In this document: positions 1 to 64,000 of the stretch, in pieces
Layout: each line of letters begins with the position of its first letter
How positions within the stretch are numbered: the stretch's first letter is position 1
NCBI GenBank assembly: GCA_024672315.1
Contig: GCA_024672315.1_4714.1
From: a phage
Direction: 5' to 3' (one strand)
Length of the DNA: 64,000 bases
Notes under the pieces: generated by a model
What the model saw: only the letters and a program-made list of their open reading frames with translations
What the model was told of the DNA's origin: nothing
Databases searched by the model: none
Program-made: the position numbers and the translations under genes

Positions 1-1856
1 TCACTACCGCTTACTAAACTCGAGCCGAGACGGATGGCAATTTTGTTTAGCGGTTTGATTGGATCGCTGTTGATTGTCTGGATAAAATGGATGGTGTAAC
101 TGCTCAATGTCTTAAGCAGCTGCAGCATTCCGTATTGAATATCCTTAAGACTGGTGACATCTTCCAAATCTTGACCGGTGGCCTTTGTGAAGATATCGAG
201 AGCCAGAATTCCCGCCTCTTCTTGACTGATTGCGTCAAGCTCCCAATCCATCGATAAGAACCATTCCTTGTAAAGCTGCCCAATACCGAAGTCGACACCA
301 ACATCCACGTAGAAGTTTTCAACGATTGCTTCAGCCATGCCTCGAGCTTGATAATGTTCCTGGAGCTGATACATGAACTGATGGCGACGCCAACCCTGGT
401 AAATCTCGGTAACGGCGCTCAGAAACTCTTCAGTACTGACGACCGCACGCAGCGTCACTTGCTTATCCAAACACCACCAGATCAGTTTATCGGGAATGAT
501 AGCAGGATCGGTAATGCTACGGAGATGGTCGAATGTCGGTAGCGTTAATACCCTGACGTGGTTAGCATGGATCTTAGGTACTTCAATCAGCGTCATGCCC
601 ATCGAATAGTTCAGCAAATACAAGAACAGCTTGTATGCATCTTTCATCGACATCGTCATGGTATCACCCGTCACCGGGTTGGTTGTTGTCAACCGTGACT
701 GATACATGCCTATCGCGCTAAGATGAATCCATTCGTTCAGTAGGAAATCATACTTAGGATACAGTTCACTGTCTGTAAGGTCTTCGGCTTCACTTTCCAA
801 CACCTTGGTCGTTAAGGTATTGTTGTCGTGCATCGACATCTTCTCTATCGTGCGGTTAAGCTCGGTATAATACTCCGCTTCGTTATCCCGCGCTAGAGGG
901 AACTGTTGTTGCATCACGGTAGTGACCTTACGTCTTACCGTGCCATTACCGACGATCTCTTGAAGGTTAAGCGGTTTACGCTCCATGTAAACTGTGGGTT
1001 TTAACGTCTGAGGTATCTCGGAAGCGTCTTGTTTGATCGAGAACGCACCGATTGGAATCCCACGATCGGTTAATACCTTTTGAATGAGCTTATCGTAGTT
1101 TTCCGTTCTGCCCATGTTTCTTTCAATGTAAGCGATGTTACGATAGAACCAGAGCATTTGGGATTCGGTCATGTATCGCTTGAATCGATCAAGACCTTGA
1201 TGGCTTGCCAGATAACTCCAGATATGGAAGCTATGGGCATAATGGGTATGACAGTTTTCCCAACGAATACCTTTTATCATCTCAGGTATTTGTGTGAATA
1301 GGATGGCGTATAGCGCAGGCCAATGAAGCATATCGACGCTCTCATATGCCGGATGTTCCCAGCGTCTGAAGTAATCGTCGATTTCTTGCTGTAAACGTGG
1401 AATAAGATTGGCCTCGCGCGACTCAACCTCTTGTGTATCGTACCAGAGAATCTCATGATTGCGTGCCGCAATTGCTTTCTCGATATCGATGGGGTTAAGG
1501 ATACCCAAGATCAGCATACGCTGTTCCGGATACCGCGCAATTAAACGATTGAAATAATCTCCACCATACGCGTATTCCCTTGCTGTCATGCGATGCCGTA
1601 ACATGTTTTCCTTGGTGAACTCGATCTCTTCGAGCGTATCCAGGGAATTTACGGTCATCATTGTCTGACAAGGATGATACTCGCCAGCGAGATTCATGTA
1701 GTATAACCACGTGCGTGGGTCGTCCCCGACGGTCATCTGGTAGACTTCGGAAACCTTGAGGTTTAACCGTTCTGCCGTGATGTCGCTTTTAATAATCAGG
1801 GTGTCCGTTAGACGCTGCACGCTTTCCGAATAAAGCTGATAGTCAGTGTTGGACAC
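1..1856 (-). CDS. hypothetical protein (partial; C-terminus lies beyond window start)
   Basis: Minus-strand frame is open from position 1 to an in-frame stop at 1986-1988 (checked codon by codon). Candidate start GTG at 1856 preceded by GGAGG with 7-nt spacer; alternative ATG at 1736. Missing from ORF track because its stop is outside the window. Translation is protein-like (e.g. ...ILNPIDIEKAIAARNHEILWYD...). Confidence 0.6.
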   Translation of the reverse strand, partial: MSNTDYQLYSESVQRLTDTLIIKSDITAERLNLKVSEVYQMTVGDDPRTWLYYMNLAGEYHPCQTMMTVNSLDTLEEIEFTKENMLRHRMTAREYAYGGDYFNRLIARYPEQRMLILGILNPIDIEKAIAARNHEILWYDTQEVESREANLIPRLQQEIDDYFRRWEHPAYESVDMLHWPALYAILFTQIPEMIKGIRWENCHTHYAHSFHIWSYLASHQGLDRFKRYMTESQMLWFYRNIAYIERNMGRTENYDKLIQKVLTDRGIPIGAFSIKQDASEIPQTLKPTVYMERKPLNLQEIVGNGTVRRKVTTVMQQQFPLARDNEAEYYTELNRTIEKMSMHDNNTLTTKVLESEAEDLTDSELYPKYDFLLNEWIHLSAIGMYQSRLTTTNPVTGDTMTMSMKDAYKLFLYLLNYSMGMTLIEVPKIHANHVRVLTLPTFDHLRSITDPAIIPDKLIWWCLDKQVTLRAVVSTEEFLSAVTEIYQGWRRHQFMYQLQEHYQARGMAEAIVENFYVDVGVDFGIGQLYKEWFLSMDWELDAISQEEAGILALDIFTKATGQDLEDVTSLKDIQYGMLQLLKTLSSYTIHFIQTINSDPIKPLNKIAIRLGSSLVSGS

Positions 1857-1883
1857 GATCGGTCCTCCAAGGAGCCAGTGTAA

Positions 1884-4793
1884 ATGAACGATATAAATAA
1901 AGGGCGCGTCGCCCTCGAACGTCAAATGAGTAATAATGACGTTGCGAAGGCACTCATGAACAAATTTGTCGCTCCTGCTCCGCAGTCACGTCTTTATAAT
2001 ACACGTGATGCGGAAGGAGCGAACGGTCGTTTCGGGTTAGTTGTTCCCGACCAAATGACGATGAACACGGTTACGCGTGCGACCGCGACAAACATCGAGG
2101 ATAATAAAAACATCCTCGAGTTGTTCCCTGAACTTAAACGCGTGATGCAGATCTATGTTGCCGCGTTGACGAACCCTAACGATCTTAAGACGGTCGAGAT
2201 GTTTATCGACAGCGAAGATTTCCCCGGCAGAGTCGCAGAAATCGTTCAGCCGATGATCGATACCATCGACACGCATTTTAAGAATATCTATAAAATAAAG
2301 ACGCTTATCCCTCGTATCATCGAAGACGTCTTCTTTATCAAGGGCAGTTATAACTTCGTTGTTCTGCCAGAAAGCACGCTCGACCGCGCCATTAATGGTA
2401 ACGGTCAACTGAAACTTGAAGAATACGGATTTAAAGACAACCATTTTGCAAGTTGGGGGCTTCTAGGTAACGACAGTCGCAAACGCCACGAAAATCAATT
2501 ACCTGCGACGGTTTCGATGGAAGATTATTTCTCAGGCGTTAATGAAACCATACCGTACGATCCTGTTGTTCGCATAGACAGCATTAAGTTTACCAATACC
2601 CTGCTTCGTGATAAGGACGGTAAATTCATTGAAGCGAAGATCGATATTCCGGATATGGTTACGGTTGTCGATAACCCAGACATCCTCCGCATGCCTATTC
2701 TACATCAACGTCGAGCAGCGACCGCGGTACAACGTGCGTTACGTGCGAACACGTTAGGTGGTAGTGGTTTGGTAACACTGTCAGGTGATCCGACCCTAAC
2801 CGCTAACCGACGTGAGCTGTCGCAAGAACAGGTTAACGAGATTTGGAATAAACTCAACATCCAGCGTCACACCAAGGTATCTCCCGTTTACGCGTTGGCA
2901 ACCCCAGATACACTCGATCGTCAAAGCGTTGGTCATCCTGGCGTGATGCACGTACCACCTGAGGCATTAGAACCCGTACATGCACCAGGTGATCCGGAGA
3001 ACCATATCGGGTATTTAGTTCAGTTGGATGAGTTTGGTTATCCGGTGCGTTTGGTTGAAGACGCAGCGTATTACAAGCAGTTGGAAGGTCGATTGTCGAA
3101 GATCACCGCGGATATCGCAGGTACGTCAAGCAACGGCATGGCGAGCGAGATGATCGGCGCAGCCAAGAACATGATCCAAGGTACGTCATGTAATCAGGTA
3201 GACATGTCGGCCTTCGTATCGTCGTACGAATCGCTGATGCAACGTTACATTGTTGAACGTATCGTTAACGGCTATCTTGGCAGTGCGGTGGAAATCGGCG
3301 CGACATCATCGTTCTATTTGTCTATGCTTGCTCGTAGTCTCGCTCACAAGCAGACCCGTGTTTTGTTTATTCCTCGAGAGATGGTGACTTACATCGCCTA
3401 TGAATACAACAAATACGGTATCGGTCGTTCGCTGCTTGAAAGTACGAAAATGATCTCGTCGCAACGAGCCATGCTCATGGTTCAAGAACTGATGGCGAAA
3501 ATCAAAAGTTCGTTGAACTATACGACGTTAAGCGTAATGCTTGAAGACACCGACAGAAACCCGGTCGATACCGTCGAACAAGCACTACATAGTTTCGCTC
3601 GTGTCTACCAGTCTGGTTTCCCGTTGGGTGAAACTAACCCGATGGATATCATCAATGCGTACGAACGAAGCTCGATTCGATTGAAGGTTGAGGGGAATAA
3701 CCCACGCTTCCCGAAATTGAATACAGACGTCAGCGTTGAGCAGCGCAACTATCAGTCTCCTGATAATGAGCTGATGGATCGTTACCGTCGTGACCATTTC
3801 ATGGGCTTGGGCGTTTCTCCGGAGATTATCGATACTTCCTACCAATCTGAATTCGCAGCTTCTGTGATTACAGCTAACGCGATGCAGGAGAAACAGTTCA
3901 CGGTTTGTCGTGAGGTGATCACGAATGGGTTATCGGACCACATCAAGAAATACACGGCATACAGTCCCGTGTTGTTGACGTCGTTACGAAACACGGTTCG
4001 TGCGAACATGTCTAAGCTCTCCCAGGCACAATTGAAGCAGCTTTTTGGTAGCGATTTCGAAAACGGTGTTATCCGTAACGTTAACGCCTATCAGGAGATT
4101 GACGACCAATCAGCAACAATGGATCTGGATTACACTAAACCAGAAGTCCAGGAAGTTATTGCCGATGCTTATGTGTCCATGTTCTTAAACAGCCTGCGTG
4201 TGCGTTTACCGGATAGCAATGCTCGTCGCCTTGAAGATCAGGTACGTGAATATAATCAGTACAAGGAAGCGATTACTGCGCAACTTGATGATTATTTAAC
4301 GCCTGATTACGTCATGGGTCTGGGTGGGGTTGATGAAACAACGCTGCAGATGATTCGTGCATGCATTATTGGTACCGCGATGCGTACGTGGGCAAAAGAG
4401 AACAACTTCAATCAGGAGCTAGCTGATCTCTTCAGTCTTGACGATAAGAAGAATGCCGTGCAAGATTGGAAACGTATGTCCATGGAACATATTGAAGTCA
4501 TGGGTAAATGCATGGGTGATTTTGCATTGTATATTCAGAATCTGACGAAGAAGATTGAAGAGAAGATGGGCGCTCAAGCACAGGATGGTAGCGTTTCATC
4601 TGACGGTTCTTGGTCATCCGATTCAAGTAGCGATACCGGTTCTTCTGATGACTTCGGTGGCGGTGACGATTTCGGGGATACCGATTTCGATACCGAAACG
4701 ATGGAGGAAACCTCAACAGAAGAAACAACCACATCTGAGGATACGACGACCGACACAACGTCAGAAGACGATACTTCAGGTGATATTGTCTAA
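1884..4793 (+). CDS. large hypothetical protein (969 aa) with acidic Ser/Asp/Thr-rich C-terminal tail; possible virion protein
   Basis: Long ORF, ATG with AAGGAG upstream; diverges from gene 1 with interleaved RBSs; C-terminal low-complexity tail SSDGSWSSDSSSDTGSSDDFGGGDDF...; no Walker A motif seen; stop followed by A13 run and GC-rich hairpin. Confidence 0.8.
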   Translation: MNDINKGRVALERQMSNNDVAKALMNKFVAPAPQSRLYNTRDAEGANGRFGLVVPDQMTMNTVTRATATNIEDNKNILELFPELKRVMQIYVAALTNPNDLKTVEMFIDSEDFPGRVAEIVQPMIDTIDTHFKNIYKIKTLIPRIIEDVFFIKGSYNFVVLPESTLDRAINGNGQLKLEEYGFKDNHFASWGLLGNDSRKRHENQLPATVSMEDYFSGVNETIPYDPVVRIDSIKFTNTLLRDKDGKFIEAKIDIPDMVTVVDNPDILRMPILHQRRAATAVQRALRANTLGGSGLVTLSGDPTLTANRRELSQEQVNEIWNKLNIQRHTKVSPVYALATPDTLDRQSVGHPGVMHVPPEALEPVHAPGDPENHIGYLVQLDEFGYPVRLVEDAAYYKQLEGRLSKITADIAGTSSNGMASEMIGAAKNMIQGTSCNQVDMSAFVSSYESLMQRYIVERIVNGYLGSAVEIGATSSFYLSMLARSLAHKQTRVLFIPREMVTYIAYEYNKYGIGRSLLESTKMISSQRAMLMVQELMAKIKSSLNYTTLSVMLEDTDRNPVDTVEQALHSFARVYQSGFPLGETNPMDIINAYERSSIRLKVEGNNPRFPKLNTDVSVEQRNYQSPDNELMDRYRRDHFMGLGVSPEIIDTSYQSEFAASVITANAMQEKQFTVCREVITNGLSDHIKKYTAYSPVLLTSLRNTVRANMSKLSQAQLKQLFGSDFENGVIRNVNAYQEIDDQSATMDLDYTKPEVQEVIADAYVSMFLNSLRVRLPDSNARRLEDQVREYNQYKEAITAQLDDYLTPDYVMGLGGVDETTLQMIRACIIGTAMRTWAKENNFNQELADLFSLDDKKNAVQDWKRMSMEHIEVMGKCMGDFALYIQNLTKKIEEKMGAQAQDGSVSSDGSWSSDSSSDTGSSDDFGGGDDFGDTDFDTETMEETSTEETTTSEDTTTDTTSEDDTSGDIV

Positions 4794-4827
4794 ACGGACG
4801 TAAAAAAAAAAAATAACACATAGTTAA

Positions 4828-4862
4828 CCTTCTCCCCAACCCGATGAGGGAAGGGGAGAAGG
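4828..4862. terminator. GC-rich stem-loop, repeat-family member (putative bidirectional terminator)
   Basis: Perfect 10-bp stem CCTTCTCCCC/GGGGAGAAGG between convergent genes; flanked by CATAG upstream and TATG downstream; A13 run at 4802-4814. Confidence 0.45.
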
Positions 4863-4879
4863 GCTATGCGCTATTTAAT

Positions 4880-5155
4880 TTATTTCGAGGTTAACCACGA
4901 TTCAATTGTGGTGAGTTTGCTTCTCAGTACGCGCCAACTAGGGTGTGGTGGGATCACAGCGCCATTGTCGATTACGGTTAGCTGAACCTGGTACTTCTGT
5001 TGCATACGTGCTACCGTGTCGCTTATCGAGAGGAAAAGCTGGTAACGTTCATATGCCGTCAGTTCACTGTCCTGTTGAACTGCGTTGGCTGCTAACGTAA
5101 TTTCGCGTAAGTCCTTTGCATCCACAGAGACGGTAATGAGTTTATATTGACTCAT
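4880..5155 (-). CDS. hypothetical protein (91 aa)
   Basis: ORF with AAGGA RBS 6 nt upstream of ATG; convergent with previous gene across hairpin 4828-4862. Confidence 0.6.
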   Translation of the reverse strand: MSQYKLITVSVDAKDLREITLAANAVQQDSELTAYERYQLFLSISDTVARMQQKYQVQLTVIDNGAVIPPHPSWRVLRSKLTTIESWLTSK

Positions 5156-5216
5156 ACGGTTTCCTTATCAACTAGGGTATTGCAAATACAATACCCGTCG
5201 TCGGACGATAAGTTAA

Positions 5217-7775
5217 TTACTGCTCATCACGTTCCAACAGATACTCGGAAGCGGTAATACCGTTTACCGTACGCACTGCTTTCAGACGAGTATCATCACT
5301 CAGAATCACGGTAACAGATTGCAGACCTTTTACTTTGGTTTCGAAGGTCTTGAACACCTGATCCAGCATACGAGCAATGCTTGGGTTGGTTGCAGCCGAT
5401 GCGTGAGTGTAACCGCTCTGGTTCAGCTTCAGAATCTTGGCGTTGGTCGGTACGCGAACAACAACATGCGGACGCATCGCGAATACGCTGTGATTGAACC
5501 AGTAAGCATCGTTGCTATCTTCGTCGGTAACGATGTCTGGATTAACACGCATATCCTCGATAGCCGCATCCGCCAAACGACGTTCGATTTCATCGGCGTC
5601 CAGAGAGCCATCTTTCTCCAGTTCTGCACGATACTCACTCATGGCGACCAGATGACGCTCACGATTCGCTGCAGATTTTTCGTGAGCGGCTTTCAGGTAG
5701 TCATGCATGTTGTACAGTTCAGCCATGGAAAGACGAATGTTCCATTGACCTTCGCCATCACGATTGCAGTAGAGACACTTCAGCATGTTGACCCAGGTGT
5801 AGTAGCAATTGGAGAATTCATCTTCAATGAACTTCTGGTCCATTTTAAGATCGTGAATCAGCCAACCGGACAGTTCTCCGATATCATCAACGAAGCTAGA
5901 GATGGTGGTTTCAGAGAAGTTCTTCGGTACGATACGTTTGATCAGCTTATTGACGTCTTTGGTCATGCTATCGTTCAGGAAATGCCAGATACGCAGAGGA
6001 ATGACATCTCGATACTGTTGCATGATCTGACGATAAGCTTTGATATCGTCGCTACGACCTTTATCAATAGACAACGCATCCAGGAATTCATGGATTGCAT
6101 CCAGCTCCTTGTCGGTATAGGTTCCCAGATAGGAATTGACCGTAGCCAGGAATGCTAATGCGTCGTTTTGGTTGACGTCGGTGTTGGTCTGCTGAATGAT
6201 TGCCACTGAAGCTTTGGTTTCAGCATCCTCAACGCTTGACGCTGCGATTGCGTCGGTGACGGTAAACAGTTTCATTTCGCGCTGCTCGCCGACAACGATT
6301 GGTTCGCGTTGAACCGGTTTGTTAAGGCTAACACGAACAACTTCTGCTTGCGCGATGCGATCCAGTTTTGCCATTTCCTGCTCTGCCATACGACGAGCGG
6401 TTGGATCTGATTCAAGTTCGATGTATTCCACTTCTTCCTCCGTGAGGGATGTAATGTCAACAATGGTTTCATGAAGAATTCCGTTTTCGTCGATACGTGC
6501 CCGACGAGCGAAGTGTCTGAAGTCATACAACGTCGGCCAACGACTATTAGGTGCAAAGTCTTTGGCTTTCAGACGCATCTGCATAAATTCTTCATGTTGA
6601 ACAACACGACCGTAACGCTTAGCATCTTCGGTCGCATCAATTGGATTAACGGTCTTTGTTACCGTAGCAGAACGAGCCGTACGAACGGGTTCCGGTTTCA
6701 CCTGCGCAGGTTCAGGTTGAACGGGTTTCTGCTGCCCAGCCTTAACATGCCATTCTGGCTCTTCGTACTGTTCAGCAAACTGTTCAGCCGCTGCAAAGAT
6801 ATCGTTGATACCACCAATATCTCCTTCAGGATTTGTCGAGTAAATCCGTGGTTGTGGTGCCTCGTAACGCGGCGCTGTAGCAGCAGGTGCATCATCAACG
6901 ATAGGATCGTCATCACCAACATCATACAAACGGTTGAACGCACAATCCTTCGAATCGATGTACGATGGCGCTTGTGGTTGAACAACCGTCGGCCGAGGTT
7001 GTGCGCCGTATCCTGGCGTTGTTGGAGCCATACCACGCATAACTGCCGGATTAGGCTGGTATTGCGGTTGCGGATAGGTTCCACCATACATGGCGTACGC
7101 TGGCTGTTGTGGTTGACCGTACCCGCCACTAACCATCGCGCTTGCTTGCGGGCCACGATAAGTCATCCCCATCTGCATCACCTGCTGCTTCAAACCACGT
7201 GACTTCTGCGCGATTTGTGCCAGGCTCCCGCTTTTATTCAGCTGCGTGTACTTATTCGCGGCTTCCGGGTTAATGCGTGATAATTCAATCGCGCGATAAT
7301 ATTCCGGGTACTGATTCGGTTCAAAGAGCCACGTTACAAGATGATACAGCGCAACTGTGCTCACGGCAGCAGAGACGATCTGGTCGTCGGACGCGTTCTG
7401 CGGCATCGGGTTGATGTAAGAGAACACGTTCCAACAACAGTCTTCAACAAGCGATTCCATCATCATATCGTTATTGGTATAACGTGCGACGAATTCGGTT
7501 TGTATTTTGTCTTGCTGAGCGAAGTCTTTCAGGACATTAAAGATAGCTTGACGGATTTTGACGATCGTTGCTTCTTGGGTGATGAAGTTATAGTTCTGCT
7601 GATATGAGGGTTGTTGGTATTGTGGTGGTTGATAGGCGTTATTCGGATATGCGCCGTACGGCGATTGCTGATACTGTTGCTGACGAACCTGTTCAGCCGC
7701 ATAATTAACCGTGCTCGTATAAGGGTTTTCGCTATAGCCCATTTGTTGATACATGTTGTTACTGCCATTATACAT
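5217..7775 (-). CDS. hypothetical protein (852 aa) with Q/Y/N/P/G-rich low-complexity N-terminal and internal regions
   Basis: Long ORF, AAGGAT RBS 8 nt upstream of ATG; N-terminus MYNGSNNMYQQMGYSENPY...QPPQYQQPSYQQNYNF and internal GGYGQPQQPAYAMYGGTYPQPQYQPNP segments. Confidence 0.8.
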   Translation of the reverse strand: MYNGSNNMYQQMGYSENPYTSTVNYAAEQVRQQQYQQSPYGAYPNNAYQPPQYQQPSYQQNYNFITQEATIVKIRQAIFNVLKDFAQQDKIQTEFVARYTNNDMMMESLVEDCCWNVFSYINPMPQNASDDQIVSAAVSTVALYHLVTWLFEPNQYPEYYRAIELSRINPEAANKYTQLNKSGSLAQIAQKSRGLKQQVMQMGMTYRGPQASAMVSGGYGQPQQPAYAMYGGTYPQPQYQPNPAVMRGMAPTTPGYGAQPRPTVVQPQAPSYIDSKDCAFNRLYDVGDDDPIVDDAPAATAPRYEAPQPRIYSTNPEGDIGGINDIFAAAEQFAEQYEEPEWHVKAGQQKPVQPEPAQVKPEPVRTARSATVTKTVNPIDATEDAKRYGRVVQHEEFMQMRLKAKDFAPNSRWPTLYDFRHFARRARIDENGILHETIVDITSLTEEEVEYIELESDPTARRMAEQEMAKLDRIAQAEVVRVSLNKPVQREPIVVGEQREMKLFTVTDAIAASSVEDAETKASVAIIQQTNTDVNQNDALAFLATVNSYLGTYTDKELDAIHEFLDALSIDKGRSDDIKAYRQIMQQYRDVIPLRIWHFLNDSMTKDVNKLIKRIVPKNFSETTISSFVDDIGELSGWLIHDLKMDQKFIEDEFSNCYYTWVNMLKCLYCNRDGEGQWNIRLSMAELYNMHDYLKAAHEKSAANRERHLVAMSEYRAELEKDGSLDADEIERRLADAAIEDMRVNPDIVTDEDSNDAYWFNHSVFAMRPHVVVRVPTNAKILKLNQSGYTHASAATNPSIARMLDQVFKTFETKVKGLQSVTVILSDDTRLKAVRTVNGITASEYLLERDEQ

Positions 7776-7809
7776 TTCTTACGATCCTTTTTATTTATTC
7801 GGTTATGTG

Positions 7810-9609
7810 TCAATCGATTATGTCGTGATCGTTAATTTCTACAATTTCTTCATCGAATCGACCGACGTCTTTCTTCAAGCCTGCATTGGTTGCTGCAACG
7901 TCATTTGCAATTTGTGGAGTAATGATTAACCGACCACGCTCGTCGATAGGTGCGTACATACTGAACTTCTGACGTCCGGTTGGTTCGGAGTGCGGAAGAT
8001 TCAGATAGCTTGCACAGAACGGGATGGAACCACTAACCAAACGACTCTCGTCAGCCAATGCAGCACCGCCTGCATTTTGGCTCTGGAGAACAACATGTGT
8101 GCTCACTTTGAACAGCATGCAATCACCAGGTGACTGAATCGATGTTGCCACTTTCTCACGTTTATCACGATTGCTCTGGATATTGAGAATCGCTTCCGTT
8201 GCAACTTGATTTCGCAACGCCTTCTGTACATCGCGATTGGTCATCTCTTTACGGTTGTTCTGTCGTTTACCACGTTCTGTGGTTTTAAGATGGAACCCCA
8301 GTTTAAAGATGCTCTTACGCACATCCTCCATGACATATTCCAACACCATCAGTTCCTTACCGAACATCGTCGTGGTATCAACACGACTCATTTCGATAGT
8401 AACATTATCAATCAGATACGCCATAAATTCGTAGAAGTCGTCGCAAGGAATATTTTCCTGTTTGAACTTCTTCTGTTGAATCTCGTCAACGTAAAGATCG
8501 AGACTGTCGATGTGGTGGTTTACATCACGCAACAAACGCGCATCCGCATTGTTGTTATTAAAGATAATCAAACCGAGTAATGTACGCCAATGGTCTGGCG
8601 CATTCGCGAACTCTTCAACCGGATAGTCTTCCGGAAAACGATCGTAATAACGGTCGATGAGATATAAGAACGCACCGACAAGGCCAAGAACAATACGTTC
8701 CGTGCCTCCACGTCTTACAGCGATTTGAATATCAGGATGTTTATAACGTACAGCGCTAGCGCTACGGCTTTTACCGCTTTTGCTGATACTAAAGCCTTTA
8801 GGAATAACCCCCATGGTGCGATAGATTACCCATTGGTCGCGCGGAAAATCACGTTCAGCAAGGTTCCGTCCGGTTACGGCTTCGACACCTGCAAAACGTC
8901 GGAAACACTCACCCACCCCGTACTTCGCAAAGAGATAGTGACCCAGTGTGGTTACGCTGGTGTGGTTGATGTTGTCACCGTTCACTTTACTTTGTTTGGT
9001 AAGATGATAGATTTGCGACCAGGGTAATGACAGGTAATGACGATAATCGATACCGGTCGGTGTATCATTGCTCAGGAACTGATACGGTGTACGTTTAACC
9101 GTGATTTTGTCACGCGGAAGCATGATGAACGCCATGTCTTTCGTGTAACTGATTACCGGGTCAGCGAGCACCGCACTGAGAATGAAGTTCGCACCACGTA
9201 GACGCATTTTACCACCCTGACCTACCGCGGGTAATAGGAGAGGGTGTCGGATAATGCAGTAGTCCTTTCCGGGTTCACGACGGTCACCTGATTCCATCGC
9301 GCCGTACCAGCGGAATTCTAGCATCACCATAAACACATCGGAAGGCGCAAGGTCGAAGGTCAGCTTACCGCTATCCTTCCCTTTGGTTTTCTTTCCTCCG
9401 CTTAAGTAGTGGAACTGTTCGCGGGCCATACAGCGACGCAGGCCATGATACACCAGATCCTTAGGTAAACTATCTTTGCTGTTCCGCCAAAGACGATCAA
9501 CATAGGACTCAACATCTTGCATCTTATCGACGACGATGTTGCGTGCTATCTTCTCGTTCATCTTCGGTGCAAGCTCAGCGACAGCTTTGCAGAATCTAGG
9601 ATCCATCAC
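7810..9609 (-). CDS. hypothetical protein (599 aa)
   Basis: Long ORF; strong AAGGAG RBS 6 nt upstream of ATG at 9609. Confidence 0.8.
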   Translation of the reverse strand: MMDPRFCKAVAELAPKMNEKIARNIVVDKMQDVESYVDRLWRNSKDSLPKDLVYHGLRRCMAREQFHYLSGGKKTKGKDSGKLTFDLAPSDVFMVMLEFRWYGAMESGDRREPGKDYCIIRHPLLLPAVGQGGKMRLRGANFILSAVLADPVISYTKDMAFIMLPRDKITVKRTPYQFLSNDTPTGIDYRHYLSLPWSQIYHLTKQSKVNGDNINHTSVTTLGHYLFAKYGVGECFRRFAGVEAVTGRNLAERDFPRDQWVIYRTMGVIPKGFSISKSGKSRSASAVRYKHPDIQIAVRRGGTERIVLGLVGAFLYLIDRYYDRFPEDYPVEEFANAPDHWRTLLGLIIFNNNNADARLLRDVNHHIDSLDLYVDEIQQKKFKQENIPCDDFYEFMAYLIDNVTIEMSRVDTTTMFGKELMVLEYVMEDVRKSIFKLGFHLKTTERGKRQNNRKEMTNRDVQKALRNQVATEAILNIQSNRDKREKVATSIQSPGDCMLFKVSTHVVLQSQNAGGAALADESRLVSGSIPFCASYLNLPHSEPTGRQKFSMYAPIDERGRLIITPQIANDVAATNAGLKKDVGRFDEEIVEINDHDIID

Positions 9610-9645
9610 ACACTCCTTTCAGAAAGTTGCTTAAGCAGATTAAAG

Positions 9646-11082
9646 TTACTTTTTCGATGACGCCTTCTCAAGAATCTTGAAAAAGGTCATACCTATACCG
9701 ACAACGGCCGCAGTTATACTCGCAGCGGCTTTCCAAACATCGACGTTACGTTGACGTCGCGCTTCTTCCGCTTCACGTTGTCTTTTTGCCTCTTCATCAC
9801 GTCGGCGTATCTCGGCAGCAAACTCGTCGTGCTTACGTTTGGATTCTTCGTCTCGACGACGAAGTTCAGCGACGAATTCTTCATGTTTGCGTTTAGCCTC
9901 GTCATCACGACGTTTTAAATCAGCTTGATAATCTTCGTGTATTTGTTTACGTAGATCATCTTGACGTTTCATTTCGGCTTGGTGTTGTTCCATCCTACGT
10001 TTTTGTTCGTCTTTAAGCTGATCGAGTTCGGCTTTATGTTGTTCATCGCGCAGCTTTGCGTCGGCGCGATGCGCCTCATGCATCTGCGCGATAACTGCCT
10101 TGTGTTCATCCGCCATACGTCGCATTTCAGCCATCACCCCTTTAAGGGTTTCTTCTGATGCCTTACGTTCGTAGCTACGCTGGTCGAAATCATTTTTGTA
10201 GGCTTCTTTTTGGATGGGGTCGCGCCAATGCAATGCCGATTCACGTGTCGGAAAAACATTGTACTTCCACATCTCTTTTTCCAAATCTTCGACCGGTACG
10301 AAGATGGAGTCATTATTCCCGAAGGTAACCAACATACCTGGCGCGCCTGCTCCATTCGTTGGTTTTATTTCGAACGCTTTCCCCAGCACGTTAACCCATA
10401 AGCTATACGGATTATGAAAGTCGGGTGGCGTCCAATGGATAGTGAGTTGCGTTCCGAGAATTCGGAAACCCTCTGTTTTTCCCGTCAAGCTCCGCGCGCA
10501 CGTTGCGATGTAGGGGTGATCAATCCCTTTCGTAACGTGGTCTGCGCTTTTGTATTCTCCTTTAACTTTTACGATTGCCACGTTGATTTGCGCGACATAA
10601 GCGGGTTGATTAAAGTTCAACGTGTTGAGGTCAATTTGACATATTTCATCCAGCGTATCGTACCAGTCTTGCTGGTCTAATAGGCGCGGCATTTTCTCGG
10701 TGTTAACAATACGACGGATATGCGGTTTCCTTATCGCGTAACCTGTGCCGTTTTTAACACGGAGTATATCCCGACGTCTACCCGCGTAGACGAAGTTTCT
10801 GAATGCACCATTCGCATTAGATACGTCATGGCTGTCAACTATTACAGGACTACGAAATTTTGAACGTCGTACGATCCTGAATGTATTGCCGTCCTCAACC
10901 CTACCAGGAATGTACTGGAACATATTGTCGGAGGTGATAACCAACACGGTATGGCCAGATTCATTAATACATGCCCATCCTAATTCCAGGTCATATAACG
11001 GTTCAGCATAACCGTCAATGCGATAAGCGTGCGTACCATCCCACGGTTCGAACGCCGTATCACATATTGGCATGGAGGGCAT
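9646..11082 (-). CDS. tail-anchored membrane protein with long E/R/K-rich charged helix (478 aa)
   Basis: ATG at 11082 preceded by GGAGG (6-nt spacer); ORF-track TTG start at 11088 rejected. C-terminal 130 aa of near-tandem charged repeats (ELRRRDEESKRKHDEF / EIRRRDEEAKRQ) followed by a hydrophobic segment AAASITAAVVGIGMTFFKIL and a basic tail. Confidence 0.75.
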   Translation of the reverse strand: MPSMPICDTAFEPWDGTHAYRIDGYAEPLYDLELGWACINESGHTVLVITSDNMFQYIPGRVEDGNTFRIVRRSKFRSPVIVDSHDVSNANGAFRNFVYAGRRRDILRVKNGTGYAIRKPHIRRIVNTEKMPRLLDQQDWYDTLDEICQIDLNTLNFNQPAYVAQINVAIVKVKGEYKSADHVTKGIDHPYIATCARSLTGKTEGFRILGTQLTIHWTPPDFHNPYSLWVNVLGKAFEIKPTNGAGAPGMLVTFGNNDSIFVPVEDLEKEMWKYNVFPTRESALHWRDPIQKEAYKNDFDQRSYERKASEETLKGVMAEMRRMADEHKAVIAQMHEAHRADAKLRDEQHKAELDQLKDEQKRRMEQHQAEMKRQDDLRKQIHEDYQADLKRRDDEAKRKHEEFVAELRRRDEESKRKHDEFAAEIRRRDEEAKRQREAEEARRQRNVDVWKAAASITAAVVGIGMTFFKILEKASSKK

Positions 11083-11231
11083 CGTCAACCTCCATCTGAT
11101 TGAAAACTATCACGCATAACGCATTTCCCTTTTCTTGTTCTTATCGAGCCGACAGCCGACGGTTTCAGTATCGTTCCTAGCGCGAGAACGACCTTACGTG
11201 TTGTCTATGCCTTATTCATCGCAGGCGTCTG

Positions 11232-11257
11232 TCACCTAGGTAATGTAAGCGTCAAAT
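11232..11257 (-). promoter_or_regulatory. conserved AT-rich motif (partial copy), candidate phage promoter
   Basis: TCACCTAGGTAATGTAAGCGTCAAA shares the TCACCTAGGTAATGTA core with the 17.7-kb and 57.4-kb copies; upstream of gene 9646-11082. Confidence 0.3.
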
Positions 11258-11290
11258 TTTTTCTATTCGCAACGATAAACGGCATAGAAA

Positions 11291-11320
11291 CCTCCCCCAA
11301 CCCTTACGGGCTGAGGGAGG
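11291..11320. terminator. GC-rich stem-loop, repeat-family member
   Basis: CCTCCCCCAACCC-TTAC-GGGCTGAGGGAGG (13-bp stem, 2 mismatches), about 100 nt downstream of the capsid-candidate stop; flanks GCATAGAA / TTATG. Confidence 0.4.
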
Positions 11321-11419
11321 CTGACTTATGTATCACGGTGCCGGATGAATGTCCGGTGCAATGAAACCATCCGCAACGTTGTCGTCAAGAATATCATCCA
11401 ACGAAGCAGCTACGGTAGT

Positions 11420-13642
11420 TCAGTTAGTCTGAACAGGCAGCTTGATGTTTTCAGTGTAGACCTTACGCAGGTTCACAACGTTAATCAGACCCAGCAGCGG
11501 GCAGTTGTTAACGAAGCGGCAGCGCGGCTGAACCATGGTTTCTTTAGAAACCTGACCGTTACGGGTAACCTGAGCAACAGATACCAGTTCCGGTACATAC
11601 AGGAACATACCGAAGGTCAGCGGATCCGGAGAACCCTGGATACCACGAGACAGGGTCACGAAGATCTTATCACGCAGCATGACGTTCGGGTTATCTACAA
11701 CCACGAAGTTGAAGCTTACACCAACGGTACGGAAATCACCATCGGTCTGCAGGAACTGCGGGATGTAGTTGTCAGTTGCTACTACGCAACGCGGTTTCTC
11801 ATCAGCGTTGGAAGACAGCAGCTGCAGAGCTGGCTGATAACCAGACTCGGAGTACATGCGGTATGCCATTTCACGAATCACGTTCATGATCGCAGCAGAC
11901 ACTTCAGCACGACGTTCTGCAGTGGTGGTACCCTGAACAGATTTCTCCAGGTCCAGATTGATTTCTTCGAACCACGGACGGATCAGGTAACGACCGAAAC
12001 CTTCGATCTGGATGTCGCCGAACTGACGGAAGCGAGAGGTCGCAACCGCTTTCAGTGCGTCTTTGTAGCTGAACAGTTTCTCAACCATCAGGTTGTCGAA
12101 ACGTGCGTTAGCAGCCTGGATCAGAACGTCCAGGTCAGCAGCGTTTTCTTCCCAATCCAGCGGACGAGGAATGGAGAACGGAGCCAGCAGGCCGATTGCG
12201 TAACGTTCTTGCTTCATGTTGAAGTCAAGGTGCTTACCGCGTTCACGACGGTTGCTGTTGTTACGACGGATACGCAGTTCGTAACCAACCAGTTTGAAGC
12301 TCAGGTCTTCAGCCAGCTGTTTGAACTCTTCGCTCTTACGCGGTTGTTCGATGTTGTCCTGATCAACCAGGCGATACAGTTCAGCGTTAGCGCCGTTAAC
12401 ACGCAGACCGGCTTTCTCTACGTTGGAAGAACCGTAAACTTCGATTGCCAGCTGAGCAGCGGATTTCGAATCGATGATGTCCTGCAGCGCTTCAGCTCGT
12501 GCACCTTTAACGTCAACGGTGTGCTCATCAACGAAGATGGAGTGGGTGTCGAACGCCAGGGTCATTTTGCGGAAGTCGCCTTCCAGGGATTTCTGGAAAC
12601 CGTTGGTGATCAGACCAGATACGTCGAACGGTACGTAAGAGGTTTTGCTGTGCTTGGTAGATTTGATTTCCACCAGGATTTTGGTCAGCGTGATCTGAGC
12701 ATCCAGCGCATCGGTGTTGTCGCTGTAACCGTTAGCCAGAATGCTATCGTCTTCAGCGATACCGATCATGTCGATCAGTTTATCAACAGCCAGGTAAGAC
12801 GTTTTATAAGTTACGCCTTTAATTTCGATGTCGCGCGGAGCAACGATAGTTTTGTCAACGAAGTACTGCGCGTTAGCATCGTCAGCACGATAGATCGGAT
12901 GCAGATCGGTCACGTCGTTGGACAGAACGTCGTTGTACATGAACGCATCCAGCAGCGGACGACGTACCCAATCAGCCGGAGTACCGTCAGCGTTACGGCG
13001 CAGGTGGTTGAACACCAGCGGACGACGGAAAGATACATCGTAACCGATCTGGTTCGGAGCCAGAACGATGGTGTTGTACAGTTCGTTACCCATGCGGCTC
13101 AGACGAGAAGCCTTCACGTTGAACACAACGGAGTACGGCATCATGTCACGCAGTTCTTTCTGGTCGTAGGACAGCTGAACCAGTTCTTCAGATTCGCAAC
13201 CGCAGGAATCAGCAGCCATCATGACGAAGTTAGAGCTGTCAACTTCACGGCCAGACGGAGTGGTGCTGATGTTCATGGAACGTGCTTGTTTAGCATATTC
13301 CACCGGGTTGCCATGAGCCAGCATGATCAGTGCTGCTGCACGAGCCTGCTGTGCGTTCATGGTGAACAGCTGTTCTTCAATACGCTGCTTCTCTTCCGGA
13401 GTGGTGGTTTCGAAGCCCAGCATGGACAGAACCGGTTCTTCTGCTTTACGGATGTCGCTGCTGAAGCTCTTAACATCCATTTCGTTAACCAGTTTGTCCA
13501 TGGATTTGAAATCAACCTTAGAAGCAGATTCCATAGACAGGAAGGTGTTCTCCAGACCTTTGTCTGCTGGTTTGCTACCATTAGCGGTCAGGAACTGGCG
13601 AGTGGCCGCGACCTGTTGGCTAAGAAGGGTTTTATCATTCAT
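11420..13642 (-). CDS. candidate major capsid protein (phiKZ-like, 740 aa)
   Basis: Strongest codon bias in the window (CTG/CGT/GGT/AAC/TTC-rich), implying very high expression; size matches the ~740-750 aa major capsid proteins of phiKZ-like phages (from memory); AAGGA RBS; embedded in head-protein context. Sequence identity to a capsid protein not verified. Confidence 0.55.
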   Translation of the reverse strand: MNDKTLLSQQVAATRQFLTANGSKPADKGLENTFLSMESASKVDFKSMDKLVNEMDVKSFSSDIRKAEEPVLSMLGFETTTPEEKQRIEEQLFTMNAQQARAAALIMLAHGNPVEYAKQARSMNISTTPSGREVDSSNFVMMAADSCGCESEELVQLSYDQKELRDMMPYSVVFNVKASRLSRMGNELYNTIVLAPNQIGYDVSFRRPLVFNHLRRNADGTPADWVRRPLLDAFMYNDVLSNDVTDLHPIYRADDANAQYFVDKTIVAPRDIEIKGVTYKTSYLAVDKLIDMIGIAEDDSILANGYSDNTDALDAQITLTKILVEIKSTKHSKTSYVPFDVSGLITNGFQKSLEGDFRKMTLAFDTHSIFVDEHTVDVKGARAEALQDIIDSKSAAQLAIEVYGSSNVEKAGLRVNGANAELYRLVDQDNIEQPRKSEEFKQLAEDLSFKLVGYELRIRRNNSNRRERGKHLDFNMKQERYAIGLLAPFSIPRPLDWEENAADLDVLIQAANARFDNLMVEKLFSYKDALKAVATSRFRQFGDIQIEGFGRYLIRPWFEEINLDLEKSVQGTTTAERRAEVSAAIMNVIREMAYRMYSESGYQPALQLLSSNADEKPRCVVATDNYIPQFLQTDGDFRTVGVSFNFVVVDNPNVMLRDKIFVTLSRGIQGSPDPLTFGMFLYVPELVSVAQVTRNGQVSKETMVQPRCRFVNNCPLLGLINVVNLRKVYTENIKLPVQTN

Positions 13643-13791
13643 TGAAAGTATCCTTTACAGAATTAACTTATATAAGTCGGTCGATAGACCATAGCGTACA
13701 CGCGTGCATGCGCCACTATAGTATCAGTAAACACTTACCGTTATTGAGGTCGTGATACAACACTAAAAATGCCGCATAACTTTTCCCTACG

Positions 13792-14412
13792 TCACAAACG
13801 ACGCAGGCGATAATGGATGGAACGATTGGTGCAATATGAACGGAACAGCGGCAATTGCGCAACTTCCGCAAGACTCATATTAATTCGCAGGTGTTCAATA
13901 ACGGCGCTGTAGTTATCAGCAATACGATCGCTCAATAACTCTTCTGCCAATAAAGGAAGACAATCGACAACAATCGCGATCACATCCTCATTAACATAAC
14001 GCACCCGAACACTCAACGGACGTTTGTCTGGGCTGTAAGTTGGATCCGCCAAACGACGTTCAATATCACGCGGATAGCTCGTCAGTAAATGGTAATAACC
14101 ATTGTCATAACGATTGATGTACTCACACAGCACATCAACATTCTTCTCTGGCGGCAAACCTGTTTCGTCATAGTGATACGCAAACATACCACCAAGCAAG
14201 TTGTTAAGATGAACCGCAGGGTTCGCTTGTTCGTGTTCTTTCGTGATGAAGAAAGGCACGTTCTGGGCTGCGAAATAAAAACCTACATCATTGGGCGATA
14301 GTATGCCGAAAAGACTTTTAGGGTCTAATAACACCTGTAAGTCATCACGCGCATTTCGAATAATCGCGTGTTCTACCCAATTCGGAACGACGAGATATCG
14401 GAGTTCCTTCAT
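13792..14412 (-). CDS. hypothetical protein (206 aa)
   Basis: ORF with AAGAGG RBS 8 nt upstream of ATG; diverges from plus-strand gene at 14452. Confidence 0.7.
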   Translation of the reverse strand: MKELRYLVVPNWVEHAIIRNARDDLQVLLDPKSLFGILSPNDVGFYFAAQNVPFFITKEHEQANPAVHLNNLLGGMFAYHYDETGLPPEKNVDVLCEYINRYDNGYYHLLTSYPRDIERRLADPTYSPDKRPLSVRVRYVNEDVIAIVVDCLPLLAEELLSDRIADNYSAVIEHLRINMSLAEVAQLPLFRSYCTNRSIHYRLRRL

Positions 14413-14451
14413 TATGATTACCTCTTTGCAAGTATCGAAAGGATTGAGTCG

Positions 14452-16062
14452 ATGGACCCAAAACAGATAGCCATTAAGATTATTACGTTACTGTTTCGTA
14501 ATGCACAATTGAACCATCCCGATCCCAGTACGATCGAACATGTTAAATCCGTCTTAGATAAAGTCGAACCCCCGAAAAACCATCTCGCTACAGACGTAGA
14601 TAGAGAGGTTTTCAGCAACCTGATGAACACCATTCATTGGATGCTGGAACAACCGTTATCGGAACCTTTCGATAAACAACAGTTGTTACAAAGGATACGT
14701 TTAGATTGCCTTGAACAAAGCAACCTTTACGAGATTCTTGCCGACGGACTGTACGATATCGAAGACGACGCTCATATCAGTAAGGTCTGTTCGCTCTATT
14801 ACAATGAATTACGTAATCTGATTACCCGTCGTCGTGTTTTCGAAACCTTTAAAAACACGTACATGGATATCAGTAACGGGCGACTTGGGGATAAAGAATT
14901 TTTCGATGCGATGGCGAATTTGAAATTATCGCTAGACAGTATCGAAATGGATACCGAAAATCCCGAAGAGATGTCGTGTATGATTGACGGCTTTATCGCT
15001 GACAGTGAAGACGATATCGAGAAAGTTGAACGTATGTTCGTCAAAGCGATGGAACGTAACAGTCCTGAAGGTGGGTTTGTAACCGGCTGGCAAGGCTTTA
15101 ATAAAATGTTGGGGTCGGTCGGCGTTTTACGTCGCGGTACCTTAGGACTGATTGGTGCAATGCAGCACCGGAACAAGTCAGGTGTGTTGTTAAAACTGTT
15201 CACGCATCTGGCACTGTACAATAAACCCCATTTCTTTTTTCCGGAGCGAGCAAAGAAAGCACTACTGATTCATTTGTCAACCGAAAACGAAGTGGAAGAA
15301 AACACGCTTCAAATATACAAGAACATGCGAGAACAGGAAACAGGCGAATATGTCGATATTCGTAAGATTGACCCTCGCGAGGCATCACGTTATGTGTTGA
15401 AGGTGTTCAATGATGCGGGTTTCTCTGTTTGTATGCGTCGTGTTGATGGGATGAGCTATAAACAACTCGCTAATCTCATCGACCATTTCGAACGCATGGG
15501 TTATGAAGTCATGGCGTTGTTCATTGACTATCTGAAAATGTTCTCATCGGAAGGGTTGGATAGAAATGGGCCGACCGGCGCATGGCTCCAAGAACTCTTT
15601 AACAAAGTACGTAACCTCTGCAGCGTTAAACGTATTTTAGGTATGACCGTACACCAGCTGTCATCCGATGCGAAGATGCGTGCGCGTGATGGCAACGATG
15701 AAGAGTTCGTTGACCAGGTCGCGGGTTTAAGTTACTGGGATGGTTGTAAAGGGATTGACCGTGAGATTGACCTTGAAGTGATTGTTGATATCGTTAAGGA
15801 ACCGGGCAAACGTCAAAGCTGGCAGGTCTTTGCGTTAGGGAAAGACCGTCAACCGGATAACGGTTCAACGAAACCTGAAGACAAACATTTCGCGATGCCA
15901 TTCCAAACCATCGGGATGCTTCCTGATGATTACGGTAAGAAAGCAGTATACTGCCGCAAGGTTGGCGGACAACCTGTCTCCGAGGGAGGTAAAGGTCCGT
16001 GGAACAAGTTCGATGAAAACGCAGCACCGAGTAATGAATTACAATTTGATTTAGAATTTTAA
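14452..16062 (+). CDS. hypothetical protein with degenerate P-loop NTPase-like motifs (possible DnaB-like helicase or terminase-type ATPase)
   Basis: ATG at 14452 with AAAGGA RBS (ORF-track start 14368 rejected). Motifs resembling DnaB helicase Walker B (ALFIDYLKMF vs DYLQLM) and H3 (HQLSS), with a degenerate Walker A-like GAMQHRNKSG. Assignment is weak. Confidence 0.35.
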   Translation: MDPKQIAIKIITLLFRNAQLNHPDPSTIEHVKSVLDKVEPPKNHLATDVDREVFSNLMNTIHWMLEQPLSEPFDKQQLLQRIRLDCLEQSNLYEILADGLYDIEDDAHISKVCSLYYNELRNLITRRRVFETFKNTYMDISNGRLGDKEFFDAMANLKLSLDSIEMDTENPEEMSCMIDGFIADSEDDIEKVERMFVKAMERNSPEGGFVTGWQGFNKMLGSVGVLRRGTLGLIGAMQHRNKSGVLLKLFTHLALYNKPHFFFPERAKKALLIHLSTENEVEENTLQIYKNMREQETGEYVDIRKIDPREASRYVLKVFNDAGFSVCMRRVDGMSYKQLANLIDHFERMGYEVMALFIDYLKMFSSEGLDRNGPTGAWLQELFNKVRNLCSVKRILGMTVHQLSSDAKMRARDGNDEEFVDQVAGLSYWDGCKGIDREIDLEVIVDIVKEPGKRQSWQVFALGKDRQPDNGSTKPEDKHFAMPFQTIGMLPDDYGKKAVYCRKVGGQPVSEGGKGPWNKFDENAAPSNELQFDLEF

Positions 16063-16090
16063 ACGCAAAAAAAAAAAAGATTGTGCGGTT

Positions 16091-16122
16091 CCCTCCTCCA
16101 ACCCGTAAGGGAAGGAGGAGGG
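16091..16122. terminator. GC-rich stem-loop, repeat-family member
   Basis: CCCTCCTCCAACCC-GTAA-GGGAAGGAGGAGGG between convergent genes; A12 run at 16067-16078; TTATG downstream. Confidence 0.45.
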
Positions 16123-16138
16123 GTTATGACCGCTTTGA

Positions 16139-16465
16139 TTAACTTATTGTCATGAATTCATTAGGTGAAAATTTCCAGCCGTTCTCAGTGAGAAGCGTGT
16201 TGAGTTTCGCTGCAACGATAAGCCATGCGTGCATGGCTGTTACGTCGTATTGGCGATTCACTCGACGTTGGTTTTCGATATTGATTTGCTCCTGTTCAGT
16301 GATGTTTGGATAAAGTGCGATAGCGCTGGGTTTACCCAATGCGCTAGTCATCACCGCCGTACATTCACTGATAATGTTGTTTAAGTGGTAGTTATACACC
16401 GTTCCACGCATGACGCGATGACGGCATTCGATAATAGCGTCGTAAATGATTTCTCGAGTAATCAT
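16139..16465 (-). CDS. hypothetical protein (108 aa)
   Basis: ORF in minus-strand run, 6 nt downstream of upstream gene stop; no clear RBS. Confidence 0.55.
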   Translation of the reverse strand: MITREIIYDAIIECRHRVMRGTVYNYHLNNIISECTAVMTSALGKPSAIALYPNITEQEQINIENQRRVNRQYDVTAMHAWLIVAAKLNTLLTENGWKFSPNEFMTIS

Positions 16466-16471
16466 GATAAT

Positions 16472-16873
16472 TTAAAACATACGGTCGTTTTTAGCACGGG
16501 CATCCATTACCAGATCGTAGATGCCTGCGGTTCGTAAGCACTCTTCGTAGTAACGATGTGTGCCTTCCTCAGCCATCCACGATAGCCCACGACTATCCGC
16601 AACAATAACCAGTTTGTTATTGTTGAACGCACACACCACACGGTAGGTCGCGTTGTTATTCGGATCGCGAGTGATAAGTTCGTAGACGCCGTTAACAGGT
16701 TTACTGAATTCACCATTTAACGGAACGAGTTCGGTAGTACCTTCAGCAAACGTTACGTTGATCGGTGATGGATCTTTAGCGATAACAGTATATTCCACAT
16801 TGTGTTCTTTACTGGTCATAATACCGAAGTAAGAACTGACAGGGGAACGCGGTACACTAAGAATATTAAACAT
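16472..16873 (-). CDS. hypothetical protein (133 aa)
   Basis: ORF with AAGAGG RBS upstream of ATG. Confidence 0.65.
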   Translation of the reverse strand: MFNILSVPRSPVSSYFGIMTSKEHNVEYTVIAKDPSPINVTFAEGTTELVPLNGEFSKPVNGVYELITRDPNNNATYRVVCAFNNNKLVIVADSRGLSWMAEEGTHRYYEECLRTAGIYDLVMDARAKNDRMF

Positions 16874-16942
16874 AAATGTTGTCCTCTTAATTGGATTTAG
16901 ATTGTTGAGTATGTGATTGGAAATGAAAACGTTGTTTCGGTT

Positions 16943-17512
16943 TTAGACGATGAGTGACCAGGTGGTAAGCACCCCGCTTGCGAATTCGAGCTTAAGACGT
17001 TTACCGATAAGTTGTTGCTGAATCATCTTCTCGGTGATACGTCGATCATGCTGAACCGCTTTATCAAACGCTTCTTTCGCTTCAGCTTGGTAGAAGTTCG
17101 TTTCTTCGTTTTCGTCGATCTCTTCGAGAGCATCGTCGTCGATGTCAGCAAGTTTCACTCGACCGTTTTCATCAGGTTGTTCTGCAGGTTCATTGTCATA
17201 CGGCGTGTCTTTTGTTGGTGCGACACGATGTTGCAACTCGACCTGTGTTAACATGATCTCCATCTCACCATCGATAGGAATGATTTCATCGGCGCTGCCG
17301 TTTTCGGTCAGCTCCCGACTTTCCAGTAATGTCGTCGTAACAGAGAACACCTCTTCAACAGGAACCTCATCATCGTCGATGGTGTTAACCGTGTTGCTGG
17401 TAACTTCAGCAACGACCATCAAATCAAATGCGTGAGGATCGCCTGGCATTTTGATTCCTGGAAGTTTGTTGAGGTACCAAGGATCAAGAATCATGATTTC
17501 TGGATTAAACAT
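16943..17512 (-). CDS. hypothetical acidic protein (189 aa)
   Basis: ORF with ATG; strongly acidic composition; preceded by 300-nt intergenic region carrying the conserved promoter-like motif and hairpin. Confidence 0.65.
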   Translation of the reverse strand: MFNPEIMILDPWYLNKLPGIKMPGDPHAFDLMVVAEVTSNTVNTIDDDEVPVEEVFSVTTTLLESRELTENGSADEIIPIDGEMEIMLTQVELQHRVAPTKDTPYDNEPAEQPDENGRVKLADIDDDALEEIDENEETNFYQAEAKEAFDKAVQHDRRITEKMIQQQLIGKRLKLEFASGVLTTWSLIV

Positions 17513-17708
17513 CGTATTTTTACCTTTCTATGTTAGGTGGATTGCGGATAGAAGAATCAATGCATAGATTGATCGTTCTATGTTAGAAATTATTGCTGAA
17601 CTGGTTATGGTTATAACGCGTGTTTTCGTATGCTGACGGGTCGCGTATTAATAAGGCCATGACTGTATCCTCGATTATTAAGAGAAATTTACAACGGTAA
17701 CAGTAACC

Positions 17709-17747
17709 GCTCTTATCACCTAGGTAATGTAGTCGTGAAATAAACTG
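17709..17747 (-). promoter_or_regulatory. conserved AT-rich motif, candidate phage promoter
   Basis: Plus-strand GCTCTTATCACCTAGGTAATGTAGTCGTGAAATAAACTG; minus-strand reading contains TACATTACC; near-identical copies at 57427-57508 and partly at 11232-11257, each between a GC-rich hairpin and a downstream minus-strand gene. Confidence 0.35.
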
Positions 17748-17775
17748 GAGTAACGAGAAATAAGACAGCATAGAA

Positions 17776-17807
17776 CCCTCTCCCTTCCCTGATGGGTTGG
17801 GAGAGGG
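17776..17807. terminator. GC-rich stem-loop, repeat-family member
   Basis: CCCTCTCCCTTCCC-TGAT-GGGTTGGGAGAGGG; flanks GCATAGAA / ATATA; adjacent to conserved promoter-like motif 17709-17747. Confidence 0.4.
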
Positions 17808-17813
17808 AATATA

Positions 17814-18446
17814 TCACCAATGATCGAAGGAACCGGGAGCGTTACGAACGATCTCAACTTGGAAGGTTATTGGTACTGATGGCAATGAAACATATTCGCG
17901 TTGCGATAGCAGGACGTTGTCTTCTCGCTCATCGATGCGAGCAGAACCCGTCAGAAATTGGAACATAGCGACTTGAAGCTCATCGGTGAAACGGAGGTAC
18001 TCACCGATGTGTGGTGTTGCATCATATCGAATAAGTACGTTACCAAACCGTCGTGCGATATTTGGAGTATCTGTGAACGAAACAGGGAAATCCAAAGTCA
18101 TTCCCATCGTTTCACCTGGCTTCATTTTCCGAATCGACGCAATTGGCACGTCGAAGATATTCCATTCTTCTTTCATCGTGTCTGGAAACACACCGCGATA
18201 CAAGATGGTTTTTTGATGACGATGAACGGGTTGTAAACGGTCAACCAATATTTTCAAAGGTTTAAGTTCTTCAGCCAATTCATAATCTGCTTGGATGTTC
18301 CACTTTGCCGCAAGTTCCATTAGGTTGGGATACGCGCTATATTTATTGACGATAGCCCAGTTAACATTACGCAAATCGATAGGAAGGAATTTGATAATTT
18401 CCTTGTTGAATATCCATTGGTTTAATTTCTTAATCTCCGAAAGCAT
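17814..18446 (-). CDS. hypothetical protein (about 210 aa)
   Basis: Start moved to ATG at 18446 (MLSEIKK...), 18 nt after the upstream gene stop; ORF-track start 18575 would overlap upstream gene by 113 nt. Confidence 0.6.
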   Translation of the reverse strand: MLSEIKKLNQWIFNKEIIKFLPIDLRNVNWAIVNKYSAYPNLMELAAKWNIQADYELAEELKPLKILVDRLQPVHRHQKTILYRGVFPDTMKEEWNIFDVPIASIRKMKPGETMGMTLDFPVSFTDTPNIARRFGNVLIRYDATPHIGEYLRFTDELQVAMFQFLTGSARIDEREDNVLLSQREYVSLPSVPITFQVEIVRNAPGSFDHW

Positions 18447-18462
18447 GATGTACTCACTACAG

Positions 18463-19830
18463 CTAAACGGTTGGGCGAATGGTGTTGTCTTTTTCTGGTG
18501 CAAGCCATAACGTGACCGTACCATGGCATGTCCACTGTGGTTCACGTACAGAAGAACCTGCCATCGTAACAGCACAATCGGTACGCATGATAACCCCGTA
18601 TGCTTCGCAGAGATTGTTATCCTGCATCCACACGACTTTAGCAGGCATGCCGGGATACAACAAATCCATGTTTGCGTATTCCCACACCAACTGCATTGTT
18701 CTACCGCGTAATCCAGCAGTATTACTTAATTCACGCCATCGGTTATCGGTTACGCGTCCCATCCCTTTCGCCACCTTCACGTTATCGCTACGTTCTTCAG
18801 TTACGTACTCGCTAACGTTTACAGTACGGCTGATTATCGTATCGCCCCCTTTTGATAATGTCATTCCCTGACTCATCTGACTTGCCGAAACAAAACGCCC
18901 ACCCGCATTACCTAACAACGAAGCCGCGTTATTGATGTCGCTTACCGACGCCCCTCTCGTACATGCAATTTCCACGTATTTGTCACGGTTGATCCAAGTC
19001 TTGTCCATGCCCGGAAACATATCGGCAGGATAGTTGTAAAAGATAGCCGTGCGCCGACCGTCAGAGAAACGGGTTTCGTCGTAGAGAGGATAAATATACA
19101 GATACGGAGATTGATAATAACAACCGACGTCCGCCGAATAAATACCGACCTGGTTCTGGATTTTGTCTACGAGATCCATTGCGTTGGTGCCGTGCGGAAG
19201 AATAAGCAACTTGAACAGGTTGTCGTTATTCGGTGCAACAATGTCTACACCCTGCATTTTGAATCCGGTGTCGGCTTCAACCGCAGAAAGTATCTTGCTG
19301 AATTCGAGTCGTAACACATCCAGCACTTTCGACCCGGTATAGTTTTCACCGGTTTCTGATTGCATGAAGCTTTCAAGAACAGGATCGAACAGTTGAAATT
19401 GAAGATCGACCATTTGTTCGTAGTCTTTCTTCGAAGAATCGGTTGCGGTACGTTCGTCGTTAGCAGACATACGACTGTCCACGGTTGTTAAACAAACCGC
19501 CCGATAGACGTAAGCTTGCGCAGCATCGTCTACGGTTTGGCGTTGTCCGCGCATCAGGCTGTACGCCTGCACGATGATGCGCATTTTAAGTTGTTGTTGG
19601 TACGGTAAGATGTATTTTCCGTAACTGCCTGGCGGGAACTTTACAGAGATATAAAGTTCATCTCCTGCATTACGTTCATAGTCTCGATACGTGTGGACTT
19701 GAGTCACTAAAGGAACAGACACCGTCATTGACGGCGTGATTAATTCCGCGGTGACTTTATACGCAACAGCAACTGCTTCCTGCGCAAATGTACCGATGTA
19801 CCGTCCTAACGGCGTCTGTTTGTAATCCAT
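18463..19830 (-). CDS. hypothetical structural-module protein (455 aa)
   Basis: Long ORF; start 2 nt after upstream stop; part of tightly coupled minus-strand operon 17814-23679. Confidence 0.8.
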   Translation of the reverse strand: MDYKQTPLGRYIGTFAQEAVAVAYKVTAELITPSMTVSVPLVTQVHTYRDYERNAGDELYISVKFPPGSYGKYILPYQQQLKMRIIVQAYSLMRGQRQTVDDAAQAYVYRAVCLTTVDSRMSANDERTATDSSKKDYEQMVDLQFQLFDPVLESFMQSETGENYTGSKVLDVLRLEFSKILSAVEADTGFKMQGVDIVAPNNDNLFKLLILPHGTNAMDLVDKIQNQVGIYSADVGCYYQSPYLYIYPLYDETRFSDGRRTAIFYNYPADMFPGMDKTWINRDKYVEIACTRGASVSDINNAASLLGNAGGRFVSASQMSQGMTLSKGGDTIISRTVNVSEYVTEERSDNVKVAKGMGRVTDNRWRELSNTAGLRGRTMQLVWEYANMDLLYPGMPAKVVWMQDNNLCEAYGVIMRTDCAVTMAGSSVREPQWTCHGTVTLWLAPEKDNTIRPTV

Positions 19831-19832
19831 GT

Positions 19833-20438
19833 TTAACGACCCCGTTGCTGTTGTTGAATGATGAATTCTTCGATCTTCGTACCACGGAATTCGCTGTGAC
19901 GAACCGCTTGCAGTTGCTCTTCAACGGTCGGGCCTGCATTGAGACCACCACGACGTGCGCGGTTGATGCCGATTTTACGACGCTGACCGATTTCACGTAA
20001 ACGTGAAGATAATCCGCTCATTTCGGTTGGGTCTTTAATGCGACCGCGTGCAACGTTCCACAGACCACCCATGAACTCTTCGAGGATACGGCTGGCTTCG
20101 AGAGACGGTACGCGCGCGTTAGGATCGTTTTCGAGATTGTATTTAACGTATTCCGTGTGTTCCAGAAGAAGCATGAACATCTTCATGGCGTTCACGTCAG
20201 GATTTGCAATACGCATAGGGACACCACGAGAATGTTTTTCAGCAGCCTGCGGTACCGTGAGCTGTGCGGGCACCTCTTCGTTCATGGCCATATCGTCGAT
20301 TTCTGCAACCCCTGAAGAGTAGACACCGCTGACCTCATTGGTGTAGTTATCCACCATGAATTTACGGGGAATCCAGAATTCGAATTTACGTTCAAATAGA
20401 CGTTTGGTTGGGGTATCTTTAACGTGTTGTAGACTCAT
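19833..20438 (-). CDS. hypothetical protein (201 aa)
   Basis: ORF overlapping upstream gene by 4 nt (translational coupling). Confidence 0.7.
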   Translation of the reverse strand: MSLQHVKDTPTKRLFERKFEFWIPRKFMVDNYTNEVSGVYSSGVAEIDDMAMNEEVPAQLTVPQAAEKHSRGVPMRIANPDVNAMKMFMLLLEHTEYVKYNLENDPNARVPSLEASRILEEFMGGLWNVARGRIKDPTEMSGLSSRLREIGQRRKIGINRARRGGLNAGPTVEEQLQAVRHSEFRGTKIEEFIIQQQQRGR

Positions 20439-21751
20439 GGTTCAATAGCTCCTGCTCGTAACAGCATGATAACGAACGGTGTGAAATAATAACGATCTAG
20501 CGGAGAAAGCAACGGTATTGCGTCAACCATCTGTTTCAGTGCTGGATGGCTGATCGCTTTCTCATCGACCATATCACGTACCATACTCTCAATAATCGTC
20601 ATTGGGGCTTGATTGCGGTAGAAAGCCTCTGTGAAAACATAGTACGGATCGTCCGCTACTGATGGAAACAGCGGAACGCCGTCATACTCCATCGATGTAA
20701 GGTTGGTCACCAACGGGTTTGTCGGTGGTGTGTTTTCAGGCACAGCCAACTCTTTACCGACGTCTTCACCGAGCGACATGGTCGCAGGCCACATACAGAA
20801 CCGCGCCCCGCTAAAACGAATCCCGCCTGCAGCCGGGTATTGATAGAAACGCTTCGTTGATAACAGTGTGAATTTTACTGTCAACCGTGCTTCGTCTTCC
20901 CGACGTCCGTCCATGACCCATTCAAAGACAGAAATCGCATTCGCTTCCTGGTTGTCGTCTACGTTAAGGCGTCCGAAGTTCCATGATGGCTTTCCTTCAA
21001 GCGATGACCATAATTTCGTAAACGCGTTAACACACCAGGGATCGTAGGTTGCCGCATCCTGACCAGGAACAAGTAGTGTGTTTAATTCACGGCTGTAAAA
21101 TTCGTGGTAATACGCGTGACAAAGTCCCAGTGCACGACGGAGATAATCATACTTACGATTGTATTTCTCCGTTGCCATCACGGGATGTTTTCCGTGCTTT
21201 AACTGGTCTTGGTCGTATAGCGTATCTTCAACGATTTTCGCTTCCAGTTCGATAAGCTGTTTTTCGTCAAGAATACGTTGGAAGGAAATATCGCATTCGT
21301 AAGCCGGTGCTAAGCTGATGTTCTTCGGCGTGATTCGGGTGATTGTGTACACCGCGATACGATGATCGAGACCGGAGATTAACAGCATGTTACCTAAAAG
21401 AGGAACCGATACCGCCGGAAGTATACATGTACCCTCGGATTGAAAACGTGCGGTACCGTTGTCGTACGACGGTGTCAATGACGACATTAACTTGATAGGG
21501 TAATGTCTGATGCGACGGTACTGCTGTTCAGCGATGTCGCGGTTAGCCTGAAAACTGCTTTGTTCATCGTCGCGACCGAGAATCTGTTCGTAATAATCGC
21601 ATTCTACGGAATAACCGGATGCGTAATTCACTAACCCGATTTGACTATTGTATTGCTCATCCACCACCGCAGAACGATAAACATCGTCGCGAGCCTTCGC
21701 GGGTTGTTGGGGGTTGATGATGGGTTTCGCGGGCTTCTTAGCGAGCGCCAT
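20435..21751 (-). CDS. hypothetical protein (438 aa)
   Basis: Long ORF; AGGAG RBS 9 nt upstream of ATG at 21751. Confidence 0.8.
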   Translation of the reverse strand: MALAKKPAKPIINPQQPAKARDDVYRSAVVDEQYNSQIGLVNYASGYSVECDYYEQILGRDDEQSSFQANRDIAEQQYRRIRHYPIKLMSSLTPSYDNGTARFQSEGTCILPAVSVPLLGNMLLISGLDHRIAVYTITRITPKNISLAPAYECDISFQRILDEKQLIELEAKIVEDTLYDQDQLKHGKHPVMATEKYNRKYDYLRRALGLCHAYYHEFYSRELNTLLVPGQDAATYDPWCVNAFTKLWSSLEGKPSWNFGRLNVDDNQEANAISVFEWVMDGRREDEARLTVKFTLLSTKRFYQYPAAGGIRFSGARFCMWPATMSLGEDVGKELAVPENTPPTNPLVTNLTSMEYDGVPLFPSVADDPYYVFTEAFYRNQAPMTIIESMVRDMVDEKAISHPALKQMVDAIPLLSPLDRYYFTPFVIMLLRAGAIEP

Positions 21752-23303
21752 AGCGTTTCACTCCTACGATGGTACCGACAAGAATTCTCGGTACGAATAA
21801 ACTACGATGTTTGAACCATGATGCGGTTGTTGGGATACGTTTGATGGCTTCGATAAGCCCGATTAGCGTATAGCACCCCCGACTGTTCTTCTTAGGCCAG
21901 TACTTTTTATCTAAACCTAATACCGCAAACAGTTCATCCACCAGATTGGGATAACAACACAACGCTTCAAGTGTTTCAACCTGTAACTGACTTAAATCTA
22001 ACAGTATCGCTAGACGAACATGGTAATCACTCCGTAAGTCTAACGGATCTTTCGCTTCAAGATCGCCAACGTCGGTTAATGCCCACGCGTCTCTTGCGTA
22101 GCGGTATTTGCCCTTCCAAACCTCAAGGAAAAAAGGAGACTGGTAATGGCATTTTGACCATTCCGGGTACTCACGGAACCACCGAACAAGATCGGGATGG
22201 AATTCACCTTCTTCGGCTAACGAGTCCAACGTCACCAACAGGTTAGGTTGTTCGGGATCGATAGCAAGCAGCGCGGTGAAAAGCGTGCTTGATGGAAGCT
22301 CGGTTTCCACGCTCGATGGAGGCAGCCATTCATCCAAATCGGGATACCGATACGCTTGAAGCGATGCACCTTGTTCCGGCAAGAACGAATCACGAAGAAT
22401 GTCCTGATACTGCACCACCATACCACCACGACGCGCACGGGATTTATCGCGCACCGAGAGGCTTGGTTTGTAAAGGTACTCTTCGGGGAGTATCTGTTGA
22501 TGTACTTGAACAGGATACCGTGCTACGATGTGTGTTGGTGTGTCGTACGTGTAACGGTAAGAGAAGGTTGCGTTGTACGAAGAACTGTTCTCGTTCTTCT
22601 CTGGCTTCGGAGCGTCGGTGAAATCAAATTGACCAGAGATCTCTTCTTGCATTTCCCTGATAACCAATTTAACGCTCTTACCGTCACCAGCAACTGTCGT
22701 CATGGTGGTTGCACGGTTGTCGAACCCGTCTCTAAGGTATTCGCTGAACTTATCCCCGTAACCTGCTATTGCTTCTCGGTGTGTGTGAATAACTTTTAAC
22801 AACATGAGAAACTGTGTTGGGATCGCATAGCTGTATTCAGCGCTAAGAAAGGCAGCGACATGCTGACTTGTCAGCAAACGTTTCATGTCATACCACCAAC
22901 GTTCGGCAGTGACCTGATCTTCGAACCGTTTGGTGATCTGCATGGTCGCAACCATCGTACTGTAAACAGGTACTAACGATACGCCAAGGTTACGGTCTTC
23001 GAATACTGGAAGACTGTTTCGTTTGTAAACGGTATCGTACATAGAGGCCTGTTCTTCAGGGACAATGTTAAGCTCAATTTGGATAAACCCGTCAGCAGGC
23101 CCTTTTACATCCTGATCAACAACTTGCGGTGGTTGCTCGTTCACAGCGCTCATTTTAGCGTGAAGCGCTTCCCCTCGAAAAAGAATGTTCTCCCGATTAT
23201 AATCCCACCCGCAAAGCTCGCTGATCTGCCGTAACACCGCGATTGCAACCGGACGTGTTACCGTCGCGTATACGTCATTGATTTTTCGATCAAGTTTAGG
23301 CAT
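21738..23303 (-). CDS. hypothetical protein (about 521 aa)
   Basis: Start moved to ATG at 23303 (MPKLDRK...) with GAGGA RBS; ORF-track start 23336 lacks an RBS. Confidence 0.75.
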   Translation of the reverse strand: MPKLDRKINDVYATVTRPVAIAVLRQISELCGWDYNRENILFRGEALHAKMSAVNEQPPQVVDQDVKGPADGFIQIELNIVPEEQASMYDTVYKRNSLPVFEDRNLGVSLVPVYSTMVATMQITKRFEDQVTAERWWYDMKRLLTSQHVAAFLSAEYSYAIPTQFLMLLKVIHTHREAIAGYGDKFSEYLRDGFDNRATTMTTVAGDGKSVKLVIREMQEEISGQFDFTDAPKPEKNENSSSYNATFSYRYTYDTPTHIVARYPVQVHQQILPEEYLYKPSLSVRDKSRARRGGMVVQYQDILRDSFLPEQGASLQAYRYPDLDEWLPPSSVETELPSSTLFTALLAIDPEQPNLLVTLDSLAEEGEFHPDLVRWFREYPEWSKCHYQSPFFLEVWKGKYRYARDAWALTDVGDLEAKDPLDLRSDYHVRLAILLDLSQLQVETLEALCCYPNLVDELFAVLGLDKKYWPKKNSRGCYTLIGLIEAIKRIPTTASWFKHRSLFVPRILVGTIVGVKRYGAR

Positions 23304-23679
23304 CGATGTCGTCCTCGTTAATTTCCTCACCTCCATGTTGTCGATATCCGGTATAATGAATCAGACTGCTCTGTAGAAGCTCTTTAACGAGCCCTAGACG
23401 CGTTTTATCTGTTTCATTGGACGTTTCCATTAATGTTTCTATTTCGTTGTTTAAAACAGCGTATAGCGCTTCTAACGGCAATCCTTGGATGATTGGTTTG
23501 ATGGTACCTTCCGGTAGTGCCGCAACAGGAATCTGCACGACGGTTTCATGTGCGGTATGTGGGTTAATACGGCAAATATACATACCGGGTACTGAATGTC
23601 GCGGGCACGCCGCTACCAAGCATGTCTGTTGCTGCGCACCGTTAAGTGCGAGTGAAAGAAATTTTGCTTCACGTGTCAT
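23296..23679 (-). CDS. hypothetical protein (127 aa)
   Basis: ORF with AGGA RBS 8 nt upstream of ATG; first gene after hairpin 23731-23752. Confidence 0.6.
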   Translation of the reverse strand: MTREAKFLSLALNGAQQQTCLVAACPRHSVPGMYICRINPHTAHETVVQIPVAALPEGTIKPIIQGLPLEALYAVLNNEIETLMETSNETDKTRLGLVKELLQSSLIHYTGYRQHGGEEINEDDIDA

Positions 23680-23730
23680 CGCAGATTCCTGTTTGAAAGA
23701 TAAGATATCACATGATGGTCGACAGCATAA

Positions 23731-23752
23731 AGCCCACCCCGAAGGGCGGGCT
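23731..23752. terminator. GC-rich stem-loop, repeat-family member
   Basis: AGCCCACCC-CGAA-GGGCGGGCT; flanks GCATAAA / TTTATGC are themselves inverted repeats. Confidence 0.4.
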
Positions 23753-23767
23753 GTTTATGCGTACGGA

Positions 23768-26700
23768 TTACTTGTAGGCACCGCAATGGGCTTTGATGAG
23801 GAAAAGCACCGCTTGCATCGGTTTATTGAACTGTTGCCATAACGTCAATGCCGGATGGAACAACCAATCTTCCAGGCCGAGAACAATACCGTAGTTAACG
23901 ACATTATTAACGTCGTTCTCAACGTTGAGTTCGCTGTCCAGGAATTTATCGATTGAACGCAGGGTCTGCATGGCATTGTCAGCAATAAGCCAAGCTTCAT
24001 GCGCTTCACGAGCCGCACGCAGCACTGCTTCCAGTTCGCTGATAGTGGCTACCGGTAATTCCTCACTGGTAAGGTCGTCAGATACCGTAAACTGGCGATT
24101 GATACCGGTGTAGATCCACTGCATCAGTTTCGCTGCTTCCTCGTTCGGGTTGTTACGCGTTGTCGCATAAGTCGCGCTCACCTTCACGATGTGTGTTTCA
24201 CCAAGATACGCCTTGGAACCAACACCTTTACGATCGCTGTCTTTCCACGGTTGTACGGTAGCGACCATGAGCTTATCCCATTTCTGAATAGGAATACGCT
24301 TCAGACCAACAACCGATCCGGCGGATGTTTCGGACTGGTTGCTCTTCCGCACGTCGCTGAGTTCACGATCGATAGCAACGATTAATTCACGCGTCATGTT
24401 ACCAAGCATTTTGATTTCACCCAACGCAGCGATGAGCTTCTTCACATCGGTAACAGGTTCACCACCGATGGTAAGATGACGGATGAAACGTTTCAGAATA
24501 ATCCGTTCTGCTGCTGGGTTACCGCGACGCGCTTTAGCCAATGCTTGCTGTGTTTCGGCGAACAGCTTATCCCATGGAGCCGTAGCGGCGGTATAGTAAC
24601 GGTGGTTGGTTTCAATCCAGTTACCGATACGGTTGACCGCGTTCTTAACGGTATCCATGAATCCTTCCATCGCAATTTCGGTAGCTTCGACGTTACCCTG
24701 GAAGTTATCAGGACCGATCTCACGTGCCGCGACCAGAATACCTTCCACCGCGCTCACCGCGTGGCGACCGATAGCTAGATTTCGCTGCGCTTCCTCAGCA
24801 CGCTCAACGAATTCCACCACAGCTGGATCGTCAACGATTTCCGCCTCGGCAATAGCACGTGTACCTGCATCGCCTTCCAGTGTTTCGATGGTGACAACAG
24901 GATCGTTTTCACCAGCAACATCCTGGTATTCTTCCTGTTTGAGATCGCCGTTATCAGCCGATGCGACAGCGGTGAGTATACGAACGGTAACATCGCCGAG
25001 TTCTTTTGAGGCAAACCCGTAAACAACGCATGCTGTTTTTGCGAAGTTCATCAGCGTGCGTGTGCGTTTAACGATGTAGCCGACATCGTAATCATTACCG
25101 CTCTTATCGATGTCACGGATTAACTGTTCAGCCGTTTCTTGAAGGATAGATACTGACTTCAAGAGATCGTCTTCAAACAGTTTCTTCGACACCTCAACCA
25201 ACATATCAGCATTGATGTTGGGTGGGGTTTTGTCGCCCTGCTGTTTCATCTCGCTTAATTCATCGCGGAACTTATTGATTCCATCTAAAGCGGCACTGGC
25301 GGTATGTCCGAACGCAGCCACGCCTGGCATTGTTGTTGCTGTCAGCATGTCCGCATCAGCGTTTGGACTTTCGCCTTCTTTAAGATCCTTCAGCTGGTCG
25401 AAGAACTTACGAGATGCTTCAGCGATACGTTTGCTGTCTTTAACTGCATTTACGATCTTATCGACGGATTTAGCGTCGTTTGCAAGCAGCGTATCGAGTT
25501 TGTTCCATTCGACATCGACTTTCGCTGCATCCTTAGTATCGCTTGGTGGAGGAAGCAGTTTTGTCACCGGGGTCGTGCGTTGTTCTTTGGTCAGCTTGTT
25601 GGCCTTCTCTTCGATTTTTTTCTTATTAACACCAAAGAGATTTTTCAAACGCGCCACGAGGGCTTTTAAGAACTTCGCGACCGCTTCGTAAACCGATTTC
25701 AGAATCTGTTTAAAGCGACCTGGCTGCTTTTCCCCGTCTTCCAGATTGAGATCGCTGTTCAGTGCGACATCAAGCTGTTTGTACGATTCCATGATGTATT
25801 CGTCTTTGATTTCAGGACGAATCTCGAAGCTTTCCATCGGACCTTCAGCCGGACGGAATTCCATTTTCAGTTCGCCTTGCAGGGTAGGGTCGACAATGGC
25901 GATAGCTTCACCCTGACCATCAGCGTTAAAGCGTTCAGCGTAACGAGTACGACGAACAATAACACTCTTATCCCCATCAAGACGACGTACCACCATGGTG
26001 CCAGGAATGTACGGTTGTTCTGTTTCAATGACGGTTACATCTGCCTCACCTTCACCGAGAATAACCGATGCGCGCTGTTCAACAACCGGAACATCTAATA
26101 CGCCACGGGCTTCCAGCTCTTGATGAATTTCGAACGACTCTTGTTTCAGATCTTCATCTTCTTCGTTTTCGTCGTCTTCATCATCGTCACCTTCGGTGTT
26201 TTCATCACCCTTGGTGGTTGTGTCGTCGGTGGCACCAGCGTCAGCGTCGGTGTTAGCAGGTTCTTCGGACGCAGGTTCGGTGGTGCTGTCCTCGGTGGGT
26301 GTTTCGTCAGTGTTATCGACATCAACATCACCTTGCAGTTCTGTTTCCTGAGCAACTGCTTCGGCTTTCTGCTCACCGGTATTACCGTCATTAGCGTCGA
26401 CAACAGGTTGTTCGTCAGCGACGGTATCTTCAACCTTTTCTACTTTCTCCACGACACGTTTAATCACGGTGACTTTGATGGGTTCTTCCGTTGTTTTGGT
26501 TTCTGGCGTCACCTCGGCTGCCGCAGCCGCTGTTTCAGCAACAGGTTCTGCTTTTTCCGGTTCGACGACATTACCTTTAACGCCTTCGGTGGTTTCTGCA
26601 GGTTGCGCTGCCTGTTCGATTTGCGCTGGATTGGTTGGATCGATGGCGTTAGCCGCATCCTGAATCTTGTTCTTCAGGTTGTCGCGGTCAGCGTTAACGG

Positions 26701-27154
26701 TCGGGTCGTTGGTCACTTTCGGTGCCGGTGTTTCGGTCGGTGCGTTTGCCGGATACGGGTTCTTCGGCTCTTCACCAGGTGCGGTCGGCACCGCGATCAG
26801 AACGAACGGTTGAACATCGTTACCATCTTCCATGGTCACGCCACCATTGCTCGGTGTGAAACGAATTCGCAAACTACCATCAATAGGACGGGTCACAATA
26901 ACAGCACGTACGACATCTTCACCGTTCTCATCCGTGCTACGAATCACACGAACGGCGTCATCAACAGTAGCCCCTTCCTCGAGCGTATCTGATTCGATCG
27001 TCGCTTCGATGCTGTCTGGCCGTGCCGCTGTAGGTAATGCGATCACTTGCTCTTCTTTATCAGTAGAAAGCGTTGCTTTGACTTCGATAGGTGTATCGCC
27101 GCTTTCCAGGTTAAGATGCGACTTACGCATCAGATCAGCTAACGATTTTTTCAT
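23768..27154 (-). CDS. large acidic protein (1128 aa), putative internal head/ejection protein paralog
   Basis: Long ORF; extensive acidic low-complexity region (...DDTTTKGDENTEGDDDEDDENEEDEDL...); many AxE/SxE motifs; contains the family's amphipathic helix (FKQILKSVYEAVAKFLKALVARLKNLF). Confidence 0.8.
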   Translation of the reverse strand: MKKSLADLMRKSHLNLESGDTPIEVKATLSTDKEEQVIALPTAARPDSIEATIESDTLEEGATVDDAVRVIRSTDENGEDVVRAVIVTRPIDGSLRIRFTPSNGGVTMEDGNDVQPFVLIAVPTAPGEEPKNPYPANAPTETPAPKVTNDPTVNADRDNLKNKIQDAANAIDPTNPAQIEQAAQPAETTEGVKGNVVEPEKAEPVAETAAAAAEVTPETKTTEEPIKVTVIKRVVEKVEKVEDTVADEQPVVDANDGNTGEQKAEAVAQETELQGDVDVDNTDETPTEDSTTEPASEEPANTDADAGATDDTTTKGDENTEGDDDEDDENEEDEDLKQESFEIHQELEARGVLDVPVVEQRASVILGEGEADVTVIETEQPYIPGTMVVRRLDGDKSVIVRRTRYAERFNADGQGEAIAIVDPTLQGELKMEFRPAEGPMESFEIRPEIKDEYIMESYKQLDVALNSDLNLEDGEKQPGRFKQILKSVYEAVAKFLKALVARLKNLFGVNKKKIEEKANKLTKEQRTTPVTKLLPPPSDTKDAAKVDVEWNKLDTLLANDAKSVDKIVNAVKDSKRIAEASRKFFDQLKDLKEGESPNADADMLTATTMPGVAAFGHTASAALDGINKFRDELSEMKQQGDKTPPNINADMLVEVSKKLFEDDLLKSVSILQETAEQLIRDIDKSGNDYDVGYIVKRTRTLMNFAKTACVVYGFASKELGDVTVRILTAVASADNGDLKQEEYQDVAGENDPVVTIETLEGDAGTRAIAEAEIVDDPAVVEFVERAEEAQRNLAIGRHAVSAVEGILVAAREIGPDNFQGNVEATEIAMEGFMDTVKNAVNRIGNWIETNHRYYTAATAPWDKLFAETQQALAKARRGNPAAERIILKRFIRHLTIGGEPVTDVKKLIAALGEIKMLGNMTRELIVAIDRELSDVRKSNQSETSAGSVVGLKRIPIQKWDKLMVATVQPWKDSDRKGVGSKAYLGETHIVKVSATYATTRNNPNEEAAKLMQWIYTGINRQFTVSDDLTSEELPVATISELEAVLRAAREAHEAWLIADNAMQTLRSIDKFLDSELNVENDVNNVVNYGIVLGLEDWLFHPALTLWQQFNKPMQAVLFLIKAHCGAYK

Positions 27155-27169
27155 AAAGCGTTATTCCTC

Positions 27170-28276
27170 TTAAAAGTAATATTTCAGCGCCTCGCGAGAG
27201 ACATCAAGCATAGCCGCTGTTGAATTCGTAAAGAACTCGGCATAGCCCACAAGCGGCACCTTGATCCACGCGGTATACGCTGTAAGGTATCGAGAAAGGG
27301 CTACCATAGCATCATCAGAAGCAGTAGTAACTGACAACTGACCTTGTTGACGATAAACGTCGTTAAGTTTTGCTTGTAGATTCCCTGCGATTTCGAGTAA
27401 CTCGTTGGCGTACTTTTTACGATGGTAACTAACCAGTAAATCAACACCCTTATTCACAGACTCGAGTAGCACACCAACTTGTTCTAATGATGGCATTGTA
27501 ACCACCATATCCCGTTCAACGGACGGTACATCCTGGACTTCAAACCGTGCGGATTGAATAGCAAGGGATTGTTGAATTGGACCAGAACCTGAGGTGGTAA
27601 CCTGATCGAGTCGTAGCGTACGGTTGCCCAGTAACGTTACGTTGACAAGTCTCGATTCGTTCAGCGTACCGTAGACTTTATGCAGTAACGTATACGCGTC
27701 ACGGTTAATCACATCGATTAATGCGGTATCCGTCTGTTTTAAGATAATGTCGAGCGCTCTATCTAACGTATTAGCGAACTGCTTGAAATCATCACGGAAC
27801 GACGAAGACAAGAGATATTCAGCGATTGCCAAATTCTGTTTGTATAACGTATTCCCAGTTGTGAAGTCGAATCCAAAACTGTTCCCATACCGTAGGTGCG
27901 GTGCCAGCGTTGACGAAGCTTCGAAGCTTTGCGCGATGGGTTTACGACCAACGGCTTTTGTGTAGTGACGGCGGATGTTGCTGAGTTCGAGCTGTAGTGC
28001 GCGACTACGATCGATAAACCGTGCGATAAACGCAGTAATGTTCCGCAACGTTGTCCAGATTGCATCGATGATAGCTTTGATGATTTTCATCGCAAGCTGA
28101 TCGTACGATTCCATCGTGAGGAGATCAGCACTTTCTGTGGTATAACTGGTTGCTGGAATACCGCCTGCTTGCTGATAAATAAGCTGGTGAATTTTTCGTT
28201 GCGTTGCTGTCTCTGGCACAGGTAATGTTTTTAACAAGCTTAACGCTTGAATCTGTCCATCATAGGTCTGCAGCAT
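27170..28276 (-). CDS. putative internal head protein paralog (about 368 aa)
   Basis: Start moved to ATG at 28276 with GAGGA RBS; shares the family helix motif (AMKIIKAIIDAIWTTLRNITAFIARFI). Confidence 0.7.
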   Translation of the reverse strand: MLQTYDGQIQALSLLKTLPVPETATQRKIHQLIYQQAGGIPATSYTTESADLLTMESYDQLAMKIIKAIIDAIWTTLRNITAFIARFIDRSRALQLELSNIRRHYTKAVGRKPIAQSFEASSTLAPHLRYGNSFGFDFTTGNTLYKQNLAIAEYLLSSSFRDDFKQFANTLDRALDIILKQTDTALIDVINRDAYTLLHKVYGTLNESRLVNVTLLGNRTLRLDQVTTSGSGPIQQSLAIQSARFEVQDVPSVERDMVVTMPSLEQVGVLLESVNKGVDLLVSYHRKKYANELLEIAGNLQAKLNDVYRQQGQLSVTTASDDAMVALSRYLTAYTAWIKVPLVGYAEFFTNSTAAMLDVSREALKYYF

Positions 28277-29561
28277 TGCTGGTTTCCTCAAGTTCGAGAT
28301 GCGCGTCAAGATAATCATTAAGACCATCGATGACGTCGCAGACAGTTAACAGGAATCGGGCAAAAGCAACCGCCTGGAAGCCGACGACGTTACGCGCGAT
28401 ACCCACGCGTTGAACGATAGCGGATGCTGCGGTATCGCTGTTATCCATCTGTTGTAGCAAACGCTCGTAAGGTTGAATCCATTCGTCCTGGTCGGCAAGG
28501 CTTGCTTCAAGACAACGTTTAAATTCCAACTGTCGTAGCGTAGACCATAACGTACTTAATGCGTTGATGATCGCGTTGGTTCCGTCGATAACATCGTTTA
28601 ACGGCAAGAAACGGAATCCGTCTTTTGCTGATTGGAAAGATACGGCTTCCCACACAACGCTGAACTGCGTTCCTGTTGCGTCTTCGATGTTGTGTAATTT
28701 AAGATAGGAAGCACCAACAGGTACGTCAACGACCAGATCGTCTGTTCCGGTAGGCGTTAACGGCTTCTCGCATAACGCATCGTTGATGACCTCGAGAATA
28801 TTCTCCCAACAGGCTTCGTTTTCTGCAGCGATACCTTCTTTGTTATCCACTGATGGTGCTTTTAGTAGCTGCATTAATAACGGATCGAGTTGACGATGCC
28901 ATGCTGCGAGGATTCCTGTGTTCGTTACGATGTTTTCTGCGGTTTGTCGTAAATCAGCAATACTGCTTACCGCGCCGCCTTTCGGATGAAGATATCGCCA
29001 GTTGTAGGGAAAGTTCTCCCAGAATGCATTATCTTCATCGACGTCGTATTCGGAAATAGTTTTCAGCGCAGCCGCTTTCTTTAATAACGGCTTCACCTGA
29101 CGAACGAATCGACGATAACAACGATTGCAGATATCGATCGCGTAACGGTATAACTCGTTCATGTAAAGCCATAACGCACGGGTTGCTTCTTTTGCGGTCT
29201 TGTCAAAACTTTCCATGTTCAAGCTCATCCCGCTGGAAGTTTCCTCTTCCAGACCCTCGATGATTTGGTTTGGGTCCATTCCCATTCCGGCTGCTGCGGT
29301 TGTTGCGATATGTTTGATCGTGCTGATATCGCGTTCTTCAACTTCAGCCATGTTTGGGACAATATCCAGCCGGAGTTTATTTAATGTTTGAAGGTGTTGT
29401 TCACCTTCTTTCATCGCCACGTTTGTTTCGTCGATTGAGTGAAACTGATTCTCAATATTACTGGCATCGAGAATATTGCCAGCGATACCGAACGATTCTA
29501 CAGGTTCATCATCAATCCCTTGAAACAACGATGTCATGGGTTGTTGTAACACGTTTTCCAT
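28260..29561 (-). CDS. putative internal head protein paralog (433 aa)
   Basis: AGGAG RBS 6 nt upstream of ATG; acidic N-terminus; family helix motif (KEATRALWLYMNELYRYAIDICNRCYRRF). Confidence 0.75.
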   Translation of the reverse strand: MENVLQQPMTSLFQGIDDEPVESFGIAGNILDASNIENQFHSIDETNVAMKEGEQHLQTLNKLRLDIVPNMAEVEERDISTIKHIATTAAAGMGMDPNQIIEGLEEETSSGMSLNMESFDKTAKEATRALWLYMNELYRYAIDICNRCYRRFVRQVKPLLKKAAALKTISEYDVDEDNAFWENFPYNWRYLHPKGGAVSSIADLRQTAENIVTNTGILAAWHRQLDPLLMQLLKAPSVDNKEGIAAENEACWENILEVINDALCEKPLTPTGTDDLVVDVPVGASYLKLHNIEDATGTQFSVVWEAVSFQSAKDGFRFLPLNDVIDGTNAIINALSTLWSTLRQLEFKRCLEASLADQDEWIQPYERLLQQMDNSDTAASAIVQRVGIARNVVGFQAVAFARFLLTVCDVIDGLNDYLDAHLELEETSNAADL

Positions 29562-29667
29562 TTGGGACTCCTACGTAGGAAAATCTTGGCGGGTGATCAT
29601 GTCCGCCATTTACCTTCTGAACCGTTGATTCAGAAGTCAAAAGATAACCGGATACCAACGCCATAAA

Positions 29668-29699
29668 CCTTCCTCCAACCCAACAGGGAAGGAGGAAGG
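29668..29699. terminator. GC-rich stem-loop, repeat-family member
   Basis: CCTTCCTCCAACCC-AACA-GGGAAGGAGGAAGG between tandem minus-strand paralog genes. Confidence 0.4.
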
Positions 29700-29709
29700 G
29701 ATATAGTGG

Positions 29710-30999
29710 TTATGCTTTTTCGGTTACAGCATCGAAGTATTTCGCTGCAGCAAATACAGCATCTGCATATTGACGGTTAGCAACACGGAGGATCTTAGCT
29801 GCTAATACTGCACTCAAGCGTGCCATTTCAGAAATGGCGCTTATATAAGGGCGAACGGTTTCACGATCTGCTTCCGGTAGATTGTCGAGCATACCGTCCC
29901 ATTTAGTTTTAATTTTCATACCGTTTAGTTTAGCAGTACGTTCGACAGTACTTGTTAAACTTTCTGTCTGGCGAAAATACGCGGGGTCAACGACACGAAA
30001 CGCGTTAAGATACGAAGTCAGTGCGGCTTTCAATTCGTCGTCGTTATTGAAAATGTTCGCGTTTTCGATACTACCGGTCGCGGTTTCTTCAACTTCGATC
30101 TGAATATTCTTCACGAGCGCGCAGGCCTTAATGGTATCTTTCTCAGCCATAAGGGCGTCAAGACCTTTAACAACATATCGTTTCCCACCGCTTTCTGGTA
30201 GTTTGAGTCCTTTTAACGCAGGCTTGATGGCGTAAATATAATCGTCCAGAATATCGGCAAGTGTCGTCAAATCGGTTAGTTTATTAACTTTCTTGTTAAT
30301 GTCGTCAGTTTGGAGTAGTAAAAAAGCGGATGCTTGTGTGGATGCCGCTAACTGCTCGATATGTTTACGAACCTCCAACGCGTTAACCATTTTTGCGTTA
30401 GGGAACATGCTAATCATATTCCCGGTCGGTTTATTTATTTGTTTGAGGTGACGCTCGCCTTTATTTACAGCGGTTGCAACATCAGTAATTTTTTTATACG
30501 CTACCGCAAGGTTTTTGAAAAGCAGCTGAATCAGCTTACATAACTGTTCAGCCATGTTCGCAATGATTACCCAAACTGCGTATAACGCTTGTGCTGCGCG
30601 TTCTTTAAAGCCTTCCAGCACAATAGCTTGCCCTTCCACCAAACGATCGTCAGCTTGGAACATGTCTTCATCAGACATCCCCAGGTTTGCTGCTGACGTC
30701 GAAGCAATCTGACGGATAAGGGCGACGTCGCTCGCACGTGCTTCCGGGATCGTAGGCGCGATCATGTATGCGGTATCTTCCAGCGTTGCTGAGGTACGCA
30801 CTGCAATTTCAGCCAGTTCGCTAGATTCATCGATCGTCTCGTCGGTGCGTCGAATCACCAACTCAACTTCGTCCTCTTCGATTTCTGCGTTGGGATCATT
30901 TTGCTCCGCTGGAATTGTCGCAAGAAGATCTTCGGCGCTCAGCAAAGCGAGTTCGAATGCGTTTTTATTGACGTTATCAAAAAGAGAGATGCGGGCCAT
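29710..30999 (-). CDS. putative internal head protein paralog (429 aa)
   Basis: AAGGA RBS; acidic AxE-rich N-terminus; family helix motif (AAQALYAVWVIIANMAEQLCKLIQLLFKNL). Confidence 0.75.
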   Translation of the reverse strand: MARISLFDNVNKNAFELALLSAEDLLATIPAEQNDPNAEIEEDEVELVIRRTDETIDESSELAEIAVRTSATLEDTAYMIAPTIPEARASDVALIRQIASTSAANLGMSDEDMFQADDRLVEGQAIVLEGFKERAAQALYAVWVIIANMAEQLCKLIQLLFKNLAVAYKKITDVATAVNKGERHLKQINKPTGNMISMFPNAKMVNALEVRKHIEQLAASTQASAFLLLQTDDINKKVNKLTDLTTLADILDDYIYAIKPALKGLKLPESGGKRYVVKGLDALMAEKDTIKACALVKNIQIEVEETATGSIENANIFNNDDELKAALTSYLNAFRVVDPAYFRQTESLTSTVERTAKLNGMKIKTKWDGMLDNLPEADRETVRPYISAISEMARLSAVLAAKILRVANRQYADAVFAAAKYFDAVTEKA

Positions 31000-31008
31000 G
31001 TTAGTTCC

Positions 31009-32349
31009 TTAACCTTTGGTATAAGCTTTAACGAGAGTGTTGATAAATGAAGTCAGTGCGCGAAGATACTGGTAAGCGAATTGGTTTTCAATACGGTTCT
31101 CTTTACCGCAAAGCAGAATCGCGCGCTTAACGAGCTTAGGATAGATCTCGATGTACGGTTGGTAGCTCGCATCAAAATTCTGCTCGTTGAAGCGTTTCAT
31201 GGTGATTTCCTGGATGCGCTCCATGGTGCGAATTTTATTGCGAGAGAACATCTCAGAGAAAGCACGTCCGCGTTTTGTTACCATCAACAGATCTTTCGCG
31301 AACGTCAGTTGTCGAACGCTACGCAAATCGTCAGGTGTCGGCAGGACGTACGTTTCTGGATCGCTATCCCATTCAACATCTTCAACGACAATATCCAAGT
31401 CGAGGTAACGTTTAACCACATCGATGATATTGTCTTTTGACGCATCGAATTCTTTCAAGAAGACCGCACCGTTGATGTAGCGGATACGTTTTCCGGAAAC
31501 CGTTGGGGTGATAACGTCAGTACCTTCCACGGAACCGCGATTTTCCAGTGTCGATTTGACGGCGTGCAAGAAAGACAGATAATCAACGGGAAGTTTTTCG
31601 ACCTTATCTAAATGGAAGTCGATGATGTTTAATCCTAACCCATCAATAACCGAATGACCATCCGATTTAAGGAACATCTGATTGAAGGTATCGATGTTGC
31701 TTTTCAGTGCGTCTACACCACCAACGTTGTTACGGTTAGGGAAAAGCGTCCGCCATTCTGGTTTAAACACAACCTCTTTATTTTCCTCGTATTTGCCTTT
31801 AGGCATTTGTTCGAGGTCTGCAACGGCTTTCTGAAAATTGCGTGTCTCGTCGTAAACAAGACGGGTAAGCTTCTCGAAGGCTGCTGCCAAGGTCAGGGCA
31901 ATATCAACAATGATATCCCAGATCTTTTTCATGGCTTTTACAACGGTGTCCTTAAACCCTTCAACAACCAAAGCTTCTCCAACCTCAACACGATCGGTTG
32001 GAGTCAGCAATGCTTCGGAGGGCAGACCCAGAGCAATCGATGCGGATTCTTGCATATTACGAACTAATGCAACGTCACTGTAGTTAGCCGATTCGATAGT
32101 CGGAGCAACATCAAAACTGATTTCCCGCAGTGCAGCAACAGCAGGGAAAGCACGATCAAGTGCATCTTCATGTTCGTCGATTGTCGCTAAACGTAATTCA
32201 ACGCCATCAGCATCGATGACTTCAGCGGTCGGCTCCACAGCAAGCGCCTCAGCAACAATAGGATCTTTTTCAAACGCCTCAAGGCTGATATCGCCTTGGG
32301 TCGCAAATAGCGGTATGTGTACCATGTGTTGTCTCCAGTAATGATTCAA
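31009..32349 (-). CDS. putative internal head protein paralog (446 aa)
   Basis: GGAGAC RBS; acidic AxE-rich N-terminus; family helix motif (VVKAMKKIWDIIVDIALTLAAAFEKL). Confidence 0.75.
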   Translation of the reverse strand: MNHYWRQHMVHIPLFATQGDISLEAFEKDPIVAEALAVEPTAEVIDADGVELRLATIDEHEDALDRAFPAVAALREISFDVAPTIESANYSDVALVRNMQESASIALGLPSEALLTPTDRVEVGEALVVEGFKDTVVKAMKKIWDIIVDIALTLAAAFEKLTRLVYDETRNFQKAVADLEQMPKGKYEENKEVVFKPEWRTLFPNRNNVGGVDALKSNIDTFNQMFLKSDGHSVIDGLGLNIIDFHLDKVEKLPVDYLSFLHAVKSTLENRGSVEGTDVITPTVSGKRIRYINGAVFLKEFDASKDNIIDVVKRYLDLDIVVEDVEWDSDPETYVLPTPDDLRSVRQLTFAKDLLMVTKRGRAFSEMFSRNKIRTMERIQEITMKRFNEQNFDASYQPYIEIYPKLVKRAILLCGKENRIENQFAYQYLRALTSFINTLVKAYTKG

Positions 32350-32373
32350 AAGATAAACCTGAGCGGCATAGAA

Positions 32374-32405
32374 CCCTCTCCCAACCCGTCAGGGAAGGGA
32401 GAGGG
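32374..32405. terminator. GC-rich stem-loop, repeat-family member
   Basis: CCCTCTCCCAACCC-GTCA-GGGAAGGGAGAGGG immediately after the highly expressed 32428-33750 gene; flanks GCATAGAA / AATATG. Confidence 0.45.
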
Positions 32406-32427
32406 AATATGTCAGTTTATTAACTGA

Positions 32428-33750
32428 TTACTGCTGTGCTGCGTCAGCCGGTTTCTCAGCCGCTTGGCCGCCGTACTCTTTCAGCATTTTAGCAACGCCA
32501 TCCAGGACAGCGTTACCTGCCTGAACACCGTATTTCATCAGACCAGTCTGCGGGTTCACGTAGCAGGAACGTGCGTCTTTCAGTGCAGACAGTACAGCTT
32601 GAACACGCTGTTTTTCCTGAGCGGAAACTTCGCCTTTCTTAGACAGATCGGCTTCCATATCGTCACCGAATTTAACAGCGTCTTTGAAGCCCTGGGATTT
32701 CTTACCGATGTTGCCTTTCAGCGCCAGCAGTTTGTCAGCCAGTACTTCAACACCGCTAACCGCACCAGCCAGCTGGTTCAGGGACAGGACGGTAGCTTCA
32801 ACTTCTTTTGCTTCGCCGGAGCGTTCCCAGGTTACTTTACCATCATTGGCTTTGAAACCCCAACCTGCCGGGCCAGCAACGTCAGCAATCGCCGGAGCGT
32901 TCAGTTTATCAGTGTATTCGGTGTGGGACTTAGATTTGACTAACTCAACGAATTTATCAGCACGATCGTCAGCAGCCTTCATTGCTTTCTCGAAGGTGTC
33001 AGCGATTTTGGTCGCGCCGGTAACCAGATCGTCGCCACCGATGTAGCCAGAAACGCCGCTACCCAGTTTAACTTTGGTATTTTTAGCAGCGCCTTTACGC
33101 TTGGCGATCATTTCTTTCAGTTTAGCAGCACGTGCTTTCAGTTTGGTTGCGCCGTCGAAGATACGATCCATGAACTTCACGAAGGTTTCCCAGGAAGTTT
33201 TCAGGAAGTTCTTGATGGTTGCCCACAGTTTCTGCCACCATTTTTGTTCTTCCAGGAAGATCATGTTGGTTGCATCGTAACGGGAAGCGGAACCACCGAA
33301 GCTTTCGAAGGACGGCATGGTTTCCGGCATTTTGAAACCGATAGTACCACACAGACGTTTCAGATTACGCATGTGTTCCTGAGCGGTTTGTGCAGACATA
33401 CCACCGTCTTTCAGGTAGCTTTCGGTTGCAACAACGGTTTCCGTCAGTTCATCCATGGCTTCGTCCATGGCTTCTGCGGTTTCGTCGTCTTTTGCAATTT
33501 CGATAACAACAGCATCAACCTGCTCGATATCACCACGAACTTCGATAGCCAGTTCGGTTTCAGCTGCGGTATCTTCAGCGATTTCAGCACGTTCGGTCAG
33601 TTCAGCTACAGCGTTTTCATCCGCTGCTGCAGCATCAGCTGCCGGTTCTGCTTCAACGGTTGCCGCTGCATCCGGATCGATCTCAGCAGCCAGTTGAACC
33701 AGCTGTGCGTTAGATGGATTTGCGACAAGACGATCAAAAATAGAAGGCAT
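32428..33750 (-). CDS. putative abundant head protein paralog (440 aa, Ala-rich)
   Basis: Strong codon bias (second only to the capsid candidate); AAAGGA RBS; very acidic Ala/Glu-rich N-terminus with many AxE/TxE motifs; family helix motif (WQKLWATIKNFLKTSWETFVKFMDRIF). Confidence 0.75.
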   Translation of the reverse strand: MPSIFDRLVANPSNAQLVQLAAEIDPDAAATVEAEPAADAAAADENAVAELTERAEIAEDTAAETELAIEVRGDIEQVDAVVIEIAKDDETAEAMDEAMDELTETVVATESYLKDGGMSAQTAQEHMRNLKRLCGTIGFKMPETMPSFESFGGSASRYDATNMIFLEEQKWWQKLWATIKNFLKTSWETFVKFMDRIFDGATKLKARAAKLKEMIAKRKGAAKNTKVKLGSGVSGYIGGDDLVTGATKIADTFEKAMKAADDRADKFVELVKSKSHTEYTDKLNAPAIADVAGPAGWGFKANDGKVTWERSGEAKEVEATVLSLNQLAGAVSGVEVLADKLLALKGNIGKKSQGFKDAVKFGDDMEADLSKKGEVSAQEKQRVQAVLSALKDARSCYVNPQTGLMKYGVQAGNAVLDGVAKMLKEYGGQAAEKPADAAQQ

Positions 33751-33814
33751 AATTTGTTTCCTTTACAATAAATTACACATTAGCTAATGTGGCTTAAGTG
33801 AACCGTCAGCTCAC

Positions 33815-34345
33815 TTAAAAGCCCTTAAAACCCGGTGCCATAGGTTGCCCAAACACCGCATTCAAAGTACATATGATGTCCTGGATGCCATTGTCCCAAT
33901 GGAGCCAAGTACGCACCATCTCTTCGTCTGACAACGTGATATAACTCATAAGTTTACCGCTGCTTTCCAGACGTTGGTGTGAACTTAGCGACTGGCGATC
34001 TGACCAGTTATCAATCAATTGACCAGCAATCTGAACGTTCGTGTCTCGTCTACCCGTGTGAATGAACCGCAGCATGTCACGGATAAACTCCAGACTGGTG
34101 AAGTTCAGATTTGGGTTATGGCTGTTCATTTCCACCCAATCGGTGATGGGGTACATCAAACGATAAAGGGTAGAAAGAACCTGACGCTCATATTTCCAGT
34201 CATCGAGAGGAGTACCATCGACCAGACGCTGATACAAACTAACAACGTCCCGATCGTAGTTCTCCTGGCGTTTTACACCGTTAACCGGGAATCCGAAGAA
34301 CCCGGTACCGTATAGCGTTAAAGGGACGTCACGAAGTGCACTCAT
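33815..34345 (-). CDS. hypothetical protein (176 aa)
   Basis: ORF overlapping the upstream gene by 4 nt (ATGA). Confidence 0.65.
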   Translation of the reverse strand: MSALRDVPLTLYGTGFFGFPVNGVKRQENYDRDVVSLYQRLVDGTPLDDWKYERQVLSTLYRLMYPITDWVEMNSHNPNLNFTSLEFIRDMLRFIHTGRRDTNVQIAGQLIDNWSDRQSLSSHQRLESSGKLMSYITLSDEEMVRTWLHWDNGIQDIICTLNAVFGQPMAPGFKGF

Positions 34346-35244
34346 ACAGCCGCCTCTTCTTTTCGTTTAATATCGTAACGAAGTTTCTTCAGTCGCTCTT
34401 CGTGATATTCGATCTGCTGCTGGATTTTTGGATCGTTGCCCGCATTCTGTTGCTTTTGCTTCAGCGACAAAATCCAATACTCCAACGCTTGGGCTTCTTC
34501 TTTGGCCGCTTGTAACGACGCTTCTTCACGTTCACTGCGCCAGATGCGATAACGATAAATAAGCGTGTTGGTCATTTGAGTGTCGGACCATGAGCCCATA
34601 CGCATCGGGTCAGTATTACCCGCGTTGTATAAGCCATTACCAACACCGTCTTCATCAGAAACCACAACATCCGGGATTTTATCCAACCCAGCAAGAATCT
34701 GTTGTTTCTGTCCACACAGCACCTCGGTGGCGATGGCGAAACCGTACATGTTGGCGGTCAGGTAAGCAATCTCGTTTTTGGTGAAGAACTCACCAAGTGC
34801 TTTATCACCACCCGGCATGCTTTCGCAGATGACCGTTGCACGAAGTAGCGTACGAGCGTAGCTAACGTAGAAGCCCAGGGATTCAACAAGACGTACCAGA
34901 GCGGCTTCTTTGAAACTTAGGCCGTCAGCAGCAACATCGATTTCCAGGTTTTTGTTAACACGTTTAACAATTTCTGGAATCAGGTCAACAGCATTGCGTA
35001 GCGCTAAGTGAACGTTTTCTACCCAGCTTCCAGAGCGAACGCGGGTTAAACGCTGGTGCAGATCCTTATCAGCAAGTTTCCATAAGGCGCTTTCTCCCTT
35101 TTGGAGAAGCGAAGCGGATGTCTCGTAGTAAGGAATCGCGGTGTTGTTGATTTCGTCACGGATTGATTCGAGTGCGTCAGCAACACCGGTGCGTTTAAAA
35201 AGCGGCTTCAAACCGCGAATGAATTCTTTAAAATCGATTGCCAT
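34342..35244 (-). CDS. hypothetical protein (300 aa)
   Basis: ORF with ATG at 35244; in head-module operon. Confidence 0.7.
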   Translation of the reverse strand: MAIDFKEFIRGLKPLFKRTGVADALESIRDEINNTAIPYYETSASLLQKGESALWKLADKDLHQRLTRVRSGSWVENVHLALRNAVDLIPEIVKRVNKNLEIDVAADGLSFKEAALVRLVESLGFYVSYARTLLRATVICESMPGGDKALGEFFTKNEIAYLTANMYGFAIATEVLCGQKQQILAGLDKIPDVVVSDEDGVGNGLYNAGNTDPMRMGSWSDTQMTNTLIYRYRIWRSEREEASLQAAKEEAQALEYWILSLKQKQQNAGNDPKIQQQIEYHEERLKKLRYDIKRKEEAAV

Positions 35245-35283
35245 GAGTGAGCACCTATGCTATTTCGAAACAGGTTGCATGTA

Positions 35284-36390
35284 TTAACGAATCTGTGGGA
35301 CGTTTCCGGTACGGAGCGCCTGGAGGATCGTCAGAAGATCGGAACCCGAGGTTGACGAACTGTTGGATTTTTCCAGTTGCTTGAAGCTTACGGTGGTCCC
35401 TTGATCCAAGCTGTGGAAATAGAAGGTCACCATCTCTTCAGCTTCGTCGATGATGATCAACTGCATTGCGAGGGCTTCAGCCATGACTTTCTGACGTGTG
35501 GTATAGTCAGATAAACGACGTCCGATCTTACGCTCGATGGCTTCCTGGTTAGCCTTAGAGATGATATAGGTGGAGGCAATGGCTCCAGAAGAAGGGATCT
35601 TTGTGCTCGCTGCAGCTTTTGCGGCATTGATGCGCGCAGCATTAACAGCCTTACGGATACCCTCTTTATCCATGCGTGAGATTCGTTTGTGTTCACGAAC
35701 CAGATCGCTAAGCAGGATCATATCGCTCCAGAAAGACAGCTCACCTGCCATCATGCGATGCCAACGTGCTCGCCAGGTGTTCTGTGGGCCGCCAATCGCT
35801 AAAATCGACGCAAGCACTTCCGCTGGAGAGCTTGCGATACGCATGCTGATATTCAGCGGCATTTTCATCGTTGCTTGACCATCGGTCAGCGTCACGGTTA
35901 AGAACTTGCCGGTGACCGCGTTCGCATCTTTGTTCAGCAATTCGATCGCTGCGTCGCTGGCTCCAACATCGATGCTATTTTTTTGTTTCCCCTGCAGGTT
36001 GAATCCTTTGTCATCAAGGAAAACAAGGCTTTTGCTATCCGCACTTTCCAGCGCTAATTTAACAGCCTTATCCGTCAGGTTAGCGTTACGGTTTGGATTC
36101 ACACGACCCAGCGTTTTATCGACACTGATATTACCCACCTGCATGATGGTATTCAACGCCAGTAAATAGAACCCGGTATACATGTTTTCAGCGGTGCGCA
36201 TGCAGTTGCCTAACGCATTGCGTGCGTCGCTATAATACAACTCACGTTCGAAGATCAACGGCGCGATAACGCGTGAAGGTTGTGAGAGTTCAACCAGCGA
36301 ACCTGGCTGGATAAGTTTATTAACTTCGTAGACTTTAGCGATACCGGACGCAACAACGTTAACAGCGTCGGCAATTTCTGATGCTACCAT
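35284..36390 (-). CDS. hypothetical protein (368 aa)
   Basis: AAGGA RBS 8 nt upstream of ATG at 36390; diverges from plus gene at 36425 with both RBSs inside a 34-nt spacer. Confidence 0.75.
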   Translation of the reverse strand: MVASEIADAVNVVASGIAKVYEVNKLIQPGSLVELSQPSRVIAPLIFERELYYSDARNALGNCMRTAENMYTGFYLLALNTIMQVGNISVDKTLGRVNPNRNANLTDKAVKLALESADSKSLVFLDDKGFNLQGKQKNSIDVGASDAAIELLNKDANAVTGKFLTVTLTDGQATMKMPLNISMRIASSPAEVLASILAIGGPQNTWRARWHRMMAGELSFWSDMILLSDLVREHKRISRMDKEGIRKAVNAARINAAKAAASTKIPSSGAIASTYIISKANQEAIERKIGRRLSDYTTRQKVMAEALAMQLIIIDEAEEMVTFYFHSLDQGTTVSFKQLEKSNSSSTSGSDLLTILQALRTGNVPQIR

Positions 36391-36424
36391 ATTGAAATCC
36401 TTATTTACAAATAAAGGAAAGAAA

Positions 36425-37630
36425 ATGTCTAATTACTACGACCAAGCTATTCAAACCATTCAGGAGAATAATGCGTCGTTAACACCCGAAGCTGTGGAGG
36501 CAGCGGGCAATGCGGTGTTATTCACTGATTCGGATTGGGCAATAGCGCGGAAGAATATTCGTACCAGTGTCGGTCAAGGGACATACGAGGACAGTATCGC
36601 CAGACGGTATCGGAATGTGTCACCTATTCCGGGTAACAGTCCGATTCCGATTAACCGCGATCATGCCGGTATTACCTTCTTCACACGACCTAATTTACAT
36701 CTTACCGACGCGAACTTAAAACGAGATCGACGTTTGTGGTCGTTACGTACGGATAATCCTAACAGTATTCAGGCTGTTGTCCGTGACTACTTGGACCCTG
36801 TGGGTGCCAGAAAGCGGAACCATCGAGGACGTGCCATCGTCGATGAGCGCAATCCATTCATAAGTATACTGACGGACAACCTAACGGATATCAGCGGTTT
36901 CAATGACATGGAAATGCAGGTTTACCAGGGTAAACCGGGATTACGTCAAGAAACCGTTGTGATGGCTGACGGTTCGGTGGATATGTTTCAACCCTATAAC
37001 CTGAACGCGACATTCAAGAACATCATGGGTAACCCTATCATGTTCCTTCATTATATTTGGTTGATTTACATCGCAGGCGTGCATAATGGTGAACTGACGC
37101 CAAGCCCTCAGGCCATCATCGACAATGAAATGGATTATTGGACAAGATGTTATCGCATCATCCTGGATCCAACTGGGATGTATGTTCGTTATATCTTCGC
37201 ACCGACCGCGATGTTTCCCGTCGGGTTACCGATCGGTAATATGGCTAACTACAGCATCGATAAACCCTTCACGCAGGATAACGAACGTATCACTATCCCA
37301 TACCAAGCGGTTGGTAACAACGCATTCGATGAAATTCTGAAGGATGAATTCAATCGCCTTGTCCTGATGTTCTATTACGGTGAGAACGATACCCGTACGT
37401 TCCTTGAAGATGAGGAGTTGGTACCTATCTCACCCTACGAGCGTCGAATCATGTCGTATCGTGTCGATATGTATCCATTTATTCATCCGTTGACCTCAGA
37501 GCTTCTTTGGTTCGTACCCGCTGATGATTACAACGAATTCTATCTGGATCTTGAACCATCGGCGTTACCACCGGATACGTTCAGTCGCGATCTTGTCCGA
37601 ACCACCATTCCGCAAAATTACGAGGGATAA
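36425..37630 (+). CDS. hypothetical protein (401 aa)
   Basis: ATG at 36425 with AAAGGA RBS (ORF-track TTG start 36392 rejected); stop 3 nt before next gene. Confidence 0.75.
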   Translation: MSNYYDQAIQTIQENNASLTPEAVEAAGNAVLFTDSDWAIARKNIRTSVGQGTYEDSIARRYRNVSPIPGNSPIPINRDHAGITFFTRPNLHLTDANLKRDRRLWSLRTDNPNSIQAVVRDYLDPVGARKRNHRGRAIVDERNPFISILTDNLTDISGFNDMEMQVYQGKPGLRQETVVMADGSVDMFQPYNLNATFKNIMGNPIMFLHYIWLIYIAGVHNGELTPSPQAIIDNEMDYWTRCYRIILDPTGMYVRYIFAPTAMFPVGLPIGNMANYSIDKPFTQDNERITIPYQAVGNNAFDEILKDEFNRLVLMFYYGENDTRTFLEDEELVPISPYERRIMSYRVDMYPFIHPLTSELLWFVPADDYNEFYLDLEPSALPPDTFSRDLVRTTIPQNYEG

Positions 37631-37633
37631 TAA

Positions 37634-40627
37634 ATGAGCGTAACCAACAAAGATCTTGCTGAACAGCTCAATCGCTATATGCTTTCACCTATTGAAATGC
37701 AGGCTGTTGCAAGCGATATGATCCGTTTGGCCTCTGATGGCGAGTTAACCCTGGTTGACCCCAGCTGTCCGTTTGTTTATCTGCTGGAGGTTGCAACGGC
37801 AACGGCTGCGAACCAGAACGCACGAGATGAGTCCCGTGTTCGCGAACTGTATCCGAAGCTTGCAACCAACTGGAGCCAGCTCTATCGTTGGATGTATGAT
37901 GAGTCGTACGTCGGACGTTTCGCAATGCCAGGTAAAACGGAAATCATTTATTCGTTAGGGTATCAGGAAATCCTCGATCGCGCTGTAGAAATTCCAAACA
38001 CCGCCACCTCCGATGATTTAAGCCGTTCTTACAGCCGTAAGTTAGTGATACCGCGTACGACGGCGTTTACGGTGGCCGGAATGGATTTCGGGTTGCATTA
38101 TCCCATCGAAATCCAGGTGCAAGCGCACGACCAGATCCGTGTCGTTTATAACACTGATAACATCAGCCCGCTGCAAACCTTGGAGAGTAACCAAGTTGAG
38201 TACGGGGTTGTTCGTGTAAAAGCGGGTAAAGTGTTGGTGATGCGTATCCCGCTGTTCCAGTTTAAAACGCTGGTAAAAGATGTGCCGTTTAACAGCGTTC
38301 ACGGGATGAACAGCAGCATTACCTTCGAAGATCAGTTTTACCATTGTCGTGCGTATATGTCGTCGGATAATGATACCTGGACGGAGATAGCGACAACACA
38401 CAGTCAGCAGATCTACGATCCGTTAACACCAACCATCGCGTTACAAGTGGAAGGGAACAAACTGAACTGGCGTGTTCCTGAAATTTATTTGTCTCAAGGC
38501 ACGATGGATAAAAGCACCATTCGGCTTGAGGTGTTGACGACGAAAGGGAAAATCAGTGTCGACCCGTCTGATTACGACGTGACCGATTGGAAAGATAACT
38601 ACATCGATTTGTCGCCAAAAGCCGAACAGAAATACAGTGCGCCGCTAAGCGCGTTCAACATTAAAGGGATTTATAGCGAAGGGGCATTGTCGGGTGGACG
38701 ATCTGCGTTAACGTTCGAGGAACAACGTGAACGCGTTATGGCAGGCGTGAACAAAACCAAGGTGCCAATCACAGGAACGCAGGTAGAGCTGGTACTTCAA
38801 GATGCGGGTTACGGGATGGTGACCACTATCGACAACGTAACCAATCGTTCGTTCCTGGCAACCCGAGATTTACCGCAATTGAGCGACAGCGTGCCGCAAG
38901 CCGGTTCGTTGATGGGGTCTTTCTATACGTCAGCCGCAGCATTGGTGAAAAGTAAGTTTGTCGCTGATAACGGTGATCGTATTACGATTAAACCGGATTG
39001 CTTGTATCGTGACAGTAACGGAAGCATCGCGCTGTTGTCAGACGATGAAATTGACCGTATTAATGCAGGCAACTCCGATGCGAAGTTGAACGCGGTAAAC
39101 AACGCCATGTTGTTTTACAGTCCGTTTCATTACGTATTAGACGCAACAAGCGATTTCGACATCCATGCTTATTACCTGGATGCCCCTAAGATCGGCACAC
39201 AAGCATTCCTCGACGCGAACGAGACAATCCCGTTAACCGCTATGGTGACCGGATACCGTCTGGATCGTATCGCTGAAGGATATCGTCTAAGCCTCATTGT
39301 AGAAGGTAACGACGCATGGAAGGCGCTCGACGATAAAAACGTGCATATCCAGCTGGGGTTCAATCCGCGGGGTGAGGGTGATTATGCGACGATGTTAGCA
39401 TCACCGACAACCGATGAACAAGGTCGTCGTTTGTTCACCTTCGATATCACCACGAATTATGATTTTACGCGAATCCTGGCCGATGATTCCACGGCGTATG
39501 AACCATATATCGCATTGACTTCGTTCTCGATGTATGAATCAACACCGCGGGATTATTGGGCATCGCTGCAGCAGTATTTGGAAATCTTCCATGTGGTGAC
39601 GGATTACGCACCGGAAGATGTCGACGGTATTTTACACAGTGCTTCCGATAATTACCTGGTTAAGAAACTCACGCTTCAAAATGGGTATTGTTTCTACCGT
39701 GAACGTCTCACCGCAACCTTTGGTTATGATCTGGACGGTCTTTGGATGCGCTCTCGTACGGTGGCCTCGGAGATTACGTATAAACGTTATACCGAGAACA
39801 TCCCGTGGGTGTATGATGAAGATATTCCAGCGACGGATGAGACCGGTTCGGTTATCATCGAGCAAGGTGATGATGGTACGTTGTCGGTTAAATATCTACA
39901 TCGTAAAGGTGACCCGAAATTAAACAGTGATGGAAGCCAAGCCTATCGTTATCTGAAAGGCGACATCATGAAAGATAATTACGGTAATCCGATCCCTGTC
40001 GATGAACGTGAAGTTCTGCGTAACCTGGACATGTTCTTTATTGATGCGTCGTATCTGCTAGCGAACGATACGGACGTGATTGACTATCGTAACACGATTC
40101 CTACTCAGCTTATTGAGTGGATTCAGAACGATATCAGCACGTTCAGGAATTTCTGTTATGAGGAAACAGAGATTTCACTGTATCCTAAGCAATCGCTGGG
40201 GTATGTGGATGTGATTGTGGAAAACGGATTGGAAACAACGCTTCCTGCTGCCTTATCGTTCAACGTGACGCTTTACTTACCAGCTAAGCAATACGCGGAT
40301 TTGGATCTACGTCAAGTCCTTCAAGCGATGGTATCGAAAGTCATCAACGAATGCTTAACGTCCCGTACGGTGGCTAAAGCAGAAATGATCGCGATGATTC
40401 GTGATGAGGGTGGTGATGACATCCTGAACGTTGAAATCGATGATTTTGGACCAGGTAAGAACCTCAGTGTTTATACCGCGAAGAACGATGGTGTTCGTTG
40501 TGCGGTGAAGAAAGAGCTTTATGTTAAAGCGGATGGTATCTTGTCCGTACGTGAAGCGATCGATGTAAGTTTTGTGAAACATGCACAAAGCAACAGTTCA
40601 GCGCTAGCGCAAGGCCTTCGTGTCTAA
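37634..40627 (+). CDS. large hypothetical protein (997 aa), probable virion protein
   Basis: Long ORF; GAGGGA RBS; followed by hairpin 40649-40680; no nucleotide-binding motifs recognised. Confidence 0.8.
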   Translation: MSVTNKDLAEQLNRYMLSPIEMQAVASDMIRLASDGELTLVDPSCPFVYLLEVATATAANQNARDESRVRELYPKLATNWSQLYRWMYDESYVGRFAMPGKTEIIYSLGYQEILDRAVEIPNTATSDDLSRSYSRKLVIPRTTAFTVAGMDFGLHYPIEIQVQAHDQIRVVYNTDNISPLQTLESNQVEYGVVRVKAGKVLVMRIPLFQFKTLVKDVPFNSVHGMNSSITFEDQFYHCRAYMSSDNDTWTEIATTHSQQIYDPLTPTIALQVEGNKLNWRVPEIYLSQGTMDKSTIRLEVLTTKGKISVDPSDYDVTDWKDNYIDLSPKAEQKYSAPLSAFNIKGIYSEGALSGGRSALTFEEQRERVMAGVNKTKVPITGTQVELVLQDAGYGMVTTIDNVTNRSFLATRDLPQLSDSVPQAGSLMGSFYTSAAALVKSKFVADNGDRITIKPDCLYRDSNGSIALLSDDEIDRINAGNSDAKLNAVNNAMLFYSPFHYVLDATSDFDIHAYYLDAPKIGTQAFLDANETIPLTAMVTGYRLDRIAEGYRLSLIVEGNDAWKALDDKNVHIQLGFNPRGEGDYATMLASPTTDEQGRRLFTFDITTNYDFTRILADDSTAYEPYIALTSFSMYESTPRDYWASLQQYLEIFHVVTDYAPEDVDGILHSASDNYLVKKLTLQNGYCFYRERLTATFGYDLDGLWMRSRTVASEITYKRYTENIPWVYDEDIPATDETGSVIIEQGDDGTLSVKYLHRKGDPKLNSDGSQAYRYLKGDIMKDNYGNPIPVDEREVLRNLDMFFIDASYLLANDTDVIDYRNTIPTQLIEWIQNDISTFRNFCYEETEISLYPKQSLGYVDVIVENGLETTLPAALSFNVTLYLPAKQYADLDLRQVLQAMVSKVINECLTSRTVAKAEMIAMIRDEGGDDILNVEIDDFGPGKNLSVYTAKNDGVRCAVKKELYVKADGILSVREAIDVSFVKHAQSNSSALAQGLRV

Positions 40628-40648
40628 AACAAAATAGCATGAGCATAA

Positions 40649-40680
40649 CCCTCCTCCAACCCAACAGGGAAGGAGGAGGG
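40649..40680. terminator. GC-rich stem-loop, repeat-family member
   Basis: CCCTCCTCCAACCC-AACA-GGGAAGGAGGAGGG between convergent genes; flanks GCATAA / AATATG. Confidence 0.45.
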
Positions 40681-40689
40681 AATATGCTG

Positions 40690-43476
40690 TTATCTTACGT
40701 TATTGCTATTCTGCTGTTCGCTGAACCAACCGTACACCTTGAGATCGGTACCGTATTTCAATGCGATATACGCATTCAATGCAGCACAGAACAAAGACAC
40801 GAATGCCCATATCAGCGAAGGATCAACATCTTCCGTTACCACCGGGAGAGTATTATCCGGTTCCCACGATGGAGAACTGTCCATGAACGTCGTGTACCAT
40901 TCCCGCCGTTGTTCTTCAGTGGTAAAGTCGCTATGAGGTTCCAACGCTTCTTTTGCCAGACGTCGATATTCGAACACATACGTTGCGAAAGCCGATGAGT
41001 TACCAGATTCGCCTTCATAGTTCGGATCCACCGCACAACAGAGTTCTGTGGAATCTAACAAAGCAATCGCTTGTGTGATGCTGTCGGCAGTGCCTGCACC
41101 ATAGAGCTCGATAGACCGCGAAAGCTTTTCACAGAACGTATTTAACGCGGCAGGATTGGACACCTGAAGGTCAAGGCCTAATGTCCACGGATAGTTACTG
41201 AACACGCCCGTAAACCGCGGCAGGACACCCAACAGATGTTGTCCGATTACAGCACGGTTATAAACAGCCCGGTTATAGACTTGAAACGCAGCCTCCAAGG
41301 CTTGGTTATAATGACGACGAAGTTCGTCACGCGAGTTGCGGAATCTGTTTGCCGCAAGACTCGTGGCTGCGACGCTACAAACATCGTAATTGGTGGACGA
41401 GAGCACAGTTTCGTTAAGATCGAACGATTCCTGTTTCAACGATCCGCTAACCGCTGCTGCTTCGCTGTTTGCTTTATCGACAACTGTACTCAAAGCGTTG
41501 ATGTAACGCTTAGCCCGGACTTCCAGCCATTGTGCGATACCGAGAACATCCACAGCGGCTTTAGCAAGGTCACGTGCGTTCACGATTTCGTTCTTCAATG
41601 CCCCTAAACCTTTATTCTCAGGCGAAGAGGCTTGTTGACGAATCATGCTGTTCAACATGGTAAGCAGATTATCCAACTCATGTCCACTGACCTTGTTACG
41701 TGCATCGGTAACTGGTCCTTGCAGGAATTTACGACAACCATCGTTGTATCGAATCAGTTTGTCCACATCGATAGATTCGTTCGTGGATTCCTTGAACTGA
41801 TCCTTCAATTCTTCACGGTAGTCATGGATTTCACTTGCGAGATTATCGATAGTGATACCATCGTGTCCAAGAAGAACTTTATTGAAGTTACCTTTCTCGA
41901 ATGCAAGAGCAAGACCTTCACGAATCTTAGCGAGTTTATCCTGATCGAGTTCGCGACCGTTCGATAGCTCTTTCACTTCCGAGCTGATTAGTGCCGCAAC
42001 GTTACCCAGATTGTCGGTAACGCCTTTGAATGTTCCCGACCAGATCGTTCCTGCTTCAGCATATTTCGCAATGGTCTGAATACCGACGGTGTGCAGCGAC
42101 GCTAAACGTTTCTTCGTGCCTTCGGTAAGCAGAGCGTCTTTAGCTCGCGTAAGCTGGCTGTTATTCGCTTCCGCCTGCTGAATCGCCGCTTTCGCACTTC
42201 CATTACGCCAGCTCTTAACCAGCCAATCGACCAAACGTTTTAGGATGTTGACGGTGTATTCCATCGTCCGCCGTAACGTTTCCCACGCGCTTTCTGCGGT
42301 ATAGATGCCGTACCCTTCCTGCACGAGATCGGTACGTGTGTATCCGTCGGCCGCTTCGATTTCTTCTTGCGTTTTATCCCAAAGCTCTTCGCTACGAACA
42401 GCAGTAGCGGTTTCAGATACCGACATAACAAGCTCAGCAACAGCTTCAGCGTAAGTCAGTACGGTACGCACACATTGCACTAACATGCGCTGGTAAACGA
42501 TACGTGCGTTTTGCAGACGTGCGATAACCGCTAAATAACCGATGTTATCAAGATTTTCATCGGTTTGAGCAGATTCAACGCGTTCTAACAGTTGTTTAAC
42601 TAGCGCCGCTGTTTCTGGGTAATCGTTCACGACGTCACGCATGATTCGTGATGCGAAAACCGCAGTACCTAAAACGGTGAGAAGTGTTTTACCGTCCCAT
42701 TCTTTCGGTGCCGCTACCGATTCAGCAGGGATGAGATTTCCCGCTTGGTCGAAGTACGGCATAAGGACATTGATATCAGTCGACGGAACAGCAGTAATTG
42801 CGTTGTACTCTTCATCCACGCCATCGTTGCCAGACGGTTGTAATGCGAGCGCTTGTTCGAGGATTTTGCGGTCAACAGCGTAAAGCGCCGACAGAGCCTG
42901 TGTTACCGCAACCAGATCAACGATCGGCGACCAGAGCTGTGCGAGCTTACCTTCGTATTTCTGTACAGCGATAGCAAGGTCTTCTTTTACGTCTGGATGA
43001 TCGATCAAACCACCCAATGTTTCATGGATGGCAGAAAAACGTTCAGAATGCGCTTGAGTCAATGCGGTAAAATCGTCAACGTACGACGCATTTTCTTCAA
43101 GACGCGTAAGTTCCTGCTCCAGAAGATCTTTTACTTGCGTGGCGGATGCGTTTCTCAACTGTTCCCCGATAATCGCGATGGCTTTATCGACAACACGGCA
43201 GGCTTCATTGAAACCGGTCGTTGAAGGTAACTCGGTCCATAATGCCAGCGGCTTACCTTCCATTGCGTCAGGAAGGGAATATGACAGCATTGCTAGTTGT
43301 TGACGTGATACCTGTTTGTCACGATGTAATGTTTCTTTCAACGCCAGAAGCTCATCAAGACCCACGCTGCTAGGGATCGTGGGATGTGATACGGCGTTGA
43401 TATTTCCTGTCAATGACTCAAGAACCAATAAACCATTTTCAGCGGAAGATAACCCTGCTTTAAGGTATTTGTTCAT
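40690..43476 (-). CDS. large hypothetical protein (928 aa) with C-terminal hydrophobic segment; possible head-protein family member
   Basis: Long ORF; GGAG RBS; helix motif similar to paralog family (AWETLRRTMEYTVNILKRLVDWLVKSW); hydrophobic segment LIWAFVSLFCAALNAYIAL near C-terminus. Confidence 0.8.
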   Translation of the reverse strand: MNKYLKAGLSSAENGLLVLESLTGNINAVSHPTIPSSVGLDELLALKETLHRDKQVSRQQLAMLSYSLPDAMEGKPLALWTELPSTTGFNEACRVVDKAIAIIGEQLRNASATQVKDLLEQELTRLEENASYVDDFTALTQAHSERFSAIHETLGGLIDHPDVKEDLAIAVQKYEGKLAQLWSPIVDLVAVTQALSALYAVDRKILEQALALQPSGNDGVDEEYNAITAVPSTDINVLMPYFDQAGNLIPAESVAAPKEWDGKTLLTVLGTAVFASRIMRDVVNDYPETAALVKQLLERVESAQTDENLDNIGYLAVIARLQNARIVYQRMLVQCVRTVLTYAEAVAELVMSVSETATAVRSEELWDKTQEEIEAADGYTRTDLVQEGYGIYTAESAWETLRRTMEYTVNILKRLVDWLVKSWRNGSAKAAIQQAEANNSQLTRAKDALLTEGTKKRLASLHTVGIQTIAKYAEAGTIWSGTFKGVTDNLGNVAALISSEVKELSNGRELDQDKLAKIREGLALAFEKGNFNKVLLGHDGITIDNLASEIHDYREELKDQFKESTNESIDVDKLIRYNDGCRKFLQGPVTDARNKVSGHELDNLLTMLNSMIRQQASSPENKGLGALKNEIVNARDLAKAAVDVLGIAQWLEVRAKRYINALSTVVDKANSEAAAVSGSLKQESFDLNETVLSSTNYDVCSVAATSLAANRFRNSRDELRRHYNQALEAAFQVYNRAVYNRAVIGQHLLGVLPRFTGVFSNYPWTLGLDLQVSNPAALNTFCEKLSRSIELYGAGTADSITQAIALLDSTELCCAVDPNYEGESGNSSAFATYVFEYRRLAKEALEPHSDFTTEEQRREWYTTFMDSSPSWEPDNTLPVVTEDVDPSLIWAFVSLFCAALNAYIALKYGTDLKVYGWFSEQQNSNNVR

Positions 43477-43491
43477 AAAACACTCCGTTGA

Positions 43492-43522
43492 CCTAGGTGG
43501 AGGCCAATAACCTCCACCTAGG
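43492..43522. terminator. 12-bp perfect palindrome with 7-nt loop (putative terminator or regulatory hairpin)
   Basis: CCTAGGTGGAGG-CCAATAA-CCTCCACCTAGG in the 80-nt gap between two large minus-strand genes, 16 nt upstream of the downstream start codon. Confidence 0.4.
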
Positions 43523-43557
43523 GTTGAACAACGCGTACGGTTATACGGTACGCACGA

Positions 43558-46350
43558 TTACGCTAATTTACCGAAACCGGCTTTCTGTAGTTTCTCGTTG
43601 ATCAGTTTTGCTTCAGCGAAAACATAATCACGATACGCAGTGACTAATCCATCCACCCGTGAACGCAAGGCTTCTTCGAAGCTATACCACGCAGCGATTT
43701 CACGAATCTGTGCGTTGATATAATCAACGGTTGAGCGAAGCTCGGTTGCGTTTTCTTGCGGGATGGCTTTCACCTGGCGAGCAACGTCATTTAAACGACG
43801 GAACTGTGTTTCGATTTCTTTAAACTTACTGTCGGCAAGTTTGCTGAATTCGTCACCGGAACGGGTAAATAACAGATAGCTGTTGCCGTCAAGTGCGGTT
43901 GCTAACTGCTGAAGTACGTTGGTGTCCGGATACACAGGAGTACCGCTTTGCAGTACTTTCTCACCGAATTCCGCGAAGTCCTTCGGCGGTAAGTGTGCAG
44001 ACGTTGTTAACTCGTTGAAACGGAAAGTCAGCGAATTATCATACAGCATCCGGTACGCTTCCATACCCTGTTTCATAGTACCGGCCAGGTTAGCCAGACG
44101 CGGAGCAATCTCGCCTTCTTTAGCGCGTTTCTGGTCTTCTAACGCCCCTTCGAGTTCTTTACACTGGTCGTTCAGATACACGATACGATCGGGACGCAGA
44201 CGACGCATCTCACGAAGAATAGTATCCAGCTTACCTTCCTGGAAATAACCTAACGTTAATGACGTACACGCTTGCTGAAGACGATCGAACACCGGTAAGG
44301 TCACCATCTCCTTACGGATACCATCAACAATCGCAGAAACAGCCGAAAGTTTCTGTTCGGTGGTTAATGGAACGTCAGAGACCGACTTGCTGGGCGCACC
44401 AACAACGTTACGCATTGCGTCGGTATCCTCGGTTTTATCAACCTCTTTACGAACATGCTCATCAGGAACATAAACGTTCGCGTTACGTTTCGCCTGCTTG
44501 ATGGCGTCGTTGGCCGCTTTTTCGGTGGCTGCTACGCTATCAGCACGTTTCTTCAAGAGTTCAATAATCCAGAGCAACAGACGACGAATCGCAGTATAGG
44601 CCGTCGTGATGATGACACCGATAACAGCCATCTTCATGATACCGAACGATTCCATGGTCGGCTCTAATGCCTGGTCTGGCATATACCGTTCACGCAGTTC
44701 CAGATAGATCTGCTCATCTGGTTTGCTGATCTCACCACGATGCGAAGTCCGATAGATGGCTTCGTCAATCTCAACAAGATCTTTGCGTGCCTGACGATCG
44801 GATTCTGTTAAGTAAGCACAACCGGATACATCATCTTCGAAGCTTAAGAATTTGAAGAAGTCGCTGACATCGATCTTGATCTTCTTCGTTTCATTGTCAA
44901 CGTTAATGAAATCCGTTTTACGAGACTGCTGTTGAATCTTAATATCCTTTATCGGTTTAAGCGCTTTGTCTTTTAATGCCTGCATGATCTGTTTCCAGCT
45001 GGCATCGCGTTCAAGAACAAGGAAATAGTTCTTGAGTTCGAATGCGCGATAGCGGGCAACAAGTTGTTCTACCTGGACATGAGCGAGTTGTACGTCCATC
45101 AGCCAACGCGACAGCGCAGAAACCAAACGGCTATACGCAAGCAGCGTCTGGTACGTCAGCTTCATGTGTTTCTCGTAGAGCTCGATGTCTCCGCCCTGGA
45201 TGTCGGCTGTCGGGTTCATTTCCTTCGTTGCTTTGAAGACTTGTTCGGCTTCATTCAGCATCTGCTCGAACTTGACTTCATTGAACGCGTTGAATGGTTC
45301 GGCCAGTTCGTTCATCCGATCGTGCAGTTCGCGAACCCAAGCTTCTTTGTGATTACGAATGACCGCATCAGCGTGGAGTTCGGTTTGATGTTTCTGTACC
45401 CATTCTTCAATGATATCCGCAGCTGCAACAACGCCCGTGTTGTCAGAAATCAATGGAATGACGTTAGAGAGCGTACCCGCACATGCTGGTGTTTTCCAAT
45501 GATCGTTAAGCGTGTTGCGGAACGTAATGATGTCCGTCATAGACGTAGTGATATCGAGGAACGTGTTACCGTTACGACTCATGCTTGTGATGTTTGTGGC
45601 AAACGTCTTTTGTTGTTCTACAACGAATGGAATCAACGCCATCAACCAATCAGCAATACATTTTGCTTTTTCTTTCAGGTTTTTGTCGGCGATTTCTTTG
45701 AGATTAATTGCGCCGCCGTAACCTGCAAGTTCGTTATACACATCGTTCAAGGTCATCTGCGCGTCAAGCATTTCTTTGAAACGCGGATAATCTTCCCCTA
45801 ACGCATCGATGATATCCTGGATAACGTCGTCGGTTGTAGCGATAAATTTCTTCGTGTCGACTTTAGATTTCCAGATTATTTTCACCGCTTCTTTCATAAC
45901 GGTGAACATGATCTGCCAAATACGCTTAATAAGTTCCCAGACTTTCTTCGCACCATCGACAAACAGTTTAGAGACCTTGGCAACGAATCCTTCCTGCACC
46001 AATTCAACGCCGTTACGTGATGGGATTTCCGTGAAGAAAGCATCCGGCAGTTGTTTCGGGAATGCGTCACCAAGACGCATACGTAGTTCCGGTACATCAG
46101 CACGAGAAATACCGCGTGTTACTAATTGTTCGTGAAGACGAACGTTTTCTTCACCGGCAGCCACGAATTCGTCAACATCGAAGGAGACCATTGTTTCCTG
46201 ATCTTCGGTGGTAACGACGCTTGAACCATCGCTGGTCTGGATGTCCTCGTCAGGGAACGCCATGAGCATACCGTGACGCATTTCAACCACTCCGTAATCG
46301 GTTGCTAAACCGAATTCGTTGTGATCGGGGGTAATAACTGGAATACTCAT
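43558..46350 (-). CDS. large hypothetical protein (930 aa) with paralog-family N-terminal region and internal hydrophobic segment
   Basis: AAGGAG RBS 7 nt upstream of ATG; N-terminal region alignable by eye with the 28-34 kb paralogs (AKKVWELIKRIWQIMFTVMKEAVKIIW); hydrophobic stretch MKMAVIGVIITTAYTAIRRLLLWIIELL. Confidence 0.8.
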   Translation of the reverse strand: MSIPVITPDHNEFGLATDYGVVEMRHGMLMAFPDEDIQTSDGSSVVTTEDQETMVSFDVDEFVAAGEENVRLHEQLVTRGISRADVPELRMRLGDAFPKQLPDAFFTEIPSRNGVELVQEGFVAKVSKLFVDGAKKVWELIKRIWQIMFTVMKEAVKIIWKSKVDTKKFIATTDDVIQDIIDALGEDYPRFKEMLDAQMTLNDVYNELAGYGGAINLKEIADKNLKEKAKCIADWLMALIPFVVEQQKTFATNITSMSRNGNTFLDITTSMTDIITFRNTLNDHWKTPACAGTLSNVIPLISDNTGVVAAADIIEEWVQKHQTELHADAVIRNHKEAWVRELHDRMNELAEPFNAFNEVKFEQMLNEAEQVFKATKEMNPTADIQGGDIELYEKHMKLTYQTLLAYSRLVSALSRWLMDVQLAHVQVEQLVARYRAFELKNYFLVLERDASWKQIMQALKDKALKPIKDIKIQQQSRKTDFINVDNETKKIKIDVSDFFKFLSFEDDVSGCAYLTESDRQARKDLVEIDEAIYRTSHRGEISKPDEQIYLELRERYMPDQALEPTMESFGIMKMAVIGVIITTAYTAIRRLLLWIIELLKKRADSVAATEKAANDAIKQAKRNANVYVPDEHVRKEVDKTEDTDAMRNVVGAPSKSVSDVPLTTEQKLSAVSAIVDGIRKEMVTLPVFDRLQQACTSLTLGYFQEGKLDTILREMRRLRPDRIVYLNDQCKELEGALEDQKRAKEGEIAPRLANLAGTMKQGMEAYRMLYDNSLTFRFNELTTSAHLPPKDFAEFGEKVLQSGTPVYPDTNVLQQLATALDGNSYLLFTRSGDEFSKLADSKFKEIETQFRRLNDVARQVKAIPQENATELRSTVDYINAQIREIAAWYSFEEALRSRVDGLVTAYRDYVFAEAKLINEKLQKAGFGKLA

Positions 46351-46787
46351 GCATTCTCTCCTTGCAGTGCGTTAGCGAAAGCTGTTGCAAGTTGTGCAAC
46401 CAGTTTCGGATCGACGCCTTCGATAACGTCAGGAAGCCCTGCGGTTTCTTGGTCACGAACAGCAGCTGCTAATAACAGCATGGTTTCAGGTGCGGTCGGC
46501 TCATGCACCATGCGGTAACGCAGGCACCAGAAGTAGCGAGCAACGTCTAACGCATCAGCCAGCCCAATAACCAGTACCTTGTTCAGCTTATCCAACCCTT
46601 CACGGATTTTAGGGAGATGCTCGCGAACGAAAATGCTATCTGCGGTCAGATCTTCTTTTTCAGCGAATACCGGCATGCTGTAACCAGCAATGTAACCTGC
46701 GGCAATACTTAATGCGCGGGTCTGTTGTTCGGCCGGGAAATCACGAACCAGGTCTTTCAGCTGAACGGCGAAATCAGAAATATTCAT
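46347..46787 (-). CDS. hypothetical protein (146 aa)
   Basis: AAAGGA RBS; overlaps downstream gene start by 4 nt. Confidence 0.65.
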   Translation of the reverse strand: MNISDFAVQLKDLVRDFPAEQQTRALSIAAGYIAGYSMPVFAEKEDLTADSIFVREHLPKIREGLDKLNKVLVIGLADALDVARYFWCLRYRMVHEPTAPETMLLLAAAVRDQETAGLPDVIEGVDPKLVAQLATAFANALQGENA

Positions 46788-46819
46788 GTTAAATTCCTTT
46801 ATAGTAAAAATAGAAGAGA

Positions 46820-48130
46820 TTAGGCGATAATGGAATCAAGAGTCGCTGCGGTTTTGAACAGATCGCTGTTCATTGTAGAAGAAAGGGCTTGCTGAATTTC
46901 TTCCTGTTTAACCGCCTTACGAACCCCAGGACGAAGGGCGATAGTCACCATTTGCATGAACGTACGGTTGTTGTTCATTTCTTTCAGTGTATCATCGATT
47001 GTTTTAATCGTGTCTAGCGTAGTTGAACGGATATCGTTAGGGAGATCGCGATCTTTCAGGCGTATAATCAGATCCTGTTTGATCTTACGGAATCGTTCCA
47101 TATCGTTATCGTAAATGTTGTATGTTGGATCTAACCAAACTGCAAGCGCCATAGCGGCAACAAATATTGCCATACCGAGAATATTAACCGAGGTGAAACT
47201 GATTGCAATCAGAATAGCCACGGCGGCATCTTTAATGAAGGAGAGCCAGAACATCGTTTTGGACTTCATGGAGTCTTTGCTATAAAGCCGATACATTTTA
47301 GCAAGCCCGCTAACGAGATACTCCCCACCACCATGACGCGTAGCGAACTGATCAGCCATGAATTCGGAAGCAACGTCGGTATATCGTCCAGCGTTATTTA
47401 CATTTCGTAATTGCATCGCTTTGTTAGATACGTAAACCGTGTACCAGACACTACCATCGTCTGAATCACTGATTTTATTTACGTCGACGTTGGTATCCAG
47501 CGTTTTGTTTAACGCTTTAGCCAGTTCGATACGTTTTACCTTATCGGTTGTCCCCAACAGTTCACGCTGCACGGTCATGATTGAGGCTTCGACACGAACC
47601 GTTTCCGACAATGTTTCGAGGAAAGTAAATGCGTGCCCGATTTCATGCAGCATTATGGCTGCTTTTTCTTCCGGAAGAAAGGGTTCTGTCGCTGTTAGCA
47701 GTTCATACGTGATGGCAGAACGAATCTTCAACTCTTCAAAGATACCGTAAACACGACCTTTTTCTAAATCGACGTAACCGACAGGCACATCTTTAATCTT
47801 CTTAAGGAGTGCGACACCATCAGCACCGCGCATCCATAACCGATGATAGTCTGCCAGGATCGTGTTGTTTGTCGAAATATCCGGCGGGTACACGTAGGCA
47901 TTCATCTGGCCCATTTTCACGTCGACCGAGAATTCGATGTTCAACCCCGTATAGCGTTTAACCATCTCGGTTAAATGTCCGTCCTTGAAAACGTTTAAAA
48001 CATCTTTTTTATCCAGTCCCTGTTTGCTTCTGAAGAACTCGGTCATTTCCTTGAACAAGGAACCATCCTGAAACTTGATGGCCTCCATCGTTAATTCGTC
48101 ATGACCATACACGCGTTGTAGTAATGACAT
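46820..48130 (-). CDS. membrane-associated M48-like zinc metallopeptidase (436 aa)
   Basis: HEXXH motif (MLHEIGHAF) followed about 80 aa later by an E-x-x-A-D motif (SEFMADQFA), the zinc-ligand arrangement of HtpX/Ste24-type M48 peptidases (from memory); long hydrophobic segment FWLSFIKDAAVAILIAISFTSVNILGMAIFVAAMALAVWL downstream. Confidence 0.6.
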   Translation of the reverse strand: MSLLQRVYGHDELTMEAIKFQDGSLFKEMTEFFRSKQGLDKKDVLNVFKDGHLTEMVKRYTGLNIEFSVDVKMGQMNAYVYPPDISTNNTILADYHRLWMRGADGVALLKKIKDVPVGYVDLEKGRVYGIFEELKIRSAITYELLTATEPFLPEEKAAIMLHEIGHAFTFLETLSETVRVEASIMTVQRELLGTTDKVKRIELAKALNKTLDTNVDVNKISDSDDGSVWYTVYVSNKAMQLRNVNNAGRYTDVASEFMADQFATRHGGGEYLVSGLAKMYRLYSKDSMKSKTMFWLSFIKDAAVAILIAISFTSVNILGMAIFVAAMALAVWLDPTYNIYDNDMERFRKIKQDLIIRLKDRDLPNDIRSTTLDTIKTIDDTLKEMNNNRTFMQMVTIALRPGVRKAVKQEEIQQALSSTMNSDLFKTAATLDSIIA

Positions 48131-48351
48131 TGTACACTCTCTAAATTTACGTAAATTTAAGGGCTAATGGATCGGCTGGCCGCACCAATCACAATGTGTC
48201 CGCTGCTATGCAACGGCATTCATAGAAATACCTTTTGACGGTAACATCACCGTTCATACCCCAAGCAATAAGAGTGGTCGGTTAAAAACAACAGAACGTG
48301 GGGATGATATAGAAAATCACCTTTTAACACTTATTACGAGTTTATCAAGCC

Positions 48352-49851
48352 ATGAGCGAACAAGAACGAAAACCTAAGAAGAAACTGCTCGGTATTCAAT
48401 GTCGACACATCAGTTATAACGAAGCGAACGATGGCAGCAAGAACGACCTCATGATCGCAAAAGAGATCATGTTCTTTGATGATAACACACAAGCGACGAA
48501 TCTTCGCTTCTTCGAGAATTACAAACGTCCGTTTTGGGTGACGGTAGAGAGTAAACGCAAGAACAAATATAAAAAGGAAAGCGAGAAGCTCTCGCACGTG
48601 CGTCGCTACGATGTCCGTCAAAGTGAACTGGTTGAAAAGATCAGTTCGGTGCTTTATAAAAGACGTGCTGATGATAACACCCGTCTACAGCAGCTTGCAC
48701 GGAGTCCATACCTCTATGGCACGGACGTTAGCGCCAGCTGTTATTTAAAAACTCAGTACAACACAAAATGGCCGGAATACGTCGATAAATTACCCGCTTC
48801 CATTGCCTGTTTCGATATCGAAACCGACGTTGTCCATGGACACGGTAAGATCGTCTGTATGTCTATTACAATGGGATACAATGCGATACTTTGCTATACC
48901 AAGGACTTCGTTGGTCATATTCCGAATGCCATTGAGAAAACCCATGAGAAGATTCGATATTACCTGGCCGAACGTCTGAACACCAAAGAAGATCCTCACG
49001 CGTTCGAAAAATATCAGTACGATGTGCGAATCGTAGAAAGTCCGGCACAAGCGGTCATCCAATGCATGCAGAAGGTTCACGAATGGCAGCCGGATTATCT
49101 CCTTGGCTGGAATATCGCGTTCGATATTCCGCGCATGCTCCAGGCACTGAACGAAGAAGGGTATCGTCCCGAGGATGTTTTCTCCGATCCTCGTGTACCA
49201 CCTAAATATCGCATTGCTCGCTGGGTACCACCGAAGACCGACAAGGTATCTGCTTCAGGGCGTAAAACCAACCTTACCCTTGAGCAAACCTGGCCGATGT
49301 TTTATACGATGGCTACGTATCAGGTTATGGATGCGATGTGTGGTTATAAGTTCGTTCGTTTAGGAAGACCGGATGAGGGACGCTATTCACTCGATGCGGT
49401 ATTAGAGCGAAATAAATGCCATACGAAATTAAAAGCAATTCCTGGTACAGAAGGGTTCACGGAGCTCGCCTGGCACGAAGAGATGCAAACGAACCATCAA
49501 ATCGACTACGGCGTATATAACCTTTGGGATAACCAGGGTATCGAGGCGTTGGACCAGAAAACAAAAGACTATTCGATGACCATCCCTATTCGTTTAGCGG
49601 CGTCGGATTTGAAAGATTTCAGTTCTAACCCTAAACGTATCTGCGATAAACTTTTCTTCGTTTATCTTAACCGTGGGGAAGTCATGGGATGCACCGCCGA
49701 CGACATGACCCAGGAAGAAGATAAGTGGGTTATCTCACGAACCGGACATATCGTCACATTGCCGTGCGATCTCATGGCGGACAACGGCATCCATCTCTTC
49801 TGGGATATGCCTAATTTAAGGAGCTATATTCGATTATTTGTTGCGGATTAA
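48352..49851 (+). CDS. family-B DNA polymerase N-terminal/3'-5' exonuclease domain protein (499 aa, no polymerase domain)
   Basis: Exo I-like motif CFDIETD, Exo II-like GWNIAFDIP and an Exo III-like Y-x3-D (YGVYNLWD) in canonical order and spacing; no polymerase A/B/C motifs before the stop; no clear SD upstream of ATG. Confidence 0.6.
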   Translation: MSEQERKPKKKLLGIQCRHISYNEANDGSKNDLMIAKEIMFFDDNTQATNLRFFENYKRPFWVTVESKRKNKYKKESEKLSHVRRYDVRQSELVEKISSVLYKRRADDNTRLQQLARSPYLYGTDVSASCYLKTQYNTKWPEYVDKLPASIACFDIETDVVHGHGKIVCMSITMGYNAILCYTKDFVGHIPNAIEKTHEKIRYYLAERLNTKEDPHAFEKYQYDVRIVESPAQAVIQCMQKVHEWQPDYLLGWNIAFDIPRMLQALNEEGYRPEDVFSDPRVPPKYRIARWVPPKTDKVSASGRKTNLTLEQTWPMFYTMATYQVMDAMCGYKFVRLGRPDEGRYSLDAVLERNKCHTKLKAIPGTEGFTELAWHEEMQTNHQIDYGVYNLWDNQGIEALDQKTKDYSMTIPIRLAASDLKDFSSNPKRICDKLFFVYLNRGEVMGCTADDMTQEEDKWVISRTGHIVTLPCDLMADNGIHLFWDMPNLRSYIRLFVAD

Positions 49852-49940
49852 CCTTCGTTCTGTAAAAGTTTACTTCATGTAAGAATTGTGTGCGGCATAA
49901 GAGAGGCCGATACATCTAGATATTACATGAGGTTTACGAG

Positions 49941-51131
49941 ATGGAAAAATCTATACATACTCAAACTGGAACTATTGACTATCGCGATTCAGCATATTTG
50001 CCGTACACAAATCATCGTTATCGTATATTTGAAGATGGCGAGTTGTACGACTATAAAGAAGATAGGGTCGTCCCTTACGAAGTTGTAGACGGTGTCCCTT
50101 ATGTTGAAATCGATTGGTATAGAGGCATTGGAAAATACGATCTCGGTATGATCATTCTCACCGTTCTTGAACGGGTTGCTTTACCAGATCACCTTTACGA
50201 TGAAATTGAATCGTTGTTTGTGGACGGAGATCCGACTAACTTTTCGTATAGCAATCACATCTACCGTTTCCGTAATGGGCCGTTAGAAGTTGAGGGATTC
50301 GAAGGTTATTGTTATATTCCGTTTGCATCTCGTTACGCGATAAATAAAGAAGGACATTGTATTAGTCTTCTTTCGTTGGATCCTATCACGTGGACGAAAA
50401 CGGTTCAGCAAGGCACACGTCTTGGCGGATACGCTTATCGTAAAGTGGTTCCTGATAGCGGGTTTACACCGCAGTTGTATCGTCACCGAGCTATCATGTT
50501 AGCGTTTACGAGATATGATGCTAACGTTGTGAACTTAACCGTAAATCATAAAAACGGAATTAAAGGTGACGATTGGTTTGACAACCTCGAATGGGCGACA
50601 TATGCCGAGAACAATCAACATGCTCGTATGGCAGGGTTGTGTATAGGTACGTCAAAACCTGTTTTGGTTTATGATTACCGTGCACGAATCGAACGTCGTT
50701 TTAATAGTATCGCAGAAGCGGAACGTGCTTATCCGTACGTACCGAAAGGACGTTTCAAATGGTGGGTAAACAATCCCCCGAAACGTATCCCAGAATGCGA
50801 TTTATACATCAAGTTTGCCACGGACAATACGCCTTGGCCAGAGTGGAAACTTGGAGAAGATCGTCGTGTCGAGGACACCGATGGTCGCGGTATTCTCGCT
50901 ATTAATAAAGAGACGAACGAACGACATGTGTTTCCATCAGTAACTGCTGCCGCAAATGCGTTAGGAATCTCCTGGATTACCGTAAGACGTCATTGCGATC
51001 GTCGTGCAGTACCTACGAAACAGCCTTGGTGTTTTCGTTATGCTGATGATATTGCCGCTATGCCCGATTTCGATGTTAGTAAATTAGTTCCTAAGAAGAA
51101 GCGTGTATTTAATGTTCCATTAGAACGATAA
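49941..51131 (+). CDS. HNH homing endonuclease (396 aa)
   Basis: HNH signature NHKNGIKGDDWFDNLEWATYAENNQHA (H-N-G ... N-L-E-W ... E-N-N-x-H pattern of HNH_3-type homing endonucleases); GAGG RBS; lies immediately upstream of group I intron core elements. Confidence 0.7.
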   Translation: MEKSIHTQTGTIDYRDSAYLPYTNHRYRIFEDGELYDYKEDRVVPYEVVDGVPYVEIDWYRGIGKYDLGMIILTVLERVALPDHLYDEIESLFVDGDPTNFSYSNHIYRFRNGPLEVEGFEGYCYIPFASRYAINKEGHCISLLSLDPITWTKTVQQGTRLGGYAYRKVVPDSGFTPQLYRHRAIMLAFTRYDANVVNLTVNHKNGIKGDDWFDNLEWATYAENNQHARMAGLCIGTSKPVLVYDYRARIERRFNSIAEAERAYPYVPKGRFKWWVNNPPKRIPECDLYIKFATDNTPWPEWKLGEDRRVEDTDGRGILAINKETNERHVFPSVTAAANALGISWITVRRHCDRRAVPTKQPWCFRYADDIAAMPDFDVSKLVPKKKRVFNVPLER

Positions 51132-51170
51132 CAGGTCCCCCTACTTGTAATGAGTGGGTGAACTCTCTTT

Positions 51171-51565
51171 AATTGCTGGAAACCTTTAATGCCCCTCCAC
51201 ACCACAACGCAATCCGAAAGGGTAAACGTGATGGTTGTCGAAAGACAGAAAAAAGTTGGAGGGGATTACCTATGTTGCAATAAAAGCCACCGCTTTCTTG
51301 GATAACGAAAGATGACGGTGGTACTAAGGGTAGAAGATAGAAATAAGGTAACCGTAGCAGCGAAGACCCTACGGACTGTCGTGACCGACTCGATGAGTTG
51401 GCGTGGTTAACACGGACAGGCTACGGGTAACGTTCAACGACCATCCGGTTGCGCGGAGTAGGAGAATTAGGATGTTCTCCGAAAAGGGAGAAGTCGGTCG
51501 AGGTGTTGTAGAAACACCGTTGGGTTTGCTAACGCGAATATAAGACAGGCTAAGATATGGTCTAT
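51171..51565 (+). ncRNA. putative group I intron catalytic core (P, R and S conserved elements)
   Basis: ORF-poor 0.8-kb region containing, in canonical order, a P-like element AATTGCTGGAAACC (51171-51184), R-like GTTCAACGACCA (51432-51443) and S-like AAGATATGGTC (51552-51562); R GACCA and S TGGTC can pair as P7 with a compensatory change relative to the canonical GACUA/UAGUC. Splice sites not determined. Confidence 0.5.
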
Positions 51566-51912
51566 TTTTCGTTGTGTTCATGTATAGAAATTACTGAACC
51601 ATCGTAAGAGCTCGATATATCTTCAAGCTATCCAAATGGGCAGATCCTGTTGAATCTATCCAGAGCATGTGTTTTTCGTGAGCTCTCGCGCATTGAGGGC
51701 GTCTCTGACTATCAATTCAGGAAGTTAGGTATCAACTTTATTACCGGAGGTAAAACGAACGCTGTAGACTTCTGTAGAATCGTTTATAAAGCACCGTCGA
51801 TGTTTGAACTTTTAGAACATTTCGATGCGACGCGCCCAAAAGAGGAAGCGCGGACCATCGAATGAATCAAGTATGTTGATCCTCGTTTAACAAAAAGAAA
51901 ACGCATGCGAAG

Positions 51913-51944
51913 CCCCTCCCCCTGGCGGAAGCCGGAGGGAGGGG
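51913..51944. terminator. GC-rich stem-loop, repeat-family member
   Basis: CCCCTCCCCCTGGC-GGAA-GCCGGAGGGAGGGG closing the plus-strand island and abutting the stop of the 51951 minus gene; TTTATG downstream. Confidence 0.4.
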
Positions 51945-51950
51945 TGAGGT

Positions 51951-52436
51951 TTATGCGCGTTCGTTGCCAACCGTTACTTTGTAGTCAGCGTCGGTTAAGA
52001 AAATAGACAGGAATCCATGTTCTTTGCAAATCTGACTAAGGATGTCAGCAATGATTTCGTTGATCATCGGTTTGTTTGCAAGGGCATAGATGTACCCGGG
52101 TGTAAAAGAAAGTGCATGATTGATCATAGGCTCATGAGAAGCCAAGATAAGGATCACGTGATGCTTCCCATCGTCGGTAACGACCGCTTGCGTAGACACG
52201 AAGAAATCAGTGAAGCAGCAGCGATCACAGGCTTTAGGTATATACAAATCACCCAGAGCTTCGTCGCGTGCTTTTATGTGTGTTTCAGGGGTGATGCTGC
52301 TAAGTTGATCTTCAGCGAGATCCAAGACATCCTCAATCGTTTTAAGAATAGCGTTGCGGAAATCCTCGCGGTAGAATGGGATGATATCACGATCGTTCAT
52401 GTAATCGCCGGATTCGATAGTAAAGTTGATGTTCAT
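51951..52436 (-). CDS. hypothetical protein (161 aa)
   Basis: AGGAG RBS 6 nt upstream of ATG; stop overlaps hairpin flank at 51951. Confidence 0.7.
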   Translation of the reverse strand: MNINFTIESGDYMNDRDIIPFYREDFRNAILKTIEDVLDLAEDQLSSITPETHIKARDEALGDLYIPKACDRCCFTDFFVSTQAVVTDDGKHHVILILASHEPMINHALSFTPGYIYALANKPMINEIIADILSQICKEHGFLSIFLTDADYKVTVGNERA

Positions 52437-52546
52437 TGAATGCTCCTAGTGGTTATGTCGATTGATTGACGTGTTAATTTATGTTTGATGAGGTATACTT
52501 GAAACTACAAATAAGGCTCTTGGCGTTGCTGTTATGGTTCAGTTCT

Positions 52547-52999
52547 TTATCCCTTGTTGGATTCGTCAATATACTTGGTGTCGTAAGACAAATGCTGAAT
52601 TAATTTTCTAGGTCTGATGAATATACGACATGTGATAAACACATCAGGATCGTATTGTTCCACGCAACGTCCGAAGGCTCGTTTTGCGGACTGACGCATC
52701 AAGGTTAATTCCTGATCGTTCATCTCATCATCAAATTCGATGTGTATCGTGATTTTATCGGGAAATAAATAGATAGAGTAGTCGCTACCGATATCACCGT
52801 CGTCAAAACGATAATCGTTGTGGTAATGGTGGAGTTTACCTTCGTGTATCGTCTGGTACCACCCGACGATACTATCAAGACCCATACCCAGGCGTCCGAA
52901 TGCCTGATTAATAATATCTTCGACGATGGATGCGGGTGTGGGACCATTGAATAGACGATCTAAGCGCTTTTTCATCGATTTGTCGGTTTTCATGTTCAT
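52547..52999 (-). CDS. hypothetical protein (150 aa)
   Basis: ORF with ATG and AGGA RBS. Confidence 0.65.
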   Translation of the reverse strand: MNMKTDKSMKKRLDRLFNGPTPASIVEDIINQAFGRLGMGLDSIVGWYQTIHEGKLHHYHNDYRFDDGDIGSDYSIYLFPDKITIHIEFDDEMNDQELTLMRQSAKRAFGRCVEQYDPDVFITCRIFIRPRKLIQHLSYDTKYIDESNKG

Positions 53000-53037
53000 T
53001 GTTTCTTTTCCTGTGTAGTCGGTATACAGCCCTTCCC

Positions 53038-53073
53038 CGGCCTTGATGGCTAGGGAAGGGGCTATGCTACGTT
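53038..53073. terminator. GC-rich stem-loop, repeat-family member
   Basis: AGCCCTTCCC...GGGAAGGGGCT with inner GCC/GGC stem; TATG downstream. Confidence 0.35.
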
Positions 53074-53074
53074 G

Positions 53075-53473
53075 TTATGCTTCGCAATCAGCTGAAGGCG
53101 TCGCGCCTTTCTTACCAGCGATACGCCAAATCCGACACGCTGGGTAATGGTTAACCTCTAGAGAGCAAGGAATGTTATATTTCTCTTCCAGCGCATAAAG
53201 ACATTTCGTTAGCTGCTCCAGCGCGTTCTCGTCGTGTCGTAACGCGTGGTGGCCTAATCGATGTTGGTCGTTCTTTATATACGCCTCGAAGAGAACATGT
53301 TGGCGATGTACGCTGACGTTTACAGCCTCGAGTATAGCTTGGTCGAGCATACGACTAAAGCACATCAACGAGTCAGATACGTTTTCTCGCTTAACCAGAT
53401 CGATCATGGTGGGAATATACGAATGGTCGATGTTATCGATGACCGCTTTAGCGACGGAATCAGCAACGTTCAT
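53075..53473 (-). CDS. small hypothetical protein, paralog pair member A (132 aa)
   Basis: Start moved to ATG at 53473 (MNVADSVAKAVIDNIDHS...) with AGGGA RBS, which aligns with the paralog N-terminus MSIVESIVKAVNDNIDHP; shared EEKYNIP-SLEVN motif. Confidence 0.7.
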   Translation of the reverse strand: MNVADSVAKAVIDNIDHSYIPTMIDLVKRENVSDSLMCFSRMLDQAILEAVNVSVHRQHVLFEAYIKNDQHRLGHHALRHDENALEQLTKCLYALEEKYNIPCSLEVNHYPACRIWRIAGKKGATPSADCEA

Positions 53474-53509
53474 CTTTTTAATCCCTAGTTTGTTATTGAT
53501 CACGTATAT

Positions 53510-53905
53510 TTACTCTTTGACGTCAGTTGTCGTTTCGACATGCTTCTCACTACTGACGTACCAGAGCAGGTACGTTGGGAAAAGATTGACCTCTAAGCTA
53601 AATGGGATATTGTATTTCTCTTCCATTTTACAGAGATGTTCTTTAAGTAAATTTCTCGCGTCTCTGTCACCACGAACAGAGTGCCAGTCTAGTTCTTTGT
53701 TCTCCTTTACCAGGACCTCTACGATGATACGTTGCTCGTGAACCTCGGTTTTCACAGTGAAAAGTAAATCGCTGCTATCAAAACGGGTAAAACGAATGTA
53801 TGAACCAGGTGTTTTTTCTTGTTTGATAATATCGATCATGGTAGAAATGCGCGGATGATCGATGTTGTCGTTAACAGCTTTAACGATGGATTCTACAATG
53901 CTCAT
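53510..53905 (-). CDS. small hypothetical protein, paralog pair member B (131 aa)
   Basis: AAGGAT RBS; paralog of 53075-53473. Confidence 0.7.
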   Translation of the reverse strand: MSIVESIVKAVNDNIDHPRISTMIDIIKQEKTPGSYIRFTRFDSSDLLFTVKTEVHEQRIIVEVLVKENKELDWHSVRGDRDARNLLKEHLCKMEEKYNIPFSLEVNLFPTYLLWYVSSEKHVETTTDVKE

Positions 53906-53938
53906 TTTTTTATCCTTAATGTTATCGATTTGTAAATA

Positions 53939-54706
53939 TTACTTATTTTTGCTTTCTTTATAGACAGTTGTTACCCACGATGGGAAAGCCGGATGGAAAC
54001 AGAGCGTGAACGTAACTGTCGTATCGTATTTAAACGCACAGTTCACTAACCGGGTATCGAACGTTTTCCTTAGACCATCATCATCGTTATCGATGACAGC
54101 CATATCTCTTAATATCCCAAGCACGTTAACGCCGTCGAGTGTCTGGGTTACAACAAGTCGTCGTAATGGCCCGCATGTATAGTTACGTACAAATCCTTTC
54201 TTCGGGTCCGATACCCTGTTTAACGCATCGTGATTTTTGATGAATTCATCGGCGATCCAATAGATTTGTTCCCTTGCTTTATCGGGATCGTATTCTGCTA
54301 ATAGTTCCTTCGTGTCGAACGTTATCACGTTATTATCATTCGATTCAGAAGGGAAACATAAAACTAAACGAACAGGGTATTCGTATTGATCTGTTCTTGT
54401 TTCGAAAGCATTAGCTAAACACGGCTTGTATGCCTTTGCGTCGACATTGTCCAAACATGGATGCAATAATGCGTGAATAACGGCACCATCGTCAGTTAAA
54501 CCGAATTCCAGAAATTGTACCCTATCAGTATCCGCTACGGTTTTCTGAAGATACGCTTTACCGTTTACGATATCGGTATCCCACATATCGTCGTTTAACG
54601 ATTCTTCAAACTTATCGAATATATGGTTTACGAGATTGACGAGTTCATCAATACGGCACTGTTGGTTGAATTCGATTAATCGCTGAACTTTATCTTTGAT
54701 AGACAT
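53939..54706 (-). CDS. hypothetical protein, probable member of tandem paralog array (255 aa)
   Basis: AAGGGG RBS; segment VDAKAYKPCLANAFETR...PVRLVLCF resembles VDAIRRLADVANNAFTKS...PITLTLKF of the next gene. Confidence 0.65.
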   Translation of the reverse strand: MSIKDKVQRLIEFNQQCRIDELVNLVNHIFDKFEESLNDDMWDTDIVNGKAYLQKTVADTDRVQFLEFGLTDDGAVIHALLHPCLDNVDAKAYKPCLANAFETRTDQYEYPVRLVLCFPSESNDNNVITFDTKELLAEYDPDKAREQIYWIADEFIKNHDALNRVSDPKKGFVRNYTCGPLRRLVVTQTLDGVNVLGILRDMAVIDNDDDGLRKTFDTRLVNCAFKYDTTVTFTLCFHPAFPSWVTTVYKESKNK

Positions 54707-54708
54707 GA

Positions 54709-55167
54709 TTACCCCTTAGCTCCTTCTTCGTCTGGAGAGTATTCCATCGTGTAGAATTCATAACCGTCGGAAAACTTGAGTGTTAATGTAATAGGGAAAT
54801 CGCACGGCATAGCTGATTTCGTAAATGCGTTATTAGCAACATCCGCCAACCGACGTATAGCATCAACCCCGCTGACGCTGAATGGTAGTTGTATGTTGAT
54901 AAGGATACGATGCTTGTAAACATAGAAAACAACGGTACTGTCAAGATAAACGCTATGAAACGGTATTGTTGGGATGCGTTCCACGATGGTAAAATACGTG
55001 CCGTCATTATCGCTATGTCCCATCGACCAAATATCGGATTTACGTAGATTTTGTTTGAGGGATTCGATACTTCGAGTGACGGTCTCAGCAACAGGCGTGA
55101 CGTAAGTGTCTCTATGCGAGTCGAAAAGTTCGTTGACGTTAGATTCGAATGAATACATTGTTGCCAT
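54709..55167 (-). CDS. small hypothetical protein, tandem paralog (152 aa)
   Basis: AAGAGG RBS; start overlaps upstream stop by 1 nt (TAATG); shares LPFSV-G motif with 55167-55628. Confidence 0.7.
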   Translation of the reverse strand: MATMYSFESNVNELFDSHRDTYVTPVAETVTRSIESLKQNLRKSDIWSMGHSDNDGTYFTIVERIPTIPFHSVYLDSTVVFYVYKHRILINIQLPFSVSGVDAIRRLADVANNAFTKSAMPCDFPITLTLKFSDGYEFYTMEYSPDEEGAKG

Positions 55168-55628
55168 TATTCTACCTCTTTCTTCATCTTCATCGGAACA
55201 GAGAGTGCTGTTATCTCTGTTCCATTATCCGGTTCATACTCCAATGTAACGAGATTGCAGCCATCCGATAATTCATAATCGATCGCTAGGGGGAACGAGA
55301 TACCGTGCGACTTTATGCATTTACCAAATGTCTCGTTGGCTGTATACATTAGAAGTTGCTTTGCGGCAAGCCCGTTTACGCTGAAAGGTAATTGTGCTGT
55401 CGCAGCGATACGATTATTGTAAACTCTGATATCGGTGATATCTACAATCGTAGCATTGCCGTGTTGTGTTGTTGGAACGGATAGGTTGTAGAAGTAAGGT
55501 TCGGAGTCGGAATCGGACTCATTAAATAATTCCCAGCATCCGTCCTCCTGCAATCTTACCTCGAGTATTTCAAAGCTTTTAATTATCGATTCTACCAGCT
55601 GCTCACCGTAAGAATCCCACGTCGTCAT
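55167..55628 (-). CDS. small hypothetical protein, tandem paralog (153 aa)
   Basis: ATG with AAGGTG upstream; paralog of 54709-55167 (AQLPFSVNGLAAKQLLMYTANETFGKC vs IQLPFSVSGVDAIRRLADVANNAFTKS). Confidence 0.7.
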   Translation of the reverse strand: MTTWDSYGEQLVESIIKSFEILEVRLQEDGCWELFNESDSDSEPYFYNLSVPTTQHGNATIVDITDIRVYNNRIAATAQLPFSVNGLAAKQLLMYTANETFGKCIKSHGISFPLAIDYELSDGCNLVTLEYEPDNGTEITALSVPMKMKKEVE

Positions 55629-55699
55629 TTTTTAACACCTTCGACACCTTTTAACCGATACGTGTCCCACCTAACAAGGGACACGATATCGTCGATTAA

Positions 55700-56194
55700 T
55701 TACTCTTCTGTGTTTTCATTGTCAGGATCGTAGTGGAATTCGAACAGCCCTGAACCGTCGTGTCCGTTGATTGTTAGTATAACTGGCATATCGAATCCTC
55801 GGACGCGCGAATGAAAACACTGTGCTAATTTTAGTTTGGCGTATGCCGCTATTTCATTGACGGCAATACACGACTCACCTGTTATACTCAGTATAACGTC
55901 GATACTAACAATGTTGTCGTGCAACGCAAAACGCCAGCGATCGATACGATTATTATCTTTAGCAGCTGTCTCGTTTACGAGATAGACTTTATCGTCAACC
56001 GACAAAGCAGGTCTCCAGCAACTGTTGTTCCTTAAATTCGCCTCGAATCGCAGCATCGTTGTGTCGATAATATCCCAACATGCAACTAGTACGGTATTGG
56101 GCACTAAATTGAGAAGAGCTGATACCCTATCCTTTATTTTAAGTGCTTCCGCAGGACGCCCGCAAATACCATGCATTTCAACTTTCTTATCCAT
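55700..56194 (-). CDS. small hypothetical protein, tandem paralog (164 aa)
   Basis: Start moved to ATG at 56194 with AGAGGTG RBS (ORF-track GTG start 56200 rejected); C-terminal region similar to neighbouring paralogs. Confidence 0.65.
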   Translation of the reverse strand: MDKKVEMHGICGRPAEALKIKDRVSALLNLVPNTVLVACWDIIDTTMLRFEANLRNNSCWRPALSVDDKVYLVNETAAKDNNRIDRWRFALHDNIVSIDVILSITGESCIAVNEIAAYAKLKLAQCFHSRVRGFDMPVILTINGHDGSGLFEFHYDPDNENTEE

Positions 56195-56237
56195 ATTCAC
56201 CTCTTTTTTAATCTAAATGTTAGTTGGGATAGGGCGA

Positions 56238-56840
56238 TCACATGCTTTCTAACATATCGATGATCATGGAACCCATACCGAAACTCGGTCTCTCGCCGAT
56301 GTACTCAGCAAGCTGACGATGAACGTCTTTTGGATTTCCTTCTTCACCATCAGCATCGATGTAGACCGAAAAAGAAAATGAATCGGAATCCACACTGATA
56401 ACCAGACGGCGTTCATTGCGTTCCTTAAGTGTATCGACAATAGCTGCTTTCAGTATTGCGATCGCATTCATCGCGTGCATGATATCTCCATCGGGTTTCG
56501 GCAGATCGATCTTTTCTTTCAGGTCGATATTGATGTTGGTTACAATTGGGTTGAGGTCGACCTTGACATAATCGTTGGGATACATGCGAATAATCGCACG
56601 ATCGATATCTGAACCGTAAAAGTCAACACGTGGCTTTAACACCTCTTTGTTTGGATCCATGTTTTCATCCATCCCTGCCTGCAAGAAACGTTCGACGTTA
56701 TCCAGTTCACGATAGACTGACGCTTCGATTTCTTTCAGATAGTTGGCTGCGGTTTCATGTTCTTTACGTAGCTCGTCTTTAAGGAGCTGTACTGTGGTTT
56801 CACTGGAACGAATGCTGTTCGCGAATTGGGTAATTGACAT
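56238..56840 (-). CDS. hypothetical protein (200 aa)
   Basis: Start moved to ATG at 56840 with AAGGA RBS 7 nt upstream (ORF-track TTG start 56870 rejected). Confidence 0.65.
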   Translation of the reverse strand: MSITQFANSIRSSETTVQLLKDELRKEHETAANYLKEIEASVYRELDNVERFLQAGMDENMDPNKEVLKPRVDFYGSDIDRAIIRMYPNDYVKVDLNPIVTNINIDLKEKIDLPKPDGDIMHAMNAIAILKAAIVDTLKERNERRLVISVDSDSFSFSVYIDADGEEGNPKDVHRQLAEYIGERPSFGMGSMIIDMLESM

Positions 56841-56897
56841 ATCGAATTCCTTAAATTCTCTTGGGTTCAATTAATGATGAAAAGCTGTAAAAAAAGA

Positions 56898-56915
56898 GGT
56901 GGGGCGAACCCCACC
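56898..56915 (-). terminator. intrinsic (rho-independent) terminator
   Basis: 7-bp GC stem GGTGGGG-CGAA-CCCCACC followed on the minus strand by a T7 run 3 nt after the stem; 25 nt downstream of the 56941 gene stop. Confidence 0.6.
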
Positions 56916-56940
56916 AAAACGTCAGACACACGCAGGAAAA

Positions 56941-57366
56941 TTAATTCAGTGATGCATATAAGGCATAACGACTGTAGATCTCAACCGCCGGTCCGTTATG
57001 TGTTAACAGACCGTCTCGGCCGTAATACTGGAAAAATGAATAACGTTTGTCGAAGTGATAAACAAAAGCAATGTCTTTGCCGTCAAAACCCATGACGCGC
57101 GGCCTGTTTTTATCTAGCAACGCTTTGACTTTTAACAGTGTTGCCGCACGCGCTTTAACGTTAGGGATTAATCCATCACAATCGATATAAACCGTGTAAC
57201 CTGTTTCAGATGTTGCGACGGTTGTATTGCGATTGACGCGAAAGATTTTTGTTTTGTACGTATCATCTTCAAGAATTGGGTTTTGTTTTTCGTATTTTCG
57301 TTTACGTAGAAATTCTACAACGGTGATATAGTTAGCGGTAATATGCCCGGTTATAGCTTGTAACAT
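56941..57366 (-). CDS. hypothetical protein (141 aa)
   Basis: AAGGAT RBS; followed by canonical intrinsic terminator on the minus strand. Confidence 0.7.
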   Translation of the reverse strand: MLQAITGHITANYITVVEFLRKRKYEKQNPILEDDTYKTKIFRVNRNTTVATSETGYTVYIDCDGLIPNVKARAATLLKVKALLDKNRPRVMGFDGKDIAFVYHFDKRYSFFQYYGRDGLLTHNGPAVEIYSRYALYASLN

Positions 57367-57426
57367 CTTGACATCCTTTTATATTGGATTGATTGCAATT
57401 GTCTTAAATAGATGATAAGATATTTT

Positions 57427-57508
57427 GCTCTTATCACTAAGGTAATGCTTACGCGTCGCGTTCATGATGCATGGCATCATGAAGGTAATATAGTCGTGAA
57501 ATAAACTG
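57427..57508 (-). promoter_or_regulatory. conserved AT-rich motif (split copy), candidate phage promoter
   Basis: Same motif as 17709-17747, split by a 33-nt insertion carrying two small palindromes (ACGCGTCGCGT; TCATGATGC-ATG-GCATCATGA); minus-strand reading contains exact TATATTAC. Confidence 0.35.
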
Positions 57509-57540
57509 CGTTAACACGAAATAAAAACAGCATAGAAACC

Positions 57541-57584
57541 TCCTCCCCCATCCTTCAAGAGGACGGTGGGAAGAGGGAGAGATT
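57541..57584. terminator. GC-rich stem-loop, degenerate repeat-family member
   Basis: CCTCCTCCCCCA...GGTGGGAAGAGG imperfect hairpin; flank GCATAGAA upstream; adjacent to conserved promoter-like motif. Confidence 0.3.
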
Positions 57585-57984
57585 AAATGTCGTGGACGGC
57601 AACGCCGTTTAACCAACAATACAGCTTAACGCGACAGGAATACCGCTTCGTTGCAGCAACCATTTCATCGCGTAAACGCTGGTAGATTTCATCCTGGTGT
57701 TCACGATCAATGGGGTAATCAGCCCAACATTCGATCATGACGTCACCATTCGTCAGAATCGTCGTACGCATCCTGTCCTGGATACGGCGGTCTTTCCCGG
57801 CATTAGGGAAATACATTCCTTCGGTACGAATAAGGTCGCCGCAGGGCATGACTAACCATTCGTTCGTTTTGCCGGTATTCTTATAATCCATTACGGCTTG
57901 CATTGCGGTGTCAACGCTAAAAGAAACATAATTCCAAACGGATGTCCAACGATAGATTGCGGGTTGTTCGAGTGTTTCGTTCAT
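57583..57984 (-). CDS. hypothetical protein (133 aa)
   Basis: ORF with ATG and AGGA-like RBS. Confidence 0.65.
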   Translation of the reverse strand: MNETLEQPAIYRWTSVWNYVSFSVDTAMQAVMDYKNTGKTNEWLVMPCGDLIRTEGMYFPNAGKDRRIQDRMRTTILTNGDVMIECWADYPIDREHQDEIYQRLRDEMVAATKRYSCRVKLYCWLNGVAVHDI

Positions 57985-58038
57985 GGAGTGCTTTTCCTAT
58001 TTTTATTTTCTGCACAGGATAAATTCAACGGCATAAAG

Positions 58039-58070
58039 CCCTTCCCTGCCCTTATATGGGGCGGGAAGAG
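58039..58070. terminator. GC-rich stem-loop, repeat-family member (imperfect)
   Basis: CCCTTCCCTGCCC...GGGGCGGGAAGAG with flanks GCATAAAG / TTTATGACC. Confidence 0.3.
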
Positions 58071-58197
58071 TTTATGACCGCAATGAGAATCTCTCACGAC
58101 AAGCTCACGACGATTATCGCATCACCCCGCGAGTGAGGGAGATCAGGATCACCTCCTACGTCGTAACGACAGCAATCCCGTTACGTCGCTTTAGACG

Positions 58198-58824
58198 TTA
58201 TGCAAAGCGACGCATGTAACCTGCCAGATAGTTACGCGTATCGAAGTAGGCAATTTCAGGAATTGCGATATTAAGGTCGATAGCGCGGATTTCAACTTGG
58301 CGACGGCTTTCATCATAGATCGCATCCATCAGACGCAGTACTGTCAGGAAAGCCATGCGGGTATGGTAGTCCAGCGGCATGTTGTCGATACCGCGATACA
58401 GATAACGGTTTGCATTAAATGCCCCTTCGCTGTTATCTTTCCAGATCTTCAGAATATCAGCAAAGGCGGTGCGGAAAACCTCAGGATTATCCACATCCAG
58501 TAACGCACGGAAAGCAGACATTAAAGACCGCTGATGACGGATCAACGACTGCGGTGTTTGCGGCATGGTCGGACCCATTTCTTCCGCGTATTTCTGGAAC
58601 GGGGCAACCAGGGTTGCGGCACGAGAAGCCACGATAGAAACAGCTGGCGATTCTTTCGCCGCTGGTTTCGCAGGCTTTTCTTCAACAACGGTTTCCTTCT
58701 TCTCAACAGCGACCGTTTCCGGCTGTGCTACAACATCACTAACCGGAGCATCTGCAACGGTGGTTTCTACCGCAGTAATCTCCTCGTCCATTTTTGCAGA
58801 ACGTTGGTCTTTATTCTTGCTCAT
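58198..58824 (-). CDS. hypothetical protein (208 aa)
   Basis: AAGGA RBS 7 nt upstream of ATG; stop lies inside a hairpin (58184-58212). Confidence 0.7.
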   Translation of the reverse strand: MSKNKDQRSAKMDEEITAVETTVADAPVSDVVAQPETVAVEKKETVVEEKPAKPAAKESPAVSIVASRAATLVAPFQKYAEEMGPTMPQTPQSLIRHQRSLMSAFRALLDVDNPEVFRTAFADILKIWKDNSEGAFNANRYLYRGIDNMPLDYHTRMAFLTVLRLMDAIYDESRRQVEIRAIDLNIAIPEIAYFDTRNYLAGYMRRFA

Positions 58825-58849
58825 GTTTATTTCCTTTTGTTTAACAAGG

Positions 58850-60151
58850 TTAACTAATATAAAGTTCAGGATCGTAAGGCGCTAACGATACACTGGCGTT
58901 ATGCATTGCTTTCATCATAGTGTTCATGAAAACGTTGTTTACACCGGTGATCTCTGCCCCGATCGCATCTGGGGTTGGAGCCATCGCGTTACCGCAACAG
59001 GTAGCACAGTATTCCAATGGGCCTGCTTTACAACGTTGAGGATCACGTAACTTGATGGTTTGTCCTTCCAAGGAAGCGAGTAATTCAGCATCGATAAGTT
59101 TAAGAGCCGCGCCGTCGATCATGTAACGGCCGACAAGCAGCTTATCTTTGATGTGGTCGCGGTTTACCGTGAAAAGAATATGCTCGTGGGTACCGCAGTC
59201 GTCCATCGTGATTTTAAGGTTCTGTGTCGCACGTTGTGATTCTTTCGCCGTCTGTCCAGCTAAAGCGGTCAACGCACCACGTGAGAACGAACCGGCACGT
59301 GCACTGTTGTTGTACTCCGCCCAATGGTCGACACGCATCCCTTCGGCCAGGCTGTGTGTGATAACGTTACGTTTACCGGGGTCAACGAAGTCGGCTTCAA
59401 CCCCCATCATGATGTGCGTTTTCTTTCGAGTATTACCGAAACTCTTGCCTGGGTTAATATAGAACCCTTCCGACTCATCGCCCTTAAAGGATTCCTTATC
59501 CATTTTGGTTAGCGTGGCTTCGAGTTTGATCAGTTCTTCAGGCGTGAACTTACCTTCCTCTTGTAAGCGCGCCAACTCTTTATCACGATAGGCAATAATA
59601 TCATCATCGACCGTTAACGCTTTATCACTCATTGACGGGACAATTAAACGGTTGATAGCGGTTAATGCGCTGATATTGTTGGTGAATTTCTTCACTTCGC
59701 TTGCGTACAACGGACCAATAGGACGTTCATTAGGATCGGGTATTCCCTCTTCGGGATCGTCCGCTACGCGTGGCGCAATCAGTGACTCCAGTGTGCCGCT
59801 GGTCAACCGTCCTGCCTGATATTCAATCTGAATACCGAAAGCATCATAAAGGACGTACATATTGAACAACGCTTCACCGAAGGTTGTGGTGGTTGTGTTC
59901 TTAACCGACGGTAAATCGCCAGGTGCGAGCTCCAACGGCTCCCAGAAACTCAACAAGGGTTTTGTTGGCTCGGTTTCCCATTGGTGTTCTTCACCGTCGA
60001 TGGTAACCGTAACGACGTTACCTTGACGACGTAATTTAGGCTGATACTTCTCAGCGCCGCCTTCCGTAAAAGCAAATGCGTCGTTAATCCATTCAAGATA
60101 TCGGTAGTGCCCTTCACGCATCGCGTAAAGGAAATATTCACGAGGTGTCAT
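58850..60151 (-). CDS. hypothetical protein (433 aa) with C-terminal cysteine cluster
   Basis: AAGGAG RBS 7 nt upstream of ATG; C-terminal cluster CKAGPLEYCATCCGN. Confidence 0.75.
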   Translation of the reverse strand: MTPREYFLYAMREGHYRYLEWINDAFAFTEGGAEKYQPKLRRQGNVVTVTIDGEEHQWETEPTKPLLSFWEPLELAPGDLPSVKNTTTTTFGEALFNMYVLYDAFGIQIEYQAGRLTSGTLESLIAPRVADDPEEGIPDPNERPIGPLYASEVKKFTNNISALTAINRLIVPSMSDKALTVDDDIIAYRDKELARLQEEGKFTPEELIKLEATLTKMDKESFKGDESEGFYINPGKSFGNTRKKTHIMMGVEADFVDPGKRNVITHSLAEGMRVDHWAEYNNSARAGSFSRGALTALAGQTAKESQRATQNLKITMDDCGTHEHILFTVNRDHIKDKLLVGRYMIDGAALKLIDAELLASLEGQTIKLRDPQRCKAGPLEYCATCCGNAMAPTPDAIGAEITGVNNVFMNTMMKAMHNASVSLAPYDPELYIS

Positions 60152-60164
60152 GTAACAACTCCTT

Positions 60165-61037
60165 TTAAACCCGGGTCAGGTCACCGTGACGTGAAACGAA
60201 CTCTGATAACGCTCGGGTTGCTTCTTTGGATTCTTCAGCCATCGGGAAGTTTGCGGTAATAAGTTCTCGTAAGACAGGGACGAGTTCGTTATCTTCGAGA
60301 TCGGAAGCTAAAGCGAATGCGATCAGTTCTTGGGTGTATGCATACGGTTGCTGACGTAATGTAGTAAGCTGATCCCGACACTGCGCCATCAGCAGGTCCA
60401 GTGGAACCGCTATCGTACCCCCTTCATCAATATACTGGCTGAACACCGGTGGGAACGCATCACTGATGACACGAATACGTCGACGGATGCGATCAGGAAT
60501 CTGGATGTTTTCCTCGTCGACTACGTTCTCGCTGTCTTTCTCCAGCTTCTTGGTCAGCACCTGCTGAATGCGTGGAAGCAAGCTTGAATGCACGAAACTG
60601 ATTAATGGGGTTACATTCGCAGCATCGACGCCGTAAATGTGTCGCGTACATTCTGCTAACGCTTCAGCTGCGGTGTAGTCTTCATCTTCAACGATAGCGA
60701 GTAGAAAAGCGGTATCGTCGTGTGTTTCCAGGTCTAATAACGTAGACGCCAGCGCGTGAAGATATTTCAGGCTATCCAGAGATAGTTGCCCTTCGTTAAT
60801 TCGGATCCCGAAGGCAAGCAATTGTTGTTTATAAAGTTCGATACATCCGTTTGTTAAAATGATATCTAATTCGTTTAAATCGTATTGTTCCCCAGCACCC
60901 GACAACATCGTACTGCAGAACGTTTCCAGTTGTTCACATTTAAAATCTTGGTATAAACGATGCATGCAGTGCTGTAACAGCGTACGCCTTGTTTCAGGGA
61001 TCTTACCTTCTAACAAAGCCAAGACGGAATCAATCAT
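60165..61037 (-). CDS. hypothetical protein (about 290 aa)
   Basis: Start moved to ATG at 61037 with GGAG RBS (ORF-track GTG start 61043 rejected). Confidence 0.7.
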   Translation of the reverse strand: MIDSVLALLEGKIPETRRTLLQHCMHRLYQDFKCEQLETFCSTMLSGAGEQYDLNELDIILTNGCIELYKQQLLAFGIRINEGQLSLDSLKYLHALASTLLDLETHDDTAFLLAIVEDEDYTAAEALAECTRHIYGVDAANVTPLISFVHSSLLPRIQQVLTKKLEKDSENVVDEENIQIPDRIRRRIRVISDAFPPVFSQYIDEGGTIAVPLDLLMAQCRDQLTTLRQQPYAYTQELIAFALASDLEDNELVPVLRELITANFPMAEESKEATRALSEFVSRHGDLTRV

Positions 61038-61133
61038 ATCCACTCCGATGCGGTAAATGTCTACTAGCTCTCATAATCTATTGAAGAAACTACCGGCTTA
61101 CGCCAACTTAGATTAATCAGGAGTAACCATCCC

Positions 61134-61607
61134 ATGCCAGTTTCATCCAAACCAAGAAAAAAATCCGTAGGAAACCCTAAAGCTCAGGAAACAACAGCAA
61201 TTCGTTGGGACGAGTTACGCGAACCTATCGAAAACTGCGAATTGTTATTAGGCACCCTGGGTGCGGCTATTTACCAAGCGACGCAGCCCTGTCGTTTACG
61301 ATTAACCCAAAACAAACGTGATGAGTTCGTTGCGTTATCAACAAGTACGAATAAAGATCTGACCGAACTTCAAACCGAGTTGACGACGATCAAGAACTCC
61401 ATCACACCGATGTACGGTAAAGAAGTTGATGAACAAAGTATTCTGTTACAGTACAACTACGGGATGTCGTTAATGAACATCCTGGAACGCGCATCCGATA
61501 TTCTGCGTCCTGACGTTGCACGCCTGAGCCAACTGCGTGTTGAAGGGATGGAGAACCAGATCCGATTCGCTAACAGTGTTAAATCTCAAGGAGCCACCGA
61601 AGCATGA
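61134..61607 (+). CDS. hypothetical protein (157 aa)
   Basis: ATG with AGGAG upstream; stop overlaps next start (ATGA). Confidence 0.7.
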   Translation: MPVSSKPRKKSVGNPKAQETTAIRWDELREPIENCELLLGTLGAAIYQATQPCRLRLTQNKRDEFVALSTSTNKDLTELQTELTTIKNSITPMYGKEVDEQSILLQYNYGMSLMNILERASDILRPDVARLSQLRVEGMENQIRFANSVKSQGATEA

Positions 61608-63289
61608 GCGAACAAGAAAAAGAAGTCGTGACGAATCAGGAAGCCGTTGAGCGTTCAGAGTCGTCCGCTGAAACAACGATTCCGGCAAGTTCCGATCCTG
61701 TTGGTTCCGCACAGCAGGAAAGTAAAGACGAAGTAAACACTACTAAAGAAGATGTAGTGGCTCCAGAAGCAACCCGTGAAGAAGAACCGTCACATCCGCC
61801 GTTGGTCGATTTCTCGAAGGCAACGATACGTTTCCAATGCGAAGACATTCGTCCTAAGAGTCCGAAGAAAACAAAACGCCAGCCGCTGGTGTTACCGCTG
61901 TATTCTCCGCGTGTACAGACAACGTATTACCGGGAATACATCAACGAAGCAATGGATACCGTACAAGCCATTGTCGCTCAACGCGGTAAACCGACAGACG
62001 AACAGTTTGATAAATTCAGTAAAGCGGTGGTGCAATCGGTTGCTGATGGTCAATACCATCCGCGTGGTCCAGCTCACGATCGCGCGTTGGAACGTAAGGG
62101 CAGTCAGTGGACTAACGTACCCGTAGACTCATCGGGTGTTGGTCGCGTTATTCCAGGCATTCCGCAACCGAACCATATTCCTGATGATGTCGAAGCGCCG
62201 CTGACAGGAACCGATGCGATCTATTTTGCTATCCGTAATACGAAATCAGGCGCACCTGCGGTAATGCCGTTATGGCATAGCGGTATTAAGCTGCAGTTCA
62301 ATCCGCCGTCAAATGAACGTGTTGCTATTATGCACGAACGTATTGCACGCGATAAAATCCTGGGTGGACGTGATAGCACCGGTTTCCTGTTTTCGGCAAC
62401 CTCGATTATCACCATGAAGCATGCTATCGAATTAGCATTAGAATGCTGTTACATGGCCAACGTACCGAACCTGGATATCCAGCGTTTGAAAGACATTATT
62501 CCGGTTACCGATGTTCCGGCGTTGTTGTTGAACGTGCTGGTAACCATGTACCCGTACGGATATCCTTACGTACAGACCTGCTATCAGAATCCAGAAACCT
62601 GCGACTATCGTGTCGAAGATACCGTAAGCTTTGCGAAACTCTATCAAGTTGACAACAGCGCAATTACCAAACGTATGCGACAGATCATGACCGAAGGTCC
62701 GGTCATGACCGATGAACTTTTGCGTGAGTATGCAAACGAGCTGGGTGAAACGAACTCCCGTACGCTGGATCTGTCCGACAACGGTTCTGTTATCATTGAA
62801 CTCGAAGTACCGAAGATCTCACGACAAATCGCCATGGGTGAACGTTGGTTAAGCGATACGCTGGAAGATCTGCGTGATATTCTATCGCGTCCGTCAATGA
62901 CCGAAGAAGAACGTGATCGTGTTATTCGTGAACGTCAGTTCTATAGCTGGATGCGTCAGTATGATGCGTGGATCAAATCTATGCATGTATCGGTAAACGG
63001 TACTATGCGTCGTGTAAGCGATGCAGATACGGCAACGGTATTAGCGCAGCTGTCTCGTGACAGCGACCTTCGTGAACGTTATATCGATGGGTTGATGCAA
63101 TTCATCGGTGATTCGACGATTGCGCTCGCAGCAATGCCTGCCTGGAAATGTCCGAAATGTAATGCCGATATTGCTGACAATCTGCGTGACCAGAAATACT
63201 ACGATCTGATTGCTTTGGATGTACCCCAGCTTTTTTTTACCCTAAACTCCGTCCAATCTCTTCAGGAGGGGATGGACGCGGTATTCTAA
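61604..63289 (+). CDS. hypothetical protein (561 aa); possibly continues by frameshift into 63352-63711
   Basis: AAGGAG RBS; translationally coupled to upstream gene; T8 tract at 63231-63238 lies in a 100-nt region where this frame and the -1 frame are both open. Confidence 0.75.
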   Translation: MSEQEKEVVTNQEAVERSESSAETTIPASSDPVGSAQQESKDEVNTTKEDVVAPEATREEEPSHPPLVDFSKATIRFQCEDIRPKSPKKTKRQPLVLPLYSPRVQTTYYREYINEAMDTVQAIVAQRGKPTDEQFDKFSKAVVQSVADGQYHPRGPAHDRALERKGSQWTNVPVDSSGVGRVIPGIPQPNHIPDDVEAPLTGTDAIYFAIRNTKSGAPAVMPLWHSGIKLQFNPPSNERVAIMHERIARDKILGGRDSTGFLFSATSIITMKHAIELALECCYMANVPNLDIQRLKDIIPVTDVPALLLNVLVTMYPYGYPYVQTCYQNPETCDYRVEDTVSFAKLYQVDNSAITKRMRQIMTEGPVMTDELLREYANELGETNSRTLDLSDNGSVIIELEVPKISRQIAMGERWLSDTLEDLRDILSRPSMTEEERDRVIRERQFYSWMRQYDAWIKSMHVSVNGTMRRVSDADTATVLAQLSRDSDLRERYIDGLMQFIGDSTIALAAMPAWKCPKCNADIADNLRDQKYYDLIALDVPQLFFTLNSVQSLQEGMDAVF

Positions 63290-63351
63290 TCGATCCGCGA
63301 TACGGGTTACACGACGGACAACTTGTTCGTAATGATGAAAAAATCTGGGAA

Positions 63352-63711
63352 TTGCTGTTAGCGCGTAAAGGCGACGGTGGCATGAAACTGAACATCGAAA
63401 TGGGTATTGCGTACGACACCATGTTTGGCTTGTACGACCGTGTTAACGAATGGACACCGTTGAAATGGGTTGCTCAGCATCCCGCTGAAGATCCCTGGGA
63501 CAGATTAGGGATTAAACCCTTAATCGAGGATTATGTTCGATTCGGTATTAAAGAGTTCATGACGCTGGATGCGTTTTTAAAAGCACCGTATCCTTACGCG
63601 CAAACGGTACTCAAAATCGCACAAGACGAACTGCGGAAACGTAGTGCGGTACTGGACGACGATGAGGACAAGTTACGACGAGAAGAAGAACGTTTACGAA
63701 ACGGAAAATAA
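63352..63711 (+). CDS. hypothetical ORF (119 aa); possibly the C-terminal part of a frameshifted fusion with 61604-63289
   Basis: Frame open from 63190 to 63711 with no ATG or RBS near the ORF-track TTG start; overlaps the end of the preceding ORF in the -1 frame. Confidence 0.45.
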   Translation: MLLARKGDGGMKLNIEMGIAYDTMFGLYDRVNEWTPLKWVAQHPAEDPWDRLGIKPLIEDYVRFGIKEFMTLDAFLKAPYPYAQTVLKIAQDELRKRSAVLDDDEDKLRREEERLRNGK

Positions 63712-63712
63712 A

Positions 63713-64000
63713 ATGGCGAGATTTACCAGTTTGATTGGGTTGGATATTTGGGAAACACCGGCTGACGTTCGGGTTATTCCTGTTAACACCGTCGGTGTGA
63801 TGGGACGTGGTCTTGCTAAGCAGGCAGCCGATCGTGTGCCCGGTCTTCTTGAAGCGTACCGTAAGCAATGTCAAGATGGGTTTAAGGTGGGCGAAGTCGT
63901 GTCATATCAGCATGGCGAGAACGATCAGCTCACCTACGTGTTGTTTCCATCAAAATCGGATTGGCGCGAAAAAACACGACGTGAGTATATCGTTAATGGT
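63713..64000 (+). CDS. macro-domain protein, TARG1/DarG-like (partial; continues beyond window end)
   Basis: N-terminus ...ADVRVIPVNTVGVMGRGLAKQAADRVPGL... matches the x-V-M-G-x-G-[IL]-A glycine-rich ADP-ribose-binding motif of TARG1/DarG-type macrodomains (from memory); ATG 1 nt after the upstream stop. Confidence 0.5.
   Translation, partial: MARFTSLIGLDIWETPADVRVIPVNTVGVMGRGLAKQAADRVPGLLEAYRKQCQDGFKVGEVVSYQHGENDQLTYVLFPSKSDWREKTRREYIVNG

What the first reader, a model, noticed from the sequence alone, without database searches (positions are those of the whole stretch)
63713..64000. Macro-domain (TARG1/DarG-like) protein at the window edge
Seen: the partial ORF begins MARFTSLIGLDIWETPADVRVIPVNTVGVMGRGLAKQAADRVPGL, which matches the glycine-rich ADP-ribose-binding motif of TARG1/DarG-type macrodomains. 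Established: such domains bind or remove ADP-ribose, and DarG reverses DNA ADP-ribosylation by DarT. Inference: a candidate counter-defence against host ADP-ribosylation-based immunity (for example DarTG) or a regulator of phage ADP-ribosyltransferases.
Basis: partly seen in the sequence, partly recalled or inferred. Interest (0 to 1): 0.6.

Follow-up and report, generated by a model that had tools for sequence, protein, structure and literature searches.

The report
Phage AdfM anti-DarT macrodomain, truncated

Summary
The ORF is real. [quoted passage not shown] The fragment is 92/96 identical to Goslar gp83, which is annotated as a macro domain-containing protein. It is specifically a DarG-type macrodomain: PADLOC DarG 1.9e-17, NCBIfam antitoxin_DarG 6.5e-17, and the best solved structures are the T. 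aquaticus and M. tuberculosis DarG macrodomains. TARG1 and Poa1p are much more distant. The catalytic Asn and Lys (N25, K81) are invariant and lie inside the window. The protein is an orphan macrodomain of 169 aa with no DarT-binding domain and no adjacent darT. This family was published in 2026 as AdfM (Morgan et al., Cell Reports). PhiKZ gp104 removes DarT2-made ADP-ribose from DNA, is imported into the phage nucleus, and is needed to resist DarTG2. Goslar gp83 is named in that paper's alignment but was not tested. Novelty: already known. Interest: low. In passing, the window carries a 210-aa ORF absent from Goslar that has an ADP-ribosyltransferase-like R-S-E motif set.

The parts
63713..64000 (+). 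N-terminal 96 codons (of a predicted 169) of an AdfM-family orphan DarG2-type macrodomain, ortholog of Goslar gp83. The gene is cut by the window end.
   Evidence: Translation. 92/96 aa identical to Goslar gp83, with 11 synonymous and 4 non-synonymous codon differences. 38% identity and pairwise E 1e-20 to PhiKZ gp104 AdfM. PADLOC DarG 1.9e-17. NCBIfam antitoxin_DarG 6.5e-17.
63785..63817 (+). Codons 25-35 (NTVGVMGRGLA): the catalytic Asn N25 (63785-63787) followed by the glycine-rich ADP-ribose/phosphate-binding loop 1.
   Evidence: N25, V27, G28, V29, M30, G31, G33 and A35 are invariant in alignment A1 of phage homologs plus the Taq and Mtb DarG macrodomains. N25 aligns with TaqDarG N22 and PhiKZ AdfM N23; the N23A mutant has reduced activity (PMC13309987).
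63953..63955 (+). Codon K81 in FPSKSDW: the predicted catalytic lysine.
   Evidence: Invariant column in A1. Aligns with TaqDarG K80 (FPTKKHW) and PhiKZ K78, the active-site residues named in PMC13309987 Fig. 1C. See also the HMMER alignments.
63662..63712 (+). In-frame upstream extension (17 codons from ATG 63662), used as the start in the Goslar record and in the Logan gene call P0001. Probably not translated as part of the protein.
   Evidence: It overlaps the upstream gene, whose stop is at 63709-63711, by 50 nt. PhiKZ gp104 and P0002 start at the position equivalent to 63713.
63969..63974 (+). A6 homopolymer inside the gene (codons E86-K87-T88). It is one base shorter in an otherwise identical public contig, where the gene is frameshifted.
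   Evidence: L007 (Logan SRR22550193) matches the window at 730 of 731 aligned positions, and the single gap is in this run. In Goslar the run is interrupted (AAAGAA).
61134..63711 (+). Three co-directional upstream genes (orthologs of Goslar gp080, gp081, gp082). The macrodomain gene is the last of a tightly packed four-gene + strand block. This is context, not a functional partner.
   Evidence: ORFs 61134-61607, 61604-63289 and 63352(63382)-63711. Goslar annotation shows a terminator straight after gp083. No Pfam or PADLOC hit to DarT or any ART; only PHROGs of unknown function. No sigma-70-like promoter or terminator between the genes. None of them matches the PhiKZ gp104 neighbourhood.

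Best explanation
The ORF encodes the N-terminal 57% of an AdfM-family protein (anti-DarT factor, macrodomain). [quoted passage not shown] By homology it is a DNA ADP-ribosylglycohydrolase. The host DarT2 toxin ADP-ribosylates thymidines in TNTC-type motifs of single-stranded phage DNA, which blocks replication and packaging. This enzyme binds the ADP-ribose through its glycine-rich loops and hydrolyses the base-ribose bond using the conserved Asn25/Lys81 pair, restoring unmodified DNA. Unlike the bacterial antitoxin DarG2 it has no DarT-binding domain, so it works only as an eraser. By analogy with its PhiKZ, PhiPA3 and Asesino homologs it is probably imported into the phage nucleus, where the DNA is. 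What is shown here: the sequence, DarG-type family assignment, conserved catalytic residues, orphan architecture and orthology to Goslar gp83. What is inferred: the enzymatic activity, DarTG2 specificity and nuclear localisation of this particular protein.
For: The window is 94-98% identical and collinear with Goslar, and Goslar is nucleus-forming (PMC11895373). The fragment is 92/96 identical to Goslar gp83, with an 11:4 synonymous to non-synonymous codon ratio indicating purifying selection. The fragment alone hits DarG-specific models: PADLOC 1.9e-17 and NCBIfam NF048014 6.5e-17. In the PDB the DarG macrodomains are best: 7e-15 by single sequence and 4e-44, 5e-40 and 2e-35 by a profile containing no DarG sequence, against TARG1 at 2e-12. 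An AF2 model of the 55%-identical full-length relative P0002 (pLDDT 72.5) gives Foldseek ranks 1-4 of TaqDarG, TaqDarG+ADPr, MtbDarG and Thermosipho DarTG. N25 and K81 are invariant. The fragment shares 38% identity with PhiKZ gp104. For gp104, in-vitro removal of DarT2-made ADP-ribose, rescue of DarT2 toxicity, 3-6 log sensitisation of deletion mutants to DarTG2, and nuclear import are published, and Goslar gp83 is listed among the homologs (PMC13309987). An independent macrodomain AdfM in E. coli phage T4 (Tk.4) counters E. coli DarTG2, showing that the defence is relevant in this host (bioRxiv 10.1101/2025.11.20.689424). The DarT2 motif TNTC is not avoided in the window (2418 observed, 2314 +/- 47 expected), so the DNA is a full target. 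A near-identical contig supplies the rest of the gene: 169 aa, ending with the second glycine loop and no extra domain.
Against: Neither this protein nor Goslar gp83 has been tested; only PhiKZ, PhiPA3 and Asesino homologs were, and identity to PhiKZ gp104 is only 32-38%. The C-terminal 73 residues are outside the window and are inferred from L007 and Goslar. In the Goslar lineage the second loop reads GSGCGNIG where DarG has GAGNGGL and most homologs have GCGLGGL, and there are two lineage-specific insertions, so substrate preference could differ. The structural test used a 55%-identical relative with a shallow 5-sequence alignment, and confidence around both active-site loops was low (residues 26-32 and 81-85 had pLDDT < 50). 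Nuclear import depends on co-evolved surface features and cannot be read from sequence. The only other sampled copy of this exact allele is frameshifted.
Confidence: 0.85

Rival explanations
1. It is an eraser of a different ADP-ribosylation. It would act on protein (TARG1-like Glu/Asp-ADPr) or RNA ADP-ribose, either countering another ART-based defence (for example the mRNA ADP-ribosyltransferase CmdTAC) or balancing a phage-encoded ADP-ribosyltransferase.
For: TARG1 is a detectable relative (profile E 2e-12; Foldseek rank 7) and shares the catalytic lysine position. The Goslar lineage has a variant second loop and insertions. The window carries a candidate ART-like ORF at 17814-18446 whose R, S-x-T and Q-x-E motifs are conserved in homologs, with weak DRAT hits in 3 of 4 family members. 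ART-based defences other than DarTG exist (PMC11618068, listed).
Against: DarG models outscore TARG1 by about 30 orders of magnitude. According to PMC13309987, this phage macrodomain aligns best with bacterial DarG2 macrodomains, which act only on DNA. The ART-like ORF lies 45 kb away, is absent from Goslar and had no tblastn match in any PhiKZ-type phage record, yet both phages keep the macrodomain, so it is not an obligatory partner. None of the neighbours tested (window gp078-gp082 orthologs and Goslar gp084-gp085) matches any Pfam family, and gp080-gp082 match no PADLOC model, so no ART is seen among them.
Confidence: 0.07
2. It is a housekeeping Appr-1''-p phosphatase (Poa1p-like) or O-acetyl-ADP-ribose deacetylase that clears NAD-derived by-products of RNA repair or sirtuin reactions. 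This is what the legacy annotations imply ('Appr-1-p processing', 'phosphatase', cd02901 Poa1p_like).
For: The Goslar record cites cd02901 Macro_Poa1p_like. PHROG 335 is labelled 'phosphatase' (4.5e-18). Many phage homologs are annotated as Appr-1-p processing proteins. P0003 is named O-acetyl-ADP-ribose deacetylase by its source.
Against: Poa1p itself is only a distant match: 8.5e-7 with the profile that includes DarG fragments, not within 1e-3 with the non-circular profile, and Foldseek rank 40. The labels are inherited names, not tests. A family member has demonstrated DNA de-ADP-ribosylation and an anti-DarTG2 phenotype.
Confidence: 0.04
3. It is a non-catalytic ADP-ribose or nucleotide binder (a sponge for NAD-derived immune signals), or an inactive or decaying gene in this lineage.
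For: Macrodomains can be pure readers. The one other sampled copy of this allele (L007) has a frameshift in the A-run. The family is non-core, found in about half of chimalliviruses, and the ASO screen lists PhiKZ 104 under the non-core genome, with knockdown reducing ChmA accumulation but causing no substantial CFU or PFU change.
Against: Both catalytic residues and both glycine loops are conserved. The 11:4 synonymous to non-synonymous ratio against Goslar argues for selection on the coding sequence. The window's own frame is intact to the last base. The single-base homopolymer difference in a short Logan contig may be an assembly or sequencing error.
Confidence: 0.03

Closest known systems
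AdfM (anti-DarT factor macro) of chimalliviruses: PhiKZ gp104, PhiPA3 gp108, Asesino gp217, Goslar gp83 (Morgan et al., Cell Rep 2026, PMC13309987)
   Same: A stand-alone macrodomain of about 165 aa in a nucleus-forming jumbo phage. 96% identical (92/96) to Goslar gp83 and 38% to PhiKZ gp104 over the fragment. It has the same N-terminus, the same catalytic Asn/Lys and the same glycine loops.
   Different: It is an allelic variant, with 5 substitutions over 169 aa relative to Goslar gp83. The Goslar-lineage protein itself is untested. It has insertions and a GSGCGNIG second loop compared with PhiKZ. The gene neighbourhood is not shared with PhiKZ.
DarG2 antitoxin of the DarTG2 toxin-antitoxin system (T. 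aquaticus 5M31/5M3E, M. tuberculosis 5M3I, Thermosipho DarTG 7OMU)
   Same: This is the closest solved fold and sequence family. The catalytic N22/K80 equivalents are conserved, and the same chemistry is predicted: hydrolysis of thymidine-linked ADP-ribose on ssDNA.
   Different: It matches only positions 7-146 of the 338-position DarG model and scores 62-81 bits against the 250-bit equivalog cut-off. It has no C-terminal DarT-binding domain and no adjacent darT. It is encoded by a phage and used against the host system rather than for self-immunity.
T4 AdfM (Tk.4), macrodomain anti-DarTG2 factor (HIDEN-SEQ preprint, bioRxiv 10.1101/2025.11.20.689424)
   Same: An orphan macrodomain in an E. 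coli phage, structurally similar to the Mtb DarG macrodomain. Its deletion sensitises the phage to E. coli DarTG2.
   Different: It comes from a non-nucleus-forming T-even phage. Its sequence relationship to the Goslar-type protein was not tested here, and T4-like phages did not appear among the listed tblastn hits (60 of 182 records listed).
AdfN (NADAR-domain orphan antitoxin of T4-like phages; PMC11825919), and AdfA/AdfB
   Same: AdfN uses the same strategy: the phage carries an orphan copy of the antitoxin's eraser domain to reverse DarT DNA ADP-ribosylation.
   Different: AdfN has a NADAR fold and is specific for guanine-ADPr made by DarT1, and it does not counter DarTG2. AdfA and AdfB are direct DarT inhibitors, not enzymes.
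Human TARG1/OARD1 (4J5Q-4J5S) and yeast Poa1p (6LFQ-6LFU)
   Same: They share the macrodomain fold, and TARG1 shares the catalytic lysine position. They belong to the same broad macrodomain class.
   Different: They are much more distant: TARG1 2e-12 against DarG 4e-44, and Poa1p only 8.5e-7 with profile A1 and absent below 1e-3 with A2. Their substrates are protein-ADPr, O-acetyl-ADPr or Appr-1''-p rather than DNA-ADPr.

Membership tests
AdfM (chimallivirus DarG2-like orphan macrodomain) | Significant sequence homology to the characterised member PhiKZ gp104 | tested here: met
   Pairwise BLASTP gives 38% identity over 96 aa and E 1e-20 for the fragment, and 32% and E 1e-25 for the full Goslar ortholog. 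The fragment is 92/96 identical to Goslar gp83, which the paper lists as an AdfM homolog.
AdfM (chimallivirus DarG2-like orphan macrodomain) | Conserved active-site Asn (PhiKZ N23 / TaqDarG N22) and Lys (K78 / K80) | tested here: met
   N25 and K81 are invariant columns in alignment A1. Both lie within the window, at 63785-63787 and 63953-63955.
AdfM (chimallivirus DarG2-like orphan macrodomain) | Stand-alone macrodomain with no DarT-binding domain | tested here: met
   This cannot be seen in the window itself because the gene is cut. The contig L007, identical at 730/731 positions, and Goslar both give a 169-aa protein followed by a stop, and Goslar has an annotated terminator after it. DarG model coverage is 7-146 of 338.
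AdfM (chimallivirus DarG2-like orphan macrodomain) | Encoded by a nucleus-forming (chimalli-) phage | tested here: met
   The window is collinear with Goslar at 84-98% identity. Goslar forms a phage nucleus (PMC11895373). The chimallin gene itself is not in the window.
AdfM (chimallivirus DarG2-like orphan macrodomain) | Removes DarT2-made ADP-ribose from ssDNA and protects the phage from DarTG2 | not testable with these tools
   Shown for PhiKZ gp104 and PhiPA3 gp108 only. This needs an enzyme assay and plaque assays.
AdfM (chimallivirus DarG2-like orphan macrodomain) | PicA-dependent import into the phage nucleus | not testable with these tools
   Import depends on co-evolved surface residues of the folded protein and has no linear motif. 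Localisation was shown for the PhiKZ, PhiPA3 and Asesino proteins, not for Goslar.
DarG (type II toxin-antitoxin antitoxin, NCBIfam NF048014 / PADLOC PDLC02990) | N-terminal DarG-type macrodomain | tested here: met
   PADLOC 1.9e-17 for the fragment and 3.4e-22 for the ortholog. NCBIfam 6.5e-17 and 7.5e-23. PDB and Foldseek top hits are DarG.
DarG (type II toxin-antitoxin antitoxin, NCBIfam NF048014 / PADLOC PDLC02990) | C-terminal DarT-binding domain and full-length equivalog score | tested here: not met
   Only model positions 7-146 of 338 are matched, scoring 61.8 and 81.3 bits against a 250-bit cut-off. The protein ends at residue 169.
DarG (type II toxin-antitoxin antitoxin, NCBIfam NF048014 / PADLOC PDLC02990) | Adjacent darT toxin gene | tested here: not met
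   The three upstream genes have no PADLOC or Pfam DarT/ART hit. In Goslar the gene is followed by a terminator and convergent genes with no Pfam hit.
Pfam Macro (PF01661) | Score at or above the gathering threshold of 22 bits | tested here: met
   The fragment alone scores 18.6 bits, below threshold. The full-length Goslar ortholog scores 24.5 bits and the protein reconstructed for this lineage scores 26.0 bits.
TARG1/OARD1-type macrodomain | Closest sequence or fold relationship to TARG1, and the catalytic Lys84/Asp125 pair | tested here: inconclusive
   TARG1 is a detectable but clearly second-tier relative (2e-12 against 4e-44; Foldseek rank 7). The lysine position is conserved (K81). The Asp125 equivalent lies beyond the window and was not examined.
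Poa1p-like Appr-1''-p phosphatase (cd02901, the legacy annotation) | Closest relationship to Poa1p | tested here: not met
   Poa1p (6LFQ-6LFU) reaches only 8.5e-7 with profile A1, does not appear below 1e-3 with profile A2, and is Foldseek rank 40.

The most novel reading that the evidence does not exclude
The Goslar-lineage protein is not a simple functional copy of PhiKZ AdfM. It has a variant second glycine loop (GSGCGNIG) and two lineage-specific insertions. In this particular phage it also co-occurs with an acquired ART-like gene (17814-18446). It could therefore have a shifted or broadened substrate range, for example the E. coli DarT2 motif variants, another nucleic-acid ADP-ribosylation, or the products of the phage's own candidate ART, which would make a phage-encoded writer/eraser pair.
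Probability: 0.06. Interest if true: 0.55.

Novelty: already known. Interest (0 to 1): 0.15.

Why it matters
It matters little as a discovery. The gene's 97%-identical ortholog is annotated in RefSeq as a macro domain protein and is named as an AdfM homolog in a 2026 paper that established the family's mechanism. The value here is confirmation: a tool-free reading of 96 codons predicted the correct subfamily and the correct biological role. There are small residual points of interest. The E. coli/Goslar branch of AdfM has not been tested experimentally, although E. coli DarTG2 is a working anti-phage system. This Goslar-like variant would be a natural system for asking whether the phage-nucleus plus AdfM synergy seen in Pseudomonas also holds in E. 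coli.

Tried and rejected
(1) The homolog search with the 96-aa fragment in the 5.8-billion-protein index returned only 5 proteins. That was enough to get a full-length relative but too shallow for a deep alignment.

(2) The profile search of the PDB with A1 was circular, because A1 contained DarG fragments. I repeated it with A2, which holds phage and metagenome sequences only, and the ranking was the same.

(3) I looked for a conserved gene neighbourhood with PhiKZ gp098-gp116. Nothing but the macro gene matches.

(4) I looked for a partner toxin or ART among the neighbours with Pfam, PADLOC and PHROGs, and found none.

(5) A sigma-70 promoter and terminator scan of 60900-64000 found nothing useful, as expected for a phage that uses its own RNA polymerases.

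(6) TNTC motif avoidance: the motif is not depleted and is if anything slightly over-represented.

(7) The ART-like ORF at 17814-18446 gave no Pfam match for the window protein and no PDB match by sequence or 4-sequence profile. The single-sequence AF2 model was unusable (pLDDT 35.6), so no fold search was run. Only weak DRAT hits in 3 of 4 homologs (best E 0.013) and the motif conservation remain.

(8) The weak DUF7242 match at residues 4-56 (19.4 bits, below GA 27) was not pursued. It overlaps the macrodomain's N-terminal strand and glycine loop, and probably reflects a macro-like region in that family.

Full report
**Observation.** Window 63713-64000 (+) is an open frame of 96 codons that runs off the end of the window. 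It starts one base after the stop codon (63709-63711) of the upstream co-directional gene. A second in-frame ATG lies at 63662.

**Where the window comes from.** Bases 60000-64000 are 95.3% identical to Escherichia phage vB_EcoM_Goslar (NC_048170, 89227-93206). The rest of the window is collinear with Goslar at 84-98% identity, with a few insertions. [quoted passage not shown] The ortholog of the ORF is Goslar gp083 (YP_009820768.1). RefSeq already annotates it as "macro domain-containing protein", weakly similar to phiKZ ORF104, and it is followed by a terminator. The fragment is 92/96 identical to gp083. The codon differences are 11 synonymous and 4 non-synonymous, which is the pattern of a gene under purifying selection.

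**Which macrodomain.**
- The generic Pfam Macro model is only marginal on the fragment (18.6 bits, gathering score 22). It passes on the full Goslar ortholog (24.5 bits).
- DarG-specific models are far stronger, even on the fragment alone: PADLOC DarG 1.9e-17 and NCBIfam NF048014 antitoxin_DarG 6.5e-17.
- Among solved structures, a single-sequence search puts the T. aquaticus DarG macrodomain (5M31/5M3E, 7e-15) and the M. tuberculosis DarG macrodomain (5M3I, 1e-12) first. TARG1 does not appear at all.
- My first profile (A1) contained DarG fragments and was therefore circular. I repeated the search with a profile of phage and metagenome sequences only (A2). It gave DarG 4e-44 and 5e-40, the Thermosipho DarTG fusion 2e-35, TARG1 2e-12, and nothing for Poa1p below 1e-3.
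- An AlphaFold2 model of the 55%-identical full-length relative P0002 (pLDDT 72.5, pTM 0.74) gives the same order in Foldseek: ranks 1-4 are DarG/DarTG structures, TARG1 is rank 7, and Poa1p is rank 40.

The legacy "Poa1p-like / Appr-1-p processing / phosphatase" labels are inherited names for a distant relative.

**Active site and architecture.** I aligned the fragment with Goslar gp83, P0002, PhiKZ gp104, three metagenomic relatives and the two DarG macrodomains. The invariant columns are V24, N25, V27, G28, V29, M30, G31, G33, A35, P43, Y49, G60, K81, W84 and G96. N25 and K81 correspond to TaqDarG N22/K80 and PhiKZ N23/K78, which are the active-site residues (PMC13309987 Fig. 1C). Both are inside the window.

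The DarG models are matched only over positions 7-146 of 338, and the scores (62-81 bits) are far below the 250-bit equivalog cut-off. The protein therefore lacks DarG's C-terminal DarT-binding domain. None of the neighbours tested (window gp078-gp082 orthologs and Goslar gp084-gp085) matches any Pfam family, and gp080-gp082 match no PADLOC model, so no DarT or other ART is seen among them. This is an orphan eraser domain, not a toxin-antitoxin module.

**The missing C-terminus.** A 981-bp contig from a public run (Logan SRR22550193; L007) matches the window at 730 of 731 aligned positions. The only difference is one A fewer in the A6 run at 63969-63974, which frameshifts the gene call P0001. 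Taking the window's A6 gives a 169-aa protein that is 164/169 identical to Goslar gp83. It carries the second glycine loop (PPVGSGCGNIGYG) and scores 26.0 bits on Pfam Macro. PhiKZ gp104 (MAEF...) and P0002 (MANF...) align from their first residue with MARF.... This supports the ATG at 63713 over the upstream ATG that the Goslar record and the Logan gene call use.

**What is known.**
- Morgan et al. (Cell Reports 2026, PMC13309987) named this family AdfM (anti-DarT factor macro).
- PhiKZ gp104 removes DarT2-made ADP-ribose from a TNTC oligonucleotide in vitro, and the N23A mutant is impaired.
- It rescues E. coli from DarT2 toxicity and is imported into the phage nucleus.
- Its deletion makes PhiKZ and PhiPA3 3-6 logs more sensitive to DarTG2 systems, with ADP-ribosylated phage DNA accumulating and packaging blocked.
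- Goslar gp83 is listed by accession in their Fig. 1B alignment, but only the PhiKZ, PhiPA3 and Asesino proteins were tested.
- Independently, a T4 macrodomain (Tk.4, also named AdfM) was found to be required for resistance to E. coli DarTG2 (bioRxiv 10.1101/2025.11.20.689424). The target defence is therefore relevant in the host of Goslar-like phages.
- The window fragment is 38% identical to PhiKZ gp104 (pairwise E 1e-20).
- The family is accessory. It occurs in about half of chimalliviruses, is listed as non-core in PhiKZ, and its gene neighbourhood is not shared between this window and PhiKZ.
- tblastn finds relatives in 182 phage records. These include PhiKZ-like, SPN3US-like and Erwinia jumbo phages, and also ~77-kb phiEco32-like podophages.

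**Mechanism (shown versus inferred).** Shown here are DarG-type family membership, the conserved catalytic Asn and Lys, the glycine loops, the orphan architecture, and orthology to Goslar gp83. Inferred from family members is the mechanism. The enzyme hydrolyses thymidine-linked ADP-ribose placed on single-stranded phage DNA by host DarT2. It probably acts inside the phage nucleus and thereby neutralises DarTG2 abortive defence. In keeping with reliance on an eraser, the DarT2 motif TNTC is not avoided in the window (2418 sites against 2314 +/- 47 in shuffles).

**Rivals.**
- An eraser of protein or RNA ADP-ribosylation, or a regulator of a phage ART (0.07).
- A Poa1p-like phosphatase or deacetylase (0.04).
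- A non-catalytic binder or a decaying gene (0.03).

These are disfavoured by the large gap between DarG and the other macrodomain classes, by the conserved catalytic residues, and by the published phenotypes.

**Verdict.** The feature is already known: it is an allelic variant of an annotated gene that is cited in the paper defining the family. Interest is low (0.15). The untested points are the activity and localisation of the Goslar-branch protein and whether its variant second loop changes specificity.

**Noticed in passing.** The window has a 651-bp insertion relative to Goslar, between the gp047 and gp048 orthologs. It carries a 210-aa ORF (17814-18446, minus strand). Its motifs LYRG, SFT(D/T) and Q-x-E are conserved in homologs from three other jumbo phages, and three of the four family members hit Pfam DRAT weakly (best E 0.013). 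No Pfam match for the window protein, no PDB match, and no usable structure model could be obtained. The ADP-ribosyltransferase reading therefore rests on motifs only.

Noticed in passing
window 17814-18446 (-), within the insertion 17813-18463: A 210-aa ORF sits in a 651-bp insertion relative to Goslar, between the orthologs of gp047 and gp048. It has an R-S-E-like ADP-ribosyltransferase motif set: LYRG (R84), PVSFTDT (S123/T125) and SQREY (Q182-x-E184). These motifs are invariant or conserved in homologs from Erwinia phage pEa_SNUABM_54, Shewanella phage SXP01 and phage KpYy_2_45. Three of the four family members weakly hit Pfam DRAT (best E 0.013). The window protein has no Pfam hit, there is no PDB hit, and the single-sequence AF2 model was unusable.
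   Followed up: partly
window 63969-63974; L007:695-708: The A6 run inside the macrodomain gene is A5 in an otherwise identical public contig (Logan SRR22550193, 730/731 positions). That frameshifts the gene after residue 87 and gives the truncated call P0001. It is either a homopolymer sequencing or assembly error, or a natural knockout allele. Goslar has AAAGAA at this position.
   Followed up: yes
window 63662 vs 63713; L001:9642 vs 9693: The Goslar RefSeq record (and the Logan gene call) start the macrodomain gene at an upstream ATG. This adds 17 residues and overlaps the preceding gene by 50 nt. Homologs from PhiKZ and a metagenome begin at the position of the second ATG (MAxF...), so the deposited start is probably too long.
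   Followed up: yes
window 52547-56200 (-), especially 53075-54706: There is an array of small co-directional genes of about 130-255 aa on the minus strand. It includes obvious tandem paralogs: 53075-53503 and 53510-53905 share ...VKAV.DNIDH....TMID... and ...EEKYNIP.SLEVN... The stretch 53084-54722 has no counterpart at the corresponding Goslar position (gp070-074 region), so the array is expanded here. There are no Pfam hits.
   Followed up: partly
window 42394-46663: This is the most divergent stretch relative to Goslar. 42394-43177 has no blastn match, and 43178-46663 is only 83.8% identical with 82 gap positions. It corresponds to the region of the large Goslar genes gp064/gp065 (hypothetical proteins). 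Elsewhere identity is 94-98%.
   Followed up: no
phage records H29, H40, H43-H50, H58-H61: DarG-type macrodomain homologs (30-37% identity) are also present in ~77-kb phiEco32/SU10-like E. coli podophages, which do not form a phage nucleus. They are mostly annotated 'Appr-1-p processing enzyme' or hypothetical. They may be further untested anti-DarTG2 factors outside the chimalliviruses.
   Followed up: no
window 63722-63880 (residues 4-56 of the fragment): There is a recurrent sub-threshold match to Pfam DUF7242 (profile positions 177-229 of 248; 18-19 bits, gathering score 27), and to PHROG 2808. It overlaps the first strand and the glycine loop, and suggests that DUF7242 contains a macro-like segment.
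   Followed up: no
whole window: The DarT2 target motif TNTC is not depleted and is slightly over-represented: 2418 sites on both strands against 2314 +/- 47 in dinucleotide-preserving shuffles, with 1 of 100 shuffles reaching the observed count.
   Followed up: yes
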